Of a DNA stretch of 64,000 bases, positions 1-64,000 are shown piece after piece. Source of the DNA: an uncultured Nitrososphaerota archaeon (GTDB taxonomy: Archaea; Thermoproteota; EX4484-205; JAAOZO01). The notes below the pieces were generated by a model. That model searched no databases. It worked only from the letters and a program-made list of their open reading frames with translations, and was not told the DNA's origin. How positions within the stretch are numbered: position 1 is the stretch's first letter; every line of letters starts with the position of its first letter. Both the position numbers and the translations under genes were made by a program. The DNA is taken from positions 49,235 to 113,234 of the forward strand of contig CAYOYV010000005.1 in NCBI GenBank assembly GCA_964408285.1. The letters run 5' to 3'.

Positions 1-860
1 TTCTCCTCCTCAGCAACCTGTATAGCGAGGTCCTTGAATGCTTGATTCGGTATCATTGTTGCCTCATATGTCTGTATTGAAGGGCCCTTACCCATCTTCG
101 TTGGCGCCTCCCTTGGCTTGATTCCGGGTACATCCCCGGCTATGTCCACTTCGAGCACTATGGCAGCATCTGGATCCACGACATGAGAGGAGGTGCTCGC
201 TCCCCTCAATCCGACTTCTTCCATTACCGTTGCCGCGCCGTATAGCGTATTCGGATGCTCTGATCCCGACTCTGCGAAGCTCCTGATAGTTTCCATCGCA
301 ATCACGGCACCAAGCCTGTCATCGAATGCCTTTCCAATCGCAACCTTTCCGTCATTTACTAGGACAAAGGGAGAGAATGGAACGACTGGGTCTCCTATCC
401 TGATGCCCATTCGATGGACATCTTCTTCACCCATTGCCCCCACATCTATGAACATGTTGTCCTTCTTCACGACCTGGTTCTGTTCGTCGGGAGTCAACAA
501 ATGAGGAGGCTTCGAGGCGATGACTCCCGTGTAGTCGCCTTTATTTGACCTCACGATCACCCTCTGTGCGAGAAGTACTTGATCGAACCAGCCCCCCAAA
601 GTGGCAAAGCCAAGATATGCAGTCTCTTTCTCTATGCTTGTGACTATGAAGCCGACTTCGTCTACGTGTCCGGCCAGCATTACCTTCGGCCTGTCAGATT
701 TTCCTCTTTTGGCGAATATTACGCTGCCCAGCTTATCGGTAGTGACCTGGTCCGAAAAGCGAGATACATGCTCCTTTATCTTCCGTGAGACCTCCCTTTC
801 GAATCCGGCGGGACCAAACGACTCTGAAAGCTCTTTAAGCAATTCGACCTCTGGGTTCAT
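1..860 (-). CDS. M42 family (TET-like) aminopeptidase, 3' end outside the window
   Basis: Manual translation from ATG 860: MNPEVELLKELSESFGPAGFERE...MLAGHVDEVG...GKAFDDRLG...TVMEEVGLRGA...EVDIAGD, the M42 metal-binding motifs. Absent from the ORF track because it runs off the edge. Confidence 0.9.
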   Translation of the reverse strand, partial: MNPEVELLKELSESFGPAGFEREVSRKIKEHVSRFSDQVTTDKLGSVIFAKRGKSDRPKVMLAGHVDEVGFIVTSIEKETAYLGFATLGGWFDQVLLAQRVIVRSNKGDYTGVIASKPPHLLTPDEQNQVVKKDNMFIDVGAMGEEDVHRMGIRIGDPVVPFSPFVLVNDGKVAIGKAFDDRLGAVIAMETIRSFAESGSEHPNTLYGAATVMEEVGLRGASTSSHVVDPDAAIVLEVDIAGDVPGIKPREAPTKMGKGPSIQTYEATMIPNQAFKDLAIQVAEEE

Positions 861-953
861 GAGACGAGTGAAGGTCTGGTAGTCAGTTATAACTTTTTTG
901 TGTGATAGTGCTCAGACTTAATTACCGAACTCAATCTTCATCCAATTGAGAGC

Positions 954-1340
954 ATGAGCGGAAAAAGGAATCCGGTCTACGTGGTGCAGAAACACGAGGC
1001 GTCTCATCTTCATTATGATCTGCGACTCGAAATGGAGGGGGTACTCAGGAGCTGGGCCGTACCGAAAGAACCCAGCAACGAACCCAATGTAAGGAGGCTA
1101 GCCATACAGGTAGAGGATCATCCTCTCGACTACGCCAAGTTCGAAGGAGTCATTCCTGAGGGGGAATATGGGGCCGGGAGAGTTCAGATCTGGGATTCTG
1201 GCAACTATGAGATCATCGAACGAACTGGATCGCGCTTAAGCGTTGAAATCCACGGCAAGAAGTTGGAGGGAAAGTTCGCCTTAGTGAAATTTGGCAAGGC
1301 AGGGGAGAATAGCTGGCTTTTCTTCAAGCGAAAGGAATGA
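954..1340 (+). CDS. Stand-alone LigD 3'-phosphoesterase domain protein
   Basis: YVVQKHEASHLHYDLRLE, SWAVPK, RLAIQVEDHPLDYAKFEG, YGAGRVQIWDSG are LigD PE signatures. Confidence 0.92.
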   Translation: MSGKRNPVYVVQKHEASHLHYDLRLEMEGVLRSWAVPKEPSNEPNVRRLAIQVEDHPLDYAKFEGVIPEGEYGAGRVQIWDSGNYEIIERTGSRLSVEIHGKKLEGKFALVKFGKAGENSWLFFKRKE

Positions 1341-1398
1341 TGTCCACGATTCATCGTCATGCGATCAGTCCAAGGCCGGTTCATGTAGATATATTTCC

Positions 1399-2568
1399 TC
1401 AAAAAAGCTTCTTGGGTTTGGGAAACCTGGAGGGTGTCAATTTCGCCTCAGGAGCTGGAGGCTGAATTTCAGTAATCTCGTATTTCATTTTTCCCAATCC
1501 GTATTTCTCGCAGAACATAGGCAACAGATATGGATCCTTGTAGGGACCATGGACTTCCTGGAAGGGATGGAGGCGGCCATCACGTACTATCTCCAAGCTT
1601 TGTGGAACATTCTCTTGGATGAGAGGCTTGTCGGCTAGAAGATCGAGAGTTGCCTTGTCAATGGCCACAATATCCCTAGAACCAAGAACGCCAAGATCAG
1701 GTAGTATGTTCCCGGTCGTTATGCCCCAACAATCGCACACGACTGTTATGTTGATCCCGACGTTTATGTAAAATCGTTCCTTTTCATCGAAGAATGACAG
1801 CGTCTCCTTGGTGCTCAATGCGTTGGCCTCAGGGAATGAGGCGAAATTGACCTGATTCACCTGAAGACAGCCCTCTTGCTTCGTGGCCTCGACGCATCTC
1901 ATGCATTGGTTGCACATGTCAAAGTCTATGGAAAGGCACATCTTCTTCTCATTGTATTTGAGCGCTCCAAACGGACAAAGCTTGGTATGCGACCTTGGAT
2001 TTTCGCACTTCTCGGAGAACCAGTATCTGTCGAATTGCATGACATCATGCATCTTCGATCTGGATTCACTAACAAGCATCCCGATTGCAAGATTTTTTAT
2101 CGCCGCGCCGAAGCCCTCTGTGTTATGTCCCTTTACATGAGATAGATCGACTAACACGTCAGCATCCTGCAGAGTCCCGCCCAACTTTATCTCACTGATG
2201 CTCTTGTAGTTGATCTCTCGAGTCAGAAAGTAGTTCTCTCTCGGCCCAGCAACGGGGAATATCGGGCAACCGATGACCTCAGGCGTGTATCCTCTCGCAG
2301 TCGCGGCATAGAATCCTTCAATAGTATCAACTGCGAAGGGTCTTCCTCCGGCCTTCTTTATCAATCTGGCGAGTTCTCCCACGAGGAAAGGATGGACAGT
2401 AGTGAATCCCAGATGAGAGCCCAGATGCAATTTGATCATGACATTCTTGTCCTTGACAGATTCTGGGATACCCAGCTTCTGTATTGTCTCCCTGTACTTC
2501 CCGACAAAGGAGTGGTCCGGGTTTAGGGAACGGGACCTCATTGATGCAAAAAGCACTTCTGTCGTCAT
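1399..2568 (-). CDS. DUF362 family Fe-S protein
   Basis: IKLHLG, SHVKGH, GAAIKNLAIG, CxxCxxC ferredoxin-like segment, CDC motif, D.VAIDKA. Confidence 0.8.
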   Translation of the reverse strand: MTTEVLFASMRSRSLNPDHSFVGKYRETIQKLGIPESVKDKNVMIKLHLGSHLGFTTVHPFLVGELARLIKKAGGRPFAVDTIEGFYAATARGYTPEVIGCPIFPVAGPRENYFLTREINYKSISEIKLGGTLQDADVLVDLSHVKGHNTEGFGAAIKNLAIGMLVSESRSKMHDVMQFDRYWFSEKCENPRSHTKLCPFGALKYNEKKMCLSIDFDMCNQCMRCVEATKQEGCLQVNQVNFASFPEANALSTKETLSFFDEKERFYINVGINITVVCDCWGITTGNILPDLGVLGSRDIVAIDKATLDLLADKPLIQENVPQSLEIVRDGRLHPFQEVHGPYKDPYLLPMFCEKYGLGKMKYEITEIQPPAPEAKLTPSRFPKPKKLF

Positions 2569-2703
2569 GTGTAGAAGGGAATGTCGGCAAATAATAATAG
2601 TTTCCGCGGAAGGAATCCCACCATAGATCTGCCGTCCCGCCTTGGGCGCGAATCATGGATCGCCAAGAGGTGTGCTCAAGCCTGCAGACAGAATGTGAGG
2701 CGA

Positions 2704-3978
2704 TCAGCGTCCATTCCACTTATTTCTCCAGATCCTCGGTTCCTGAACGCTCGAAAGTAACATAGCGCCAATGGCACTGGCAATGCAAGACAACATGAAG
2801 ACGGGGGGATATCCCATGGCATCCGCTATGATTCCTCCTAGTACTGGGCCCAAAGCTGCGAAGGGAGCCCTGATCATGCCGGTCACACCATAGTACGTGG
2901 GCCTGCGCTCACTCGGAGCGAAATCCATCAGTATCGAAAAAGCTGAGACCATATATGCACTTGACGACGCTCCTGCCAAGAGAAACACGATCAGAAATCC
3001 GGCGACGTCAACGCTGAATATACAAACTAGACTCGCGAGGAGTGAAAGCAGCCCACTCAAAAGCAAGACTGCTTTATGGCCCTTTAGATCCCCCAGATAC
3101 GCCCACAGGAGATTGCTCAGGATCTGCGCAGCAGCGAAAGCTGCGGTGAACAAACCTATTGCCTGCTCTCTCAAGCTTAATACATTAATCGCATGGACCA
3201 TGAAGAATGATGACGCCATACCGCCTATTCCGCTGACAAGAGTAGCCACCAAGAATCTCCGGAAATTCGCATCTTCTCTCACTATTTGCAGCGATAGCAA
3301 TCCCTCAGTTTGCAGATCAGCCCTATTCTTTTTCCCTAGGGAGCCAATCTCTTCCACCTTGCTAAAGACATAGTAGCCCGCCATCATAATCACAAATGCG
3401 GAGAGAAAGCATGCTCCGTAGCCCAAGGGAAAGGCAATATTTTGGATTAGAAGACCAGCTGCAATTCCTCCCATAACGCTTAGGGCTGATGAGGCAAAAT
3501 TCGAGATTCCAAAGAAGGCGCCTCGCCTCGTCTCCGGTATAGCCTCTGCAACGATCTCGAGCCAAGCCGGAGCACCCAAACCCCCTGAGATGCTAATCAC
3601 AGCATAGAGTATAAAGAAGGATGATAGTAGTAGAGGCTCCATGCTGCTAGCCTGAGCAAAGGACAAGATAGCCAGCAGAAGCCAAGGGATTCTCTCTCCC
3701 AGCGTAATCTTCATCAGATATGGCTTCTTCTTGGGAAAGGCCTCCACTTTCCTCGAGACGAATATCTGAGGGAGGTTGAATCCGAGGATCATGATTGATG
3801 AGATCATACCCACGGCCACGCTGCTCGTCGTGAGACTTGAAACGAAGACTGGCAGGATGGTGACCATAGAAACGAAACTCATGCCGAAGCCGAAAAGCGC
3901 GAAATCACAGACCAAGAGAAGGAAATTCCTCCTGTAGTTCTGAAGCAACTTGCCATCGCCAGTCAAGCTGTCGAGCAT
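2704..3978 (-). CDS. MFS transporter
   Basis: About 12 hydrophobic segments, LGDLKGHK loop motif, 424 aa. Confidence 0.85.
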   Translation of the reverse strand: MLDSLTGDGKLLQNYRRNFLLLVCDFALFGFGMSFVSMVTILPVFVSSLTTSSVAVGMISSIMILGFNLPQIFVSRKVEAFPKKKPYLMKITLGERIPWLLLAILSFAQASSMEPLLLSSFFILYAVISISGGLGAPAWLEIVAEAIPETRRGAFFGISNFASSALSVMGGIAAGLLIQNIAFPLGYGACFLSAFVIMMAGYYVFSKVEEIGSLGKKNRADLQTEGLLSLQIVREDANFRRFLVATLVSGIGGMASSFFMVHAINVLSLREQAIGLFTAAFAAAQILSNLLWAYLGDLKGHKAVLLLSGLLSLLASLVCIFSVDVAGFLIVFLLAGASSSAYMVSAFSILMDFAPSERRPTYYGVTGMIRAPFAALGPVLGGIIADAMGYPPVFMLSCIASAIGAMLLSSVQEPRIWRNKWNGR

Positions 3979-4332
3979 TGTTCGATCCTTCCGATGCGGC
4001 TAGCCATTCATTCTCTTAGATAAGGATTTGGAAAGCTCACACCGATTTGCTGGGCCATCAAGAGCATTTCCGGTACTCGCACCCACATTCTGGGGCACCA
4101 AAGGCCCACTGGGATTGCGCTCAGACAACGCGGAGAGTCTATTGACTATATGACTGAAGTCTAGAATCAATCGCTTCGTCTATCAGATCCTCGCGCGCGT
4201 TGGCCTTCTCGCTGGCCCAGTTCTGGCGATTCGATGCAAGGTCTCCGGCGACCGGCCTAAAACGGATACGAGTCTCAGTTCCGGAACAGAATTGTTTTAA
4301 AGCACCCGGGATACTGGCCTTCCAATCAGAAC

Positions 4333-5079
4333 TTGAAGCACGCAGAGGCTAGTATTGTCATCAGCAGTCTGACCAAGGATTTCGGCAAACTCAGAGCCGT
4401 AGACGGACTGAGCTTCGAGGTCAACCCCGGTGAGGTCATCGGCCTGTTGGGCCCAAACGGGGCAGGGAAGACCACAACGATTAGAATCCTGAGCACGATA
4501 CTGCAACCTACCGGAGGCGAAGCATTCGTCATGGGCCATAACGTTGTCTCGGAGCCTGAAAAAGTGAGAGCATCTCTTGGAATTATCTTCGAGAACACTA
4601 GCCTATACGATAGATTGACAGCAATCGAGAACCTAGAGTATTTTGCTCGCCTCTACGGAATGGGTGGTGACATGCTACGTTCCAGAATAGAAGAGCTGAT
4701 CAGGGTCGTTGGACTGGCAGATAGGGCAAATGATAGGGTACACCAATTCTCAAGGGGGATGAAGCAGAGACTTGCTATAGCGAGATGCCTAGTTCACGAA
4801 GCTCCTGTCCTGATAATGGACGAACCAACCGCTGCACTGGATGTTCCGACTGCGAGAGCAATAAGGGATCTCATCAAGACGACGACTAGTGCAGAGAAAA
4901 AGGCAACAATCATCTGCACGCACAACATGCTCGAAGCCCAATATCTCTCAAGCCGAGTGGTAATCATGAATAAGGGACGAAAAGTCGCGGAAGGAACCCC
5001 AGAGGAGTTGGAGAGGATCTCGAATACACACGGGCTTGAAGACGTCTTCCTCCAACTGATAAGGAGCGAGACCCCCTGA
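4333..5079 (+). CDS. ABC-2 type exporter ATP-binding subunit (NatA-like)
   Basis: GPNGAGKTT, FSRGMKQR, LIMDEPT. Confidence 0.9.
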   Translation: MKHAEASIVISSLTKDFGKLRAVDGLSFEVNPGEVIGLLGPNGAGKTTTIRILSTILQPTGGEAFVMGHNVVSEPEKVRASLGIIFENTSLYDRLTAIENLEYFARLYGMGGDMLRSRIEELIRVVGLADRANDRVHQFSRGMKQRLAIARCLVHEAPVLIMDEPTAALDVPTARAIRDLIKTTTSAEKKATIICTHNMLEAQYLSSRVVIMNKGRKVAEGTPEELERISNTHGLEDVFLQLIRSETP

Positions 5080-6281
5080 TGAACCTGAGCCGGATATCTT
5101 GGATTGCATTGAAGGAATTAGTCGAAACCCTCAGGGATAGACGCGCAATGCTCAGCATGCTCATATTTCCTCTGGTCTTTGTCCCAATCGTGGGGCAGAT
5201 CTCTTTGATTGGAATGTCTCCCTCCATAGCGAAATATGCCGTAGCCGTTGTGAATCTCGATGGTGGACCACTAAGCAATCAGATCGGGGAACTGCTCAAG
5301 ATGACAAACGGAACCCAAACCACGTTCTTTGCATCCGTTCCTGCTGACCTCGAACAAGCATTGAAGAGCTCCAAATTCGATGTTGCACTGATTATGCCAC
5401 AAGGCTTTTCGTCAAACATAACTCAAGGTTTGCAGTCCCAGATCACAATCGTGACGTATCCTGGCAGCACAAGATCGCTCATGGCCATGTCCATTTTCAC
5501 TCAAGTGATTGATTCATTTGAGCAAGTACTCATTGCCCAAAGGCTTACTTCGCTAGGACTAAGCCCTGACATCGTGAACCCGATAGGCTTGAATGTGACA
5601 TCCTTCGCAAAAGAAGGAGAGCAGCAGTTCAGTCCGCTTGGTTTCATGCAACCTTTCTTCATAGTCATCACAGCATTCACATCTATGCTGGGCATTGGCC
5701 TCGAAAAAAGCGTAGGAGAGAAGGATAAGGGAACCCTAGAGGCCTTGCTTTCTTCGCCTGCCTCGAGGATCGAGATTCTCATGGGCAAGCTGACCTCCAT
5801 GCTGCCTTTTGGGCTGCTTTCTATACTTGCAACGATAGGTGGACTTGTCATCGGAGGAGTAATAGGATCCTCACTGGTTGGAGAAATCGGAGGTGGTGTG
5901 AGACTGTTGAGCTTTGACCCAATCTATCTGCCAATAATAGTCGTATCTATACCGATTTTCTTGGTCCAAGGAGGGGGCTTGATTCTCCTCATAGGTTTCT
6001 TCGCGAAGACCCTAAAGGAGGCGCAGACATATGCCTCAGCACCTACCCTTTTCCTCTCGGTCGGCACAATTGTCGCGTTCTTCCTTCCCTCCTACATGGG
6101 AAGGATATTATCCCTGGTACCTCTAATGGGCATAGCCATCCTGCAGAATCTGTACATTTCAGAAGGATTCTCCTACTTTGTAATGTCCGTGTTGTCGATT
6201 CAGATCGCATATGCCGCCTTGTTCACGACCTTGGCTGCAAGAATCGTAAACGCAGAGAGACTCCTGGCCTCCTCTTCCTAG
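5079..6281 (+). CDS. ABC-2 type exporter permease (NatB-like)
   Basis: KELVETLRDRR, GEKDKGTLEALLSSP, multiple TM segments, 1-nt overlap with the ATPase gene. Confidence 0.88.
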   Translation: MNLSRISWIALKELVETLRDRRAMLSMLIFPLVFVPIVGQISLIGMSPSIAKYAVAVVNLDGGPLSNQIGELLKMTNGTQTTFFASVPADLEQALKSSKFDVALIMPQGFSSNITQGLQSQITIVTYPGSTRSLMAMSIFTQVIDSFEQVLIAQRLTSLGLSPDIVNPIGLNVTSFAKEGEQQFSPLGFMQPFFIVITAFTSMLGIGLEKSVGEKDKGTLEALLSSPASRIEILMGKLTSMLPFGLLSILATIGGLVIGGVIGSSLVGEIGGGVRLLSFDPIYLPIIVVSIPIFLVQGGGLILLIGFFAKTLKEAQTYASAPTLFLSVGTIVAFFLPSYMGRILSLVPLMGIAILQNLYISEGFSYFVMSVLSIQIAYAALFTTLAARIVNAERLLASSS

Positions 6282-6440
6282 AATACGCTGAGGAATGCGT
6301 ACTTGGCAGATCGAATCATTTCAGGTCCGCGGCTGGAGCATTTGGCCGATGTGTCGCTATTGGGTAGCTAGTTAGTGGCGCGATCAAGATTCCTGTCCTG
6401 CCAACGCTTATTAACTTGGCAACAAATCATCGATTTGCAG

Positions 6441-6824
6441 ATGTCGGTAACGAATCTTGGTCGTTTGATATACACGCCCGATTCCGCAAAAGGCGAGGCG
6501 ATAAGCAAGGTAGAGTCTCATACCCCAAAGATAGATGCGCCAGATGCCGTGAAGGCAGATCAACCCTTTGAGATCAAGGCGACCGTGGGACCCCATCCCA
6601 ATACCGTCGAACACTCTATAAGGAGGATCGAGATATATTTCTACGAGGAAGGCAGGCCATTCAATCCAGTGTTGTTGTTCTCCTCGAACTTGACTCCCGT
6701 CGTTTCCGAGCCAAATGTGAGCTTCAAAGCAAAGTTGAGCAAGAGCGGAACGATTTACGCCTTGGAATACTGCAACCTCCATGGGCTTTGGGAAGGGCGC
6801 AGAGAAATCAAGGTTACAGAGTGA
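6441..6824 (+). CDS. Superoxide reductase-like protein (class II SORL/neelaredoxin-type)
   Basis: ESHTP, HPNTVEH and CNLHGLW Fe-ligand motifs; ATG at 6441 preferred over the ORF-track start. Confidence 0.85.
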   Translation: MSVTNLGRLIYTPDSAKGEAISKVESHTPKIDAPDAVKADQPFEIKATVGPHPNTVEHSIRRIEIYFYEEGRPFNPVLLFSSNLTPVVSEPNVSFKAKLSKSGTIYALEYCNLHGLWEGRREIKVTE

Positions 6825-6870
6825 GAATCTCCTCCAATCCGCGGCAGCTGGGGTCATTGGGTCACGAATT

Positions 6871-7050
6871 CTATTCTTCTATGGGTTCGAAGAAGTCCTT
6901 TGTTACTCCGCACACTGGGCACACCCAGGATTCTGGCAGTTCCTCGAAGGAAGTGCCAGCTTGGATGCCTCCCTCAGGATCGCCAATGGCTGGATCATAG
7001 ATATATCCGCATGCAGTGCACCTGTATTTTGTTCTCGACTTTCCTGACAC
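6871..7050 (-). CDS. Rubredoxin
   Basis: Manual translation from GTG 7050: [59 protein letters not shown]; two CxxCG motifs; 59 aa, below the ORF-track cutoff. Confidence 0.95.
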
Positions 7051-7357
7051 ATTCGATCAGCCTGCGATTGACCTCCTCGAGCGTATTTTAAAATTTGCCA
7101 GTACAATCCATCATCACCGCAGATCAGCGGCCGTTCTGTTTGGGGCAAACGATCAGCAGAGTGCATAATCCATGTTGTGAAATCCATCGCAGCGGTCCCA
7201 AGTACCTCGGACCATTGGTCACTGATGTACGAAGGCTAATAGTCTCTTACAGAAGCAAGTTACACCTTCTCTACTATCGGCGCGTGCCATACATCCGGAA
7301 TGAAAAAAGGATTTAACTGTCAATGGGATACTCACTTCGAAATCAGTAAACGGGAAG

Positions 7358-9040
7358 GTGAGATTGAGTAATATGAAAGTAGCTTTGGCTCAGATCAACA
7401 CAACGGTTGGGGATCTGGAGGGCAACGTTCAAAGAATAGAGCAGAGTATGGATCGAGCCACAAGCCGCGGGGCTCATGTTGTTGTCTTTCCTGAGCTAGC
7501 TGTAACCGGATATCCTCCTCAGGATCTTCTTTTCGAGAAGGAATTCATCAGAATGAACATTCAGTCATTGAAAGTGATGACTAGGAGGCGTAGGAAGACG
7601 GTGGCAGTAATTGGTTTTGTCGATCTGGAGTCCAATCGTTTATTCAATTCTGCGGCTGTCATTGCGTATGGAAGGAATCTTGGCGTAGTACACAAGACGC
7701 TGCTGCCAACGTATGACATATTTGACGAAGCTAGGTACTTCAGTCCAGGGACAAAGCGAGAGATCAGGCCGATATCTATCCAAGCGGAGGGGAAGGAGAT
7801 CAATCTGGGCGTTGAGATCTGTGAGGACCTATGGGACAAGGCCTATGACGTGAAAGTCACCGACGTGTTGGCAGCAAGGGGAGCGGACATGATAGTGAAT
7901 CTCTCTGCCTCACCCTTCTACGCCGGCAAATGGAGCGAGCGCCTGAGAATCCTCAAGCGAAAAGCAATCAGGAACGGAGTACCGATGTTCTATGCCAACC
8001 TTGTGGGCGGACAAGACGAACTCGTCTTCGATGGAGGAAGTTTGGCAGTAGATTGCCGCGGGAACCTAATTGGCGCTTCCAAACGCTTCGAGGAGGACCT
8101 GACCATAGTCGAAATCGACCCAGCAAAGGGCAGGGGAACCAGAGTCAGTCCTCCTATCCAGAGTCAGGATCAGGAGATGTTCGATGCTCTGGTACTCGGG
8201 GTGCGTGACTATTTCAGGAAGACAGGTTTCCAGAGGGCTGTCGTGGCCATGAGTGGCGGGATAGATTCCTCGGTCAGCGCGTGCATAGCAGTGGAGGCTC
8301 TTGGAAATGCGAATGTCATAGGGGTGTGGATGCCGTCCAGATTCTCCAGTCAACAGGGTCGAATAGACGTGCAGACGCTGGCACATAACCTGGGAATCTT
8401 CCTCATCGAATTCTCAATCGAGGGAATCGTGGACGCCTATCACAGATCGCTAGAAGAACCGTTGGAACAGATAAGATCTCACTATGGAGTAGGCAAAGAG
8501 AACGATGATCCTGTTGCCGATGAGAATATCCAACCGAGGGTGAGGGGAAATTGCCTCATGGACATCTCAAACAGACTCAAGCAGCTCGGAATCTTGATGC
8601 TTAATACCGGCAACAAGACTGAACTTGGATTGGGCTACTGCACCCTCTATGGTGACATGGCCGGTGGTATCGGGGCATTGGGGGATGTCAGCAAATTGGA
8701 GGTCTATAGGCTCGCACATTATGTAAACTGCAAATCTGGAAAGGATTTGATACCGAGAAATGTTATGATGAAAAGGCCATCCCCTGAGCTCAGAGAGAAC
8801 CACTACGATCCTTTTGACTTCAGCATCATTAGCCCCCTCGTCGATGACATAATCGAGAAAAGGATGGGTAAGGGTGCATTGATACGGAAAGGCTACCGCA
8901 AAGAGACGGTTGACGATACATACGATAGAATAAGGAGGGCTGAATACAAGAGGAGGCAGTCAGTTCCTTCCATAAAAGTGACTCGGACTGCATTTGGGAT
9001 AGGATGGAGGATGCCGATAGTGAATAAATTCAAAGTCTAG
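7358..9040 (+). CDS. nadE: Glutamine-dependent NAD+ synthetase
   Basis: Nitrilase-type domain (FPEL, HKTLLP, EICEDLW) fused to synthetase domain (SGGIDS, ENIQPRVRG, TGNKTE, GYCTLYGD); start may be ATG 7373. Confidence 0.93.
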   Translation: MRLSNMKVALAQINTTVGDLEGNVQRIEQSMDRATSRGAHVVVFPELAVTGYPPQDLLFEKEFIRMNIQSLKVMTRRRRKTVAVIGFVDLESNRLFNSAAVIAYGRNLGVVHKTLLPTYDIFDEARYFSPGTKREIRPISIQAEGKEINLGVEICEDLWDKAYDVKVTDVLAARGADMIVNLSASPFYAGKWSERLRILKRKAIRNGVPMFYANLVGGQDELVFDGGSLAVDCRGNLIGASKRFEEDLTIVEIDPAKGRGTRVSPPIQSQDQEMFDALVLGVRDYFRKTGFQRAVVAMSGGIDSSVSACIAVEALGNANVIGVWMPSRFSSQQGRIDVQTLAHNLGIFLIEFSIEGIVDAYHRSLEEPLEQIRSHYGVGKENDDPVADENIQPRVRGNCLMDISNRLKQLGILMLNTGNKTELGLGYCTLYGDMAGGIGALGDVSKLEVYRLAHYVNCKSGKDLIPRNVMMKRPSPELRENHYDPFDFSIISPLVDDIIEKRMGKGALIRKGYRKETVDDTYDRIRRAEYKRRQSVPSIKVTRTAFGIGWRMPIVNKFKV

Positions 9041-9119
9041 GCTCATTCATCTTTGTCGTGTATGCTTGGCTGGAAGTGCTAGGCATTGCACTGGGATTGG
9101 TCAAGGCTAGAGATCTATT

Positions 9120-10118
9120 CTATGGGGGATAGCCCAGTGTGTAAATGTGCCTTCCTCCCTCGGCCAGCGGGCCCTTAACGACTGAATCGATCTCCTCATG
9201 TGGCCTCTGAGTTAGCTCATCGGCAGGCGGCAGCTTCCCTGGTGGGAATTTCGTCATGATCTCGTTATGGAGCTCAACGACGTAGTCGAGCAGCGCTTCA
9301 AGACCGAATTGTGCTTTCTCAGCCTTCGCCAAGGTTGCCTTGCCTATGCAGCCTTGGGGGTATGCAACGACTTCGATTGGCCCGCATCCGACCTGCCCAT
9401 ACCAACTTATGGGTCTCTGGTACACATTCCCTGCCTTGTCTATGTGCTTCGCGGCGATGTACGCGATTGGCTTCGTGTCGACTGCTTTTCTCATATCAAT
9501 GAATTCTGGGAAAAGAGCCAGAGAGAATGATGTCTCCACTTCGTCTGCATGGACGAACTGGGTTTCGAACGGCCCCCCATGCTCACGATCCTTGACGAAC
9601 CCGGGGATTGCATGATACCAATTCAGATTCACGAAAACCCCAGGCACCTGGTATCTCTTGGCGAACTGGTGCATTGCTGATGGAATCACGTATTCTTGGC
9701 CATGGCCGTTTAAGAGCACCTGCTTCCTGAATCCAGCATTCCAGAATCCTGCCATGATGCCTCTTATAGATGCCTTGAAGATATCATCGTCAACGAAGAC
9801 CGTTCCCGGCATCCCCATATGGTGAAAAGGATGAGACCCATACCAGACTGGCATCGCAACTGTGCATCCGGTCTTTTCAGCTACAAGTTCAGCCATCCTT
9901 GTTACGAGGTATGTATCCTCACCCGTGCACGCGTGGGGTCCATGAGCTTCAGTGCTTCCGAGAGGTATGATTATGAGGTCATTTCTCTTAAGCCTCTCCT
10001 GTATCTGAGCGCCGGTCATGTTCTGAAAGTATATTCCGGAGGGAGACTCCATCTGACCACTCTTGGGAAACTTCCATTCCATGTTTCCTTGAGATAGATC
10101 GAACGATGATTTAAGCAT
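9120..10118 (-). CDS. iolN: 3-dehydro-scyllo-inosose hydrolase (creatininase family)
   Basis: GIYFQNMT, PLGSTEAHGP, GEDTYLVTRMAE, LLNGHGQE, HADEVETS, HIDKAGN and GPIEVVAYP closely match Thermotoga IolN as recalled; start may be ATG 10082. Confidence 0.88.
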   Translation of the reverse strand: MLKSSFDLSQGNMEWKFPKSGQMESPSGIYFQNMTGAQIQERLKRNDLIIIPLGSTEAHGPHACTGEDTYLVTRMAELVAEKTGCTVAMPVWYGSHPFHHMGMPGTVFVDDDIFKASIRGIMAGFWNAGFRKQVLLNGHGQEYVIPSAMHQFAKRYQVPGVFVNLNWYHAIPGFVKDREHGGPFETQFVHADEVETSFSLALFPEFIDMRKAVDTKPIAYIAAKHIDKAGNVYQRPISWYGQVGCGPIEVVAYPQGCIGKATLAKAEKAQFGLEALLDYVVELHNEIMTKFPPGKLPPADELTQRPHEEIDSVVKGPLAEGGRHIYTLGYPP

Positions 10119-10204
10119 GACTTGGCTCTCTAGCTTGACTTATTCGTGAGATTCGATGCCATTTTCCCCGAAGCGATTCTGATTGGCAAGAGATGTTTTT
10201 GGGC

Positions 10205-11014
10205 TTAGAGATATGTCTTATGCACCATGGACCTGAGGAATCGGATTGTCTCGGCAAGGACAACCTCAGAGCAAGGCGCTTGAAGGATCTCAGCGGAAAG
10301 GTACTGGTCATATCGGACCCTATTCAATGCCCTGAGTAACTGGAGGAACGGGATGTGTCCCTTGCCTGGGGCATTTCTATTGCTATCTGCTATGTGGACA
10401 TGCTTGAGAAGATTGCCCGCCATAGCTATCGCCCCAGGCATCGATGGTTCCTCTATGTTCATATGAAACGAATCGAGTAGGATGCCCACATCTCTGAGCT
10501 CATTTTTCCTGATGAATGAAGCGGCTTCCGCTGCAGTGTTAAGGAACGGACTTTCATATCTGTTCATCGGTTCCAGCACTGCCCTCAATCCCTTCAATTG
10601 CTGCAAGGATTTCCCCAGCGCCCTTTGGCTAGAAGCTTTGCCAGGCTGGCCCTTGATGGAACCTACTATGACAGGACAATCGAAAGCTTCCGCCAATTTG
10701 GAGAAATTCAAAACACGAGCGACAGCTTTCTGCCTTATCGATTCAGATGGAGAACTCAACGAAAGGCCCTCCATAGCAGCTAGGCCGGTTCCTATTGCAG
10801 CTAGAGTCATTTCATATCTTGAGACTAAGCTTTCAAGAATCCTGGGATTGGCATCATCACTTCGCCTAAGCAGCAACTCGAATCCATTGTATCCCAATCT
10901 ACTTAGCACCCGAACAGTAGTTTCCAGTGACCCGCAGAACGAGAATGGTACATGGGCGACGGGGCATACAGACGCAGAAACCTTTGGGCCAGATGAAGGA
11001 GCGCGCTCTCTCAT
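10205..11014 (-). CDS. iolO: 5-keto-L-gluconate epimerase-like TIM-barrel protein
   Basis: AIGTG, EPMNRYE, DSFHMNIEE, HVHIADSNRNAPGKGH (TM0416/IolO family); adjacent to iolN and iolM. Confidence 0.78.
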   Translation of the reverse strand: MRERAPSSGPKVSASVCPVAHVPFSFCGSLETTVRVLSRLGYNGFELLLRRSDDANPRILESLVSRYEMTLAAIGTGLAAMEGLSLSSPSESIRQKAVARVLNFSKLAEAFDCPVIVGSIKGQPGKASSQRALGKSLQQLKGLRAVLEPMNRYESPFLNTAAEAASFIRKNELRDVGILLDSFHMNIEEPSMPGAIAMAGNLLKHVHIADSNRNAPGKGHIPFLQLLRALNRVRYDQYLSAEILQAPCSEVVLAETIRFLRSMVHKTYL

Positions 11015-11134
11015 TTGGTGACTTCCTCTGTCCGCGATATATATCTTCTACATCAGATTGGCTTCAGTCTTGGAGCTGGAGCATATCAAAGACTTATATG
11101 TGATATAGCTCGATCTGTCTATTGCAGTAGGAGA

Positions 11135-12319
11135 ATGACCTCAGATACCAAAATGCATGCTGCTCTTTTGGAGGCCAGATGGGAACCGAGGTCGAGCTAC
11201 AAGCTCTCAGAAGACGAAATAGCCACTCATCGCACATATTTCGGGGCTCAGACCTGGAGAGATCCTAGGCTGGTTCTAAGGGATGTTCGGAAGCCAGAGA
11301 TCCGGTCGAAGGATGTTCTGCTTAGGGTAAGAGCGACAGGTATCTGCGGGAGCGATGTCCATATGGTCGAAAAGGACGGCGATGGTTACATGCTATATCC
11401 CGGGCTGACCAAGCTCCCGGTGATACCAGGTCATGAGGTCTCAGGTGAGATTGTTGAGGTCGGAGCCGATGTCAGGACTCTCAAGATCGGAGATTCGGTG
11501 ACGTGTGAGGAGATGTGGTGGTGTGGGGAATGTGATGCTTGCCGCACCGACAATCTGAATCAATGCCATAATCTTGAGGAAATGGGATTTACAGCCAACG
11601 GTGGCTTTGCCGAATTCCTGGCTGTCAACCACAAATACTGTTGGAAGGCTAACGACCTGGTGGAGGTCTATGGCTCGGATGATTTGTTCGAGGCCGCCGC
11701 CACCACGGAGCCCTCTGCTGTTGCCTACAACGCCATTTTCAATAGAGCAGGAGGTTTCAAGCCCGGCGCCTATGTGGTGATATGGGGTGCTGGGCCAATA
11801 GGGCTGGCATCTCTCGCTCTCTGCAAAGCTGCGGGGTCAGGGAGGTTGACTGTCTTCGAGACCAGCCCAAATAGAAGGTCAATGGCCATGGCGATGGGGG
11901 CAGATGACGTTTTCGATCCTATCGAGCTTTCGAAGCGAGGGGTAGAACCTTTCGAGAGGATCTTGGATGTATCCGGTGGCTCGGGGGCTGACTTCATGGT
12001 CGAGGCAGCTGGAGCCCCAACTTCGACGTTGCCGCAGATGAACAAGGCTCTGGCAATCGGCGCTAAAATAGCTTGGATAGGCCGTGCAAACGTCGAATCT
12101 TCGATATTCGTCGAGCTATTCCAGACTCATGCCTCACAGCTATTTGGTTCCCAGGGACACTCCGGATATGGGACGTTCAGAAATGTCTTGAGATTGATGG
12201 CTGCGGGCAGGATAGACATGAGGAAGATGATAACGTCGAGGATAACGATCGATGAGATTCCAGCATACATAGAGAGACTCATTAAGAAGGAAGAAGTGAA
12301 GGTCATGGTAAAACCATAG
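11135..12319 (+). CDS. iolM: scyllo-inosose 3-dehydrogenase (Zn-dependent MDR)
   Basis: ARWEPR N-terminus, GICGSDVHM, GYMLYPGLTKLPVIPGHE, EEMWWCGECDAC, GSQGHSGYGTF; AGGAGA precedes ATG 11135. Confidence 0.88.
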   Translation: MTSDTKMHAALLEARWEPRSSYKLSEDEIATHRTYFGAQTWRDPRLVLRDVRKPEIRSKDVLLRVRATGICGSDVHMVEKDGDGYMLYPGLTKLPVIPGHEVSGEIVEVGADVRTLKIGDSVTCEEMWWCGECDACRTDNLNQCHNLEEMGFTANGGFAEFLAVNHKYCWKANDLVEVYGSDDLFEAAATTEPSAVAYNAIFNRAGGFKPGAYVVIWGAGPIGLASLALCKAAGSGRLTVFETSPNRRSMAMAMGADDVFDPIELSKRGVEPFERILDVSGGSGADFMVEAAGAPTSTLPQMNKALAIGAKIAWIGRANVESSIFVELFQTHASQLFGSQGHSGYGTFRNVLRLMAAGRIDMRKMITSRITIDEIPAYIERLIKKEEVKVMVKP

Positions 12320-12396
12320 CAGCAAGCCATGCATCGTGACGTCCTACGATCTGGCTCTTGGTGGCTCAAGCATTCTTCGATATCTTGCCTCTCGAG

Positions 12397-13410
12397 CTAT
12401 TGAACGGCATCGACCGTGATCGGGACTCCCCTACTAGCCGACAATTTGCATGCCTCCGCGATCTCAACGGCTCTAAGGCCATCGAGAACAGAGACCAAGG
12501 GCTGAGAGCGATTCAGAATGGACCTGATGAAGCTTCTGTCTTCCTCAACAAACGCGTTTCTGAATCTCCGCATGAACCATTGCCTGCCGCCATGCCTTAT
12601 ACCCTCTTGATCGGCGAAAGTAAGCATGGTGTCGCTCATGTCTCCGACCTGTATTGTGGCATCGCTTCCCACAATCTCGGTTCTCAAGTCATATCCATAG
12701 TTGCTTTTCCTGATTCCCTCGACGTAGCCATGCGCGGCGGAATCGAAGGTAAGAAGAACAGACGCTACATCGTAGTCGCCCTTTTCCCCAATTTCCGTAC
12801 TTAGGAGACTGGACCCCCTGGCATAGGCGCTTGTTACCTCGCTGTCTAGCATGTTTCTTGCCATGTCAAAATCATGAGATAGCATGTCGTAGAATATGCC
12901 GCCGCTCAAGCTTGGATCGGCAGCCCAACCCTGGGGAGGTGATGGGTCGTGAGCTATCGCTCTATACAATATTGCCTTGCCCAAGTATGCCTGTTGGATT
13001 CTTTTCTTGGCCTCCAGGTAATATTCGTCGAATCTTCTCATATAGCCAACTTGAGCAATCAGTCCTGACTCTTCAGTTTTTCTCACAATCCCCTTGGCTT
13101 CCTCCAGTGATCTCGCTAAAGGTTTCTCGACTAGTACATTTTTCCCTGCATTGAGCGATGACAGAGCGACGACAGAATGGAGGTTAGTGGGAACGGAGAC
13201 GACGACTGCTTGCACATCTCGCCTATCCAGAGCCTCCTCATAATCGATTGCCGAATCAACCTGCAATTTCCTGCCTAGCTCCTTCGCTAGTTCTTCTCTT
13301 TCATCGATTACGCATCTCAATGTCGCTTCCTGGATTTCCGACCTGAAGATCTCAGCATGGAGTGAGCCTGCCCTGCCCATTCCTACCACGCAGACTCCGA
13401 CAGAATCCAT
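12397..13410 (-). CDS. iolG: Inositol 2-dehydrogenase (Gfo/Idh/MocA family)
   Basis: GMGRAG, VEKPL, VGYMRRFD, SGGIFYDMLSHDFD, YGYDLRTE; inositol cluster context. Confidence 0.8.
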   Translation of the reverse strand: MDSVGVCVVGMGRAGSLHAEIFRSEIQEATLRCVIDEREELAKELGRKLQVDSAIDYEEALDRRDVQAVVVSVPTNLHSVVALSSLNAGKNVLVEKPLARSLEEAKGIVRKTEESGLIAQVGYMRRFDEYYLEAKKRIQQAYLGKAILYRAIAHDPSPPQGWAADPSLSGGIFYDMLSHDFDMARNMLDSEVTSAYARGSSLLSTEIGEKGDYDVASVLLTFDSAAHGYVEGIRKSNYGYDLRTEIVGSDATIQVGDMSDTMLTFADQEGIRHGGRQWFMRRFRNAFVEEDRSFIRSILNRSQPLVSVLDGLRAVEIAEACKLSASRGVPITVDAVQ

Positions 13411-13528
13411 GACTCAACCTCGGAGCTTGACTAGATAATCATTCTGCTCGGTCGTCGGACCTCAATCCGCCGACATTTATGAAATCCATTTTCGGAAAGC
13501 GCCTCAACGAGGAATTGGCTTCTCTCCG

Positions 13529-14488
13529 TCAACGCTTCTGGCCCATAAGCTTCGCAAAAGCTGTGTAGAGGACGCCCTTGGCTGCGTTAATGACTTCAAG
13601 GCCTTCTTGGTCACCCTCTGGCTTGACTTCGAAGGATAGAGCGCCTTTGTAACCAATTCCACGAAGGACTTGCAGCAATTGCATCACATCATCGATGGAA
13701 TTGATGGCTCCCTTCCTATAGAAGCCGGGATGCCAATCCTTCATTGAGCCATCCACGATCTTAGCACAACCTATGTGCACATGCGTGATCAACTCCTTGA
13801 AGTCCGTGAGCAGAGATGGTTTCTCGTTCAACAATGGTCCATGGCTTAGGTCCCACAATATGCCGATATTCTGGCATTTCTTTCGGACCTGTTTCACAAC
13901 CTCAGCTGCCTCACCAATGGGACCGATAAGTTGCTTCTTGTCATGATCCCTGTCAAACGTCTCAAGGTGCACGAAAACCTTGGCATCTCGGGCTTCGGAT
14001 GTTATTTCCACTAGGCTCTTGACAAGCATTCCAATGGCCTCTTGCCTATCTGTAACAGAGGGGTCAGGGCCTGAGCACAAGACAACGGACTTGGCTCCCA
14101 TCCGTGAGGCTCGCACAATGGCTTCTCTCAGAGCATTCACCGATTCCCTTCTATGCGCTTCATCTAGGGCGCTTGGATTTCTTCCATCAGATAGGATCAT
14201 AGGTTGGAGGCCGACGAAAACGGATTTTGAGGACCGAGAGACGATCGGTTGTATCTCTCTCCACACCTCTTCCTTAAAAGGTGGAACTTCGATAAGATCG
14301 AAAAAAGGGTCCTCTGCAATGTCTTGGACAACTTCTTTCCATTTCCGGGCATCATTCGCCTGAGGAAAAGCGGCGAAGCTGACCAGGCCTATCTCCCACG
14401 GGAGCTTACCTCCATGTTCGGAACCACGCGTCTCGTGGTAGCCCAAGATCAAAGTCATGGCCTCGACAATCCAGTCAGCCTTTCGCAT
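13529..14488 (-). CDS. Xylose-isomerase-like TIM-barrel sugar isomerase/epimerase, substrate unknown
   Basis: LETFD, WDLSH, HVHIG, DWHP and SFEVKP metal-ligand pattern; start uncertain. Confidence 0.75.
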   Translation of the reverse strand: MRKADWIVEAMTLILGYHETRGSEHGGKLPWEIGLVSFAAFPQANDARKWKEVVQDIAEDPFFDLIEVPPFKEEVWREIQPIVSRSSKSVFVGLQPMILSDGRNPSALDEAHRRESVNALREAIVRASRMGAKSVVLCSGPDPSVTDRQEAIGMLVKSLVEITSEARDAKVFVHLETFDRDHDKKQLIGPIGEAAEVVKQVRKKCQNIGILWDLSHGPLLNEKPSLLTDFKELITHVHIGCAKIVDGSMKDWHPGFYRKGAINSIDDVMQLLQVLRGIGYKGALSFEVKPEGDQEGLEVINAAKGVLYTAFAKLMGQKR

Positions 14489-14613
14489 TTAAGTGTTGAA
14501 TCGGGATCCCGCTCCTCCATTGAGCCTCTCAGGAAAATGAAGAATAGGGACAGGATGCAGTGTCTTAGATTGATCGTTGATGAATGCGAGTCGACAAGAG
14601 CAGAGTGCTGCTA

Positions 14614-16176
14614 TCAGTGCTTCCTCTCGTCAATTCTCAAAGCCTTCAAGTGAAGTTCAAGATTCTTTGCTATAGTCTCGTAGTATTCCTCTTCGTTGTC
14701 AATCAAGACCTCCATGATTCTGTCCTTCAGTGATCTTTTGCCCTTTCCAGACTGGGCCTTTTGGACTGAGCCAAAGGTGACATGCAACAGCTGTCTTCCG
14801 CTGTTCTGACTCAAGAATACCCTTTCCAGATCGGCATCGCTCACGGATTCGGGGTTTGGGATCATATCAAGTCGTGTTCCTATTGCATAGTAGCTTCGGT
14901 CGGTCTCGAACGTGCCCATGCAATACTGCGCGATTTCCCTGAATAATTGCGGATCGTGTCTCGCGACAACGCGCAGGGACTCGAGGTAGCTTGTACCAGC
15001 AGTCTTCAGATGAAAAAGCCCATCAGTTGCACTGGCAAGGATCGGATACACCGAAAACTTGTCGCTTCCCGAATGGATGCTCAGTAGGTAAGGACCGCAT
15101 GACTTCGATATGGCCACATGTTCGGCAAGCGTTTCCCTGAACTCAGTTAAATCCCCTTGATAGTCGATGCCCTTCTCGAAGATGCCCACGAAGTGAACAG
15201 CGATGCTGCGTGCCATCACGCCTAGTCTCCTCAGCTCTGACGCTATGAAGAGATGCTCGAGAGAGCTGGTTGGATGCCTTGTCTCATCGAAAGATACTTC
15301 AAGGTCGAAGGGTCTTCCGTTGAAGAGATCAGCCAGCCGGTTGCCTAGTTTCGCGGCATGGATTATCGCATTTGAATATCTCACGGCAATTCTGGTCAGA
15401 TCCAGCTGGGAGAACTGAAGCTCCACTGTTTCGTTGCAAGCATGAATATTGAATTTCCTATCCAGATACATGCGCGTGAACTCGTCAGGACTGCACTTCA
15501 TCCATTCCCACCGTATCTGCTCGAACTTCTTCGCGAGATCCCTATTGTCATATTCGTCAGCGCGGTCATCAACCAGATCTGAGGGATCAATGGTGTACAT
15601 GGTAAAGCCCGCATTGAAGGTCTTCAACAAGTCCTCTTCACTCTTCAGATGGTCCGCGTCAGAACCGAATCCGCCGGTATATCCCTCCTGGAATACTGCC
15701 CAAGATACGTCATCCATGACCTGTTCTGGTGACCTACCCGTCTTCACCATCTCGCGAATAGATTGCTGGGCTAGAACAGGAAAGACTTTGAATCTCCTAA
15801 AGGCTCGGATATGTCCCGGTGTCGCAAGACCGATCCTATCCCCTGCCCCTACAGCCGTCTCATTGCCTATCGGCATTGGCCTTGTGAAGGAGAAAACACC
15901 GCGTATCGCGTCTGCGTTCAAGTGATTGCAGGGGCATAGGAGATAACGGAATTCCCTCCCATCTGCCTTGAATTCTCCACTTTCCTCCGGCGCGAAGCTA
16001 CTGCTCGCTGAATCTGGTGTTGACCGATCACGAAGTATGACCAGCTTCCGCGTTGCTTTCTCTCTAACCAAGAGGAAGATGAGACTATCGGCCTCGAAGA
16101 CCGAGGAAGGATAGATCACCATCGTGCGATTCAGATTGCAGAGGCGGTTCTGAAACTCGCGAACAGCTTCTTTCAT
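14614..16176 (-). CDS. uxaE: D-tagaturonate/D-fructuronate epimerase
   Basis: GDRIGLATPGH, AQQSIREM, DADHLK, EVSFDET, SIHSGSDKFSVY, HLKTAGTSYLE; ATG 16176 lies 4 nt after the upstream stop. Confidence 0.9.
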   Translation of the reverse strand: MKEAVREFQNRLCNLNRTMVIYPSSVFEADSLIFLLVREKATRKLVILRDRSTPDSASSSFAPEESGEFKADGREFRYLLCPCNHLNADAIRGVFSFTRPMPIGNETAVGAGDRIGLATPGHIRAFRRFKVFPVLAQQSIREMVKTGRSPEQVMDDVSWAVFQEGYTGGFGSDADHLKSEEDLLKTFNAGFTMYTIDPSDLVDDRADEYDNRDLAKKFEQIRWEWMKCSPDEFTRMYLDRKFNIHACNETVELQFSQLDLTRIAVRYSNAIIHAAKLGNRLADLFNGRPFDLEVSFDETRHPTSSLEHLFIASELRRLGVMARSIAVHFVGIFEKGIDYQGDLTEFRETLAEHVAISKSCGPYLLSIHSGSDKFSVYPILASATDGLFHLKTAGTSYLESLRVVARHDPQLFREIAQYCMGTFETDRSYYAIGTRLDMIPNPESVSDADLERVFLSQNSGRQLLHVTFGSVQKAQSGKGKRSLKDRIMEVLIDNEEEYYETIAKNLELHLKALRIDERKH

Positions 16177-16180
16177 GATA

Positions 16181-18337
16181 TCAGTCTCGTTTGCCGCCCC
16201 GAGCTGAGGTGGCTGTCTCCTTGACGATGGCCATGGCAACGTCCCTAAATGTGCTGTATGCCCTGTTGAACTCAGTCATTGTCTTCACTACCGCGCCAAA
16301 TGCTCCCCATTCATTCTGTAGGAGGCCCTCAACATCAGGTTCACATTCAATGCCGATTGCATTCAGTCTCTTGCTCAAGTCAGGCGAAATCCCATAGGCA
16401 AGTCTGAAATCCGAAACATTCGAAAGACGCCTCAATACGCTAGGGTTGGCGGGGTGCGTCATACTGTTGTCATAGTGCATCAGATTGAAACCTTCTTGGC
16501 GCGATGCATTCGATAGGGCCAACTGCTGACTGGGGAATTCCGTATTAGTGACATTCTTCCTTCCTAGGGTAAGTAGCGTGTCTTCAGGTTTCCTCTTTGA
16601 AGCAGGAAGCAAGTCGATCTTGCTCAGTATATCCTCAGCTTGGTTTTTCGCCAGACCGTATTGGCTCCTGAGATGGTTGAGCCACTTGATTCTGTTCTCG
16701 GACGAGAAGAAGATCCAATACACCTTTCTCGAGATCAAAGTGCCAGAATGGCCGATTGCATTCTCCATTTCTGTCAATGTCTCAACTATCTGCCGCCGCA
16801 CCTTTTCATCAGATCCTTGGGGGGTCACAGCCTCAACGAAACTGGGATTGATGAGGCTTTTGAGGAATTGAAAAGAGCATAGTATCCTTATTCTGTCATC
16901 GATCCCATGGAACTTCTCAAATTCCTTGAGGGCATGAAGTCGCTCAGCAAGCGTTGTCAGTATGGCTTCTTTATTACTCGAGCTCTTCAGGGTTTGCCGC
17001 AGAATCCTTTCAGCCTCGATCTCCCTTAGGTGACTCTCCAATCTACCACCCATATTTGTTTCGTACGTTTGAGTTATGGATATTCCCATCTTCCTGGCTT
17101 TCGCCATACCCTTCATTGCTGCTATGATTAGCTCGGCCTCTTGCCCCACCGTGTATGTGACGGTGTTATTTGTTCCAATGCCCATCTCATTCAGGGCCGT
17201 TGTGATCTGAGCAGCTGCGGGACTTTGAGCCGCTATCTTGAACACGATGTTGGGCCTAGCTCTCTCCGGAACACGCGAATATCCCCACAGTAGATAGCTA
17301 TCATACTCAGCCAAGAATCTAGAGGCGGAAGAGTAGATTCTAATTGCATCCTTCAAGCTCAGTTCGACACTGTCTGCAACTCCTGGATTCAGCTGGTAGC
17401 TGACTAGCCCGTCATGCAATTTCGATAGGAGAGCGATCGGTCTGAAGATCGCTAGATTGGGCCAAAGGGCGGTCATGGTGGCCTCCATAGCGATCTCATC
17501 CGCGAATTGCTCCGGTTGATCATGCCATTCGGGGTGTAGCTTGATTGTCTTTGCAAACTCTCCCCAAAGATTCGAATCGTCCTCGTAAGCCCTCGCGGCC
17601 AGGACCGGATTCGTTGACACTTGTACGAAGCCCAGATGTCGCAGCCATCTTAATCCAATCGCGTAGTCATTACCGAACTTGCAGAGTCCCAGTTTTGCCA
17701 TCCTGAAATACACGTTCCCTTCTATCGATCTCCTCGATGCCATGACGAGAGAGGAGGCCGGACTCGAACGATCAAGGCTGCTCTCTATTTCACTTGCCAT
17801 GCTTGAAACAAGGCTCTCGCCTTTTGCCACCTTCTTGGCATCCTCTATGAACCTTTCTGAGACAGCATTGGCTACGGTTGTCTTGAGTAGGCCCATTGTC
17901 GACACTTCATTGTTCTCCCATGTCTTCAGGGCATTCATGATCTCTCCGAATGTGAGTTCAGTTTCCTCACTCGAGAAGCCGACCCTATTGGCTTCAGTCC
18001 CTATGATATTGAGTGCCACCTCGACTAGCAGCTCATACGCCCGCTGGCGCGCTCTTATCTTCGTTTTCTGGATTTCCTGAGGTTCCTCGGGAGAGATCTC
18101 ACTTCTGGCAAACTCCAGATTGAGTTGGCGAATCACATTGCCGACAGTTTCGCTTAGCGCCCCCACCATCTCGGTGTGAAGTAAATGGTCAGCTGCCAAT
18201 TGGGGATAGCCGTCCATTGCAATCCTGACAATATGGTTGGAATGATCCAGGCCTTCAAAAGCAGGACGCAGTTTCTCAGGACTGGCCTCACATAGAACTG
18301 AGCGAACATCAACAATCGGCCGTGTCCCTCCCGCCAT
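16181..18337 (-). CDS. Large transaldolase-family protein with ~200-aa N-terminal extension
   Basis: GNDYA, STNPV, VSYQLNP, NIVFKIAA (Schiff-base Lys), TNNTVTY, GGRL, ASKR. Confidence 0.75.
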   Translation of the reverse strand: MAGGTRPIVDVRSVLCEASPEKLRPAFEGLDHSNHIVRIAMDGYPQLAADHLLHTEMVGALSETVGNVIRQLNLEFARSEISPEEPQEIQKTKIRARQRAYELLVEVALNIIGTEANRVGFSSEETELTFGEIMNALKTWENNEVSTMGLLKTTVANAVSERFIEDAKKVAKGESLVSSMASEIESSLDRSSPASSLVMASRRSIEGNVYFRMAKLGLCKFGNDYAIGLRWLRHLGFVQVSTNPVLAARAYEDDSNLWGEFAKTIKLHPEWHDQPEQFADEIAMEATMTALWPNLAIFRPIALLSKLHDGLVSYQLNPGVADSVELSLKDAIRIYSSASRFLAEYDSYLLWGYSRVPERARPNIVFKIAAQSPAAAQITTALNEMGIGTNNTVTYTVGQEAELIIAAMKGMAKARKMGISITQTYETNMGGRLESHLREIEAERILRQTLKSSSNKEAILTTLAERLHALKEFEKFHGIDDRIRILCSFQFLKSLINPSFVEAVTPQGSDEKVRRQIVETLTEMENAIGHSGTLISRKVYWIFFSSENRIKWLNHLRSQYGLAKNQAEDILSKIDLLPASKRKPEDTLLTLGRKNVTNTEFPSQQLALSNASRQEGFNLMHYDNSMTHPANPSVLRRLSNVSDFRLAYGISPDLSKRLNAIGIECEPDVEGLLQNEWGAFGAVVKTMTEFNRAYSTFRDVAMAIVKETATSARGGKRD

Positions 18338-18631
18338 GACGAGATATGGGCTTCGTTTCTTATTTAATTGTTGAGGCGGCTCTCTTTTTCGTCACGAGGA
18401 TCTAGAACCAACTTTCTGTAACACACCCCACTTCGTCGCGCGCGCGCTTTGCGTTGTCATGTTATCGTGGCGAGCTTGAGAAACAGAAGGAGTGATGCTA
18501 CGCGCGCCGATCGCTATTCCGTTGGATCTACGCATTTCGAGCGGCTCCTTCAGTTCGGCCACCAAACAGCTGCAGTTCAGTGCCGAAATATTGAAATCGG
18601 GCAATCTGGGCATTCTGCAGCAAATATCCTC

Positions 18632-20374
18632 ATGGCCTTTCGCAACATAATTAGGCTTTTGGGCTATCTGAAGAGATACTGGCCGTATGTGATAGCCTCG
18701 GTGATAGCGATATTGGCGCTTTCAGGGTTGGATAACTTGACACCGCTCGTGATAATGTCCGCCATAGACAACATGGTTTCAAATCAGGTTTTCTCAGATC
18801 TTCTCATGTACGGCGCGGTATTCGTTGGGGTTGCGTCGATTAGGGGAGTCATCAGATTCCTTACCCAGTATGGCAACCAGTATGTGAGCAATAGACTCGC
18901 TTTCGATCTTCGAAACGACCTGTTCAAGGCCCTTCAGTCCCAGTCATTCACCTTCTACGACAAGGCAAGGACCGGCCAGCTCATGGCCAGATTGACAAGC
19001 GATGTAGACGAAATTCGCTGGTCATTCGGGATGATGATCCCTGCTACATCCAATATGTTGGTGACATTCGCCATGGCGATTGTGATAATGCTCTCATTGG
19101 ATTTCACAGTCTCCATATATTCCATGGCAATCTTCCCGATTCTCATCATACTGGTCGTTAGGTTTGCCAACTTGACGGGGCCACTTTTCACAGAAATAAG
19201 GAAGGGAGTGGGAAATCTATCAGCTGTAGTGCAGGAGAATCTCTCAGGAGTTAAAATCGTAAGAGCCTTCTCCGCCGAGGAGCAAGAGACTGCCAAATTC
19301 GACTTGAATGCAGAGCGTCTGCTAGATCTTTCGCTCCAGGTCGATAGGGCAAGAGCGATATACATGCCGATGATTTCCCTTGTGGTCGGTGCCGGATCTG
19401 CATTCATAATCCTATTCGGTGGCTTGCAGGTCATCCAAGGGATGATTACACTTGGATCAATGGTAGCCCTTGTTTCTTATCTCAACATGGTCGCGGGGCC
19501 AATAAGGATGATGGGATTCTGGATTGAGGGAATTAGGAGAGCCCTAGCCGGAGCGAATCGAATATTTGAGATACTAGATGCACCTGTGGCAATCACAGAG
19601 AGGCAGGGCGCCTCGGACATCGGAGAAACAGATGGGAGAGTATCATTCCAGAATGTCACTTTTCAATACGCTGATCATCCGACACTTATTGATGTCAGCT
19701 TTGACGCCAAGTCGGGAGAAAAGATTGCGGTCGTAGGAAGGACAGGATCCGGAAAAACGACGATTCTGAACCTTATTCCAAGATTCTACGATGTCAATTC
19801 AGGAAAGATCACTATCGATGGTGTCGATGTGAGAGACATCAAGATCGATTCACTGAGAAGGATAGTTGGAGTGGTCCCTCAGGAGCCCTTCATATTCCCG
19901 ACCAGTATCAGGGACAATATAACGCTCGGGGACAAGTCCTTCACCCAAGATCAGGTTGAGGCGGCGGCCAAAGCTGCCCAGATTCATGATTTCATAGTCT
20001 CCCTGCCGGAGGGATATGATAGCCTCGTGGGAGAGAGGGGCGTAACCCTATCGGGGGGTCAAAGACAAAGGCTTTCCATTGCAAGGGCTATTCTCAGATC
20101 ACTCGGCATAGTACTCTTGGATGATTCAACCTCGCAGGTTGATGTGGCAACTGAGAAACAGATAGACAAAGCTCTTGACTCATTGCTCAGGAACAGGACA
20201 TCATTCATCATCACAAACAGGATCTCAACCGCGGCGAAATCGGATCGCGTCATCCTTTTGGACATGGGGAAGGTGATCGCCATAGATACACATGAGAACC
20301 TCCTGAAGAAAAATGAACTCTATAGGGAGATATTTCGCAGCCAGATTGCAGAAGTCCTAGGAGGAACTGAGTGA
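18632..20374 (+). CDS. ABC exporter, fused permease/ATPase (heterodimer half 1)
   Basis: TM domain plus GRTGSGKT, LSGGQRQR, degenerate LLDDS; ATG 18632. Confidence 0.9.
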   Translation: MAFRNIIRLLGYLKRYWPYVIASVIAILALSGLDNLTPLVIMSAIDNMVSNQVFSDLLMYGAVFVGVASIRGVIRFLTQYGNQYVSNRLAFDLRNDLFKALQSQSFTFYDKARTGQLMARLTSDVDEIRWSFGMMIPATSNMLVTFAMAIVIMLSLDFTVSIYSMAIFPILIILVVRFANLTGPLFTEIRKGVGNLSAVVQENLSGVKIVRAFSAEEQETAKFDLNAERLLDLSLQVDRARAIYMPMISLVVGAGSAFIILFGGLQVIQGMITLGSMVALVSYLNMVAGPIRMMGFWIEGIRRALAGANRIFEILDAPVAITERQGASDIGETDGRVSFQNVTFQYADHPTLIDVSFDAKSGEKIAVVGRTGSGKTTILNLIPRFYDVNSGKITIDGVDVRDIKIDSLRRIVGVVPQEPFIFPTSIRDNITLGDKSFTQDQVEAAAKAAQIHDFIVSLPEGYDSLVGERGVTLSGGQRQRLSIARAILRSLGIVLLDDSTSQVDVATEKQIDKALDSLLRNRTSFIITNRISTAAKSDRVILLDMGKVIAIDTHENLLKKNELYREIFRSQIAEVLGGTE

Positions 20375-20378
20375 GATT

Positions 20379-22187
20379 ATGGGAGTCTGGATGGTCAGAG
20401 CAGGCGAAGAGGAAACCGAAAGGAAGACTCCTGATTCAGTTTTGGCAAGGAAGATGCTGAGGTTCCTCAAACCCTATTCTGCCAGAATCTATCTTTCCCT
20501 ATTCCTAATATTGCTCGGCACGATCTTCGCCACCCTTGGTCCCTATATCCTGTCTTTGGTCGTGAATTCAGCGATATATTCGAAGGATACTCAAGGCCTG
20601 ATATTCCTTTCACTCGTATTCCTGGGCATCCAGTTACTCGATTGGATTGCGGGGTCTGTGAGGACATACGTAATCGGTTCACTAGCTGACACAACATTAA
20701 AGGACATAAGGCACGAGGTCTTCCAGAAGCTCCAGACGCTTTCGCTGGACTACTATAGCAAGCGACAGGTCGGATGGCTATTCTCAAGAGTAATATCTGA
20801 TGTTAGCACTGTAAACAATTTGGTAGCTTCAGGTCTCTTGACGTCCTTGAGTGACCTACTGCTAGTGACTGGTATGACCATCGCTATGCTGATATTGAGT
20901 CCAATCATGACATTGGTCGCGCTTTCCATGGTTCCAGTCGTGGTCTTTTTCTCTCTGGCATTCGCAAAGCAAGCTAGAGATCGCTTCAGAGTCAGCAGGA
21001 GAAAGATTGCATCAGTTTCGTCTGAGGTACAACAATCTATAACGGGCATAAGAGTCATCAAGGCGTTCTCTCAGGAAGAGCAGTCGCAAAGGAACTTCGA
21101 AAGGGCGAATGTGCAGTATGTAGAGGCCGAGATGTCAGCAGCAGTTGTCATGGCCAGCTTTAGACCTGTAGCTGAGCTTATTGAGGCAGTTGACATGGGC
21201 CTCATCTTGCTCGTTGGGGGATATGAAGTCGTCTCAGGAGCCCTACTCGTTGGCACACTGCTGGCCTTCGTGACCTATGCCAGCAGATTTTTCTGGCCCG
21301 TCAGGGAGATAACATTTCTGTATAACAACCTGCAAGAGGCGATGGCTGCCTCGGAGAGGATTCTGGAAGTGCTTGAGACTCAGCCGACGATAACCGACGA
21401 CCCCGAAGCGATTGACGCACCTCAGCACATAAGAAATGTCGAATTCGCCAATGTCTCATTCGAATATCAGAGTGGGTTAGAGGTCCTGAAGGACATCACC
21501 CTTACGATTAGAGAGAAAGAGAAGGTCGCAGTTGTCGGCCCCACGGGGGCAGGCAAAACCACCCTCTCTTCTTTGCTCGTCAGATTCTATGATCCAACAA
21601 GAGGAGCGATTTCGATCAATGGAACTGACATCAGAAAGCTGAAAGTCAGAACGCTAAGGAGAAGAATTGTCCTCGTGCCACAAGAACCATTTCTTTTCTC
21701 GGGAACGATTATGGACAATCTCAGGTATGGAAGACCCGATGCAAGCGATGAAGAGATACTACAGGCAACCAAAGAGCTCAAGTTGGATTCATTCATAGGA
21801 TCGCTAGAAAATGGGTATGAAACGGAAGTCCTGGAAGGAGGTTTGGGGCTCTCTGTGGGTCAGAAACAGCTGATCTCCATCGCGAGGGCATTCATCGCTG
21901 ATCCTTCCATTGTGGTCTTTGACGAAGCAATGTCTTCAATTGACCCGAACACCGAGCAGACGATAATCGGAGCCATGAGGAAATTGCTTGAGAACAGAAC
22001 CGCCTTAATAATCGCCCATCGTATCTCAACGATTGTGGATGCAGATCGGATATTAGTCATGGATGTCGGGAAGATCGTTGAGGAGGGGAGTCACTCGGAT
22101 CTTATGGCGCTAGGTGGCCTGTATTCGAAGCTTTACACTACCCTTCTGCTCGGCGAAGAACAGGCTGTGGCCACCCCTAGAGAATAA
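20379..22187 (+). CDS. ABC exporter, fused permease/ATPase (heterodimer half 2)
   Basis: GPTGAGKT, LSVGQKQL, VFDEA, IAHR. Confidence 0.9.
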   Translation: MGVWMVRAGEEETERKTPDSVLARKMLRFLKPYSARIYLSLFLILLGTIFATLGPYILSLVVNSAIYSKDTQGLIFLSLVFLGIQLLDWIAGSVRTYVIGSLADTTLKDIRHEVFQKLQTLSLDYYSKRQVGWLFSRVISDVSTVNNLVASGLLTSLSDLLLVTGMTIAMLILSPIMTLVALSMVPVVVFFSLAFAKQARDRFRVSRRKIASVSSEVQQSITGIRVIKAFSQEEQSQRNFERANVQYVEAEMSAAVVMASFRPVAELIEAVDMGLILLVGGYEVVSGALLVGTLLAFVTYASRFFWPVREITFLYNNLQEAMAASERILEVLETQPTITDDPEAIDAPQHIRNVEFANVSFEYQSGLEVLKDITLTIREKEKVAVVGPTGAGKTTLSSLLVRFYDPTRGAISINGTDIRKLKVRTLRRRIVLVPQEPFLFSGTIMDNLRYGRPDASDEEILQATKELKLDSFIGSLENGYETEVLEGGLGLSVGQKQLISIARAFIADPSIVVFDEAMSSIDPNTEQTIIGAMRKLLENRTALIIAHRISTIVDADRILVMDVGKIVEEGSHSDLMALGGLYSKLYTTLLLGEEQAVATPRE

Positions 22188-22920
22188 CGTCAAGCAACAT
22201 CATAAGGACGAATCCAGCGATAAGGCCCAAGGTTACATCCTTTCCCCTCCCAGTGGAATGGCTTTCGGGTATCATTTCCGCCCCAATGACATAGATCATG
22301 GCACCCGCCGCAAAGGCCATCATCACAGGCAATAGAAAGTGAAAAAGCGTTACCAGAGCGGCACTTATGATGCCCCCTATTGGTTCCACGAGCCCTGAGG
22401 CAAACCCATAGATTATCGACTTTTTCTTGTCGTATCCCAGTTTCAGCAGAGGAAACGAGACGGATAAGCCCTCAGGTATGTTCTGTAATCCAATTCCGAT
22501 GGCAAGCGGAATTGCATACTGCAGATTTTCCCCTGCGAAGGCCACTCCTACGGACATGCCTTCAGGGAAATTATGTATTGTGATGGCTAGGATAATCAGC
22601 CAGAATCTTGTGATTCTGCTTGCATAACCCTCCTGTCCACCGACGAAATGCTCATGGGGAACGAATCTATCTGCCACGAACATGAAGAGAGCTCCAGAGA
22701 CGAATCCTGCACTGGCCCAATAGATGCTCCCTTTCTCTATCGATGGAAGCAGCAAGCTGAAGAAAGAGGCAGACATCATTATCCCGGCCGATACACCTAG
22801 CATTATGTCCAGCTCAAATTCGCTGAAATCTGATTTGACAAGTAGAATCATTGACCCTATTCCAGTCGCAGCTCCTGCGAGAAGGCTCCCGACAAAACCC
22901 ATGAATATGGTGTCGAACAA
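22177..22920 (-). CDS. ZIP family metal transporter (GufA/ZupT-like)
   Basis: HNFPEGMSVG, QNIPEG, EMIPESH. Confidence 0.9.
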   Translation of the reverse strand: MFDTIFMGFVGSLLAGAATGIGSMILLVKSDFSEFELDIMLGVSAGIMMSASFFSLLLPSIEKGSIYWASAGFVSGALFMFVADRFVPHEHFVGGQEGYASRITRFWLIILAITIHNFPEGMSVGVAFAGENLQYAIPLAIGIGLQNIPEGLSVSFPLLKLGYDKKKSIIYGFASGLVEPIGGIISAALVTLFHFLLPVMMAFAAGAMIYVIGAEMIPESHSTGRGKDVTLGLIAGFVLMMLLDVIL

Positions 22921-23052
22921 TTGAGTTCCCGTTCATTTGCCTTGCCCTATTTAACCTCTACTTGATCGGATTGCCGAATTCTTGCGCAAGAAGCACCACC
23001 AGAATATGACGGGCCAAGGCTTCGCGCTAGATTCTCACCCGACACCTTTGAT

Positions 23053-24200
23053 TCAGATCGCGCGCTGAAGCAGATTGGACCAAGCTTCGCCGAATAGATT
23101 CCTCAGATTCTCCCATCCATCAGACCTATCAACGCAAACGTCAGCAAACACCGTGACTCCTTGGACCCCTCCGCGCATTGCCTCTTTGACTGATTCGGCC
23201 CACTCAGAACCTTGCATGTTGCCGGCAGTCGAGATGGACCGGCCAACGCAAGGCAATACAGAGGGCTTGCCATTCCATGCCTTGACCTGCTCGAAGATGT
23301 TACTCGATATATCCCTGATCCATCTAATGGGCATTCCACTGTCCCTGTGATACAACATCGGGCAGATCTTATCCACAGGACCCCGCTGTACCCAATCTGC
23401 CCAATCTACGCCCATGGCTTGCTTGTTCCACTCCAGACTTGATGGAACATTAGCAGACAATATGACCCTAGGATTTGCTTTCACAATCACATCTCTTACC
23501 TCAGACAAGAAGTCGGAGGTGGTTTTTGCCCTCCAGTTGATCCATTCATTGCGGAGAGAGCCACCCACAAGTGTATCTCAAGGGCAATCACGTACGGACC
23601 TGTCTAGATAGACTTCCAAAGATCTCTTTGCGTTTTCGCTGAAGTCCGCCTCAATACCTGGACGAAAGCCTAAGTCATCCTCTAGGTTTATGCCATCGAC
23701 ATCATATTCATCAACCAATTCGACTATGTAGGATTCAATATAATTTCTGGCATCTTCGCTAGCAGGTGATAGGTGATACCATCCATATGATGAAAATGAA
23801 CCCTTCGATTGGTCCTCGCCCTTCTCGTTGCAAATTCCCCAATCCTGGTGCTCCAGTGTGACTTAACGATTTGTCCTGAACCCCACCACGCAAGCCCACA
23901 CTCCTGGATTGTTCTTGTGCGCTTCCTCAACGAGAAGCTTGAGAGAATCCTCATCCGTCTTCATAAGTGATCTGAAATCGTTCAGGAATTCCTCGTCATT
24001 TCTGACTGTATTGCTCCTAATAGTCCGCCAATCCCCCTGCATGAATGACAAATGGCAACACGACATTGAAACCGCTGTCCCTGATTTTCGCAATGAGAGA
24101 GGTTAGATTCTTCGAACGCGACCTATCCGGGAAGTCATACATATACATGAATATGCCCTTCGTCTGGGCTTCGGAGGTTCCTCCTCTGTTGTAACGATCC
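23053..24200 (-). pseudogene. Disrupted GHL10 (family-10-like glycosyl hydrolase) gene
   Basis: Reconstructed GFNVVLPFV..GGLADY / frameshift near 24019 / RSNTV..LVEEAHK..FRTNR *TAA 23863* VTLEHQDW..LSPASEDARNYI..YDVDGINLED..DCP *TGA 23578* DTLVGG..DWADWVQRG..ICPMLY; 5' boundary approximate. Confidence 0.75.
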
Positions 24201-24353
24201 GGACAGATAGACATGAGAATCCCAGTCTTATCCGTGCTAGAAGCGCTATGATCAGCGTCCGTCTTCCCCGCAGTACATTGTTCTTTTCCGAGGCCAATAA
24301 GGCAGAAATCACCTAATGAGGAGAACTCAACGCGCCCGAAAGGTCTTGACACA

Positions 24354-25550
24354 TCATTCCCAGAATGAAGCCGGAATGGGCTCAGGCTCTCCTTCGAGTT
24401 CAATGGCCACCACGGTGTCCGTGGGATCTGGTGGGGAACGTGGAAGATCCTTGATGAATAGCCGGTCTCGCATCTGTGAAAAAGGAAGGCTCTTGCCGGT
24501 TGCCAGCATATACGCTCGGACTACTCTGTTTCCAATCCCCGTGACGCACATCTCTTTGCCAGGCCAGAACATGACATGTACATAGACTCTTCCTTCTTTT
24601 GCTGTCACGTGCCCCAAATGGGCCTGACCGAAAGCTGATAAACCCGTGCCATAGATAGCATCACCATTCCGCTTCATCCATCTGCCGACTGCTCTCAATC
24701 GCGATGCTTGGGCCGGATGTATCGTGCCATCGGCCTTTGGCCCAACATTCAAGAGGAAGTTGCCATTCCCAGCTACACACCGAACCAGATTACGAACAAG
24801 TTGCGTTGGCGATTTCAGGTTCGGATCCCCTGGATGATATCCCCACCAGAGATCATCTAAAGTCATGCAGGTTTCCCAAGGTCTTTGAGATGCCTGAATG
24901 TGTTGTTCTGGAGTTTCGTAGTCTCCAGGAATCCCCGAACGATTGTTCATTATGATGTCAGGCTGCAGATTTCTAACCATTGCGTTCAGTTCATTCGACC
25001 GCCATGCATTTCCATCGTGAGGCCATCCGCCATCATACCAGAGAATGTCTATCTTGCCGTACTGGCTCATAAGCTCCCGAACCTGGGAATGCACATATTC
25101 GACGAACACTTTCCATGCTTCTGGATCCTTTGTCGGCCCATCCCAATACGCCTTGTAACGCCAGTCGAGCAACGAATAGTAGAATCCGACTCTCATCCCG
25201 ACCTCACGACATGCATCGACATATTCGGCCACGAAGTCTCGCTTCGCAGCCGTCTTGGCAGACGTGAAATCAGAAGCTTTACTATCCCACAGAGAGAATC
25301 CGTCATGGTGCCGTGTCGTCAGTACCATATATCGCATTCCCGCCTCTTCCGCCAATGATACCCATCTTTCTGCCTTGAACTTGCTTGGTCGAAATCTGTC
25401 CGCCAGACGCGCATATTCTGCCTTTGGAATCCTCTCGCAATACATGACCCACTCTCCTCGGGCAAGCAGAGCGTATAGCCCCCAATGAATGAACATCCCG
25501 AATCTTGCGTCAGTCCACCATTTCAGTCTAGGCGGTAACTCCTGGATCAT
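24354..25550 (-). CDS. Alpha-L-fucosidase, GH29
   Basis: ARFGMFIHWGLY, LTTRHHDGF, YYSLLDW, ILWYDG, LLNVGP. Confidence 0.92.
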   Translation of the reverse strand: MIQELPPRLKWWTDARFGMFIHWGLYALLARGEWVMYCERIPKAEYARLADRFRPSKFKAERWVSLAEEAGMRYMVLTTRHHDGFSLWDSKASDFTSAKTAAKRDFVAEYVDACREVGMRVGFYYSLLDWRYKAYWDGPTKDPEAWKVFVEYVHSQVRELMSQYGKIDILWYDGGWPHDGNAWRSNELNAMVRNLQPDIIMNNRSGIPGDYETPEQHIQASQRPWETCMTLDDLWWGYHPGDPNLKSPTQLVRNLVRCVAGNGNFLLNVGPKADGTIHPAQASRLRAVGRWMKRNGDAIYGTGLSAFGQAHLGHVTAKEGRVYVHVMFWPGKEMCVTGIGNRVVRAYMLATGKSLPFSQMRDRLFIKDLPRSPPDPTDTVVAIELEGEPEPIPASFWE

Positions 25551-25595
25551 CGGCGTCTACATCTCCGTGGCCTTGTCCTGAGTATCGGAAATTAA

Positions 25596-26297
25596 ACCTT
25601 CGGGCAAGCATTGGCTGAGTTCTATAGGAGCAAGGGAAGGGTCGTGAAGACGGTGGAGAGCCCAAGGGACATGCAATTGCCGCCTGATATAACGCAATAC
25701 TCCAAGGCCGCCGCCACGCCGTCCGAGATACACGACGTACTATTGCTTAGCAGACCTGACTATACCATCTTCGATGAACTAAGGGCTGATTCGGATTTCG
25801 ACCTCTTTTTAGACATGAGGCTAGCGGGCATAGGAATGGTGGGGGTTGTTCACGCTACGTCCGCCATAGATGCTGTGCAGAGATTCGTCCACAGAGTAGA
25901 TCCGGGGCTCGTCCCTTCAATCGCCGACACAATAGTCTTCCTTCAAGGCGGCTAGGTCGTTTCAGTTCATGTTCTCGAGACAACCGTCAAAATGCCGACA
26001 GGGCTTACCAGGACCGATCTCGCCAGGCCAACCGTCATGATGAGGAACATAATCACTGGCAGGGCTGAGTTTGAATTGTACGGCTTTGGTGAGAAGACAT
26101 TTGTCGTTCCCATTAGAAAAAGACAGGATGCGAGGGATGAAAGGATATCGGCAGCCATAGAAGAGGTAATGGGCGAAAAGGCTAAGGACTATGTGGTTGA
26201 TATTAAAGAAGCGAAGATGAGAGGGAGAGTGCCCCCACAATACATTAGGGAATTCTCTCGGAGAATTCAGAAGAATCTCATGAGGGTTGGAAGGTGA
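25596..26297 (+). pseudogene. 5'-truncated, stop-interrupted remnant of archaeal PINA (PIN-ATPase-KH) gene
   Basis: TFGQALAEFY..VKTVESPRDMQL..LLSRPDYTIFDELR..DMRLAGIGMVGVVHA..DAVQRF..GG *TAG 25953* VV..VKMPTG..DLARP..ELYGFGE; starts just after the Walker A motif. Confidence 0.8.
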
Positions 26298-26415
26298 TTC
26301 AGGATGGCACTCGAGATCGAGCCACTCCGACAGCGGAACGAGGAGTTCAAGTGATCCAGCCGCAGGTGTTCCAGGTGTTAGAATTAAGAAAGCCCACTGG
26401 ATGACGTGATGACAA

Positions 26416-26865
26416 ATGATTCCACCAAAGCTATCTTGGCTTGATATGCCCCTTCTGTCGGCGGTCTTTGTAATCCTCGTCCTTGTAGGTCTGACATATG
26501 GCAAAGGCGATACGCTTAAGGTCACGGCTTCAATTCAGCCTCTTTCAATAAGGCCAGGAACTCAAGCCAAGATAACTGCAACATTGAGGAATCTGGGAAA
26601 CAGCCCAATCGAGCTGGAATTCCCTTCATCTAAAACATTCGATTTTGCCGTATCGGGACAAAATGGACATTATCGATGGTCGACGGACAGATTCTTCCTA
26701 ACCGTCATAACCAAGATCGCGCTAGCTCCGGGACAGGAAATCGACGCAACCTTCATTTGGACAGTTGATCTTCCCCCCGGAGATTACCGACTCAGAATAT
26801 TCTTGGAACCGATTTCGGGTTCGAGGATCGAATCGGAGGCCGTTGATCTAGTAATAAGGGCTTAG
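26416..26865 (+). CDS. Secreted BsuPI-like Ig-fold protein
   Basis: Signal-like N-terminus; LRN.G..PIELEFPSSKTFDF..YRWS..FF.....LAPGQE..W pattern of BsuPI domains. Confidence 0.6.
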   Translation: MIPPKLSWLDMPLLSAVFVILVLVGLTYGKGDTLKVTASIQPLSIRPGTQAKITATLRNLGNSPIELEFPSSKTFDFAVSGQNGHYRWSTDRFFLTVITKIALAPGQEIDATFIWTVDLPPGDYRLRIFLEPISGSRIESEAVDLVIRA

Positions 26866-27959
26866 CACGGCCGGACTCGAACTCGAGCCGGGACGTATAC
26901 CGGGAAAATAACGGTTATGCCTTCGATCCTACTTTCCATCGAAGAAGACTTGGAGCCATCGCTCCAACCACTAAGTGTCATCAGTCCGTGTTCTGTCTCC
27001 ACCATACTCATGGCCTTTACAACATGCGTTGATCCCGATTCCCACTCGAAGTAGTGGATTCCGGGTCTCAGCGGTTCACCGTCTACGAGAAGTGAGTCTT
27101 CATACAGGGACACAACGCAGATAAGGAAGAAGAGTTGAACTCTAACGGAGACGAACGCCCCTGATGGAGCATGAGTCCCATTTCCCAGATTCAACACCTC
27201 AATGCTCCAGTCCCCAGTCTCATCGAACCTTAGAGACTTCTGAAAGTGTCCCTCCCCATCAGCAGTGAGATCTATTTGTGAGGTCCTTCCTGAAGGACTC
27301 TTCAGATTCATCTGCATCCTCGCAGTTCCTGAGGGTGATGCGAAACCCTCTACAAGGAATGGTTCGCTCATGTTGATCTCGTGAGGCAAGTCAAGCAAAG
27401 TCACCTTTGTCAGGATCTTAATCGGCTTAGAAGTCCCAGGCTCCGGAGGAGGCAGAGGAGGCGTGCCTGTATCGTCATATCCACCGAAGTCTGTTGTCCA
27501 ATAATAGCCATATGTGGAAGAGACATTGAAAGCGAGGCCTATTCCGATCACAACGAACGCCTCGAAGAGCATGTTCTCATTGTGACCTGATGAAGCCTTC
27601 CAAGCCTCGAAAACAGACTCAGCGGTGGAGAAGCCCGCAGCTATGTTTTCGCCCAGATATGTCTGATAGGTGTAGCCCGCGTCCCTTATCCTTTGGTCAA
27701 ATGTCCTGCCGTCCAGACTTGTGTGGCTGAAATAGTTGTGCATCGCCATGTCAAGACTGTGTCCCTGAGCAGCCATAGTCAAAGGGGAAGACAGCTTTAG
27801 AGGATTCCGACCTTGACTGATTCTGTATTGGTTCAGCAGATACAAGAATGTCTCCTTCTCGTCTTCAGCCCTGAGCAGATGGGCGTGTCTGGGCAGGACT
27901 GACGAAAGTACCAATATTGCCATGAGAAAAACGAGCTTCTTGCTGTGGGATCGATACAA
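26862..27959 (-). CDS. Secreted CAP (SCP) domain protein with Pro-rich linker and beta-rich C-terminus
   Basis: Signal peptide, AAQGHSLDMA..YFSH, GENIAAG, W..SSGHNENML, YWTTDFG. Confidence 0.85.
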   Translation of the reverse strand: MYRSHSKKLVFLMAILVLSSVLPRHAHLLRAEDEKETFLYLLNQYRISQGRNPLKLSSPLTMAAQGHSLDMAMHNYFSHTSLDGRTFDQRIRDAGYTYQTYLGENIAAGFSTAESVFEAWKASSGHNENMLFEAFVVIGIGLAFNVSSTYGYYWTTDFGGYDDTGTPPLPPPEPGTSKPIKILTKVTLLDLPHEINMSEPFLVEGFASPSGTARMQMNLKSPSGRTSQIDLTADGEGHFQKSLRFDETGDWSIEVLNLGNGTHAPSGAFVSVRVQLFFLICVVSLYEDSLLVDGEPLRPGIHYFEWESGSTHVVKAMSMVETEHGLMTLSGWSDGSKSSSMESRIEGITVIFPVYVPARVRVRPC

Positions 27960-28090
27960 CGAATCGCCATTCGTCTCTCAAGTCTAAAGATCTTGCAAGT
28001 AAGGAACTCCACATACAAACGAATCGCGAATGGCAGAAACCTCATGTTTAAATCACTCCCCGGGTGAAGCCAATCAGCGGTGCCATTTGA

Positions 28091-28285
28091 TTGAGAGAAA
28101 GAGCATGGGGAGTCCTCCTTCTTTTCATATCAGTACTGGCGATTGTGTCCTATTTCGTCATGATTCTGACTGGCCTCACATCCTTGGCCATACTGGTTGT
28201 TTCGACTTTTCTGGTTCTTGCTTTTTTTGGATTCACGGCTTGGGTGGGCCTATCAATCCTGACAACGAAATGGCCCGAGGAGTGA
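28091..28285 (+). CDS. Small two-TM membrane protein
   Basis: Two hydrophobic helices ending AWVGLSILTT; 7 nt upstream of the nucleotidyltransferase gene. Confidence 0.55.
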   Translation: MRERAWGVLLLFISVLAIVSYFVMILTGLTSLAILVVSTFLVLAFFGFTAWVGLSILTTKWPEE

Positions 28286-28292
28286 CCTGTAA

Positions 28293-29006
28293 ATGAAATC
28301 GAACACGAAGCTGGTTATTCTGGCGGGAGGAATCGGCAGAAGGTTGAGGCCATTCACACTGTATGTGCCTAAGCCAATGCTGCCGCTAGGTGACAAGCCA
28401 ATTCTGAGCCACATAATCGATTGGGCTTCGCATGAGGGTCTTAAGGAGATAATAATAGCCACAGCCTACCTCGGAAAGATAATAGAGGACTATTTCGGTG
28501 ACGGAAGAGACTATGGCATAGACATAAAGTACGCCAGGTCCAATAGGCCTCTTTCTTCGGGAGGACAGCTTAAGACGGTGGAAGAAATGATAGAACGAAC
28601 CTTCATTCTAAGCTATTCAGACATTGTGACCGATCTACACATAAATCCTCTGCTAGAATTCCACTCGAACAACAGATCCAAGGCTACGATCGTTGCCAGA
28701 AGGCACGAGATACCATTTAGGTTCGGCGAACTCAAGCTTGGTGAGCTCGGAAGGCTACAGGAATGGGAGGAAAAGCCGATCATATCGAGGCTCGTTAATG
28801 CAGGAATATTCGTTATGGAACCGGACATCTTCACCTTCATCGGGAAGAATGAGGCCGTATCGATGGACATTGTGATAAGGAGAATGATGGCGAAAGACCT
28901 CCCCGTGTTCGTTTATGACTCATCCGCCAAATTCATAGACGTTGGAGATCAGGAGAGCTATGAGAAGGCAAACGAACACTATGTGAAGCTTCTCGAAGAG
29001 ATCTGA
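28293..29006 (+). CDS. Sugar-1-phosphate nucleotidyltransferase (NTP_transferase family)
   Basis: ILAGGIGRRLRPFT..PKPMLP, EKP, VNAGIFV, FIDVG. Confidence 0.88.
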   Translation: MKSNTKLVILAGGIGRRLRPFTLYVPKPMLPLGDKPILSHIIDWASHEGLKEIIIATAYLGKIIEDYFGDGRDYGIDIKYARSNRPLSSGGQLKTVEEMIERTFILSYSDIVTDLHINPLLEFHSNNRSKATIVARRHEIPFRFGELKLGELGRLQEWEEKPIISRLVNAGIFVMEPDIFTFIGKNEAVSMDIVIRRMMAKDLPVFVYDSSAKFIDVGDQESYEKANEHYVKLLEEI

Positions 29007-29066
29007 TCTGCTGTATTCTCGTTGATTGATTCGGCGTATCCTGAAGTAGGTCTCTGGGACCACGAT

Positions 29067-29948
29067 TCACTTGAGAATTCCATCCAGAGCTTTTGAATTC
29101 TCCTCTGCCAGTCTCCTTGCATCTTCGAATGTTGGGTTCCTTAATCCCGGCGTAAAACTGGGTGGGCATTCTACTATGAGATATCCGTCGTAGCGCACTC
29201 GCCTGAGGGCAGACACTGCTTCCTTCCAATCGACGTTTCCTTTTCCTATGTGCCTAAATGCCGATATGTTGCCCACTGAGGAATCGAAGTCCTTGGCGTG
29301 AACCATCACTATGCGCCCTCCAAGCTCCTCTATCCAATGCAGAGGATGACCAATCTCGACTATATTGGCGAGATCCAGATAGGCTCCAACCTTCTTGCTC
29401 CCGATCTCTTCAACGAATTCCTTAAACTCCAAGGGGGAATACAGGAATCTATTCCAGACGTTCTCGATGCCAATGGTAACATCGAACTTCTCGGCAGTCT
29501 CAACCATTTGCAATACTGATTCTTTCGAAAAGTCATACGTTTTCCTGTATGAGGTTGAGGCTTCCGAGACGCCCGGCACAACAAGCAGTACTTTCGCGCC
29601 CACGATACTGGCGAGCCTTAGAGCGTATTTGCCCATCGCGATGCCCGCTTCTCTTAATTTCTTGTCCCCGCTTCCCAGATTGAACTTCCAAAAGATACCC
29701 GTCGCAACGCTGGGGAGTTCAACGCCAGCAGATGCTGCCTCTACTTTGAACTGCGCCACCTGTTTCTCAGTCTCTTTCTTCGGGTCAAGGTTTTCCTCAT
29801 CGAATGTCAGTTCTATCCCTTGGTACCCAATGCTCTTTGCTATTCTTACGACATCGCGAAACGAAGGCTGGCCCTTCCTGGCAGACCAATTCAGCGACCA
29901 AAGATTAAGCCCCTTCTTCATCTGTCCCTTCGAAGATACTCTCAACAT
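29067..29948 (-). CDS. Sugar phosphate isomerase/epimerase (TIM barrel)
   Basis: GIELT, LVVPG, IENVWNRFL, DLAN, VHAKDF, GNVDW. Confidence 0.82.
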   Translation of the reverse strand: MLRVSSKGQMKKGLNLWSLNWSARKGQPSFRDVVRIAKSIGYQGIELTFDEENLDPKKETEKQVAQFKVEAASAGVELPSVATGIFWKFNLGSGDKKLREAGIAMGKYALRLASIVGAKVLLVVPGVSEASTSYRKTYDFSKESVLQMVETAEKFDVTIGIENVWNRFLYSPLEFKEFVEEIGSKKVGAYLDLANIVEIGHPLHWIEELGGRIVMVHAKDFDSSVGNISAFRHIGKGNVDWKEAVSALRRVRYDGYLIVECPPSFTPGLRNPTFEDARRLAEENSKALDGILK

Positions 29949-30119
29949 TGGAAGATAACTTTTTCATTGCGGGCTGGCATCACGCAATCGACGATACTTA
30001 TGAATGGAAATCATTGCGCTTTGAAGACCATAAGTGCAAGAGATGTATAGGTTCAAGGATATCGGCCTATCTGGAATCCAAGGAAACTGTTATCTTCGAG
30101 AAACGGGCCAATCGGGACT

Positions 30120-32912
30120 ATGGCAGAAGCATTTGGGATCGTAGTACCTCACACTCATTGGGACAGAGAATGGTATCTGACCTACCAAGAGTACAGGCTT
30201 AGGCTTGTCAGGGTATTGGACAGGCTTTTGGAGTTGTTTGAGGCAGGATGGAGCGTTCCGTGCTTCATCATGGATGGTCAGACATCCGTCCTGGAGGACT
30301 ATCTGGAATTGCGGCCTGAAAATGAGCGCAGATTAACCAGGCTGATTTCCAAGGGAAGGCTAAAGGTTGGGCCGTGGTATACGCAACCTGATGAATTCCT
30401 GTGCTCTCCGGAATCCATGATCAGGAACCTCTTGATCGCCAGAAAGATGGCAGAAAGGAAAGGTTGGGTCATCATGGAGATCGGATATGTCCCGGACACA
30501 TTCGGGCATGTCTCTACCTTGCCAACCATCTTCAGCGGCTTCGGGCTGGACACATTTGTCTTCACAAGAGGACTTGGCGATGAAGCCAGGAAGCTGCCCC
30601 TTGAATTCATATGGGAAGCCCCGGATGGCAGCAAGCTGCTCGCCAGCTATCTATTTAGAGGATATTGCGCAATGATGGGTCTGGGATATTTGGGAGGCTC
30701 CTTTCAGTCAAGGTATGCGGAGACTCCTGAGGGATGGGGATCAGTCTACCTTGATGTGCACTATAGGGAGCCCTCAATCGACCTAGATGAGGCTCTCAAG
30801 AGAGTGCAAGGATTCACTGAGATGGCTCGGAAGAGGTCATCAACAGGGGTCCTCTTGTTTATGAATGGCTGTGATCATCTCCCCCCTCAGTCCTCAATAG
30901 CGCAAATTGTTGGGCACATCAATGCATGTAGTGATTCTGTGAGACTGAAGATGGGTTCTTTTGAGGAGTATTTCAAAGAAGTGAAGAAGAGGCTCACAAA
31001 TCCGGAAGTGCATAGGGGTGAAATGAGAGGTTGCCTCGAAATCCCTCTTCTGTGGGGTGTTACCTCGACAAGAACCTACCTCAAACAGGAGAATTACAGG
31101 GCAACATCCCTCCTTGAATCCTATGCGGAACCTCTGTTGGCAATCGCATGGTTCTTGGGAGCTGACCTTCCCGATGCTTCGGTGGAACTTGCATGGAAGC
31201 TTGTGCTTCAGAATCAAGCACATGATAGCATATACGGGACCGGCGTTGACCCTCTTCACAGGGAAAATGAATCCAGATTCCTGCAGGCAATAGGCATTGC
31301 CAGCAATCTTGCATACGATAGTCTCAGGTATATTGGAGAGAGAATGAAGAAGACTTCCGTCTCGCCATATGATTCCGAGATCGTCGTATTCAATCCCCAT
31401 CTGTGCGATCTGCCTGTCCCCGTCGTCTTCCAGGCGCAGATCCTTGACGGACCCATGGAGCTTGTTGACGACACTGGGGACAGCTTTCCTGTTCAGGCAA
31501 TTGGAAGCAGCGGAGGCAGCAGCATCGTGACTGGTCTGTCCGATGTCTGCTCAGTCTTAGTCCTGCCTCAATTCGGCATTAAGAAATTCGGACTGAGGAA
31601 ACATGCAGCGACACATTACGATCTGCCAAGAGGCCCCAGTTGGATCGAGAATGAGTATTTCAAAGTGGAGGCAGCCGCTGAGCTCGGAGGAATGCTTCGA
31701 GTCACAGACAAGGAACTTCAAAGGGTATTCGACGGATTCAATGTCTTCATTGATGAGGGAGATGCCGGGGATTCCTATGACTACTCTCCTCCCAAGGAGG
31801 ATCGCGTCATCAGAAGCGACACTGTGAGCGCAGAAGTCACATCCTATTCGGGACCAGTTAGGGCCTCGCTGCGCCTGAGGACGACCATCATGGTTCCATC
31901 TGCTTCCGATGGAAACAGAAGATCGAGCATTCTAGTGCCCCTGCCGATAATATCTGAGGTCATCCTTTGGAAAAATGTGCCGAGGATCGATTTCAAGGTG
32001 GATGTCGACAATTCGGCCAAAGACCATAGATTTCGGGTCGAATTCCCCCTGGGCTTCGAGGTCAGATCCTCAACTTCAGAGGGTCATTTCTCGGTCGTCA
32101 GCAGGTCGAAAACGCGACCTACGGGAGAGGGTTGGGTAGAGAAGCCACCCCAGACTCATCCTGCACTGAGCTGGGTCGATGCCTCGAACGGAACCCTCGG
32201 TTTGATGATTGCAAACAAGGGCACCCCCGAGTACGAACTAACCGAAGACGGAAAGAGACTGCTTATTACGCTCTTTAGGTCCATAGGTTGGCTGTCCAAG
32301 GAAGACCTTCCCATCCGCCCGGGTCATGCTGGCCCAGGTACAGAGACTCCTGACGCTCAGATGATTGGCAAATGGAGATTCGAGTACTCGGCGGTACTTC
32401 ACAGGGGTGATTGGAAGGATTCATACATGATCGCAAGAGGCTTCTCGACACCGCCATTTGCGATCACGGTCAGTTCGCTTTCCGAACGTGCCGAGACGAA
32501 TCGCTCGCCCTGCCCATGCCAGGGGAAACAGCATCCCTCCTCGAGTAGGCTGAGTTCCACAGTCGAATCCGTGCCGAAGTCTTCTTGGTCGATCTTGAGC
32601 AATGTCGGGGACGAAGTCTCCCTCACTGCCTTCAAGAAAGGAGCACCCAGGGGCTCCCTCCTCTTCAGGATAGCCGATCTGAGAGGGGAAGGCGCGAAGC
32701 CCGTTTTGATCGTCGGAACAGAAGCTCGCGCGATCAGGAATGCTGATTTCTCTGAGAAGCCAATCGGGCAGATTCCATCATCCAGAAATCAGCCCTTGCA
32801 GTTCAGCATGAAGCCAAATGAGGTCAAGACAATATTGTTCTATCCCCGGCGACCTAGAGGCCGTCCCTCGAACAGCAACGCCAGGTCCTCAAACAAAGCC
32901 AGCGCCTCCTGA
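30120..32912 (+). CDS. GH38 alpha-mannosidase
   Basis: VPHTHWDREWY, MDGQ, VGPWYTQPDEF, YVPDTFGH, NGCDH, NQAHDSIYG, GDSYDYSP. Confidence 0.92.
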   Translation: MAEAFGIVVPHTHWDREWYLTYQEYRLRLVRVLDRLLELFEAGWSVPCFIMDGQTSVLEDYLELRPENERRLTRLISKGRLKVGPWYTQPDEFLCSPESMIRNLLIARKMAERKGWVIMEIGYVPDTFGHVSTLPTIFSGFGLDTFVFTRGLGDEARKLPLEFIWEAPDGSKLLASYLFRGYCAMMGLGYLGGSFQSRYAETPEGWGSVYLDVHYREPSIDLDEALKRVQGFTEMARKRSSTGVLLFMNGCDHLPPQSSIAQIVGHINACSDSVRLKMGSFEEYFKEVKKRLTNPEVHRGEMRGCLEIPLLWGVTSTRTYLKQENYRATSLLESYAEPLLAIAWFLGADLPDASVELAWKLVLQNQAHDSIYGTGVDPLHRENESRFLQAIGIASNLAYDSLRYIGERMKKTSVSPYDSEIVVFNPHLCDLPVPVVFQAQILDGPMELVDDTGDSFPVQAIGSSGGSSIVTGLSDVCSVLVLPQFGIKKFGLRKHAATHYDLPRGPSWIENEYFKVEAAAELGGMLRVTDKELQRVFDGFNVFIDEGDAGDSYDYSPPKEDRVIRSDTVSAEVTSYSGPVRASLRLRTTIMVPSASDGNRRSSILVPLPIISEVILWKNVPRIDFKVDVDNSAKDHRFRVEFPLGFEVRSSTSEGHFSVVSRSKTRPTGEGWVEKPPQTHPALSWVDASNGTLGLMIANKGTPEYELTEDGKRLLITLFRSIGWLSKEDLPIRPGHAGPGTETPDAQMIGKWRFEYSAVLHRGDWKDSYMIARGFSTPPFAITVSSLSERAETNRSPCPCQGKQHPSSSRLSSTVESVPKSSWSILSNVGDEVSLTAFKKGAPRGSLLFRIADLRGEGAKPVLIVGTEARAIRNADFSEKPIGQIPSSRNQPLQFSMKPNEVKTILFYPRRPRGRPSNSNARSSNKASAS

Positions 32913-32917
32913 CATAG

Positions 32918-33059
32918 CCCCCTCAACCCCAAAACCCGCCCTACCCCATTCCACCCTCAACATCCCCCCGTTTCCAAAAATCGCACGAAATTCCCCCCTT
33001 CTACCCCGCCACAGATCTACGCGATCCACTAATGCAACATCCCCCAATCGCATTCCCCC
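32918..33059. repeat. C-run (plus strand) / G-run (minus strand) low-complexity tract with degenerate repeats
   Basis: About eleven C3-C6 runs in 142 nt; repeated CCCTCAAC, CAACATCCCCC and CTACCCC. Confidence 0.6.
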
Positions 33060-33692
33060 ATCTCCAGATGGGATTATATATAGATATATATGTCCTCCCC
33101 TGTGTCCTGGTCCGTTTCTATCCATCGAATGAATCATCACCTTTCCATATTTCGAACGACACTCGGGGCCACATGGCTATTCGTCCACATCAAGAATACT
33201 CAATCTTTCTGCGGTTGCATATCGCACCATGTCATTATCATTAAGCACTAATGGACCCCCTCTGTCGTCGCTAACCATGGTTCTTTACCCTCGCTTATGC
33301 CCAACGCGACCCTTCATATGATGAGCACTAATAGCAATATACCGATCAGATAGACTATTCTTGTCCGACAAACCTTGCCCCGTTTGCTCTTCGATTTCTA
33401 GTAAAGGTGTACTCCGGACGATTTTCGGAAAAGGCCATGGGGCAGGAACATCAATAGGAATTCCTGCATAAAATCTTTTATATTATCTATATTATCGCCT
33501 CGATGGCCAGCGATCGGTCCATCCGAAGGGAGGACGCGTCCATGGCCTTTAAGGCGCTGAGTGGACGAGGCTTGGGGCGGAGCCAAGAGCAGATGTACAA
33601 TCTTTCGATTTCTGGAAGGGCATCTTGTGCGTTGTGTTTGTAACCGCGATGGAAGGACAGAGGAGGAGATCAGGAAAATGGCGTTTTCTGAC

Positions 33693-33846
33693 CTAGGGCG
33701 ACGTAGGGCGAGAGGATGATAACGCAGCTCGTGGCATTCTGAAACGGAGGTTCGGAGCGGCCCAGGACATTCTGGGCGTCAGCATCCCCTGGAGCCGGAT
33801 CGCCCGATCCGTTCCTGGACATGGGTCACTACATCGTGCGCCCTAG
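33693..33846 (-). other. Candidate structured ncRNA or MITE-like element
   Basis: Terminal inverted repeats CTAGGGCG/CGCCCTAG enclosing several nested stems; no ORF. Confidence 0.35.
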
Positions 33847-33910
33847 TTTCCAATAATAAGGTCAAGTCGGTTGAGAGGACCTCAATGAGTGGCAAAAATG
33901 ATAAATAGGA

Positions 33911-34234
33911 TTGGTTGGGACGGGAATCCCGGTGGCAGACCACGGCATGATGAGCTACACATTCGGCATAATACTAGGGATCATACCTGCACTCCTATAT
34001 GGGCGAATTGGTGGTGACGAATCGATTCTGGCGAAAAGACCTGGATTGATGCGTCTGTTGCATTATGTCCACCATTGGATGTTGGGCTTGGCAATTGTCC
34101 TTATCGGCTGTCTCCTTTACTACTATGACCCATCATCGACTTTGGAGTTCGTCATAGGGGTGGGCACAGGCATGACGATAGATGATCTTCTTTTTCACAG
34201 TTTCGAAAACTATTTCCAGCGCAAGGTCAAATGA
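33911..34234 (+). CDS. Hypothetical membrane protein
   Basis: Three hydrophobic segments, HYVHHW..G and IDD motifs. Confidence 0.6.
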   Translation: MVGTGIPVADHGMMSYTFGIILGIIPALLYGRIGGDESILAKRPGLMRLLHYVHHWMLGLAIVLIGCLLYYYDPSSTLEFVIGVGTGMTIDDLLFHSFENYFQRKVK

Positions 34235-34395
34235 CTATCAAGACAAGGTGATTCTCTTCCGCCTTTCCCCAATCAGCTAACCCGGTCGATGTCGTCTTCT
34301 TTCGCAGGAAGACCCACTGTGATTCTTATGGGCATGGTTGCCGAGAATCGAACAATATACCCGCAGCAATTCGATTGAGACTTATAAGCTGATTA

Positions 34396-35442
34396 GTGAC
34401 GGAGTCCGCAAGGGAGCACAATCCCATGGACTTTCTCGGTATCGAGATACCTGACTACGGCATGGCCATAATCATAATGGGTGCTTTTCTCATCTTGGCA
34501 CAAGTGTTTCTGTATCTCATGAAGGCCTACCTCGGCAAATACGCGCGAGCGACTGCAACCGCCTTGGACGATGATCTCGTGAATGCCCTGCGGATTCCAG
34601 GCTCGTTGACCCTGTTATTCATGGGCTTTGACCTCAGTTTCCCCTATCTTCAAGCCTACATCGACCCGACGCTCGCCGACCTAATACTGAAGGTGGACGA
34701 TGCCATTCTGATTGGTTTGTTCGGATTCGTCTTCTACAGAGCCTTCAACGTCATCATCCAATGGTATGGCACCTTTGTCGCCAAGAGAACTGCGACAAGA
34801 ATAGATGACATAATAATCCCGATAATCAGAAGATTTGGAAAACTCCTCATAGCTGCCATTATTTTCATCATAGTTCTCTATATGTTCAATGTGGACATCA
34901 CGGCCCCAATAGCAGGTTTGGGTCTAGCTGGCCTCTCAGTTTCGCTTGCTGCCCAAGATACGATAGCGAACTTCATCGCAAGCGTCTTCCTTTTCACGGA
35001 CAGGCCTTTCGGTGAGGGAGATACAATCCAGCTTCCTACCGGTGAAGTCTGTGAGGTGATTGAGATAGGAGTGAGACGAACCAAGCTCTTCGATGTGAAC
35101 AGCAACAACTACATTGTCGTGACCAATTCCGATCTGGCGAAATGGAAGATCACGAATCTGACTCTTCCCACCAGAAAGCTCAGAATGAGCATCCCGATCT
35201 CCGTGGAAGCCCACCAAGATCTCGAAAAAATAAAGGAGCTAGTATTAAAGGTGGCATCCGGAAGCCCTCATGTCGCAAAGGACCCTCAACCCCAGATTCT
35301 CTGTACGGGTTTGTCCGCATTGGCCATGAAACTGGAGCTGATCGTCTATATCGATGATTTCCACGATCGATTGATCACCATGGACGAGATCTATTCCGAA
35401 GTGAAGAGAGTCTTCGCCAAGGAGAGCATCCGCTTGATCTGA
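34396..35442 (+). CDS. mscS: MscS small-conductance mechanosensitive channel
   Basis: GLGLAGLSVSLAAQDTIANF, DRPFGEGD, EIGVRRT, N..L....ITN. Confidence 0.9.
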   Translation: MTESAREHNPMDFLGIEIPDYGMAIIIMGAFLILAQVFLYLMKAYLGKYARATATALDDDLVNALRIPGSLTLLFMGFDLSFPYLQAYIDPTLADLILKVDDAILIGLFGFVFYRAFNVIIQWYGTFVAKRTATRIDDIIIPIIRRFGKLLIAAIIFIIVLYMFNVDITAPIAGLGLAGLSVSLAAQDTIANFIASVFLFTDRPFGEGDTIQLPTGEVCEVIEIGVRRTKLFDVNSNNYIVVTNSDLAKWKITNLTLPTRKLRMSIPISVEAHQDLEKIKELVLKVASGSPHVAKDPQPQILCTGLSALAMKLELIVYIDDFHDRLITMDEIYSEVKRVFAKESIRLI

Positions 35443-35528
35443 AGGAGCTGGGAACACCTCCTGTCAGATGGGGAAAAACAGATGGGATCAGGCTCCTAAA
35501 AGCTGATTCATGATGCTTCCGCCCCCAT

Positions 35529-37346
35529 TCACCTGACTCCTCCTCCGCCTCCACCGAATCCCCCGCCGCCTCCGAAACCTCCTCCACCGCCACCCATGCC
35601 TCCCCCTCCTCGAGAGCTCTTGGGAGCCACCCAGGTCACGATTGGATGGAAGGTTGTATACATCCTTGGTACGAATTCGGCCATTTCAACCGGAACATTG
35701 AGTACCTTCATGGCTTCTGCTACCTTATCACCAACGCCAAGGGCCGTCCCATATGCAAGCCACTCCCCCCACATTGCTAGATCCTGAGGTGCATATTGCC
35801 TGATTAGAGCGAGGTCAGAAAGGAAGCTCCTGAATGCGTCCCACTCCAATCTCTCCTTGTATGTATCCTTCTTCCATTTTCCAAACAATGTTGATGGAAA
35901 GGCCATCGCGATAATTGTCTGAGCCAGCGGAATGAGCGACATGAAATGCGATTCTCCCCACGACAAATATGGCAGGACAGGAATCATCTCTTCTGCTAGG
36001 AACCCCCCAATGAATAAAACGATCGGCAGGGGAAGGAATGCCAAAAGCTTCTTTCTCCCCTCCTCTACGAACTCACTTCCGACTTCCGGATCCGCTTTAT
36101 GGAATAAGTAGACATAGTCCCTTTGCATCTCCATCAGGAATCCGTAGCTTCTCTCTGATGATTGAGCACGAATCAGCTCCTTGAGCTTGTCAGATTCAAC
36201 CACTCCATCTACGCTCATTTTCTGTAGGAAGCCGAGGGCTCTGAGTTCGTAGTGGTCTCCGTGGTTTGGATCGAGTACCTTGATCGACAAAGAGTCCCCG
36301 TGACTCGATATCTTGATCTTGCCCTTCATGTGGAGATCCAACAGAGTGGCATAGAATCCATTTTGATCGAAGTCAAACGCATCATCGCTGAATACCAAAT
36401 TGACGAGCCAAGGTTTTCTATCCTTGTTCGGCACGAAGCTAAGGTAAGAAGGAACCACGAACATCCGTTCTCTTCCGAACAGAAAATAGACTACAATGAA
36501 TAATGCAGGATATACGAACATCAGGACTACCGGCGCCATGTTGACAAGAAGTGCAACATAATACTGGGCAGAGTATGCCAGATTCGCCTGGTCCGTCTGC
36601 CCCTTGACATCATTCATTGGTGTTGAGAATGACGCCAGGAGCTTCAGAACGTCCTTCTTAAGGAGCATCTCAATTTCGATCATCTCATTTCTGGCGGCAG
36701 TTCCCGATATGATGACCCTATCCCCGTTCTTCGTCACCTTCAATAGAGGAGGATGTGGATATAGCTCTACAATGTATTCGGCATCCTCCAGAACTATCCT
36801 GACATCTCGATACGGGATATGCTCGTTTGCCAACTTCAAGTTGAGATGAACTAGGTTCTGATCATTCTGAGTCGGCGGGAATATCCTGAATCTGTACGTG
36901 ACTGCGTAAATCCCGGCCGACAGCCTTTCTGGCTTATAGCAACCTACCTCATTTGACACTGCCAATTGCGCTATCGCACTCACAATGGCGGGATTCCGGT
37001 CATACGGCGGATCGACCCAAACGGAACCTTCGTTGTCCTTCATGTATCTTACTAGGCCTTCGGGAGCAGATATGGACAGCAACCTTATGTACGGTTCGTT
37101 GAGCTTGTCCCTTGTAAGAGGGGCCTCCCATGTCCTATACAGCATCCTGTATCTCCCTGAGACTCCTATATTGTAGAGGTAGTCCTCAACAAGGGTCCCA
37201 TTCGCAAAGAGGGTAGCGTGATATTCATCTGCAGCTACACGTTCCTCCTCAATTCCCCCGGCAACGAATCTTGTGAGGGAGAATCCGATAGCTCCTACTG
37301 CTACGGTGATGATGACGAGTGCCGAAATGAGCTTGGTCTCAGACAA
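35529..37346 (-). CDS. DUF2207 family membrane protein
   Basis: Extracellular domain, ATLLDL, W.AFRSFL, WGEWLAYGTALGV, Gly-rich C-terminus; follows lemA. Confidence 0.85.
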   Translation of the reverse strand: MSETKLISALVIITVAVGAIGFSLTRFVAGGIEEERVAADEYHATLFANGTLVEDYLYNIGVSGRYRMLYRTWEAPLTRDKLNEPYIRLLSISAPEGLVRYMKDNEGSVWVDPPYDRNPAIVSAIAQLAVSNEVGCYKPERLSAGIYAVTYRFRIFPPTQNDQNLVHLNLKLANEHIPYRDVRIVLEDAEYIVELYPHPPLLKVTKNGDRVIISGTAARNEMIEIEMLLKKDVLKLLASFSTPMNDVKGQTDQANLAYSAQYYVALLVNMAPVVLMFVYPALFIVVYFLFGRERMFVVPSYLSFVPNKDRKPWLVNLVFSDDAFDFDQNGFYATLLDLHMKGKIKISSHGDSLSIKVLDPNHGDHYELRALGFLQKMSVDGVVESDKLKELIRAQSSERSYGFLMEMQRDYVYLFHKADPEVGSEFVEEGRKKLLAFLPLPIVLFIGGFLAEEMIPVLPYLSWGESHFMSLIPLAQTIIAMAFPSTLFGKWKKDTYKERLEWDAFRSFLSDLALIRQYAPQDLAMWGEWLAYGTALGVGDKVAEAMKVLNVPVEMAEFVPRMYTTFHPIVTWVAPKSSRGGGGMGGGGGGFGGGGGFGGGGGGVR

Positions 37347-37357
37347 TCTCCCCTCAC

Positions 37358-37921
37358 TTAGAACTCTATCTTCGGCGGCTTCTCAATCTCTTCCTCGAAC
37401 TTGAGATAATCCATTCTTCCTAGCCCCGTAAGACCGGCCACGAATTTAGATGGAACCGTGTCCATCATTATGTTGAATTGCTGGATTATGTTGTTATAGG
37501 TGTATCTTTGCCTTGCTATTTCGTCCTCGACGCTCTTCACAGAATCCATAAGATTCGTGACCGTGCCTGATGTTTTTAGATCAGGATACGCCTCCGCGAC
37601 TGCAACTATGTTGCCGAATATCCGCCTCGACTCGCGGTCTATCTCACCCAAATCGGTGGCCCCTGCTTTGGCTATCCCGCTCCTTAGGCTCGTTACCTTT
37701 TCCAGAACCTCTCTTTCGAATCTTGCATAGCTTTTGACCGAATCAAGCAACTGCTCGATCATGTCAAGTCTCTTCTTCATCGCGACCCTAATCTGACCAA
37801 GAGTGGCATCGGCTGAATTCTTCAGGCTGAAGAACCTGTTATAGATTCCTATGACGTAGAGAATCACAAGAATGGCGATGAGCGCAACGAATCCTATTAT
37901 GGCAAGTGATAACAAGTCCAT
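37358..37921 (-). CDS. lemA: LemA family protein
   Basis: N-terminal TM, YN, KKRLDMI, AVAEAYPDLK, EDEIARQRYTYN. Confidence 0.92.
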   Translation of the reverse strand: MDLLSLAIIGFVALIAILVILYVIGIYNRFFSLKNSADATLGQIRVAMKKRLDMIEQLLDSVKSYARFEREVLEKVTSLRSGIAKAGATDLGEIDRESRRIFGNIVAVAEAYPDLKTSGTVTNLMDSVKSVEDEIARQRYTYNNIIQQFNIMMDTVPSKFVAGLTGLGRMDYLKFEEEIEKPPKIEF

Positions 37922-37927
37922 TTCCCT

Positions 37928-38821
37928 TTACCTCGCGGTGCGAACGTGCCACATCCTCTTAAAGCTTGCTTCATCAGGATTGCCCCCGTGACTATTGTCA
38001 GGAAGGACGACAGTTGCCTGCAGACCTTGATTGCCTGATGACGGTTTGGACCTTATGCTCAGAACAAGTATGATGAATAGAATCAAACAGGAAAATACAG
38101 GTATAGTAACAGAAACAGGCAGACCGAGAATTGATGTGAGCAAGTCACTTTCCTGGGATTCAGACGCAGGATAGTCACCTAGTTCGCCTTCGGCGTAATA
38201 TCTCACCAGCTCCATATAACGTGTCCAATTCCAGTTCCCACCGGGGTCATAGTGATGGCTTGCTCCCCCTCCCAGATTGACATTCTTCGGATCAGGAACT
38301 TGGTCATGACCTATGATTCCACTGCCTTTCGAAGGGTCTGCTGGGGCAAGACCGATAGGGTGATTCAAAGATATGTTATATTTTCTCACGAGGTATCCCA
38401 CCATCTTGGCTGATCCACGGTATTCCTTGTCGGTGAACAGATCCTGATCCGCATAGCCAGCGTGCTCAATTCCTATCGAGTGTTCGTTGTAGGCCCAATT
38501 CCCCGCGTGCCAAGCTATGTCCTTGTCCCTGACCATCTGATAGATATTCCCCTCATAGTCCACCACATAGTGGGAACTGGCCTTCGCTCTGATATCCTTG
38601 AACCAATTCATTGCTGCCTGCGCAGTGCCTTCTATATCGTGTATCACTATCCATCTTATAATCAATCCGTTGGATTCCCTATCGCTCTCCGTGAAATTCG
38701 AGCTCAGCGCGGGCTCCCACTCAGCGCCGGGATAATCCGTGCTTGATGATATGGCAAAACCTAGGAGCATCATCCCCAAGAGAAGAAGAGCGATTGATAC
38801 GACTGCCCGAACCGATCCCAC
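37928..38821 (-). CDS. Membrane-anchored N-acetylmuramoyl-L-alanine amidase (Amidase_2)
   Basis: Signal/anchor, IVIHD, SSHYVVD, AWHAG, NEHSIGIEH, IIGHDQV, HYDPG..W.W; C-terminal TM helix. Confidence 0.9.
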   Translation of the reverse strand: MGSVRAVVSIALLLLGMMLLGFAISSSTDYPGAEWEPALSSNFTESDRESNGLIIRWIVIHDIEGTAQAAMNWFKDIRAKASSHYVVDYEGNIYQMVRDKDIAWHAGNWAYNEHSIGIEHAGYADQDLFTDKEYRGSAKMVGYLVRKYNISLNHPIGLAPADPSKGSGIIGHDQVPDPKNVNLGGGASHHYDPGGNWNWTRYMELVRYYAEGELGDYPASESQESDLLTSILGLPVSVTIPVFSCLILFIILVLSIRSKPSSGNQGLQATVVLPDNSHGGNPDEASFKRMWHVRTAR

Positions 38822-38914
38822 GATCGGATTGGTTGCTTTGCCTCTAATAAGAATTGCGATTCAGCGCTGCAATCTAACGTTAAAATAGTTGCCAGAGAAA
38901 TCCCTCTGGCATCA

Positions 38915-40210
38915 ATGAGCCCATCATGCACCGAAATCGCCAGTTTCGAAGCGGGCTTGCTCTTGCTGCTTGTGCTTGTGGCTGTGGCTCGGACTTGCCA
39001 TCCAGATGCGGGATCCTTCGTGGCAGAAGTCTGGTTGGGGATGTATAGCGATAACTGGTCAAGTGACAAGCAAACTTGGTCGAAGCAAGTTGACGAGCGA
39101 TTCAGTTCTCTGAGGGAGGCCGGGATCGATGCAATTTATTTCATGGTGAAGGACCCTTGGGGATATGTATATTATGAATCGAAGTATGCTCCATTATCTT
39201 CGAAGTACAGCTGGGATCTCTTGAAGGAAGTCCTTGAGAAGGCGAAATCGTACAATCTGAAGATCTATCCCTACGTAAACGCTCTCGCTGAGGGCGAATC
39301 CCAACCTGGTTTCTATCTAAATGCTCATCCAGAGATGGCAATCCTTTCTACCTCAGATGAAAGAGGATGGGTGGATCCTTCGAGTACTGAGTACATTGAC
39401 AGATTGGTCTCAATCGTGGAGGAGATAGCGACGAACTATGATATCGATGGTATTCAGTTGGATAGAATCAGAATGCCGGGGAGGGTAATCAGAGCGAAGG
39501 CCAGTCAGGAACTCTACAAGCAATTGACAGGCCTGTCCCCTCAAGACGATGATACGAAATGGCAAGACTTCATGAGAGAACGGGTTACGCAGGTGGTCGT
39601 ACGAGTTAAGGAAAGACTGAAAGCCATAGACCGCGACCTCAGATTCTCAGTTGCCGTTTTTCCCTCTCCCTTGAGTGCTCGGACAAACCAACTCCAAGAC
39701 TGGACTAGATGGGTCAAAGAAGGTTATGTGGACTATGTCTGCACAATGGCATATGCCCAAGGAATCATGACCTTCAAGTCCTATGTAGATGAGGAAATGA
39801 AGGAGTCAACTCCCTCTAGGCTTCATGTGGGCATTGCTGCCTATCTTCTGGGAGCAGCCGATTTGAGCCTTCAGATGAAATATGTTGTTCTTGATTCTGG
39901 TTTGCCTGCAGTTGTCTTCTTCAATGGGGACGCCCTAACGTCGAACAAAGATCTCCTGAGCGCAATAGCGAAAGGAAAGGAGGGTCAATTTGAAAAAGAA
40001 TCTCCATATGGATTTCTCCTTACGGGGGCTGGTATTGCAGCCATTGCGGGAGTCCTTGCCGTCTTCCTGCTTGCTAGGAGGAGAAGGAAACCTGCCAACC
40101 TGATTGCTGCTGCACTTCCCTCACATGCTGCTTGGTTCATCTTGTCAGGGACGGGAACGGACCCGGTTTCATCACAGGTCCCCTACGCCAAGGCAGGACA
40201 TAGTAACTAA
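38915..40210 (+). CDS. Membrane-anchored GHL10 family glycosyl hydrolase
   Basis: Hydrophobic N-terminus, WVDP, YDIDGIQLDRIR, FSVAVF, QDWTRW..EGYVDYVCTMAY; C-terminal TM followed by RRRRK. Confidence 0.82.
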   Translation: MSPSCTEIASFEAGLLLLLVLVAVARTCHPDAGSFVAEVWLGMYSDNWSSDKQTWSKQVDERFSSLREAGIDAIYFMVKDPWGYVYYESKYAPLSSKYSWDLLKEVLEKAKSYNLKIYPYVNALAEGESQPGFYLNAHPEMAILSTSDERGWVDPSSTEYIDRLVSIVEEIATNYDIDGIQLDRIRMPGRVIRAKASQELYKQLTGLSPQDDDTKWQDFMRERVTQVVVRVKERLKAIDRDLRFSVAVFPSPLSARTNQLQDWTRWVKEGYVDYVCTMAYAQGIMTFKSYVDEEMKESTPSRLHVGIAAYLLGAADLSLQMKYVVLDSGLPAVVFFNGDALTSNKDLLSAIAKGKEGQFEKESPYGFLLTGAGIAAIAGVLAVFLLARRRRKPANLIAAALPSHAAWFILSGTGTDPVSSQVPYAKAGHSN

Positions 40211-40247
40211 AGGAAGCATTAGGTCTGTAAGAGTTAAATCATCGAGT

Positions 40248-40679
40248 ATGAAGTCTGACCTAGATTTGAACATCAAGATCTTCTTGACAAGTATCTCGGG
40301 AGAGAGATTTTGGGATGTGGACGTGCCACCTCCGCCTCAATTGCAGATAGGAGTCAACATAAATGTCCTAGACATGAAACAGAAGTCAGAGAGTTCTGCT
40401 GAAGTGCCCTTCATTCTGACCGTTCAATACACCCCATCGATGGGGCAACTGACAGCAAAAGGCAGGGCGGGAATTGATGGAACGGCTGAGGAAATAGCAC
40501 AGCTGAAGTCAGGCGTGCAGACGAATCAGCTTCCGACGATGGTGGTTCAGGCCGTCAGCAGCTTCGTCATGGGTGAACTTGTAATCCTCAGCAAATCGCT
40601 GGGCCTGCCGCCCCCACTGCCACCCATGGTGCCCCAGACTCAGCTGACGCAGGAAGGGCAACAACGCTTCACAATCTGA
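40248..40679 (+). CDS. Conserved archaeal hypothetical protein (possible SecB-like fold)
   Basis: Beta-rich N-half, PFILTVQYTP, helix then LGLPPPLPP; ATG 40248. Confidence 0.55.
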   Translation: MKSDLDLNIKIFLTSISGERFWDVDVPPPPQLQIGVNINVLDMKQKSESSAEVPFILTVQYTPSMGQLTAKGRAGIDGTAEEIAQLKSGVQTNQLPTMVVQAVSSFVMGELVILSKSLGLPPPLPPMVPQTQLTQEGQQRFTI

Positions 40680-40760
40680 TGATTCTGGCTTACTCCATCT
40701 TTTTCTTGCATAGGCAGAGATGCAACGTACCGGCGACTTGCATGAGAGGAAGCATCAGGC

Positions 40761-42872
40761 TTGGGAACAGTTATCAACACGTATCGACGCACTGCCTCAA
40801 TGGTCCGCGGGACATGTAATCCCATAGTGACGGAAAAAGGCCGGAAAATCACTTTCGAGATCCTCTGGAAGGACAAGCCCCCGATTGATGTGAGATTGGT
40901 GAAACCGTCGAACCCGGTTCTAGAGCTGGGAGTGAGGACGAAGAGGCATGGGATTCGGATAGCCTACGACGATACTGACAGAGAAGGATTGTATCTATTC
41001 AATATCGTCAGTGGCCAAACCAAAAGGAAACGGTGTGTCTTGGTTGGCGATTTGATCGCAGATTGGTATACCGCGTCCATGGCCATAGAGCAAGGCAAAG
41101 AGGGAATTGTGAGACACCTCGACTCATTCTCGCAACATGGAAATCTGATTGTCCTACATCATCTGACTGGTCCTGAAGGCGTCTTCTACGAGAGTCGGCA
41201 ATTCCCAATCGCTGAGAACGCAGAACCTGCCCTAATAGATTTCTTTCTTTCGGAATCAGCACGAAGGGGATGCACTGTTCTCTTTTCCTATCACTGGGTT
41301 CCTGATGACTACATCAACATGTGGAGACATCCTTCCCCTAAGCAGATATTTCAGGCCAAGAGGGTCATAGAGGAACTCCATCAACGATACTCTCGTTACG
41401 ATTCTATGGCAGGATTCTATGCATACTGGGAGCCCGGAGATGTGCAGGATCTCCCATACTATCGAGAGACGATGGATTACGTCAAGCGACTTGACACTGG
41501 TCTATTCACCGCGTGTGCGCCCTATGTCTTCTCCACCGAAAGATACCAGGGAGGATCGCTTCCGTTGATATTCTCTGCGCTGTCTTCTGTCCGATCTCTT
41601 GATTGTTTTATACCCCAATCAAGTGTTGCGGTCTTTCCTTACCCATTGAGTAGAACAAAGGATCATATTCTGCTTGCAGCTGCTTCATCGAGTGGCCTAG
41701 GGAAAATAGTCCTCGGTCATGTTGAGACTTTTGGAAGATCGTTTGTCAAGGGAGAATCTGCACCTCCTTCTTCATTCATTGAGGCCCAGATACTCGGTGC
41801 TTCATTGACAAGTGGGGCTTCTGGAGATGCATTCTTCGTCTATGCCTATCTGCTTGGTAGGAGACCGAATGAGAATGGCTCCATTGAGAGGGCAATGAAA
41901 TTCCTCAAGCTCACAGGTCCCCACAGAAGGAAGCCGATTCCAGTGGCCGTCTATTCCCCCCTTCAAGCGTCTCACTGGCCCAACGTTCTAAGTCCTTTTC
42001 TCCTGAGGACTCGAAAGCTGGGCTTGGACCTCGGTGTTGTACAGCCCCCTTTCTCGTGTGACAGGAAATGGAAGAGATGGATCAAGTCAAATGTCAAGGT
42101 GCTTATTCTGCCCGATCCTCCTGAACTCGTAGAATCGGAGGCCGGATTCCTGGCGGAATATATCAAAGACGGAGGGGAACTCGTAGTTATCGGCTATCCT
42201 CCTAGCGGGATCCGGAAACTGATGGGAATCGAAAGCAGGAACATAGGGAGATATGGTGGCCTCAAGCTGCTGAGAGCATTGGGCGAAAGGGTATCGATTG
42301 ACACTGTGAGTAGATTCGGGTTCGAGCTAGTCTTTTGCGCTACATGTGTGGAGGCAGAGCCCCTAGCAGTCTATGAATCAATCCCCTCCGGATATCAACC
42401 CGGGGCCTATGCCATCGCGAGGATGCAGAGAGGCCGAGGTTCTGGATTCTTCATCGGACTTCCATCAGCTTTGCTGCTCGAGAAAATCCCGAATATCCTG
42501 CTTGACATTCTGGATGCCGCTCTGTCAAGGAATGACCTTCGGATTCCTTGGGAAGTCAGAGGTCTGACCGATGAATGCGACTTGATGAGCAAGGAGGATT
42601 TCTTGGCAGCAGTGAACTATGCAGAAAAGGAGATCGAGGCGACCGCTATCTTTCGAGGCGCAGTGGGGAGAAGGTCTCTCCAATTGATCGGAGATGCGTA
42701 TCCTGTGAGGCATTCTGGGGAAGCAATTGAGCTAAGACTCCTGCTTAGGCAATGTAAGCCAGCAGGGGCCGTTCTCGTGAGACAATCGGGAGTGGATTGC
42801 CCAAACGCGATGGAATGTGATGAACTCCCAGATTCAGTTAAGCCACAGGATCAATCGCTGGCAACCCAATGA
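40761..42872 (+). CDS. Putative glycoside hydrolase (DUF4434-like barrel plus GATase1/trimerisation-like domain)
   Basis: ELHQRY..YDSMAGFYAYWEP, PQSSV, HVETF, then LAEYIKDGGELV and GRGSGFFIG; start uncertain. Confidence 0.5.
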   Translation: MGTVINTYRRTASMVRGTCNPIVTEKGRKITFEILWKDKPPIDVRLVKPSNPVLELGVRTKRHGIRIAYDDTDREGLYLFNIVSGQTKRKRCVLVGDLIADWYTASMAIEQGKEGIVRHLDSFSQHGNLIVLHHLTGPEGVFYESRQFPIAENAEPALIDFFLSESARRGCTVLFSYHWVPDDYINMWRHPSPKQIFQAKRVIEELHQRYSRYDSMAGFYAYWEPGDVQDLPYYRETMDYVKRLDTGLFTACAPYVFSTERYQGGSLPLIFSALSSVRSLDCFIPQSSVAVFPYPLSRTKDHILLAAASSSGLGKIVLGHVETFGRSFVKGESAPPSSFIEAQILGASLTSGASGDAFFVYAYLLGRRPNENGSIERAMKFLKLTGPHRRKPIPVAVYSPLQASHWPNVLSPFLLRTRKLGLDLGVVQPPFSCDRKWKRWIKSNVKVLILPDPPELVESEAGFLAEYIKDGGELVVIGYPPSGIRKLMGIESRNIGRYGGLKLLRALGERVSIDTVSRFGFELVFCATCVEAEPLAVYESIPSGYQPGAYAIARMQRGRGSGFFIGLPSALLLEKIPNILLDILDAALSRNDLRIPWEVRGLTDECDLMSKEDFLAAVNYAEKEIEATAIFRGAVGRRSLQLIGDAYPVRHSGEAIELRLLLRQCKPAGAVLVRQSGVDCPNAMECDELPDSVKPQDQSLATQ

Positions 42873-43519
42873 ACAGCATTCTTGATTATCAACTGCACAT
42901 TCGGATCGCGGAATGTTGGAAACGTCTCGTGCCCCGCTCTGAAGTAGAAGATCTTGCCTTTGCCTGCGGTCCAAGTCAGACCTGAACGGAATACCGCGCC
43001 GTCAGTCTCGAAAACCGACACTAGGACCAGATCCTTGGGTCTTGGAATGTCGAAGGGTTCGCCGTACATTTCCTCCTTGGGGAGGATGAAGTCAGACACC
43101 CCTTGCGATATCGGGTGAAATCGGTCGACGATGTGCACGCGCTCTGACTTTCCATCTTCGCGCCAACTTCCGAGGCTGCATTTGGTGCCCATCAGCTTGA
43201 TGAATGGTTTGGAGAAGTGCGAGGAATGCAGAGCGATGAAACCCATTCCTTCGTTCCTAACCCTTCCGACAACTCTCTCAACTGCTTCTTCGGGGACTTG
43301 TGCATGCTTCTGATGACCCCACCAAATCAGAACATCGGCTCTGGAAAGAATTTCCTCGTTAAGGCCGGAGTCCGGATCCGAAATCTGGGATGTGACTGCC
43401 CTTACGCCAGGCACTCTGTTCAGATAGTCTGCCAACTCACCATGTATGCCCTTCGGATAGACTCCTTTGGGCTCCGTGAATTCTGACCAAGCTAGAACGT
43501 TCAGTGTTACGGGGTTCAT
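42851..43519 (-). CDS. ThuA-like (trehalose utilisation) protein
   Basis: VYPKGIH, DVLIWWGH, GMGFIALHSSHFSK, EEMYGEPFDIP, FYFRAGHETFP. Confidence 0.88.
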   Translation of the reverse strand: MNPVTLNVLAWSEFTEPKGVYPKGIHGELADYLNRVPGVRAVTSQISDPDSGLNEEILSRADVLIWWGHQKHAQVPEEAVERVVGRVRNEGMGFIALHSSHFSKPFIKLMGTKCSLGSWREDGKSERVHIVDRFHPISQGVSDFILPKEEMYGEPFDIPRPKDLVLVSVFETDGAVFRSGLTWTAGKGKIFYFRAGHETFPTFRDPNVQLIIKNAVHWVASD

Positions 43520-43698
43520 GCTTCCAATCTATCGCTCAGTCTTTTGGATACGGTTAAACGTTTCGGGCAACATCCGTCTTCCAAGAAATCGCCTCATAAA
43601 GGGTGAGACCAGAAGGCTCCAGCCGCATTGCAGAGACGACGAGACCGTAGGATGGTCTGGGCTTTAAATAGCTGGGAAGTCGCATTCACTGTTAAAGG

Positions 43699-44619
43699 AT
43701 GGTTGACATAGTCCCCTTTGAGCAGGAAATGCTGAAGCGGATAAACAGAGCCGCCAATCGAAATCTCAGCCACGACATTATCTCCCACGACACATTCAAA
43801 AGAATGACCATATTAGATCCTAATTTCGATAGACAATATTCTCTGGTTGCATTGGATCAGGGCATTGAGGTCGGATTCCTGCTCGGGGTGAGAAGAACGA
43901 GGGCTCCTGAAGCCATGGTCAGCAAACAGAAGGACATAGCCTGGGTGAAGCTCTTCTTCGTCGAAAAACATCTTAGGCGGTCTGGGATAGGCTCGCAGCT
44001 TTTCGCCCAATTCGAGGCGATGATGGAAAAGAATGGAATTAGCAAAATCAGGATATCCGATTACCCTGCTTGGAACCTGACATCAGGACTGGACGTAAGA
44101 TATGAGGAGGCAATCGAATTCCTTTCTAGAAGGGGATATAGAAAGGTCGGGGAGACGGTTGACTACGAGATAGATTTGCTTGACTTTTATGTCCCAAGAA
44201 GAATCATGGGCTTCGAGAACGGGGAGGTCACCACCAGAAGAGCGGAGCAATCTGAGAGGATGAGGGTGATAGAGTGGGTCGAGAAGCTCTTCTCGACATT
44301 CTGGAGAGTAGAGGCCGATCGGGCCTTCGACTACGAGAAGCCAAAGATCTGGATAGCAGAGCAGGGTGATCGCATCATTGGATTCTCCGTATACAGCGCT
44401 TTCGAACCCAGTTGGTTCGGTCCGATTGGTGTTGAACCAGAGGTCAGGACGAGGGGTATAGGATCTCTTCTGCTTTTCAATTCGCTCAGGGACATGAGGG
44501 AAGAAGGACAGAGGATAGCAGTAGTACCCTGGACCAGCCACCTCTTCTTCTACGCACAGGTTCCCGGAATAAGAAGGATACGGCATTATTGGATAATGGA
44601 GAAGACTCTGACGGCGTAA
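43699..44619 (+). CDS. Tandem-GNAT N-acetyltransferase
   Basis: Two acetyl-CoA motifs: RRSGIGSQL and FGPIGV..RTRGIGSLL. Confidence 0.82.
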   Translation: MVDIVPFEQEMLKRINRAANRNLSHDIISHDTFKRMTILDPNFDRQYSLVALDQGIEVGFLLGVRRTRAPEAMVSKQKDIAWVKLFFVEKHLRRSGIGSQLFAQFEAMMEKNGISKIRISDYPAWNLTSGLDVRYEEAIEFLSRRGYRKVGETVDYEIDLLDFYVPRRIMGFENGEVTTRRAEQSERMRVIEWVEKLFSTFWRVEADRAFDYEKPKIWIAEQGDRIIGFSVYSAFEPSWFGPIGVEPEVRTRGIGSLLLFNSLRDMREEGQRIAVVPWTSHLFFYAQVPGIRRIRHYWIMEKTLTA

Positions 44620-44649
44620 ATGGGGCGCAGCATTTCGGAAAGATTCCGC

Positions 44650-45447
44650 TCAAAGTGATCTGTCTTCGATGAAAGGTATCACGAACGCAGCAATGAATCC
44701 CAGAGATATGGAACACAAGAGCAGCAACGCAGTATCAGTAATCGGACGTATGACGACGAAGTAGAGGACTCCGATGAGTGCAATACTTCCGACTGCGAAA
44801 ATCCCCCTTTTGATTCGATTGCCGGGTTCTCTTAGATTTCTGCGCTCTGCCAGGAAGTATCCGCTCAGGACACCAATGAGAATTCCGTTCGTGATGGCAT
44901 TTGCCTGAAGGCCCAGTCCGGACCAAAATGAAAGAAGAAAAAGGACTACAGGCACGGTCAGCCATATGATTCTATTCCATCGTCCGAGACGGGAGGACAA
45001 ATCGGATCTCTGTATGACTATGGAAAGCGACAATACCGCGAGGCCCGTGATCCACCCTCCTATGATGTCCAGAGGATAATGGACGCTTAATGCGATTCTG
45101 GAATAGGAGACAAGCAGAACAGTCGCAATTGACATCAAGCCCAGAGGGAGGTTGCTGAAGTTATATGAGAGATAGCCCCAAAGCACCACGCTTCCTTGGG
45201 CATGTCCACTAGGAAATCCGTACCCCTCTACCGCAACCTTCCACAACTCTGTGGGAGGTCTCGGCATCTTGAAGAAATCCTTCGCGATGGCATTGATGCA
45301 CATGTTCAGGAGAACCACTGTCGATACTCTGGCTCCTAGCCTTCTCTCATAAAAGAGATAGATAAGCGAAAGAATGACGATGTAGAATCTCTCCTCCCCC
45401 AATTGTGTCACTGCCAGCCAAATGAAATCCACAACTTCCATAGGCAA
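44650..45447 (-). CDS. PAP2 family membrane phosphatase
   Basis: K...KMPRP, FPSGHAQ, SRIALSVHYPLD. Confidence 0.9.
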   Translation of the reverse strand: MPMEVVDFIWLAVTQLGEERFYIVILSLIYLFYERRLGARVSTVVLLNMCINAIAKDFFKMPRPPTELWKVAVEGYGFPSGHAQGSVVLWGYLSYNFSNLPLGLMSIATVLLVSYSRIALSVHYPLDIIGGWITGLAVLSLSIVIQRSDLSSRLGRWNRIIWLTVPVVLFLLSFWSGLGLQANAITNGILIGVLSGYFLAERRNLREPGNRIKRGIFAVGSIALIGVLYFVVIRPITDTALLLLCSISLGFIAAFVIPFIEDRSL

Positions 45448-45548
45448 AGTCAGCGATCCCGTGGTTATTAATTGGTGTCGTCAAGGCGAATATTCCGAGC
45501 TGTCCGTCCACAGAGGGAAGAAGAACGAAAAAAGGGATTTGGGGACCT

Positions 45549-45770
45549 TCAGACTTCTACCAAAGTCTCGGTCCTCTTCACTCCACTGACTGCATGTATT
45601 GACTTGAGAATTCTGCCAAGGGAAGCTCTGTCGCCAGCCTTTACCAATATTACCCCGTCGAATCTGCCGAATGTTATGAACACATCCTCAACACCTTCAA
45701 GTCTTTTGATCGCGGCAATAGTCTTGCCAGGGGCCTTTCCGCGTAGCCTAATTAGAGTCAGGGCCTTCAT
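45549..45770 (-). CDS. Stand-alone Lrp/AsnC ligand-binding (RAM) domain protein
   Basis: GVEDVFITFGRFDGVI..GVKRTETLV; no HTH. Confidence 0.8.
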   Translation of the reverse strand: MKALTLIRLRGKAPGKTIAAIKRLEGVEDVFITFGRFDGVILVKAGDRASLGRILKSIHAVSGVKRTETLVEV

Positions 45771-45777
45771 GCGTCAT

Positions 45778-46008
45778 TCACCTCTTTTGTACCTCCACTA
45801 GGGTCTCCGAGGCAGTGACTCCCTTTATTCCAAGGACGCTTAGGGCCAAATTCGAGAGTTCGTTGAGATCACCCACATCAGCCACCACAGCTATGTCCGC
45901 CCTTCCTGTGACGGGGAAGGCTTCGTTGACTCCCTTCAGCTTCTTCAGATGTGCAACGACGTCCTCATACGCTCCTGCTTCAGTGAACACCAATATTGCT
46001 GCCTTCAT
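45778..46008 (-). CDS. Stand-alone Lrp/AsnC ligand-binding (RAM) domain protein
   Basis: GVNEAFPVTGRADIAV..GVTASETLV; ATG 46008. Confidence 0.8.
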   Translation of the reverse strand: MKAAILVFTEAGAYEDVVAHLKKLKGVNEAFPVTGRADIAVVADVGDLNELSNLALSVLGIKGVTASETLVEVQKR

Positions 46009-46126
46009 CTCACATTCGCACAATCAGAAGCTCAGGGAGGGAATATTAGATTTTCGAGCAAGGGCTTGAGAAGACGTAGACACGGCTCAAAAGCGATAAA
46101 TTCGGCAAGAGATCCACCTCACCGAG

Positions 46127-46852
46127 TTGTCGCATGCGCGGACTGCTGGAAAACGGGTTGTCTCTAAGATACTCCCTAGGCTCAGCTCTTCTCTCGATAT
46201 TGAGCCTTCTAGATTCGCTGCTCTTCATCTTGCGTCGAAGCATGCTGATACATTCCAATTGCTTCTCGGGACGGTGTTGTCGCAGAACACGAACGATAGG
46301 AACGCTCTTGCGGCTTTCGAACGCCTGTCAGGAATAGTGGGTACATCCCCCGAAGCAATCTCTGGGGCACCTTTCTCCAAGATTCGCAATGCCATAAGGC
46401 CAGCTGGCATGTTCAATATCAGGGCAAAGAGAATCAAGGAGTTGGCACGATGTATCCTTGAAAAACATGATGGCGACTTGAGTTGGATTCGCGCGCTCCC
46501 ACTCGAGAACGCTAGGAGCATGATATTGGATCTGCCTCAGGTCGGACCGAAAACGGCAGATGTCCTGCTGTTGTTCGTCGGCCACAAAAGAACCTTCCCT
46601 ATAGACACTCATATCAGTAGAGTCTCAAGAAGGCTTCACATCATTACAGATCAAGATAATTACGAACAAGCCAGGAAGAAGCTAATGAAGGCATTTCCCC
46701 CCTCGAGATACCTTCAAGCCCATCTTCTTCTCATAGAACATGGTAGGCGAACTTGCAGGGCGAGGAGGCCACTTTGTGGAGCATGCCCCCTGCAAGATCT
46801 GTGTCCCTTTCCAAGAAAGCATCCCGAGTTCTTGAGCATAAACGACCGATGA
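46127..46852 (+). CDS. nth: Endonuclease III
   Basis: LSQNTND, LPQVGPKTAD HhH, PIDTHI, C-x6-C-x2-C-x5-C Fe-S motif. Confidence 0.9.
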   Translation: MSHARTAGKRVVSKILPRLSSSLDIEPSRFAALHLASKHADTFQLLLGTVLSQNTNDRNALAAFERLSGIVGTSPEAISGAPFSKIRNAIRPAGMFNIRAKRIKELARCILEKHDGDLSWIRALPLENARSMILDLPQVGPKTADVLLLFVGHKRTFPIDTHISRVSRRLHIITDQDNYEQARKKLMKAFPPSRYLQAHLLLIEHGRRTCRARRPLCGACPLQDLCPFPRKHPEFLSINDR

Positions 46853-46944
46853 GGATGTAACATGCAGGAGGGGCAGGACCCTAGAACATCGCGTCTGGAG
46901 GTGGGAAAACTTAAAGCGCTACTTCGATTGATCAACCCGTCACC

Positions 46945-48024
46945 ATGAAGGTCATAGTCACGGGAATAAGCGGAAGCGGCAGGAGTTCCTATCTTCAATC
47001 AGTTCTCCAGTATGCCACCGGGAAGGGGAAACAAGTCAAGATCCTCGAGGTTGGCAACATGATGTTTGCCATTGCCCAAGCTCTTGGCATAACGATACCA
47101 GAGGACAAGATATTGGATCTTTCGCCCTCGACCCTTGGCTATCTAAGGACTGCTGTATTCGAGCAGATACTCCGCGAGTGTAGCCAGAATGAGAATCTCA
47201 TCATTAGCACGCACGCATGCTTCAGATGGAAGAAACACATACTCAATGCATTCGACTTTCACTATCTGAATGAGATAAATCCTGATCTTTACGTCACAGT
47301 CGTCGATGAGCTTCTCCCCATCAAGGCCAGACTGGAAGCAAGCGATCAGTGGAAAGGCCACCTTGACCTGAAGGACATCCTGATCTGGAGAGATGAGGAG
47401 ATCTTCATTACGAAGGCAATAGCGGATTTCCAGAGGAAGCCATTCTATATAATGCCACGAAAGCAACCTCCCGACACCTTATACAGGTTCATGCTTGATC
47501 CAAACTCCAAGAAGGTGTATCTCAGCTATCCAATAACGCATGTGAGGAAGCATGCCGAGAAACTCAGAGCAAAGGATGGCTTTAGAGACAAGCTGAGAAC
47601 GGCAGGAATGGTGATCTTTGACCCAGGAGAGATAGACGACGTCAACGCGATAAAGCTTGCTTCCGACGCGGCTTCCAACAAGAAGGAAAGGCTAGAATTC
47701 GAAACCGAAGGCAACCGGATCCAAGTCCCTACAAGAGAGATCCAGGAAATGAGAGACTACATATATGATCAAATAGTCGCGAGGGATTATCAGCTCATAG
47801 ATCAGAGCGATCTTATAATAGTCTACTATTATATCCCTGTAATGTCCCCTGGCGTTCTCTCTGAGATGTCATATGGCTTCACGAACAACAGAGATGTACT
47901 AGTGGTGTTCAAGGGGCCTGAGAGCCCCTTCTTCCATTATTACTCAACGAGAATATTCAGTGACGAATCAGAGTTGATGCAGTATCTGAAAGAAATCGGA
48001 TTCGTGCGGCAAGGTTCCGGCTAG
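46945..48024 (+). CDS. Archaeal adenylate-kinase-like P-loop domain fused to nucleoside deoxyribosyltransferase-like domain
   Basis: VTGISGSGRS, STHA, WRDEE; C-terminal VYLSYPIT..RDYQLIDQSD..SPGVLSE. Confidence 0.65.
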   Translation: MKVIVTGISGSGRSSYLQSVLQYATGKGKQVKILEVGNMMFAIAQALGITIPEDKILDLSPSTLGYLRTAVFEQILRECSQNENLIISTHACFRWKKHILNAFDFHYLNEINPDLYVTVVDELLPIKARLEASDQWKGHLDLKDILIWRDEEIFITKAIADFQRKPFYIMPRKQPPDTLYRFMLDPNSKKVYLSYPITHVRKHAEKLRAKDGFRDKLRTAGMVIFDPGEIDDVNAIKLASDAASNKKERLEFETEGNRIQVPTREIQEMRDYIYDQIVARDYQLIDQSDLIIVYYYIPVMSPGVLSEMSYGFTNNRDVLVVFKGPESPFFHYYSTRIFSDESELMQYLKEIGFVRQGSG

Positions 48025-48056
48025 GCCTCTGCTCCAAGACAAGCGATCGCGCTACC

Positions 48057-49115
48057 CTAGAAAATTATGATATTCCAAGGCTTCACACTGACACCCACTT
48101 TTTCACCGATTCTTCTACGCAGCATTCGGTAGGATTCCTTCGGATTGCCCTTGCAATGCACAATGATTCCATTTACGTCTACCTTGGCGGCAATATTGGT
48201 GCCACCGTAGATTACAGCTATGAGTCTGCCGTTGATCAAACCATCTTCAGGTCTTACCACTCTGGTCTCTTCTGGCCTGAACAGAATCTTCGCTTCAGCC
48301 CCCGTTGATGCCCACCATTTCGGTTTCACGACGCGTACTCTTCTCTCGCTCACCGAGATCAGTACGCTTTTCTGATCGATGTTTTCCACGGAACACTCCA
48401 ACTGATTCGACGCTCCAAGGAACCTTGCGGATTTCTCTGTAGGCGGCAATCCATAGACCTCACTCGTCAGGCCGAACGCATCAATCGATCCATCAAAGAG
48501 AATGGCAAGCTGATCGCTCATCAAGACCGCTTCCGTTTGGTCATGAGTCACATAGATCGTAGTAATATTGAGGCTTTTCTGTATCTCCTTTATGACCTCT
48601 GATATCTCGATCTTGAGTGATGGATCTAGGCCCGCAAGAGGCTCGTCGAGCAGCAAGACATCCACTTCAGCAGATATGGCCCTTCCGATTGCAACCCTTT
48701 GCTGTTGTCCGCCGCTCAGCTCATGAGGGTATCTCTTCTCAAGGCCTATCAGCTCAACCATTTCAACTACCTTCTTCACCCTTTGGGCAGTTGATGCCGA
48801 ATCCCTGCCCCTGGCCTCAAGAGGGAAGGATATGTTTTCGTTCACGCTCAGGTTCGGGAATAGGGCCAGATTCTGAAAGACCATTCCCACCCTCCGCACT
48901 GAAGGGGCAAGGTCGGTCACATCCCTGTTTCCGAAGAAAATCCTACCGGAGTCAGGTGTCAGCAGCCCAGCGATGATCTTGAGGACCGTGGTTTTTCCAC
49001 TTCCGCTCGGACCCAGCAAAGCCACTATCGTGCCTGATGGCACATCAAGAGACATGTCATCGACAGCTAGGACTTTCCCATATGCCTTGCTTACGTTTTC
49101 AAGCCTCAAGTTCAT
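48057..49115 (-). CDS. thiQ: Thiamine ABC transporter ATP-binding subunit
   Basis: GPSGSGKT, LSGGQQQR, LLDEP, VTHDQ; operon under a TPP riboswitch. Confidence 0.8.
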   Translation of the reverse strand: MNLRLENVSKAYGKVLAVDDMSLDVPSGTIVALLGPSGSGKTTVLKIIAGLLTPDSGRIFFGNRDVTDLAPSVRRVGMVFQNLALFPNLSVNENISFPLEARGRDSASTAQRVKKVVEMVELIGLEKRYPHELSGGQQQRVAIGRAISAEVDVLLLDEPLAGLDPSLKIEISEVIKEIQKSLNITTIYVTHDQTEAVLMSDQLAILFDGSIDAFGLTSEVYGLPPTEKSARFLGASNQLECSVENIDQKSVLISVSERRVRVVKPKWWASTGAEAKILFRPEETRVVRPEDGLINGRLIAVIYGGTNIAAKVDVNGIIVHCKGNPKESYRMLRRRIGEKVGVSVKPWNIIIF

Positions 49116-50762
49116 CTAGAAAACCTCCAGAGCTTCCTCAGATGCGAACGAGCTGAGAATCTCAGCCGTAATGACAACCACAACTATCAAACCTGTCAAG
49201 GCAGAGGCAAGATCTAGTCTTCTGAGGTCGATCAGGGCAGCCACAGAAACCGGGAGAGGCATGAGGCTTAAGGTGCTGAAGAAATCGGAGAATGTGAACT
49301 CGCTGATTGACGATGAGAATGCAAGCAGAAAGGATGCAACCATCGCAGGAGCCATAAGTGGTATCTCCAACCGAATGAGTCTGAAGATCCTGCTTGCGCC
49401 AGATGTCTCGGCAGCCTGTCTGACCTCCGGTCCTATCTTCAGCCATGACGCCTCAATCACCCTTGATATGAGCGGGACGATTATTGCGACATGCCCGAGC
49501 ACGATCAGCACCCAACTTCCATAGAGCCTAAGCAAACCGAATCCATAGGAGAGCATCATCCCGAGGGCCAAAGAGGCCCTGGAAATCGAAATGGGTATGG
49601 ATAGAAGCAGGCTGTTGAGCCTTCTGATGCTCTCCATTTCTCCGCTCATCCAGATGACAAGCGTCGAGATTGCAAGGGATAGAAAAGAAGCCAGAACAGC
49701 TATTGATAGACTCTGGAGGAAAGCATCGACGAATCTGATTCCGAAACCGAATTCAACACTCATGAGTTGGATGTAGTTATCCAAGGATAGGGAAGTCGGC
49801 ACCAATATGAATGGACCTGTAGACACTGCCTGCGCGAGAATCAGATAGATCGGCAGCAGTTCGACGAGCATCAATAGCGTTGAATAGGCTAGCAGAATTC
49901 TGCCGGCCATTCCTGAAAACAGTGGCCTCGACATCCTTCCCACACGTGGGACTGTCTTTCCCCTAAAGTAGAGCTTCTCCCTAAAGACTATTATGACAAT
50001 AGAGAGAACCATGGTCAGGCATAGCTGGAAAAGGGCGATGGATGCGGATATCGGTCTCGTTCGAGTTGAGTATATCTCGACCTCAAGGGTCGAGAACCTT
50101 CCTCCGATCAGCACAGGCGTGGAATATGAGATGAATGAGAAGGCAAAGATCAGTAGACCTGCAGCCGCAACCGAAGGGAGAAGTTGATTGGCATAAGTTG
50201 CTCTGAAAGCCAGCATCCATCCAGCTCCGGCTACGTTGGCGGCATCTAAGAGTTCTTGATCGACTCTTGAGAATCCTTCTTCCAATATTATGACAGCCAA
50301 CGGCATATAATAGAACACATGAGCAATGACGACCGCCGTCATTGAGTATAGTACGTCAATTATCGGAGCTTGGGCCCCGAGAATAACGTAACCGATCTGA
50401 TTGACCAAACCTCTTTGGCCCAAAAGCATTATCATTCCTTCCGTGACAGCAAATGCAGGTGCAAAGAAAGGAGTCAACATTAGATTTCTCATCAGACCTG
50501 AACCTCTAAAGGAGTATTTTGCGAAGAAATAGGAAATTGGCAGCGCCAGAAGTATTGATGGTATGGTAGATGCCGCGGCTTGGATCGCGGTATTCTGGGT
50601 TAATCTGATTATATACGGATCGGAGAGCAAGGAAGCCAATTGCTGGAGATCTGTCTGGTAGACGATGTAGGCTATCGGAATTAGATAGAAGAAGACCAGG
50701 AAGAAACCAAAGGGAGCGAGAAAGACCAGGCTTTCTAGGCTCCTTTGATTTCTCTTCTCCAT
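49116..50762 (-). CDS. thiP: Thiamine ABC transporter permease
   Basis: Duplicated permease with two EAA-like loops (DAANVAGA, QAAETSGA). Confidence 0.82.
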   Translation of the reverse strand: MEKRNQRSLESLVFLAPFGFFLVFFYLIPIAYIVYQTDLQQLASLLSDPYIIRLTQNTAIQAAASTIPSILLALPISYFFAKYSFRGSGLMRNLMLTPFFAPAFAVTEGMIMLLGQRGLVNQIGYVILGAQAPIIDVLYSMTAVVIAHVFYYMPLAVIILEEGFSRVDQELLDAANVAGAGWMLAFRATYANQLLPSVAAAGLLIFAFSFISYSTPVLIGGRFSTLEVEIYSTRTRPISASIALFQLCLTMVLSIVIIVFREKLYFRGKTVPRVGRMSRPLFSGMAGRILLAYSTLLMLVELLPIYLILAQAVSTGPFILVPTSLSLDNYIQLMSVEFGFGIRFVDAFLQSLSIAVLASFLSLAISTLVIWMSGEMESIRRLNSLLLSIPISISRASLALGMMLSYGFGLLRLYGSWVLIVLGHVAIIVPLISRVIEASWLKIGPEVRQAAETSGASRIFRLIRLEIPLMAPAMVASFLLAFSSSISEFTFSDFFSTLSLMPLPVSVAALIDLRRLDLASALTGLIVVVVITAEILSSFASEEALEVF

Positions 50763-51754
50763 CTATCCAACCACTCCACCACATTCCCAGCTATATCAGA
50801 CTTGAATGTTATCTTCGACTGCGGAATAGGAGCATTTGCCAGTGCTGAGTACGAGGCCCTCGGATTGACGGGATACATATAACCAGCAGGAGAGACGATG
50901 TTCTGTCCTTCAGTGCTTAGAACGAATTCTATGAATTTCTTCGCTATCTCAGGATGCGCAGCCCCTTTGACGAGCCCAATCCCCTCCCTGTATACGAAGC
51001 CCTCTATGGCGGCTGATTTCAATTTGGGCGTCTCAGAATATTCGACATCTGTGTTGAACATGCTCCCTATCGCAACTTCTCCGAGCTTCAGTGCAACGAT
51101 CGACGATGTCCATCCTGAAGGATGAATCTTCACGTTTGACTCTAACGATTTCAAGAATGAGAAACCGCCCTCAGTGCCCTTGACTGATAAAACCCATACT
51201 AGGAATGACAACCCGGTGCCGCTTGAACTTGGATCCTGATAGAAAACCAGTCCCTTGTATTCCGGGCGGAGAAGATCATCCAAGGCCTTGGGTATGGGCA
51301 ATCCCTTTGCCTTGATCACTGTTTCATTATACGTTATCAACACATACCCTTTATCCACAGGGTGAAGGCGATTTGTCGAATCCCATCTCTCGGTTTCCGG
51401 AACCATGCTGAGATTGCCAGGAGTGAAGATTTGCAGGACGTCCGCGTCCAACACCTGCTTTGAGTAGAACTCCGGAAGCCCAAGGATGACATCGGCCTGA
51501 GGCTTGCTCTTCTCCGAAATGAGTTTGTTCGCAATCTCTATTGAACCCATCTCAAAGTGAGCAAAAGTAACATTCACACTGAATCTTTTTCGGAATTCGT
51601 TTATCAATGCCGTTGCCATGCTTCTGATGCCACGAGGGCCATACACCACTAGTCTGTCTTCCAGCTTTGGCTGCATCAATAGGAAAAGAAGAGAACCGAG
51701 AATTGCGATTGCGATGGCACCAGCCATAATCTTCCACTTGCTTCCCACTTCCAT
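50735..51754 (-). CDS. thiB: Thiamine ABC transporter substrate-binding protein
   Basis: EKSKPQADVILG, QDPSSSGTG..FL, GW; N-terminal anchor; AGGTGAGG SD before ATG 51754. Confidence 0.85.
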   Translation of the reverse strand: MEVGSKWKIMAGAIAIAILGSLLFLLMQPKLEDRLVVYGPRGIRSMATALINEFRKRFSVNVTFAHFEMGSIEIANKLISEKSKPQADVILGLPEFYSKQVLDADVLQIFTPGNLSMVPETERWDSTNRLHPVDKGYVLITYNETVIKAKGLPIPKALDDLLRPEYKGLVFYQDPSSSGTGLSFLVWVLSVKGTEGGFSFLKSLESNVKIHPSGWTSSIVALKLGEVAIGSMFNTDVEYSETPKLKSAAIEGFVYREGIGLVKGAAHPEIAKKFIEFVLSTEGQNIVSPAGYMYPVNPRASYSALANAPIPQSKITFKSDIAGNVVEWLDRWRREIKGA

Positions 51755-51815
51755 CTGCCTCACCTTTTCTTGACTCAGGTAAAGGATGCCGTATCGGATG
51801 AGGACGCTTTTTCGA

Positions 51816-51903
51816 GCATCCCTACGCCGGCATTATCCGGATCAGGTTCTGAGGGTTGACGCGCATGACCGCGTCATCTCAGCCAAATATCGGCACCCCT
51901 TGC
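51816..51903 (-). ncRNA. TPP (THI) riboswitch aptamer
   Basis: Minus strand reads GCAAGGGGTGCC..GGCTGAGAT..ACCCTCAGAACCTGATCCGGATAATGCCGGCGTAGGGATGC, the canonical TPP consensus, upstream of thiBPQ. Confidence 0.93.
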
Positions 51904-51927
51904 CTGTCCCCTGGGTTCCTTCTCTCC

Positions 51928-51935
51928 GATATAAG
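51928..51935 (-). promoter_or_regulatory. Probable TATA box of the riboswitch-thiBPQ transcript
   Basis: CTTATATC about 25 nt upstream of the aptamer 5' end. Confidence 0.5.
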
Positions 51936-52102
51936 CATTGGTTCCGTTTGAGAAGAAGAATGAGCAACCAATTGACTTCCGCGCGCCGACTCATTTGGGG
52001 TGACAGGCCGCCAAGGGACTGAGCTTCGCCACTGGAATTTCAAGATGCCTGAACAGAGCGCGCGATGCGCTGTGGGACCAGATCTTGACAACTGGTTCTG
52101 AG

Positions 52103-53206
52103 CTAGACCTTGACAAGATATTGCATTGCTTTCTCGTAGACTCGGATTGTTTTCAGATACTCACTTCTTGTCACGAATTCGCCATCTGTATGAGAGAGCC
52201 TAGGATTGCCGGGCCCGTAGGAAACTCCGTGAATGCCCGTTCTGGCATGAAGCACATTCAGATCGCTGGTGCCCATTTTCCTTATCAGTTGGACGGGTCT
52301 GCCATCCGTCTGAAGGATGCCTCTTGCCAAGGCCCTAACCACCTTATGATTCGGATCTACTTCGTATGGTTCCACTGAATCGCCTGAGAATGACATCTCT
52401 CCAATTATGTTCTTTCTAGTTGAGCAGAAATCATGGAGTCTGGCTTGCAGTGATGACTTCGCGGCCTCTGTTGATGAGCCAACAGGTATTCTGACATCAA
52501 GACATGAAACACATGACTTAGGCGTCACGTTCAGAGACTGGCCCCCACTCATCCTCGTGAGACACACAGTTACTGATTTCCACGGATTTCCTTTTTTTCC
52601 GATTTTCCGACGGACGGAGGCGATAAATTCATGGGAAAGCTCAATCGGATTCGGATAAACCCAAGGAGCGCTTGTGTGTCCTGATTCCATCGCCTTCAAA
52701 CACAGTCTGGCTCCGATCTTTCCCTTGTATCCTACTGTGATTCTCTTGAGGCCGGTCGGCTCGCCGAAAATCGCATAGTCGGCGTCGATGCCGGAGTCCA
52801 TGAGGCCTTCTATGCCCTTTCCGTCTGTCTCCTCCCTCGTGACGGCTGCCACTATAAGTCTGCCATTTCCTAGTCTATCTCTGATTTCGGAACTGGCCAG
52901 AACAATCGCAGCGAGTGCTGACTTTGCATCAACTGACCCCCGACCAAATATGCGCCCGTCTCTCACCTGAACCGGAATTTCCCCAGCGACTGTGTCCATG
53001 TGTCCACACAACAATATCCCAGTACCTGATGCCCCTATCGTGCCGATCACATTTCCAGCATCGTCTGTGCGTACGCTCCTGTATCCGATTCTATTCATGA
53101 TGCTCGAGAGATAGGACGCCAATCTCTTCTCTCGGCCACTAGGACTGTAGATCTTGAGTAGATTCTGAAGGAACTCTATTTTGAAATGATTGCTCAACTT
53201 GACCAA
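52103..53206 (-). CDS. lysK: [LysW]-lysine/ornithine hydrolase
   Basis: M20 motifs GHMDTV, GRGSVDAK, REE, GEP, GTSDLN, YGPG..SHT; last gene of the LysW operon. Confidence 0.9.
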   Translation of the reverse strand: MVKLSNHFKIEFLQNLLKIYSPSGREKRLASYLSSIMNRIGYRSVRTDDAGNVIGTIGASGTGILLCGHMDTVAGEIPVQVRDGRIFGRGSVDAKSALAAIVLASSEIRDRLGNGRLIVAAVTREETDGKGIEGLMDSGIDADYAIFGEPTGLKRITVGYKGKIGARLCLKAMESGHTSAPWVYPNPIELSHEFIASVRRKIGKKGNPWKSVTVCLTRMSGGQSLNVTPKSCVSCLDVRIPVGSSTEAAKSSLQARLHDFCSTRKNIIGEMSFSGDSVEPYEVDPNHKVVRALARGILQTDGRPVQLIRKMGTSDLNVLHARTGIHGVSYGPGNPRLSHTDGEFVTRSEYLKTIRVYEKAMQYLVKV

Positions 53207-54384
53207 TTGGCTTCCCCAAGTGTTTTGTCGATTATCTCGACTGCATCATCTATCTGCTGCCGATTTATTATAAGGGGGGGCAGCAGCCTCACGACATTTA
53301 GCCCAGAATAAAGTGGCAGGATGCCATTCTTGACAAGATTGTCAAGGAATTTTTGAACATTGAACCGCATCTCAACTCCCACCATTAGCCCCCTTCCCCT
53401 GACTTCTCTGACGTTGTCATGTACGTGCATGAGCTTTCCCAATCTCTCCATTAGGTATCTACCTGACTCCTCAGCCGCACGAGGCAGATCCTCATCATGG
53501 ATTATGTCAAGAACTTGGGACGCTGCTGCGCACGAAAGAGGATTTGCCCCGAAGGTGCTTGAGTGCTCTCCTATCTCTAGCGAATTCATAATCTCCTCTC
53601 TTGCCAGCGTAGCCCCTATCGGGACTCCACCCCCTAGGCCCTTGGCAATGCACATCATATCAGGGATCACTCCTTCATGCTGATGAGCCCACAATCTCCC
53701 GGTTCTTCCGAGGCCTGTCTGAACTTCATCCAACACCATCAAGGCACCATGCTCCTCAGACAATTCCTTGACTTGCCTTAGGTAGCCATTTGGAGGCAGG
53801 TGCACGCCGCTTTCGCCCTGGATCGGCTCAACGAATATCGCTGCCACCTCATCGTTAACAATCTGACGCAGCGAGTCGGCGTTGCCATATCTTGCGAATT
53901 TCACGTCGGGATAGAGCATGTCCTGAAACGCCTTCCTGTACCGGGGATTCCAGGTCAGCGAAAGAGCCCCTAGGGTCTTCCCGTGAAAAGCTCCCATCAT
54001 CGAAACAAATACCTTCCTTTTGGTGTACTTCACCGAGGCCTTTATGGCCGCTTCAATGGATTCAGCCCCGCTGTTTGAAAGGAAAATCGAATCAAGGCCC
54101 TTTGGGGCAATACCCGAGAGCTTCGAGAGTAGCTCTTCCCGGGCATCGTTGAATACAGATGCATGGCACATGATCAACCTGTCAGCCTGATTCTTGATCG
54201 CGTTGATCAATCTGGGATGCGAATGGCCGATTATGGCGACTCCATATGCACTCATGCAATCGATGTAAGCCTGTCCTGCTGAGTCCCACAAGGTCGCACC
54301 CTTGCCCCGAACAATCCTGACTTTGAGCTTCCTGTAGACGTGAGCCAAATGCTTGGCCTCTTGACTTGCCTCGACATCGCTCAT
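53194..54384 (-). CDS. lysJ: [LysW]-aminoadipate semialdehyde transaminase
   Basis: SNSGAES, FHGKT, EPIQGE, DEVQTG, AKGLGGG, STFG. Confidence 0.9.
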   Translation of the reverse strand: MSDVEASQEAKHLAHVYRKLKVRIVRGKGATLWDSAGQAYIDCMSAYGVAIIGHSHPRLINAIKNQADRLIMCHASVFNDAREELLSKLSGIAPKGLDSIFLSNSGAESIEAAIKASVKYTKRKVFVSMMGAFHGKTLGALSLTWNPRYRKAFQDMLYPDVKFARYGNADSLRQIVNDEVAAIFVEPIQGESGVHLPPNGYLRQVKELSEEHGALMVLDEVQTGLGRTGRLWAHQHEGVIPDMMCIAKGLGGGVPIGATLAREEIMNSLEIGEHSSTFGANPLSCAAASQVLDIIHDEDLPRAAEESGRYLMERLGKLMHVHDNVREVRGRGLMVGVEMRFNVQKFLDNLVKNGILPLYSGLNVVRLLPPLIINRQQIDDAVEIIDKTLGEANWSS

Positions 54385-55181
54385 GCCTGGATCACCGTTC
54401 CAACCTCGTGACGAATCGCCCTCAAAATCGGCCTTTGGATGGAGCTTTGGGCGATTATGACCTCCTTCACTCCGTTGCCGATCGCTCTCCTAGCCTCAAT
54501 CACCTTCCTGTTCATTCCATAGCCGATCTTTGCAAATAGGGCATTCAAATCCGCAACTCTGATCTGTCTCACTAAGCTGCCATCTATCTGCAATCCCTCA
54601 ACATTAGTCATGAAGAGCAAGCGATCAGCCCCGACAGCTACTGCAACTGCTGCAGCAGCTGCATCGCTGTCTACATTGAGGGCCTCAGACTCCTGGCCAA
54701 TAGCCAAGGGAGAGATGACGGGCAAATAGCCATTGTTGATGATGTTGTTGATCAATCTAGCATCCACCGAATCGATTTTTCCGGTATACCCCCCCTCGAC
54801 AGCCACTTTTCTTCCCCTCTCATCGATTGCTATCAGCCTCTTCCTTCTGGATCCTCTTATGGTGCAAGCATCTAGACCACTTATTCCGACGCCGCTCAAG
54901 CCTGCGTGATTGAGTGCCGACACGATTCTCTTGTTAATCAGTCCGGCCATGACCATTGTGTATATCCTTATGTCTTCTTCATCCGTGTACCTGCTCCTCA
55001 CGCCCTCGGGTGATGTTATGAACCTCTGCTCTTTCCCAAGCCTTCTTGCCACAAGGGTGACTTCGTCCGCACCGCCATGAACCAAGATGGCTTTCTCTTT
55101 CTCCGTCAGCTCGATCAGGTCTGGGATTATGTTATCCTCGAGGTTAGCCAAGGATTTTCCACCAATCTTGATGACTATCAC
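54381..55181 (-). CDS. lysZ: [LysW]-aminoadipate kinase
   Basis: IKIGG, VHGG, SRYTD, GGYTGKI, LNVDSD, GMNRK. Confidence 0.92.
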   Translation of the reverse strand: MIVIKIGGKSLANLEDNIIPDLIELTEKEKAILVHGGADEVTLVARRLGKEQRFITSPEGVRSRYTDEEDIRIYTMVMAGLINKRIVSALNHAGLSGVGISGLDACTIRGSRRKRLIAIDERGRKVAVEGGYTGKIDSVDARLINNIINNGYLPVISPLAIGQESEALNVDSDAAAAAVAVAVGADRLLFMTNVEGLQIDGSLVRQIRVADLNALFAKIGYGMNRKVIEARRAIGNGVKEVIIAQSSIQRPILRAIRHEVGTVIQA

Positions 55182-55191
55182 AATTTATCAC

Positions 55192-56247
55192 CTAGATCGG
55201 ATGTATTGGAATTGCTTTCAGGCCTGAATCCTCCGGAAAGCCGAGCATGATATTCATATTCTGCATTGCCTGCCCAGCTGCACCCTTGAGCAAATTGTCA
55301 ATGGCCGAGAAGACCACTACTCTCTGAGTCCTTTGGTCGATATAGAATCCGAGGTCGCAATGGTTTGACCCGAGCACGAACTTAGGATCCGGAAACTTCT
55401 CCATACTGGTTCTGTCCATCGCGAATCGCACGAAGGGCTTATTGCCATACATCCCTCTATATGCCCGCCACATATCCTGCAATGTGATCTCTCGCTTGCT
55501 GAAGGCATGGACAGTTGCCAATATCCCTCTCACAACGTTGACTGCATGAGGCGTCATTGACACAGTCACCTCTTCTCCTCCGAGCAGGGAGAGTTCCTGC
55601 TGGATCTCCGGTATATGCCTGTGTGAGACCACATCGTAGGGCCTGATGACATTGCTTCTTTCCGCATGATGGGAGTGAATCGATACGCCGATCCCTGCGC
55701 CGGACGAACCTATCTTCACATCGATTACTATGCGCTCCCTTTCAACTAGATTCGCTTTGATCAGAGGAGCCAGAGCCAAAATGGAGGCAGTAGGCATGCA
55801 ACCCGGATTGGCCACTAACGAAGCTTTCGTGATCTCCTCTCCATGTATCTCTGGTAATCCGTAGATAGATTTCATCAGAAGGTCAGGACAAGGGTGTTCG
55901 CGTCCGTACCATGTGGAGTAGGCCTTAGGATCCTTCAGCCTGAAATCGGCGCTCAGATCGACCACCCTTACTCCTGCTTCCAGCAGCTCAGGCACTATGC
56001 TTGCGGCAGCGCCGTGAGGCACCGCCGTGAACACTAGATCGCATCTATCAGAGATCCTGTCCAGACTCACGTCTTCGAACTTGATGTTGGTGAACCCCCT
56101 TAGGTTTGGGTGAATCTTGAAGATATAATCTCCTTTTCTGCTTCGGGAAGTGACAAGTGAGAGACTGACGTCACTGCGACCCAAGAGGAGGCGAAGTAAC
56201 TCGCCACCTGCATATCCGGATCCACCGATCACGCCGATATTGGTCAT
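55192..56247 (-). CDS. lysY: [LysW]-aminoadipyl-phosphate reductase
   Basis: GGSGYAG, DLSADFRL, ANPGC, GSSGAG, DNLLKGAAGQA. Confidence 0.92.
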   Translation of the reverse strand: MTNIGVIGGSGYAGGELLRLLLGRSDVSLSLVTSRSRKGDYIFKIHPNLRGFTNIKFEDVSLDRISDRCDLVFTAVPHGAAASIVPELLEAGVRVVDLSADFRLKDPKAYSTWYGREHPCPDLLMKSIYGLPEIHGEEITKASLVANPGCMPTASILALAPLIKANLVERERIVIDVKIGSSGAGIGVSIHSHHAERSNVIRPYDVVSHRHIPEIQQELSLLGGEEVTVSMTPHAVNVVRGILATVHAFSKREITLQDMWRAYRGMYGNKPFVRFAMDRTSMEKFPDPKFVLGSNHCDLGFYIDQRTQRVVVFSAIDNLLKGAAGQAMQNMNIMLGFPEDSGLKAIPIHPI

Positions 56248-57269
56248 CAGAGTCTCTCATCAAGCTCCCTTTCGATTTCCCTCATGAATTCGCTGAGACT
56301 CGCAGTCCCCCCGAGCTCCTTTGTCAACAAGGGCCTGTTGAGGATGCATATTGTGGATTTCTCGACTTCACTGGCAATCCTGAGTAGGAAGGAGTCTGAT
56401 TTGCTTTCTCCCAGCCATTGTAGCATATAGACCGCGGATAGGATCATCCCGGTCGGATTCGCAACATCCTTATTCGCTAAGTCCCATGCTGTCCCGTGTG
56501 CTGGTTCAAAGACTGCATAGTGATCTCCGATATTCGCTGATCCGCAGAGGCCGAGGCTCCCAACGATTCCTGCTATCAAATCAGAGAGAATATCACCGTA
56601 GGAGTTCGGCGTGACGATTGTGTCAAACCTCTCCGGATCCCTTACGAGTTGATATGCCGCTGCATCAACCAAGATCTCACTTGCCTCTAAGTCCGGGTAG
56701 TTCGAAGCAATGCTGAAGAAGGCGTTTCTGAAGAGCCCGTCTGTCTCCTTCAATATGGTTGCTTTGTGAACCACAGTTATCGTTTTCCTATGATTCTTTC
56801 TCGCGTGGTTGAAGGCATATTCAGCAATCCTCTCAGATGCTTTCCTCGTTATGATGCGGAGTCCAACTGACGCTGAGTCTGAACCCCATTCGATTCCAGA
56901 ATAGGCTTCCTCAGTGTTCTCCCGGAACATTAAGATGTCAACCAAGGGGTGCTTCGATGTCACAAGGCTTCTGAAAGGCCTGAAATTGACATAGAGATCA
57001 AATGACTTCCTTATCTGTACATTTATGCTCTGGAAGGAGTCAGGACCGGAGGGCGTGGCCACTGGCCCTTTTAACATGGCATCTGATTCCTTAATGAGTT
57101 CGAATGCATTGCCGCTAAGTGGGCTTCCCGTTCTTCTCTGGAACTCCAAACCTCCTTCTATGGTAACATATTCTGGATCAAAGCCGACGGACCTCAGTAA
57201 GGAAGTGGTCGCAGTCACCAATTCCGGTCCGACTCCGTCTCCATACATGAGCGCTATCTTGTATTCCAT
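56247..57269 (-). CDS. Homoisocitrate (isocitrate/isopropylmalate family) dehydrogenase
   Basis: GDGVGPE, RENTE, VHKATIL, YGDILSD, FEPAHG, ANP; lys operon context. Confidence 0.85.
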   Translation of the reverse strand: MEYKIALMYGDGVGPELVTATTSLLRSVGFDPEYVTIEGGLEFQRRTGSPLSGNAFELIKESDAMLKGPVATPSGPDSFQSINVQIRKSFDLYVNFRPFRSLVTSKHPLVDILMFRENTEEAYSGIEWGSDSASVGLRIITRKASERIAEYAFNHARKNHRKTITVVHKATILKETDGLFRNAFFSIASNYPDLEASEILVDAAAYQLVRDPERFDTIVTPNSYGDILSDLIAGIVGSLGLCGSANIGDHYAVFEPAHGTAWDLANKDVANPTGMILSAVYMLQWLGESKSDSFLLRIASEVEKSTICILNRPLLTKELGGTASLSEFMREIERELDERL

Positions 57270-57763
57270 GGGAACTCACCATACTCCTTGATGTATTCAA
57301 CAATCCCCCCCTTCTGCAGGATCTTCGAGATGAAGTGCGGAAATGGCTTGAATGTCCATTCAAGCCTTCTTGAGTGGTTCAGTATCAACGAGTTCTCCAT
57401 ATCGACTTCGAGGTCATCTCCCTCATGGGTCTCATCTACAAAATCGCTAGAGGCAGAGATCGGCGGCAGGCCTATGTTAATCGCATTTCTATAGAATATT
57501 CTGGCAAAGGATGTCGCCACAACTGCTTGGACCCCCTTCATCCTAAGAAGCCGGGGAGCGTGCTCTCTGCTCGAGCCACAACCAAAATTCCTTCCTGCAA
57601 CCAGAATCGTTCCCTCGACCATTCTCTTTGACAGACTCGGATCTAGATCCTCGAAGAGGTGATCTGAGAGCTCCCGGAGATCTTGACCCTTGAACTTGAA
57701 CTTCCCAGATATGATAAGATCGGTGTTTATTTGATCTCCGAGTTTGACGACTCTCCCCCTCAT
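57254..57763 (-). CDS. Homoaconitase small subunit (LeuD family)
   Basis: INTDLII, NFGCGSSREHA, SFARIFYRNAINIGL. Confidence 0.87.
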   Translation of the reverse strand: MRGRVVKLGDQINTDLIISGKFKFKGQDLRELSDHLFEDLDPSLSKRMVEGTILVAGRNFGCGSSREHAPRLLRMKGVQAVVATSFARIFYRNAINIGLPPISASSDFVDETHEGDDLEVDMENSLILNHSRRLEWTFKPFPHFISKILQKGGIVEYIKEYGEFPWNTR

Positions 57764-57773
57764 ACCGCAGCCA

Positions 57774-59027
57774 TCACCTCAGGAAGTCCCTTGGATCTGC
57801 AATCTTCCCCTCTATGGCGCTTGCTGCCGCGGTAGCTGGGCTTGCCAAATATATCCTCGAGTCTTTGTCCCCCATTCTTCCAGAGAAGTTCCTGTTGCTT
57901 GTCGATACTGCGACCTCACCTTTTCCAAGCAGACCCATATGCGCACCTACGCACGGACCACAGGTCGGTGGGGCTATTACGCATCCTGAGTTCAGCAAGC
58001 TCTCGATTATGCCATTCTTCAACGCATTCGTATATATGTCCTTGGAGGCCGGGATGACTATCGTTCTCGCCTTTGTTCTCCTTCCGCGGAGGATTTTGGA
58101 GGCCATCTCTAGATCCTCCATCCTGCCATTTGTGCAGCTTCCGATGAGAACTTGGTCGACCTCGACCCCTTCCACCTCTGAAACCGACTTGACATTGTCT
58201 ACGTCCGGAGGAACCGCTAGCACGGGTTCAATGGTTGAAGCATTGAACGTGAGATGGTCAGAATATTGGGCATCTTCATCCGGCATAACCTGCTCAAAAC
58301 CATCGCCTATTCTACTCCTAAGCCAGGCTACTGTGTTGTCGTTTAGCGTCATGATCGAAGCCTTGGCTCCCATTTCCGTGCCCATGTTTGTCACTGTCAT
58401 TCTTGAGTCAACTGACATCTTGTCAATAGGCTCACCGCTATATTCGACAGCCTTGTACGTCATGCCATCCGCTTTGACGCAGCCTATTATGGACAGAATC
58501 AGATCCTTTGACATAACTCCGCTCCTTAGGGATCCTTCGATCTCTATGCTGACAGTTTCCGGGACCATCAGCCATATCTTGCCATCAAGGAGGGCAATGG
58601 CAGCATCCAAGCTTCCCACTCCGATCGCAAACGCATTGAATGCTCCGTGGGTTACGCTATGGGAGTCCGCACCGACTATTACTGTCCCAGGCCTGACATA
58701 TCCTTCAGAAGGGATCAGCTGGTGACAGATGCCAGAACCGACATCGAATAGCCTGAAGCCTTTCTCTTTTGCGTTTCTTCGCATCTCGCTGTGTATGTCC
58801 GACATCGCGGGGGTTGCACTGGGCGCAGAATGGTCAATGCACATCACGAATCTTGAGGGATCAACTGGTCTGTTGAGGCCAAGCTCTTTCATGGCCTGGA
58901 ATATCAAATGCGAAGTGCCGTCATGGGCAAAGACCAGACTTACGTCGGCCACCACGAACTCGCCAGCCTCGACGTCCGTCCTGTGTGCTGCCTTAGCTAA
59001 GATCTTCTGGGCGATGGTACCCCTCAT
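57774..59027 (-). CDS. Homoaconitase large subunit (LeuC family)
   Basis: HD, DH, GICH, DSHS, GSCTNGR, CGPC, SNRNF.GRMG. Confidence 0.87.
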   Translation of the reverse strand: MRGTIAQKILAKAAHRTDVEAGEFVVADVSLVFAHDGTSHLIFQAMKELGLNRPVDPSRFVMCIDHSAPSATPAMSDIHSEMRRNAKEKGFRLFDVGSGICHQLIPSEGYVRPGTVIVGADSHSVTHGAFNAFAIGVGSLDAAIALLDGKIWLMVPETVSIEIEGSLRSGVMSKDLILSIIGCVKADGMTYKAVEYSGEPIDKMSVDSRMTVTNMGTEMGAKASIMTLNDNTVAWLRSRIGDGFEQVMPDEDAQYSDHLTFNASTIEPVLAVPPDVDNVKSVSEVEGVEVDQVLIGSCTNGRMEDLEMASKILRGRRTKARTIVIPASKDIYTNALKNGIIESLLNSGCVIAPPTCGPCVGAHMGLLGKGEVAVSTSNRNFSGRMGDKDSRIYLASPATAAASAIEGKIADPRDFLR

Positions 59028-59039
59028 GATGTTGTTCCG

Positions 59040-60347
59040 TCACTTTTTCCTTATGACAAATTCAGGCAGGTATTTTGACACCAATTCCAGCATTTCCGTG
59101 TCTGCAAGTGGGGTTATTCTGCCTGCCTCGTACATTTTGACTACGTCCGAATATAGACGGTCGACCCTTGCGTCTTGTTTCAGATGATTCATTTCAAGGC
59201 CGAATGCATTACATATCCAATACGCGACCGCTGATCGGCCGGAGTATGCATCGACGGAAACCTTAGGCTTGATCCCGAGAATCTTCTGCGTGTCGAAGGG
59301 AAGATAGACTTCCGGGTTCTTGAGTAGACCATCTATGTGTATGCCTGCTCTCGTTCTGAATGCATTCTCCCCGAAAAGCGGGTAATGCATTGGGATATTC
59401 AAACCAAGGTCACGGAATAGATCTGCCGCCTCGCTGAATGAAACCAGATCTATGGTACTCGTCGACCCACAGGCCTGAGCGCATGCCATTACCATTGCCT
59501 CCATGGGGCAATTTCCTGCCCTTTCTCCTATGCCGAATAGTGTGCAGTTCGAAAGAGCTGCGCCATGCAACCAAGCTGCCATGTGATTCGCCACGACAAG
59601 GTGGAAATCATTGTGACCATGGAATTCCAGTTGTTCTGGCACAAGACCCGCCTTTCTCCTCAGGCTATTGACGATTCGCGGGATGCCTCTTGGCAGTTCG
59701 GCTTCCTCAAACGGCAGGCCCAGTCCCAAAGTGTCCGCGAATTTAATCGTCATGAACTGCCCGTATTCCTCAGCGACATCCATAAGGGCATTCACGAATG
59801 GAATGACAAGCCCATTCATGTCGGCTCGAGTAATATCCTCCAACGAAACCTTCAAGGAGATCCCTTTTTCCAGAGCATATCTTACCGTCTTGAGGTAATT
59901 CTCGACTGCCCTCGCTCTAGTTGTCCCGAGCTTATGATGAATATGGTAGTCCGAAATCGAGCACAGCATGACTGTCCACCTCAAAGCGGTCCGTAAGAGA
60001 AGATCGACATCCTCTGTTCTAGCCCTAATCCAGCCAATCGGTCGAGGGAAATCATAGTTCAGGTTTGTAATCTTTTCAATCACCGTCCTGTCCTTAGCGG
60101 TGTAGGGAAAAACCTCAGACGACATGATCATGCCCTTTCCATTGTCAAGTCTGTGAAGCATCTCATAGATCCGCAATGACTCATCCACACTCAGGGTCCT
60201 CCAGCCCTGTTGCCCATCCCTCAGGGTTGTGTCAGTTATATGGAGCTCTGCCGCCTGAGGGTAGGCGGATATGTCTATTCTTGGTGGGACATCGAATGGA
60301 AATACATCTCGGTGGAACTCAGACGAATCCCTCATGCCTCGGATCAT
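59040..60347 (-). CDS. DRE-TIM synthase, Re-citrate-synthase-like; probable homocitrate synthase
   Basis: ITDTTLRDGQQ, SDYHI, LEDITRAD, EFHGHNDF, GIGERAGN, TRAGIH.DGL.KN; sits between lysX and homoaconitase. Confidence 0.75.
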   Translation of the reverse strand: MIRGMRDSSEFHRDVFPFDVPPRIDISAYPQAAELHITDTTLRDGQQGWRTLSVDESLRIYEMLHRLDNGKGMIMSSEVFPYTAKDRTVIEKITNLNYDFPRPIGWIRARTEDVDLLLRTALRWTVMLCSISDYHIHHKLGTTRARAVENYLKTVRYALEKGISLKVSLEDITRADMNGLVIPFVNALMDVAEEYGQFMTIKFADTLGLGLPFEEAELPRGIPRIVNSLRRKAGLVPEQLEFHGHNDFHLVVANHMAAWLHGAALSNCTLFGIGERAGNCPMEAMVMACAQACGSTSTIDLVSFSEAADLFRDLGLNIPMHYPLFGENAFRTRAGIHIDGLLKNPEVYLPFDTQKILGIKPKVSVDAYSGRSAVAYWICNAFGLEMNHLKQDARVDRLYSDVVKMYEAGRITPLADTEMLELVSKYLPEFVIRKK

Positions 60348-60357
60348 TACGACTTGA

Positions 60358-61206
60358 TCACCTCCTCGACGCGGATGTCACGCAGTCCAGTATCAGACCC
60401 GCGATGTTGACGCCGGTCACTGCTACTGTATTCTTGAACTCAGTTGAACCGTTTGCCTCATGAACAAGCAGTCCGTTGTCTGACTCCATGAGATCGATTC
60501 CAAGGTAGTCAGCTCCGATTGCTTCTGCGGTTTTGAGACTGACATCCTCCAACTCCGGATTCCTGGGACATGGCTCGGCCTTGGCGCTCAGCGCAGCATT
60601 GGTTCTCCAGTCATCAGGTGGTGCATATCGATATATCGCTGTAACGAACTTCCCACCTATGACGAAGCTTCTGATGTCGCGCGGTGGACGGGCTACCCTC
60701 TTCTGAACGTAGTAGATCTGGTAGAGAGGGTGCATCATTTCCCTCGACTCGATTATGGCAAGCGAGGATTCCCTGTCATTAAGGGCTCCAACGAGCCTTC
60801 CCCAGCTTCCCACGACAGGCTTTATCACCGAGGGATAACCCATTTCCTCAATGGACTGCAGAGCTGCATCCTTGCTGAAGGAAACTAGGGTCTTGGGTGT
60901 GGGAATGCCCTTCTTGCTTAGCAATGACGTAGTCAGTAGTTTGTTGCCTGTGATGAGGAGAGCATTGAAGTTATTCACAACCCGTGCGCCTGCATCTTCG
61001 AGCATTCTGTCTGAATAAAGACTCTTGAAATAGCTTATTCCTCTCTGCAGATAGACATCGCAGTCATAGTGACTTCCGCCGTTCAGATCGAATATCGTAC
61101 GGTTGAGGTTCAGCAGCTGCACATCTATTCCCCTGGAAGCTGCTTCTTTGATTATCATCTTCTCTTCCGGTCTGATAATGTCGCAGAGCACTCCTACTCT
61201 TGCCAA
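60358..61206 (-). CDS. lysX: Aminoadipate--LysW ligase (ATP-grasp)
   Basis: KPVVGSWGRL, RDIR, WRTN, EFKN; TTG start immediately after the lysW stop. Confidence 0.92.
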   Translation of the reverse strand: MARVGVLCDIIRPEEKMIIKEAASRGIDVQLLNLNRTIFDLNGGSHYDCDVYLQRGISYFKSLYSDRMLEDAGARVVNNFNALLITGNKLLTTSLLSKKGIPTPKTLVSFSKDAALQSIEEMGYPSVIKPVVGSWGRLVGALNDRESSLAIIESREMMHPLYQIYYVQKRVARPPRDIRSFVIGGKFVTAIYRYAPPDDWRTNAALSAKAEPCPRNPELEDVSLKTAEAIGADYLGIDLMESDNGLLVHEANGSTEFKNTVAVTGVNIAGLILDCVTSASRR

Positions 61207-61207
61207 A

Positions 61208-61393
61208 CTATTCTCCCCAGTCTTCCCCTTCCATCTCAATTGCCTTTATCGAGGCCTTTCCATTCCCCACTGCGGTGACCTCGAATGATGTCCCGCAATC
61301 CGGGCATGACACTATCTCACCTACAATTGCATCTCCAGGAACCTCAACAGAGCCATCACATTGGGGACACAGCACAACCATCGAATTCTGCAT
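61208..61393 (-). CDS. lysW: Amino-group carrier protein LysW
   Basis: CPQC..CPDCG zinc ribbon and C-terminal EDWGE. Confidence 0.96.
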   Translation of the reverse strand: MQNSMVVLCPQCDGSVEVPGDAIVGEIVSCPDCGTSFEVTAVGNGKASIKAIEMEGEDWGE

Positions 61394-61428
61394 GCCAGCG
61401 ACCTAGTGCCGAGGCCCAATATAACTTT

Positions 61429-61458
61429 AATATAAACATATCGTTGCGAAATCGTCAC
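61429..61458 (-). promoter_or_regulatory. lysW promoter: TATA box plus candidate LysM operator
   Basis: Minus strand GTGACGATTTCGCAAC followed 6 nt later by TTTATATT. Confidence 0.4.
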
Positions 61459-61889
61459 CAATGCCTCAGTATTATCAAGGTATTCGTATGTGTAACTCCC
61501 CTAATGGAACGAATTCTGTCGATTGAGGCGTTTATGAAGGTGATATTCGTACCAGAGACAAGAACTGCGATGTCGTATTGGCCGGTTGTCTCGTAGACAG
61601 ATGAAACTCCCTCGATCATTGTGATCTCCTTCGAGATCTGAGGATTCGGGACCTCTGGCATCGTCGATATGAGTATAAGTGCCTTAAGACTTGGAAGTGC
61701 AGTCTCTATTGTGAACCTCTTTATTATCCTGTTTCGAACCAATTCATTCACTCTTTTCCTCACAGCACCCTCCGATATGCCCACTTCTCTTCCTATCTCG
61801 ACGTAAGATGTCCTAGAGTCATGGGTCAATATATCCAAGATCTTCGCGTCCTTGTCATCCATTTGATATGGCTTCCCTCGCCTCTCCAT
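61455..61889 (-). CDS. lysM: Lrp/AsnC regulator LysM
   Basis: HTH SEGAVRKRV, YETTGQYDI, IDRIR; directly upstream of lysW. Confidence 0.85.
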   Translation of the reverse strand: MERRGKPYQMDDKDAKILDILTHDSRTSYVEIGREVGISEGAVRKRVNELVRNRIIKRFTIETALPSLKALILISTMPEVPNPQISKEITMIEGVSSVYETTGQYDIAVLVSGTNITFINASIDRIRSIRGVTHTNTLIILRHW

Positions 61890-61965
61890 ATTCTACTTCC
61901 TCATTGGTTGGTGGGCTATTGATTTTAAGTCTTCTAGCGAAGCGATGACTATCGGAATCCTTGGG

Positions 61966-62679
61966 TCAACCTTTCGCACGTTCAGATCGTTGCCTACCCA
62001 TTCTTTGGGCGTTGCACAAATCATTCACAGGACATTCTGGGCATTTTCCTTTCTTGCAATACTCCAGCTGAATTCTGACAAGTTGAGATTCGACATCCTT
62101 CACCTTCCTTATTCCCAACTTCCTGCCCAGCTGAGTAGCGAGATCGGAAACAGGAGGATCTGCCTTCTGCCAAATTCCTCTCAGCTCCCTCAGGTAGATG
62201 TTCACGCACACTGGCCCGACTCCTCTGAATTCCATAAGCATCGTCTCTAGTTCTCTTGGGGAATTGGCCTTCTGGTGCAAGACCTCAAGACTGCCATATT
62301 TCAGCAAGATCCTGCTGCAGATTTCTAGCAGATTCGAAGCTGTGGAGAAATCATATCTGACATATCCACCCGAGTCTAGGACCTTGACCAACCGATCCCA
62401 ACCTGCCGAAAGAATCGCCTTCGGAGACGTGAGACTCTCATCCTCGAACCGTCTGTAGGTTCTTACGGAAATCTGGGAAGAGATCCTTCGAGCGAATAGG
62501 ACGGAGGCCAAAAACCACTTGAATCTTCCATCAGGACTCGTTAAGTCTATTGAGAGCTCCTGCGAATAGGTCCTGATTCCACCGAGCTTTCGTGTCTTTC
62601 TGTTCAATGAAGTAACACCCGATGGAATCCGATTTAAGAATTGGCGCAAAGCGCTGAAGCATTGTGAATGCCAAATCAC
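61966..62679 (-). CDS. HhH-GPD-like hypothetical DNA-binding/glycosylase protein
   Basis: FKWFLASVLF, GGYVRYD, FRGVGPV HhH, C-terminal Cys cluster; start uncertain. Confidence 0.6.
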   Translation of the reverse strand: MIWHSQCFSALRQFLNRIPSGVTSLNRKTRKLGGIRTYSQELSIDLTSPDGRFKWFLASVLFARRISSQISVRTYRRFEDESLTSPKAILSAGWDRLVKVLDSGGYVRYDFSTASNLLEICSRILLKYGSLEVLHQKANSPRELETMLMEFRGVGPVCVNIYLRELRGIWQKADPPVSDLATQLGRKLGIRKVKDVESQLVRIQLEYCKKGKCPECPVNDLCNAQRMGRQRSERAKG

Positions 62680-62709
62680 TTATAAATTTGGGTGGCTTCA
62701 TCCTCGCTC

Positions 62710-63771
62710 ATGAAAGCAAGCGAGAGATTTGGACTAGCTATCGGACGTCGGGAGCCAGATCGTGTTCCAATCCATGACAGCCCTTGGGGTTCTACTGTTG
62801 ATAGATGGCGAGCCGAAGGCCTTCCTTCCGGGATTTCTCCGGCTGATTACTTCGGATTCGAGTTGGCTTCGTTCTCAGCAGATACGTCGCCTCAGCTACC
62901 GGTGGAGGTGCTCCATGAAGACAGCCAGTATCTGATCGAAAGAAATTCCTTCGGGGGAATCAGAAAGAACTACCGAGATTATTCCTCAACTCCCATGATA
63001 ATCGACTATCCGTGTAAGAATCGCAATGACTGGGAGAGACTGAAAGAGAGGCTGAGAGCCAGCGACTATCGAGTTGATTGGGTCTCCGGCATCCAAGCAT
63101 ACCAGAGAGAACGCAGCCGAGGTCGTTTCATAACATATGGCGCTGCTGTGGGTTATGACAAGATCCAGAGCTATCTGGCTTCTGAGCAGCTTCTGAGGTC
63201 GATAATTAGAGATCCCGATTGGGTCAAGGACATGTATCTCACTGACGCAAGGCTAGCCATTGAGATGTGCGAACGAATGATAAGGGCAGGCTTCGTGTTC
63301 GATGCGGCCTTTCTCTTCTGTGATCTGGGATATAGAAATGGTCTTCTTTTTTCACCCAAGCACTTCGAAGAACAGCTCCATCCAGTATTCAAGGAGCTTT
63401 GCACATTCTTCCACGGTAAGGGGATGCCCGTGATGCTTCATTCATGCGGCAGAGTGAAAGATCTGATACCATACTTCATCGAGGAAGGCATTGACTGTCT
63501 TCAGCCCCTCGAGGTCAAGGCCGGTATGGACCTCATTGAACTGAAGAACAAATATGGAGACAAGATATCCTTCATGGGAGGTATCGATGTTCGGCTCATG
63601 TCAATGGAAGACCCGAGACCTCTGGAAAAGGAGATAAAGGACAAATTCGAAGTTGCGAAGCAAGGTGGTGGCTATATCTATCATTCGGATCACTCGATAC
63701 CCAAGGACGTGAGTTTCGAACAATACAAGAGAGTCATGGAGCTCGTCCAGAAGTACGGAAAGTACGCCTAA
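62710..63771 (+). CDS. Uroporphyrinogen decarboxylase / MtaA-CmuA superfamily protein
   Basis: EPDRVP, DLG....LFSP, LHSCG, LQPLE, GGID, GGYI..SDHSIP; ATG 62710. Confidence 0.85.
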   Translation: MKASERFGLAIGRREPDRVPIHDSPWGSTVDRWRAEGLPSGISPADYFGFELASFSADTSPQLPVEVLHEDSQYLIERNSFGGIRKNYRDYSSTPMIIDYPCKNRNDWERLKERLRASDYRVDWVSGIQAYQRERSRGRFITYGAAVGYDKIQSYLASEQLLRSIIRDPDWVKDMYLTDARLAIEMCERMIRAGFVFDAAFLFCDLGYRNGLLFSPKHFEEQLHPVFKELCTFFHGKGMPVMLHSCGRVKDLIPYFIEEGIDCLQPLEVKAGMDLIELKNKYGDKISFMGGIDVRLMSMEDPRPLEKEIKDKFEVAKQGGGYIYHSDHSIPKDVSFEQYKRVMELVQKYGKYA

Positions 63772-63883
63772 CTTGGATATTGTCGGCAGAACCCTCCAGC
63801 GCAGATGACCGTTCATTGATCCAATGTTGGCCCTTCCAAGAGAAAGAAAGATTCTTAACAGACGACCAGTTCATTCCATCCAG

Positions 63884-64000
63884 ATGAAGCTGAGCATAGT
63901 AACTGATGAGATCAGCCAAGATCCCGAGACAGCCGCAGAGCTAGCTGTGAATCACTGGGGGATCAGGAATCTGGAGATAAGAGAGATATGGGGCAAGCGG
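63884..64000 (+). CDS. Sugar phosphate isomerase/epimerase, 5' fragment
   Basis: Manual translation MKLSIVTDEISQDPETAAELAVNHWGIRNLEIREIWGKR, a typical TIM-barrel epimerase N-terminus; runs off the window. Confidence 0.65.
   Translation, partial: MKLSIVTDEISQDPETAAELAVNHWGIRNLEIREIWGKR

Follow-up and report, generated by a model that had tools for sequence, protein, structure and literature searches.

Introduction

In Escherichia coli, the GHL10 hydrolase DigH (YddW) degrades denuded glycans (PMC12288456). Cwp19 from Clostridioides difficile is a GHL10 lytic transglycosylase of known structure (5oq2/5oq3; PMC5765458, PMC6016235), which is anchored through CWB2 wall-binding repeats and serves the autolysis of its own producer. 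The GHL10 family is not uniform, since the member DogH is reported to be active on starch (PMC9967864). In Staphylococcus aureus, Atl is a bifunctional amidase/endo-beta-N-acetylglucosaminidase autolysin (PMC6262408), and in the peptidoglycan recycling of Bacillus subtilis, NagZ, AmiE and NamZ work outside the cell and MurQ inside (PMC8054146).

Archaeal peptidoglycan hydrolases have already been published (PLoS Biol 2025). They include Woldo and Danwoldo from Halogranum salarium and a GH25 muramidase from Aciduliprofundum boonei, which are secreted, modular enzymes with a catalytic and a wall-binding domain and are shown to kill bacteria (PMC12352652). The main text of that paper contains no mention of GHL10, Amidase_2, Thermoproteota or transmembrane. 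Searches of PMC and bioRxiv found no Bathyarchaeota peptidoglycan work involving an N-acetylmuramoyl-L-alanine amidase and, among the papers listed and judging by title and abstract, no work on archaeal MurNAc use with MurQ. Two Bathyarchaeota papers mention peptidoglycan in passing only.

Here we describe an archaeal gene pair, located in a 64,000-nucleotide stretch of DNA (the window), which encodes an Amidase_2 enzyme and a GHL10-clade protein. The combination of a MurNAc-L-Ala amidase with a PF02638 TIM barrel, expected to act on the same polymer, resembles E. coli AmiA/B/C together with DigH. However, the E. coli septal amidases are of the Amidase_3 type and work on the cell's own septum, whereas the amidase here is an Amidase_2 in an organism without murein, and the genes for the two activities are neighbours or fused. 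The anchors also differ, being a membrane helix in the window protein and a lipoprotein anchor in DigH. The fused relatives of the pair (G005 (L014), P0134-P0140, L023 and L024) share with Atl the presence of an amidase and a glycan-cutting domain in one exported protein, whereas the glycosidase family is different and Atl carries wall-targeting repeats and has its own wall as the target. The recycling system of B. subtilis provides a parallel in which exported glycosidases and a muramoyl-L-alanine amidase yield monomers that are imported and passed to MurQ, but the enzyme families differ (NamZ belongs to GH171), and the wall that B. subtilis recycles is its own, while the host here has none. 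AmiE likewise belongs to another family. With the published archaeal hydrolases, the pair shares murein-less hosts, exported wall hydrolases of bacterial type, a patchy distribution and a probable origin from bacteria. The modular definition of Strock et al. 2025 requires a binding domain (PMC12352652), and neither window protein falls within it.

Results and discussion

Architecture of the divergent locus

The pair and its elements are arranged as follows.

37928-38821, minus strand: Amidase_2 gene, an ORF of 297 aa with a GTG start; the protein comprises an N-terminal hydrophobic segment, the Amidase_2 domain, a short linker, a C-terminal membrane helix and a basic tail of ~40 residues
38753-38818, minus strand: N-terminal hydrophobic helix of the amidase, residues 2-23 (hydropathy maximum 2.66; AlphaFold helix), a signal peptide or signal anchor
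38240-38659, minus strand: Amidase_2 catalytic domain, residues 55-194 (Pfam), with H61, E119, H172 and D192
38051-38116, minus strand: C-terminal membrane helix of the amidase, residues 236-257 (hydropathy maximum 2.87; AlphaFold helix), followed by R-S-K
38822-38914: divergent spacer, 93 bp between the two ORFs
38843-38852: A/T-rich box in the spacer, 22-31 nt 5' of the amidase GTG (sequence read)
38880-38887: TATA-like TTAAAATA in the spacer, 28-35 nt 5' of the GHL10 ATG (sequence read)
38915-40210, plus strand: GHL10 gene, an ORF of 431 aa with an ATG start; the GHL10-clade protein comprises an N-terminal hydrophobic segment, a TIM barrel, a C-terminal membrane helix and a basic tail
39029-39859, plus strand: GHL10 TIM-barrel domain, residues 39-315 (Pfam); D183-R184-I185 ends strand 4 and G306 lies on strand 7
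40004-40084, plus strand: C-terminal membrane helix of the GHL10 protein, residues 364-390 (hydropathy maximum 2.44; AlphaFold helix), followed by RRRRK

An initial sequence-only reading had described two genes diverging from a 93-bp spacer, and the ORF coordinates, which leave exactly this distance between the two start codons, bear it out. Read against the archaeal promoter consensus, TTAAAATA and the A/T-rich box are putative promoter elements. The gene junctions are reproduced in contigs from other sediment runs, among them two contigs covering 38153-39051 (X4 record 20) and 36558-38294 (X7 record 26). Because of this recurrence the locus is no assembly chimera, and the concern that the contig might be chimeric here did not hold.

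Both proteins possess hydrophobic segments at the N- and C-termini only (Kyte-Doolittle 19-mer mean > 1.6). The earlier description of an N-terminal signal and a C-terminal membrane anchor thus stands with regard to the two hydrophobic ends, but the N-terminal segment is predicted to be either a cleaved signal or an anchor. In the GHL10 protein, this segment forms a helix of residues 6-24 in the AlphaFold model, with zero basic residues in the translated n-region. The basic residues right after each C-terminal helix (RSK in the amidase, RRRRK in the GHL10 protein) are those expected if the catalytic domain lies outside and the tail is cytoplasmic. The two proteins are accordingly predicted to be ecto-enzymes tethered to the membrane. 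In each of them, a Pfam search found the catalytic domain only and no wall-binding domain.

The Amidase_2 protein

Residues 55-194 match Amidase_2 PF01510 with E 6e-30 and 104.7 bits (cut-off 26), and a profile scan of the whole genome finds this gene as the only Amidase_2 match (106.6 bits). All amidase motifs quoted previously are present in the translation (IVIHD, IIGHD, HYDPG and SIGIEH). The proposed intact zinc ligands and catalytic Glu are likewise confirmed as H61, E119, H172 and D192, which do not vary across the 26 clade members aligned; for H61 and H172, the assignment as zinc ligands follows from the motif and the span of the Pfam match rather than from a residue-level alignment. 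A phmmer alignment pairs E119 with E116 and D192 with D164 of AmpD. AmpD (K162) and T7 lysozyme (K128) have a functional lysine, placed two positions ahead of the final zinc ligand. The position of AmpD K162 is occupied by H190 in the window amidase, and H189-H190 is invariant in the amidase clade, many bacterial members included.

The AF2 model of the amidase has a pLDDT of 73.9. Foldseek gives ten matches at E <= 0.001, all of them to peptidoglycan (MurNAc-L-Ala) amidases; they include AmpD, XlyA, AmiA, PlyP100 and an endolysin from B. subtilis (3hmb), and PlyL comes next with E 2e-3. A comparable hydrophobic stretch follows the catalytic domain in 16 of the 26 rows of the amidase alignment (A1, by eye), whereas the short rows (203-222 aa) stop before it. 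In the amidase tree, the window copy groups with Thermoproteota copies, fused ones included (seven rows, SH-aLRT 89), and this group sits within a mostly bacterial family.

The GHL10-clade protein and its active site

The GHL10 protein matches PF02638 over residues 39-315 with E 1e-30 and 107.5 bits (cut-off 27.9), and a search of NCBIfam returned no matching model for it. E. coli DigH reaches 453 bits against the same Pfam profile, and the two proteins share 24% identity. The AF2 model (pLDDT 90.2) finds its best fold match in Cwp19 (5oq3; E 8e-22, TM 0.75, 16% identity; Foldseek), and a profile built from 68 GHL10 relatives matches Cwp19 at E 2e-53. Cwp19 is the best match in both sequence and fold. 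Moreover, G306 on strand 7 aligns with Gly 328 of Cwp19, where the strand-7 nucleophile is replaced by Gly in both proteins.

The strand-4 motif, by contrast, departs from both characterised relatives. The DDY motif, D195-D196-Y197 in Cwp19 and part of FDDY in DigH, corresponds to D183-R184-I185 (LDRI) in the window protein, and the first Asp only is kept. The second Asp of this motif is proposed to be catalytic in the Cwp19 structure paper (PMC5765458), and this residue, Asp196, is replaced by Arg184 here. An LD[RK]IR-like motif is found in 24/24 clade sequences, and the wider subfamily has the consensus LDYIRYP. A C-terminal segment comparable to the membrane helix is present in most clade members (alignment A2).

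The assignment of this protein to a DigH family, made on first reading, thus holds at the level of Pfam but not in the identity to DigH or in the active-site motif. Since the DDY motif is not kept and the score is far below that of DigH, both a DigH-like specificity for denuded glycans and an order in which the amidase acts first rest on analogy. That the GHL10 protein cuts peptidoglycan glycan strands would be supported indirectly, through its link with the amidase.

Association of the two enzymes across relatives

In the GHL10 tree, the amidase-linked GHL10s form one clade (26 rows, SH-aLRT 99), which excludes E. coli DigH and the GHL10 paralogs of the host genome itself. The clade is small and so far contains Thermoproteota-labelled or unlabelled records only. 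Among metagenome loci of this tight clade, an amidase is fused or adjacent in 31 of 37, whereas 27 loci of more distantly related GHL10s have none; many of the loci counted are nearly identical copies, and the related genomes do not represent independent cases. The 31 loci comprise three divergent pairs, two fusions, ten GH18-amidase-GHL10 proteins and 16 fusions to a PGRP/T7-lysozyme-like amidase. In the alignment, the amidases fused to the GHL10 clade fall into two clearly different types, which indicates that the fusion arose at least twice. In line with this, a word-index search found PF01510 and PF02638 in one protein in 7/22 non-self GHL10 homologs, and among the six nearest representatives at 50% identity, drawn from 1.84 billion proteins, four are Amidase_2-GHL10 fusions, two of them with GH18 as well.

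The picture in related genomes is more varied. The divergent pair is intact in one relative (G012, L003) and decayed in another (G011). We considered the amidase of G012 as a pseudogene on account of one TAG in the match and rejected this, since it is an intact 222-aa gene that ends before the C-terminal anchor. The closest relative (L117/L118, ~80% identity) is without an amidase within 4 kb and does not keep the divergent layout. Three genomes (G008, G014 and G021) have the GHL10 ortholog and no amidase match, and two (G002 and G004) have the amidase on short contigs, without a GHL10 ortholog nearby. Overall, the amidase is patchy, occurring in 6/61 relatives. Conservation of the pairing therefore applies to the amidase link, but neither to the divergent layout nor to every relative. 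The proposal that the two enzymes are functionally linked is strengthened by the repeated fusion of the same GHL10 clade to Amidase_2 in many relatives, and on these sequence comparisons the pairing is not due to chance.

The host genome and its predicted MurNAc catabolism

The host is a Thermoproteota archaeon, which labelled homologs place probably close to Bathyarchaeia. Its genome is a 93.7% complete bin that contains the archaeal marker S3Ae (contig C6); the tetranucleotide composition of the window contig (C5) agrees with the rest of the genome (r = 0.985), and orthologous loci are present in related archaeal bins. An archaeal SSU rRNA was not matched in the genome, and no tRNA was found in the window, where Pfam scans of 30 further ORFs yielded metabolic and transport families and no archaeal hallmark genes. 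Profiles for the synthesis of a wall, namely PF08245 (Mur_ligase_M), PF02873 (MurB_C), PF01098 (FTSW_RODA_SPOVE) and PF00905 (Transpeptidase), gave no match in this 93.7%-complete genome, whereas each matched 10-12 of 14 control genomes, including 10/10 bacterial ones. At this completeness, not found does not equal absent. With this reservation, the view of the host as an archaeon that does not make peptidoglycan is borne out by S3Ae, the related bins and the missing matches for Mur ligase, MurB, FtsW/RodA and PBP.

The steps for an AnmK/MurK-type kinase, MurQ, NagA and a NagB-like enzyme are all encoded in the host genome. MurQ scores 405, 395 and 374 bits against three NCBIfam models with cut-offs of 168, 255 and 302, AnmK reaches 330 bits over positions 2-366 of 367, NagA 298.6 against a cut-off of 225.65, and the NagB-like Glucosamine_iso match 103 bits. 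A BadF/BadG-type, MurK-like kinase lies just upstream of MurQ, with a weak match to NagK (64 bits against 370). A gene for a GH84-like beta-N-acetylglucosaminidase is located ~4 kb from MurQ on the opposite strand, and the genome contains two GH3 genes. MurQ occurs in 17/61 relatives, all six amidase-bearing genomes included, and in 1/35 genomes outside the order. In addition, nine of ten triple-fusion loci from metagenomes have genes for Opp-type ABC ATPases next to them, as do L023 and L024.

Proposed function of the pair

We consider it rather probable that the two proteins form a coupled, membrane-tethered pair of ecto-enzymes that dismantles bacterial peptidoglycan or shed soluble fragments, the products of which are imported and catabolised for a mainly nutritional purpose. 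In this scheme, the Amidase_2 enzyme would cut the stem peptide off N-acetylmuramic acid, and the GHL10-clade TIM barrel would cut the GlcNAc-MurNAc glycan as do its characterised relatives DigH and Cwp19. The cleavage products would be taken up and catabolised in the cell, where AnmK would handle anhydro-MurNAc and the BadF-type kinase next to MurQ would handle MurNAc. MurQ would then yield GlcNAc-6-P, and NagA and the NagB-like enzyme would lead it into glycolysis. If the GHL10 enzyme were a lytic transglycosylase, its product would be anhydro-MurNAc, in keeping with the presence of AnmK in the host. The material used may be wall necromass and turnover fragments in the sediment. We infer the substrate, the order of the steps, the product (of hydrolytic or lytic-transglycosylase type), the topology, the uptake route and the co-regulation.

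The scavenging of necromass or wall fragments, one of two purposes suggested at the outset, is backed by AnmK, MurQ, NagA and the NagB-like gene in the same genome. The other purpose, contact antagonism, would make the pair a weapon with which a surface amidase and a glycanase breach the walls of neighbouring bacteria, whether in antagonism or predation. Archaeal peptidoglycan hydrolases kill bacteria in experiments, and the patchy occurrence of the amidase, with its decay in G011, matches a pattern that the same paper reads as arms-race turnover (PMC12352652). The placement of the amidase within a mostly bacterial family also fits acquisition by transfer. However, linkers of ~10-25 residues between the catalytic domains and the membrane helices of both enzymes leave little reach to the sacculus of another cell, the wall-binding domain is missing from the Pfam results, and the fused versions adjoin importers. 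Moreover, the genome encodes a full route for burning MurNAc and anhydro-MurNAc; AnmK, the MurK-like kinase beside MurQ, NagA and the NagB-like enzyme favour nutrition from peptidoglycan fragments over killing. Contact antagonism is thus the less likely purpose, and we regard a weapon as unlikely, although killing and feeding are not exclusive and can coexist.

The enzymes might instead remodel the envelope glycans of the host itself, such as S-layer N-glycans, exopolysaccharide or an amino-sugar polymer. The genome has ~12 GHL10-like loci against a background of glycan degradation, glycosidases abound in the window (a fucosidase and a GH38 mannosidase among them), and at the active site the GHL10 motif differs from that of DigH and Cwp19; GH18 domains, moreover, can cut chitobiose cores, and the GHL10 ortholog is kept without an amidase in three relatives. 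This role nevertheless appears quite improbable, given that the significant Foldseek matches of the amidase model are MurNAc-L-Ala amidases without exception, that two different amidase types are fused to this GHL10 clade, that the genome gave no match to a MurB, Mur ligase, FtsW/RodA or PBP that could make a muramyl-peptide, and that MurQ and AnmK make sense with MurNAc only. It is scarcely credible that an acquired amidase landed by chance beside one of many GHL10 paralogs, with an unrelated substrate. The closest relative does not preserve the layout, and LemA and DUF2207 (see below) are not conserved partners, but the contrast between clade loci and more distant loci, the fusions among the closest cluster representatives and a monophyletic clade with the host paralogs outside all speak against it.

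Returning to the nutritional role, we put forward a broader proposal, tentatively and with slightly less than even confidence. An order of sediment and hot-spring Thermoproteota may live partly on bacterial walls by means of a lineage-specific tethered enzyme set. At its centre would stand a GHL10 clade whose active site is non-canonical, with Asp-Arg in place of Asp-Asp; fusion or pairing with MurNAc-L-Ala amidases would have occurred two or more times in this clade, and some lineages would have added GH18. The set would feed the first complete archaeal anhydro-MurNAc/MurNAc pathway (AnmK, MurQ, NagA and NagB). Peptidoglycan makes up a major share of sediment microbial necromass, and its anoxic consumers are poorly known. 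If the proposal is true, abundant uncultured Thermoproteota consume bacterial wall material directly, and archaea rank among the organisms that feed directly on peptidoglycan necromass, a carbon and nitrogen pool that is large and turns over slowly. It would also mean that standard surveys miss this enzyme set, with its lack of a wall-binding domain, its divergent GHL10 and its membrane tethering, and would extend the archaeal peptidoglycan hydrolases from killing towards feeding. In addition, a clade repeatedly joined to an enzyme of known specificity provides a natural test of the function of the GHL10 family, which is poorly understood.

Neighbouring genes

Three further genes flank the pair.

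37358-37921, minus strand: LemA (Pfam), the next gene downstream of the amidase, same strand
35529-37346, minus strand: DUF2207 (Pfam), next after LemA on the same strand
40761-42872, plus strand: orf703, which has no signal segment and lies downstream of the GHL10 gene as its possible partner

The gaps between the amidase and LemA and between LemA and DUF2207 are 6 and 11 bp, and LemA and DUF2207 are probably co-transcribed with the amidase here. We rejected them as functional partners of the amidase, since they stand beside it in none of the searched loci of relatives. Among named DUF2207 homologs, 14/16 are archaeal, which adds to the evidence for an archaeal host. On the other side, an ORF of the window at 40104-40679 (orf191) is probably not a gene, having self matches only. 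For orf703, Pfam and NCBIfam returned no match, and a language-model look-up suggests a DUF4434/GH42-like glycosidase, which we treat as a lead only. A homolog of orf703 with 54-56% identity follows the GHL10 ortholog in G021 (L010), G014 (L013), L121 and L123.

Architecture of the amidase–GHL10 locus

The locus contains two genes that diverge from a short spacer, an arrangement proposed in the sequence-only reading and borne out by the reading frames and their Pfam domains.

37928–38821, minus strand: amidase, 297 aa (Amidase_2, PF01510, 104.7 bits; Pfam cut-off 26)
38915–40210, plus strand: GHL10 protein, 431 aa (GHL10, PF02638, 107.5 bits; Pfam cut-off 27.9)
Between the two divergent genes: spacer of 93 bp

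In both proteins, strongly hydrophobic 19-mers are confined to the two termini. These segments, already noticed in the first reading, form helices in the AlphaFold models, the N-terminal one being a candidate signal or anchor, and basic residues come right after the C-terminal helix. This pattern fits catalytic domains located outside the cell, each predicted to be tethered by its C-terminal membrane helix. The spacer holds a TTAAAATA box 28–35 nt ahead of the GHL10 ATG and an A/T-rich box 22–31 nt ahead of the amidase GTG, both possible archaeal TATA boxes of leaderless or short-leader transcripts.

A LemA and DUF2207 gene pair (35529–37921, minus strand) starts 6 bp downstream of the amidase gene and is probably co-transcribed with it in the window. 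None of the relatives searched shows this neighbourhood; homologs of DUF2207 are common across archaea. On the GHL10 side, orf703 (40761–42872, plus strand) encodes 703 aa without a signal segment; in four other loci, too, it comes after the GHL10 ortholog. Neither Pfam nor NCBIfam gives a match, and a language-model look-up (score 0.96) offers, as a lead only, a DUF4434/GH42-like glycosidase.

Archaeal origin of the locus

The window lies on contig C5 of a 1.82-Mb genome bin (46 contigs, 93.7% complete, 2.64% contaminated); the tetranucleotide composition of this contig matches that of the remaining bin (r = 0.985). The genome encodes the archaeal/eukaryotic ribosomal protein S3Ae and, at this completeness, gives no match to Mur_ligase_M, PBP transpeptidase, MurB_C or FtsW/RodA, families that each matched 10 to 12 of 14 control genomes, all 10 bacterial controls among them. 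For the amidase, the nearest titled loci carry the labels Nitrososphaerota, Thermoproteota or Sulfolobales archaeon, and 14 of the 16 named homologs of DUF2207, from the amidase's probable operon, are archaeal (Thermoproteota, Bathyarchaeia, methanogens), the other two being bacterial. In addition, the local junctions recur at ≥ 99% identity in contigs from other sediment metagenome runs, possibly of one campaign: a 901-nt contig (run X4) covers 38153–39051, spanning amidase, spacer and GHL10, and a 1737-nt contig (run X7) covers DUF2207, LemA and amidase. Composition, S3Ae, the lack of matches to wall-synthesis genes, homolog labels and recurring junctions together rule out, as far as these tests reach, both bacterial contamination and chimeric assembly as the source of the locus, in agreement with the archaeal host without mur genes assumed at first.

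Active sites of the two enzymes

The amidase motifs cited in the first reading are present, and H61, E119, H172 and D192 are invariant among 26 aligned clade members. In phmmer alignment, E119 and D192 correspond to AmpD E116 and D164. At E ≤ 0.001 the AlphaFold model (pLDDT 73.9) matches no proteins other than peptidoglycan amidases, AmpD ranking first. The position aligned with AmpD K162 is occupied by His, and His-His at this site is conserved through the amidase clade, including many bacterial members.

The AlphaFold model of the GHL10 protein has high confidence (pLDDT 90.2). Its closest fold is that of Cwp19 (E 8e-22, TM 0.75), followed by one alpha-L-fucosidase entry and the PgaB glycosidase domain. 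A profile built from 68 GHL10 relatives likewise matches Cwp19 (E 2e-53). In Cwp19 a strand-7 Gly stands in place of the usual nucleophile, and this Gly is conserved (G306). The Asp-Asp-Tyr motif that closes strand 4 of Cwp19, the second Asp of which is proposed as catalytic in the Cwp19 structure paper (PMC5765458), is replaced by Asp183-Arg184-Ile185; the wider GHL10 subfamily has Asp-Tyr-Ile-Arg here. The protein is only 24% identical to E. coli DigH, which itself scores 453 bits on PF02638. Given this low identity and the altered strand-4 motif, the sequence comparison places the protein on a divergent GHL10 branch, not close to DigH, so the "DigH-family" label holds at the level of the Pfam domain and no further. 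The described activities also differ: DigH is presented as hydrolysing denuded glycans specifically (PMC12288456), Cwp19 as a lytic transglycosylase (PMC6016235), and starch is the reported substrate of DogH, a further GHL10 member (PMC9967864), which calls for caution in inferring function from the family name.

Association of amidase and GHL10 among relatives

Among 61 related genomes, including the window's own (G000), the amidase is present in six. Close GHL10 orthologs occur in G000, G005, G008, G012, G014 and G021, and G011 has fragments of one. The pair is intact and divergent in G012 (54-bp spacer), where the amidase stops short of any C-terminal anchor; it is divergent with both genes broken in G011, and fused into a single reading frame with a membrane helix at its end in G005. 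No amidase match was found in G008, G014 and G021, which retain GHL10, and in G002 and G004 the amidase lies on short contigs with no GHL10 ortholog nearby. A second exported GHL10 paralog of 395 aa (L003:155-1342, minus strand) occupies the other flank of the G012 amidase and differs from the window's clade in retaining the acidic residues Asp-Asp (IEDDF) at the strand-4 position. This paralog is also present, divergent from the GHL10 ortholog, in the three genomes where no amidase was found.

A word-index search returned just 22 non-self homologs of the GHL10 protein (E ≤ 1e-5), seven of which combine PF01510 and PF02638 in a single protein, and an exhaustive search of 1.84 billion cluster representatives gave 14 matches at E ≤ 1e-30, the six closest comprising two standalone, two Amidase_2-GHL10 and two GH18-Amidase_2-GHL10 proteins. 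Scanning of metagenome contigs yielded 64 GHL10 loci, 37 of which are placed in a tight clade by tblastn.

Arrangement of the 37 tight-clade metagenome loci
3 loci: amidase divergent from GHL10
2 loci: amidase-GHL10 fused
10 loci: GH18-amidase-GHL10
16 loci: second amidase type, fused or immediately adjoining
6 loci: amidase missing (L117, L118, L121, L123, L131, L142)

An amidase is thus fused or adjacent in 31 of these 37 loci, figures that count loci and not independent events, since many are near-identical copies; among the 27 more distant loci, several with short upstream sequence, it occurs in none. The divergent layout itself is not kept throughout: the pair is fused in G005, and no amidase accompanies the GHL10 gene in the nearest relatives, L117 and L118 (~80% identity), where it is flanked by a hypothetical gene and one for an MFS transporter. 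The second amidase type resembles PGRP and T7 lysozyme and has a His...His...Cys pattern; in the clade alignment it is plainly unlike the window's type, implying at least two separate joinings of an amidase to this GHL10 clade.

In unrooted quick trees, the amidase-linked GHL10s form one group (26 rows, SH-aLRT 99) that leaves out E. coli DigH and five G000 paralogs. The window's amidase clusters with Thermoproteota copies, including fused ones (7 rows, SH-aLRT 89), within a mostly bacterial family in which other archaeal copies are placed elsewhere. In the triple fusions, the GH18 domain keeps Asp-x-Glu (NIDFE) at the expected catalytic motif in L024:8936-11605 (Pfam, 66 bits) and reads NIDLK in L023:8837-11569 (weak, 32 bits), so by its motif this module may be inactive in some copies. 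Three actinomycete (Nonomuraea) loci, L088, L095 and L098, have a weak GHL10-like gene (~23% identity) ~1.1 kb upstream of a homologous amidase on the opposite strand, hinting at such a neighbourhood in bacteria too.

MurNAc catabolism and import genes

The MurQ encoded in the genome scores above cut-off in three curated models. Immediately upstream of its gene is one for a BadF/BadG-type sugar kinase, and a GH84-like beta-N-acetylglucosaminidase gene is found ~4 kb away on the opposite strand, past two glycolysis genes (contig C1; L108:9003-10913 and 4161-5948, with the GH84-like gene); the kinase-MurQ locus looks like an archaeal MurNAc-utilisation operon. On contig C13 (L184:1689-5481, minus strand), the gene of a full-length AnmK (330 bits) probably forms an operon with the next two genes on its strand, for a neutral-ceramidase-like amidohydrolase and an MFS permease (MFS_1_like). 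The permease is a candidate anhydro-muropeptide importer. NagA (298.6 bits, cut-off 225.65), one Glucosamine_iso protein and two GH3 genes are also present. MurQ and AnmK are not known to serve anything but the use of MurNAc and anhydro-MurNAc. MurQ occurs in 17 of the 61 genomes, including all six with the amidase and all with the GHL10 ortholog, and in one of 35 outside the order; AnmK occurs in 15 of the 26 genomes of the order. None of four archaeal control genomes reaches the MurQ cut-off or has an AnmK match. Moreover, Opp-type ABC ATPase genes adjoin GH18-amidase-GHL10 in nine of the ten metagenome loci and in the titled loci L023 and L024.

Proposed function of the pair

We consider it likely that amidase and GHL10 act on the same murein-derived substrate, and we favour, with less assurance, a feeding role as a whole. 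Held by short tethers on the outside of the cell membrane, the two enzymes would meet peptidoglycan fragments or the frayed wall of dead bacteria; the amidase would strip stem peptides and GHL10 would cleave the glycan. Small products would be imported and passed through AnmK or the kinase, MurQ, NagA and a NagB-like enzyme into glycolysis. Analogy with DigH would put the amidase first. The order would be reversed if a lytic transglycosylase makes anhydro-muropeptides on which an AmpD-like amidase then acts, a route that AnmK would suit. The core of the sequence-only reading, a coupled and surface-tethered murein-degrading pair in an archaeon, is upheld, with scavenging as the most likely use; its DigH-like chemistry, co-regulation and conserved divergent layout were overspecific.

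Archaeal peptidoglycan hydrolases that kill bacteria were described in 2025, in a survey that required a catalytic and a wall-binding domain in one protein and found 175 of 3,706 archaeal genomes positive (PMC12352652). Its main text makes no mention of GHL10, Amidase_2, Thermoproteota or transmembrane, and its supplementary tables may include related proteins. Killing of neighbouring bacteria by the present pair might go hand in hand with feeding. We regard it as the weaker alternative, and an unlikely one, in view of the short tethers, the missing wall-binding domain and the genes for import and catabolism. Action on the archaeon's own glycans, to which the many GHL10 paralogs (~12 loci) and the odd GHL10 active site would point, does not fit the amidases, MurQ and AnmK and seems less likely still. 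We found no paper in PMC or bioRxiv on MurNAc catabolism in archaea or on an archaeal amidase/GHL10 pair.

Other features of the window

Genes for tagaturonate epimerase (UxaE, 14614–16239), alpha-L-fucosidase (24354–25550) and a GH38 alpha-mannosidase (30120–32912) make the region rich in glycan-degrading functions. Adjoining the fucosidase gene, a GHL10-like match (23338–23961, minus strand, 72 bits) is interrupted by two stop codons, a TGA and a TAA, and probably represents a decayed paralog. At 26862–27959 (minus strand, 67.6 bits) this archaeal genome encodes a protein with a CAP/SCP domain (cysteine-rich secretory protein family). A long same-strand cluster (52103–61239, minus strand), part of whose genes were scanned, includes an M20 peptidase, a class-III aminotransferase, an aconitase small subunit and a homocitrate-synthase-like gene, and looks like the LysW-type alpha-aminoadipate lysine pathway. 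A TPP riboswitch (51802–51910, minus strand; 75 bits, gathering score 54.3) precedes an ABC importer operon that probably serves uptake of thiamine or a precursor.

50735–51763: binding protein
49116–50762: permease
48057–49115: ATPase

Follow-up and report, generated by a model that had tools for sequence, protein, structure and literature searches.

Among the closest described counterparts of the locus analysed here is the TPP riboswitch of E. coli thiM, which reportedly (in work attributed to Winkler et al. from 2002) is a translational OFF switch. Archaeal thiamine genes are said, in a 2017 J Bacteriol study by Rodionov et al., to be controlled by ThiR, a repressor protein with a ThiN domain. 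Archaeal TPP riboswitches were predicted before transporter genes in Thermoplasmatales (Rodionov et al. 2002, cited in PMC5473149), and a 2017 census of all riboswitch classes gives six for Crenarchaeota, one for Korarchaeota and one for Thaumarchaeota, with TPP and fluoride as the commonest archaeal classes (PMC5473149). As of 2021, the Thermococcus kodakarensis fluoride riboswitch (Speed et al. 2018) was the only experimentally determined archaeal riboswitch, according to PMC8241225. Our full-text literature search, which covered few subscription journals, did not turn up any account of TPP riboswitch platforms from the phylum considered here or, consistent with PMC8241225, any experimentally tested archaeal TPP riboswitch.

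The window, i.e. the whole 64-kb stretch of archaeal DNA analysed, contains a real TPP riboswitch, for which folding predicts a translational OFF mechanism that corrects an earlier model as to the strands that swap. The relevant features, all on the minus strand, are as follows.

51929..51936, minus strand: TATA-like box GCTTATAT, identified from sequence.
51802..51910, minus strand: TPP aptamer, RF00059 match, with a P1-to-P1 core at 51904-51815, identified by covariance model, pair check and covariation.
51883..51906, minus strand: aptamer 5' half, comprising the 5' strands of the first helices, which pairs with the switching strand in the predicted ligand-free ON state.
51803..51820, minus strand: small predicted ON-state hairpin, GAUGCU 51820-51815 (aptamer 3' strand) with AGCGUC 51808-51803, from MFE structures.
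51776..51797, minus strand: putative switching strand, with the anti-SD proper at 51788-51777, CAUCCUUUACCU, from folding.
51752..51765, minus strand: Shine-Dalgarno (SD) AGGUGAGG at 51765-51758 and start codon AUG at 51754-51752, from sequence, SD enrichment and folding.
50735..51754, minus strand: ABC importer substrate-binding protein (SBP), thiB-like, 339 aa, from TIGR01254.
49116..50762, minus strand: fused two-domain ABC permease, 548 aa, ThiP/PhnU-like, with PF00528 in two stretches.
48057..49115, minus strand: ABC ATPase, 352 aa, with PF00005 at 126.8 bits and a TOBE_2 tail, abutting the permease gene.

The Rfam covariance model RF00059 matches 51910-51802 on the minus strand over its full length (model positions 1-105 of 105) at 75.0 bits (E 5.8e-13), well above the gathering score of 54.3 bits. 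This is the sole family reaching gathering level across the window, and the only TPP match in the entire host assembly (G000; 1.82 Mb in 46 contigs, 93.7% complete). A first-pass annotation made from the sequence alone had placed a canonical TPP aptamer at 51903-51816, limits that nearly equal those of P1 (51904-51901 with 51818-51815, 4 bp only), and the Rfam comparison it had suggested thus bears it out. Standard pairs occupy 27 of the 28 model pairs, A51905/C51814 being the exception, and the window carries the CUGAGA, ACCUGA, UAAU and GCG.AGGGA segments, which we take to be the TPP contacts and whose columns are invariant or nearly so among 29 aligned aptamers of the phylum. Across these 29 sequences, 91.3% of cells are paired versus 79.8% after shuffling, the covariation score is 0.358 versus 0.138 (native value reached by 0/500 shuffles), and two-sided changes occur at 10/24 pairs. 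The contigs of four DNA runs at the locus are identical and free of variants, and the identical sequence recurs in contigs of other sediment metagenomes; none of the 11 sequencing runs containing the locus is an RNA run. A depth spike at 51819-51861 comes from the TPP cores of other organisms. Judged by model score, pairing and covariation, the window element is a genuine TPP riboswitch, a known device in a little-documented host.

All strings on which the first-pass annotation built its model lie where it had put them on the minus strand: TTATAT, GCAUCCUUUACCU at 51789-51777, GUAGGGAUGC at 51825-51816, AGGUGAGG at 51765-51758 and the ATG at 51754-51752. TTATAT occupies 51934-51929, and the distance from the end of the TATA-like box to the first P1 nucleotide is 24 nt, which agrees with the view that an archaeal-type promoter immediately precedes the aptamer; the corresponding distance is 24-34 nt across the whole set of 11 SBP-linked leaders. 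Box-to-start spacing in archaeal promoters follows a -26/-27 rule, by which the transcript would start at about 51905, i.e. at P1, and the aptamer would be transcribed first. A P1 extension (GGGAC 51910-51906 with GUCCU 51805-51801), although present in the locked fold described below, was dropped as probably lying upstream of this start. For the other end of the leader, no 16S rRNA gene was found in the MAG, and SD usage was gauged from the genome itself: GGTG peaks at -13 to -10 of first ATGs genome-wide (17-21 per position versus a background of 3.8), and an SD-like 4-mer precedes 354/1457 ORFs versus 166 in a control window. By these counts, SD motifs are in use in the host, and the AGGUGA of the window begins at -11.

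The aptamer match ends 47 nt upstream of three tightly packed same-strand genes for the SBP, the fused permease (whose gene overlaps that of the SBP by 28 nt) and the ATPase. Relatives of the SBP are catalogued as Thermoproteota and uncultured Nitrososphaerota archaea, in line with the TACK-type host first proposed. The SBP falls far above chance in the thiamine ABC substrate-binding subfamily TIGR01254 (127.4 bits, cut-off 93.4), while the thiB equivalog TIGR01276 gives 65.2 bits against a cut-off of 317; ThiP and PhnU2 models match the permease over its full length, below their cut-offs, and the operon proteins all score far under the cut-offs of the thiB, thiP and thiQ equivalog models. Among solved chains, the nearest to the SBP are an Fe(III) binder, the PLP binder P5PA, E. 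coli TbpA (2qry) and also an aminoethylphosphonate (AEP) binder, with the Fe(III) and PLP binders outscoring TbpA. Because the equivalog scores are this low and these two binders rank above TbpA, the importer substrate is inferred mainly from the riboswitch, which marks the operon as a probable thiamine-type ABC importer where homology alone would be insufficient. A LysW-type lysine/arginine cluster lies upstream of the riboswitch locus.

The check for thiR that had been suggested returned no ThiN/ThiR match: the ThiN domain PF10120 has 0 matches in the 93.7% complete assembly, with a control search positive in five genomes including Sulfolobus and Haloferax, which points to the absence of ThiR from this genome. 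Searches of the same assembly found no ThiC, no true Thi4 (only short partial Rossmann-motif fragments), no ThiT and no thiamine pyrophosphokinase (TPK), and returned a weak partial match for TMP-TENI and a ThiL-like gene whose 179.6 bits fall slightly short of the cut-off of 184. The host thus looks like a vitamin B1 auxotroph with one recognisable uptake system placed under its one riboswitch. Since neither thiamine biosynthesis nor ThiR was recognised in this genome, the riboswitch is probably the main feedback of the cell on vitamin B1 uptake.

Folding of the leader yields two distinct states. In the free MFE fold the aptamer is absent: 51797-51781 pairs with the aptamer 5' half at 51901-51883 (extending out to 51776 and 51906 with the transcript start assumed earlier), and the SD is open, with per-base pairing probabilities of 0.00-0.58 over 51765-51752 in the free ensemble. 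A transcript from 51910 has a free MFE of -63.5 kcal/mol, and one from 51905 a free MFE of -59.5 kcal/mol (z = -2.05, reached by 3/200 shuffles). Locking the aptamer raises SD pairing from 0.12 to 0.64 and AUG pairing from 0.04 to 0.98. When the Rfam structure is enforced and the aptamer core blocked, pairing probability is at least 0.95 over the SD and AUG, excepting C51757 (0.04) and A51756 (0.00), which form an unpaired 2-nt internal loop. In this locked fold (-45.9 or -43.2 kcal/mol, by assumed 5' end), 51784-51777 pairs with the SD at 51765-51758 (8 bp) and 51788-51785 with GAUG at 51755-51752 (4 bp), leaving both SD and AUG under a 12-bp sequestor helix of -11.5 kcal/mol. With TPP bound to the aptamer, the SD and start codon should therefore be masked.

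Shuffling supports the two arms of this switch to different degrees. The duplex between linker and aptamer 5' strand (-28.3 kcal/mol) is reached by 8/3000 linker shuffles, and shuffling the linker in the context of the window leader leaves the native MFE at z = -3.79 (0/150 shuffles reach it), with 27 aptamer-linker pairs versus a mean of 10.1. The anti-SD:SD duplex (-13.7 kcal/mol) was compared with dinucleotide shuffles and is not significant, being equalled by 1471/3000 and 364/1000 C/U-rich linker shuffles. The original proposal that TPP binding leads to a translation block is thus supported by the folding, and is weakened in that the energy of the SD duplex is no better than that of shuffles (1471/3000). 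Among the leaders compared, the window gives the cleanest computed switch.

Taken together, these results suggest that the locus is probably a TPP-sensing translational OFF switch at the 5' end of the mRNA for the three-gene thiamine-type ABC importer. With TPP bound, the aptamer (51904-51815) would be folded and 51788-51777 would be free to pair with the SD at 51765-51758; the same strand would also pair with GAUG 51755-51752 across the 2-nt internal loop, so that initiation is blocked. Without TPP, 51797-51776 would invade the aptamer 5' half (51901-51883) and the hairpin 51820-51803 would occupy the aptamer 3' strand, leaving the SD and AUG open. Computed at 15-55 °C, the locked fold is less stable than the ligand-free one by 14.8-19.6 kcal/mol, a gap larger than the binding energy of TPP, so that switching at equilibrium would fail. 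We therefore assume that the choice between ON and OFF is probably kinetic and co-transcriptional, being made while the leader is transcribed.

Related genomes show how widely this arrangement is retained. The class consists of one GTDB order with 26 species genomes, such that order-level and class-level sets are identical. RF00059 scores above cut-off in 11/26 of these genomes and an SBP homologue is found in 14/26, with the riboswitch before the SBP homologue in 11 of the 14. Own genome and g3 carry both SBP and riboswitch in all 3 genomes, and in g6 the 8 genomes with an SBP are exactly the 8 with a riboswitch, a further g6 genome (G016) having a relic aptamer (44.6 bits) and no SBP. In the 3 genomes of g2, the SBP stands behind a plain AT-rich promoter, and no aptamer was found at these loci even at E <= 1. 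An aptamer also lies upstream of the SBP homologue in 22/25 metagenome loci. Across a phylum sample of 151 genomes from 77 genera, which over-represents relatives of the window, TPP matches occur in 29 genomes and 16 genera, which suggests that the element is under-reported rather than rare in this phylum; the description of archaeal TPP riboswitches as rare, from which the first-pass annotation had started, is accordingly overstated here. At 20 other phylum loci, the aptamer precedes genes for ThiW (10), ThiT (4), ECF-S-like proteins (2), ThiC (2) and an SBP (1), and no gene in one case.

The leaders of these relatives lend the switch model real but uneven support. In 10 leaders of the window type, native linker-aptamer pairs number 20-32 versus shuffled means of 8-17, a count reached by 1-13/150 shuffles in 9 leaders and by 41/150 in the tenth (L055). 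The duplex test against the aptamer 5' strand gave 3/1000 for L047 and 20/1000 for L049, and 102-482/1000 for the other 8. Aptamer locking increased SD pairing by at least 0.2 in 5 of the 10 (L048, L050-L053), with essentially no SD rise in L046, L047, L049 and L055 and an effect on the AUG only in L054; AUG pairing dropped in L047, L049 and L051. The survey of related MAGs that had been suggested thus recovers the SBP-linked riboswitch in 11/14 genomes and 22/25 loci, but the computed SD effect in only half of the leaders. The linker of genus g6 contains CUACCGCC, which has matches in the P1 5' strand (GGCGGUAG) as well as in the SD (GGAGGUGG). When the ON fold with its long-range helix is enforced there, SD pairing drops to 0.11-0.21 (from 0.27-0.88), and the energetic price is 0-7.4 kcal/mol. 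By this modelling, g6 uses the same switching logic in a different sequence. Leaders of the L026/L064-L068 type are 142-147 nt long.

ThiN matches within the class lie in frames of either ~455-482 aa or 214-325 aa. Of three short frames examined, two have a ~140-aa N-terminal extension, one of them with a weak HTH match. Such short, ThiR-like proteins occur in 7/26 class genomes and in 0/11 of the riboswitch genomes, a pattern given here as counts alone because the genomes are related to one another.

Among alternative readings, the one that fares best, although we consider it rather unlikely, is that the aptamer is functional and control is exerted elsewhere, through premature termination, ligand-dependent decay of the mRNA from its 5' end or a steric effect, with the SD pairing being incidental. 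The anti-SD:SD duplex is, as noted, indistinguishable from those of shuffled linkers, and about half of the related leaders have no computed SD effect. However, the locked fold of the window places both SD and AUG under one 12-bp helix, and g6, with its different sequence, likewise has a perfect anti-SD between aptamer and SD, both of which favour a role in translation. Archaeal termination needs U tracts longer than 3, and U runs in the leader reach 3 at most, which makes transcription termination unlikely; a terminator reading of the leader was ruled out on the same grounds. More generally, this reading gains some room from the fact that the mode of action of archaeal riboswitches is essentially untested, with only the T. 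kodakarensis fluoride riboswitch experimentally determined according to a 2021 paper (PMC8241225).

A second alternative, quite improbable in our view, is the exact version of the first-pass annotation, in which the anti-SD alternates between the aptamer 3' strand GUAGGGAUGC (51825-51816) and the SD, as in the textbook thiM scheme. Its OFF logic is overall identical to that of the preferred reading, and GCAUCC (51789-51784) perfectly complements GGAUGC (51821-51816). Yet the fold with this pairing enforced reaches only -50.0 kcal/mol, 9.5 kcal/mol worse than the -59.5 kcal/mol of the free fold using the 5' strand, and the corresponding duplex (-19.1 kcal/mol) is reached by 553/3000 shuffles, compared to 8/3000 for the 5' strand. 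The partner of the aptamer 3' strand in the free fold is instead the nearer segment 51808-51803. Moreover, the 3'-strand pairing and the anti-SD have just 2 nt in common (51785-51784), and 6 bp of the SD helix (UUUACC:GGUGAG) survive in the enforced fold; the two pairings originally proposed are hence not truly exclusive, and pairing with the 3' strand would not free the SD. What stands of the idea of an anti-SD with two exclusive partners is the masking of the SD, and of the AUG as well, once the aptamer has folded; the favoured competitor is the aptamer 5' half rather than the 3' strand.

It is least probable of all that the switch is thermodynamically stuck ON, as a decaying or weak regulator in which TPP fails to compete with an overly stable ligand-free fold: the 14.8-19.6 kcal/mol gap between free and aptamer-locked folds, a P1 of just 4 bp and the gene-less relic aptamer of a related genome (L016, 44.6 bits) would fit such a state, but nearest-neighbour energies omit tertiary contacts, ligand contacts and co-transcriptional order, and the 75-bit aptamer with 27/28 standard pairs, the identical sequence in other sediment metagenome contigs and the strict retention of the riboswitch with the SBP gene in g6 (8/8) and in 22/25 metagenome loci all speak for a working element.

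Retaining the translational OFF switch built on the aptamer 5' half as the preferred reading, we tentatively raise a broader possibility, namely that TPP riboswitches of the phylum may be true switches at the level of translation, built to a mirror or a minimal design, with ThiR-like protein and RNA interchanging within a genus. In the mirror design, the kind proposed for the window, a 35-55 nt linker would be the reverse complement of the G-rich, SD-like 5' half of the aptamer, such that one strand could be both anti-aptamer and anti-SD, with the decision taken during transcription. In the minimal design, found before genes for ECF-type transporters in other families, the GGAGGG of the aptamer itself would be the SD, with the start codon 5-9 nt on. 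From species to species of one genus, control of uptake genes by an RNA switch would give way to control of synthesis genes by a ThiR-like protein, or the reverse. If this is true, the clade would be a natural test bed for archaeal riboswitch action and for RNA/protein regulator turnover.

As the device is textbook, the gain from this locus is incremental. Nonetheless, the mode of action of archaeal riboswitches is little documented, and the leader offers a compact base-by-base model with named strands, in a clade where genomes that keep the riboswitch can be compared with those that lost it or have a ThiR-like protein in its place. The riboswitch also identifies the downstream ABC importer as a likely thiamine system, and points to vitamin B1 auxotrophy of the host within sediment communities.

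Compared to known systems, the window riboswitch shares with the T. kodakarensis fluoride riboswitch that it is natural, archaeal and thought to act on translation, and differs from it in ligand, in fold and in the experimental support that the fluoride riboswitch enjoys. The operon has the layout of E. coli ThiBPQ, with an SBP, a fused two-domain permease (~540 aa) and an ATPase; the two SBPs have the subfamily TIGR01254 in common, although that of the window scores under the thiB equivalog cut-off. Like ThiR, the window riboswitch would provide feedback control of archaeal thiamine genes, through RNA rather than protein. Similar to the predicted Thermoplasmatales riboswitches, it is an archaeal TPP aptamer before putative thiamine transport genes, but in a different phylum, GTDB Thermoproteota, and in a class of 26 species genomes. 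Finally, as in E. coli thiM, downstream of an RF00059 aptamer lies a strand able to form pairs with either the aptamer or the SD, and TPP would mask the SD. Whereas the competitor in thiM is a 3' segment, in the window, known from prediction, it would be the aptamer 5' half, and the start codon would be masked too; the host is an archaeon, the promoter has a TATA box, and the aptamer begins at the inferred 5' end or within a few nucleotides of it.

Searches of the whole genome that contains the window recovered no thiamine pyrophosphokinase, ThiC, or ThiN, and only short partial matches to Thi4. A ThiL-like kinase is encoded at G000:C14:514-1452, with a score of 179.6 bits against a cut-off of 184. 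TMP or TPP may enter the cell directly through the importer encoded by the operon downstream of the window's TPP riboswitch. Two further features lie on either side of the operon and its leader:

46945-48024, + strand: 359-aa gene next to the importer operon's end, in convergent orientation
51937-52102: fairly GC-rich spacer of ~165 nt that separates a TATA-like box from the LysW-lysine hydrolase gene, whose stop is at 52103

The product of the 359-aa gene carries an N-terminal P-loop kinase-like domain (AAA_17, with a weak adenylate-kinase match over residues 1-129), its remaining 230 residues had no match, and the spacer had none in Rfam. Across four sediment metagenomes, depth over the aptamer core (window 51819-51861) exceeded flanking depth by a factor of 10-100. 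Short contigs derived from TPP aptamers of other organisms map onto this interval; the peak is not a copy-number signal for the window's genome.

The association between TPP aptamer and thiamine-type ABC substrate-binding protein (SBP) extends to SBPs of a more divergent clade (51-54% identity; loci L026 and L064-L068), in which leaders of 142-147 nt have their own complementarity to the Shine-Dalgarno sequence (SD), of the CCGCCUC / GAGGCGG type. Two copies of riboswitch plus SBP were found in genome G024, on contigs C12 (L003) and C86 (L017), the latter near-identical to the corresponding locus (L009) of another species genome, G021. Because G024 is listed with 5% contamination, the additional copy could stem from misbinning or from a second strain. 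In another genome of the class (G016), a degenerate TPP aptamer (L016, G016:C2:89998-90101; 44.6 bits) retains the linker sequence between aptamer and SD typical of genus g6, though one inner helix is without its 5' strand. No SBP gene was found downstream of it or in the rest of the genome, and this aptamer appears to be a relic of an operon that was lost.

In other families of archaea within the phylum, TPP riboswitches precede ECF-type genes, in 16 loci comprising ThiW (10), ThiT (4), and ECF-S-like (2) genes:

L007, L008, L015, L023, L025, L027-L029, and L031-L037: aptamer at ~1501-1615 in each
L030: aptamer at 445-557

In all 16, the first long ORF begins still inside the Rfam match, 2-13 nt upstream of its 3' end and a few nucleotides past the aptamer's GCGGAGGGA. 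Judging from this arrangement, the SD of these loci would be the aptamer's own GGAGG, with no separate expression platform. Across the 29-sequence alignment of TPP aptamers from the phylum, one helix position is G-G or G-A in 21 sequences and G-U in the other 8.

Within the class, genus g2, the nearest to share this SBP (63-65% identity), has no aptamer at its SBP loci (L042 in G003 and L043 in G001), where the promoter is AT-rich and the leader short instead, and two of the three g2 genomes encode a short ThiN protein. Genus g6, taken alone, shows an either-or distribution by species, with either SBP plus riboswitch or a short ThiN gene adjoining a long one. Among the 26 class genomes (G000-G025; loci L038-L041 and L044), short ThiN-domain proteins were detected in 7 and in none of the 11 that bear the riboswitch. 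One of them (L040:431-1372) has a weak HTH at its N-terminus. We consider these short ThiN proteins to be candidates for ThiR, the archaeal protein repressor of thiamine genes.
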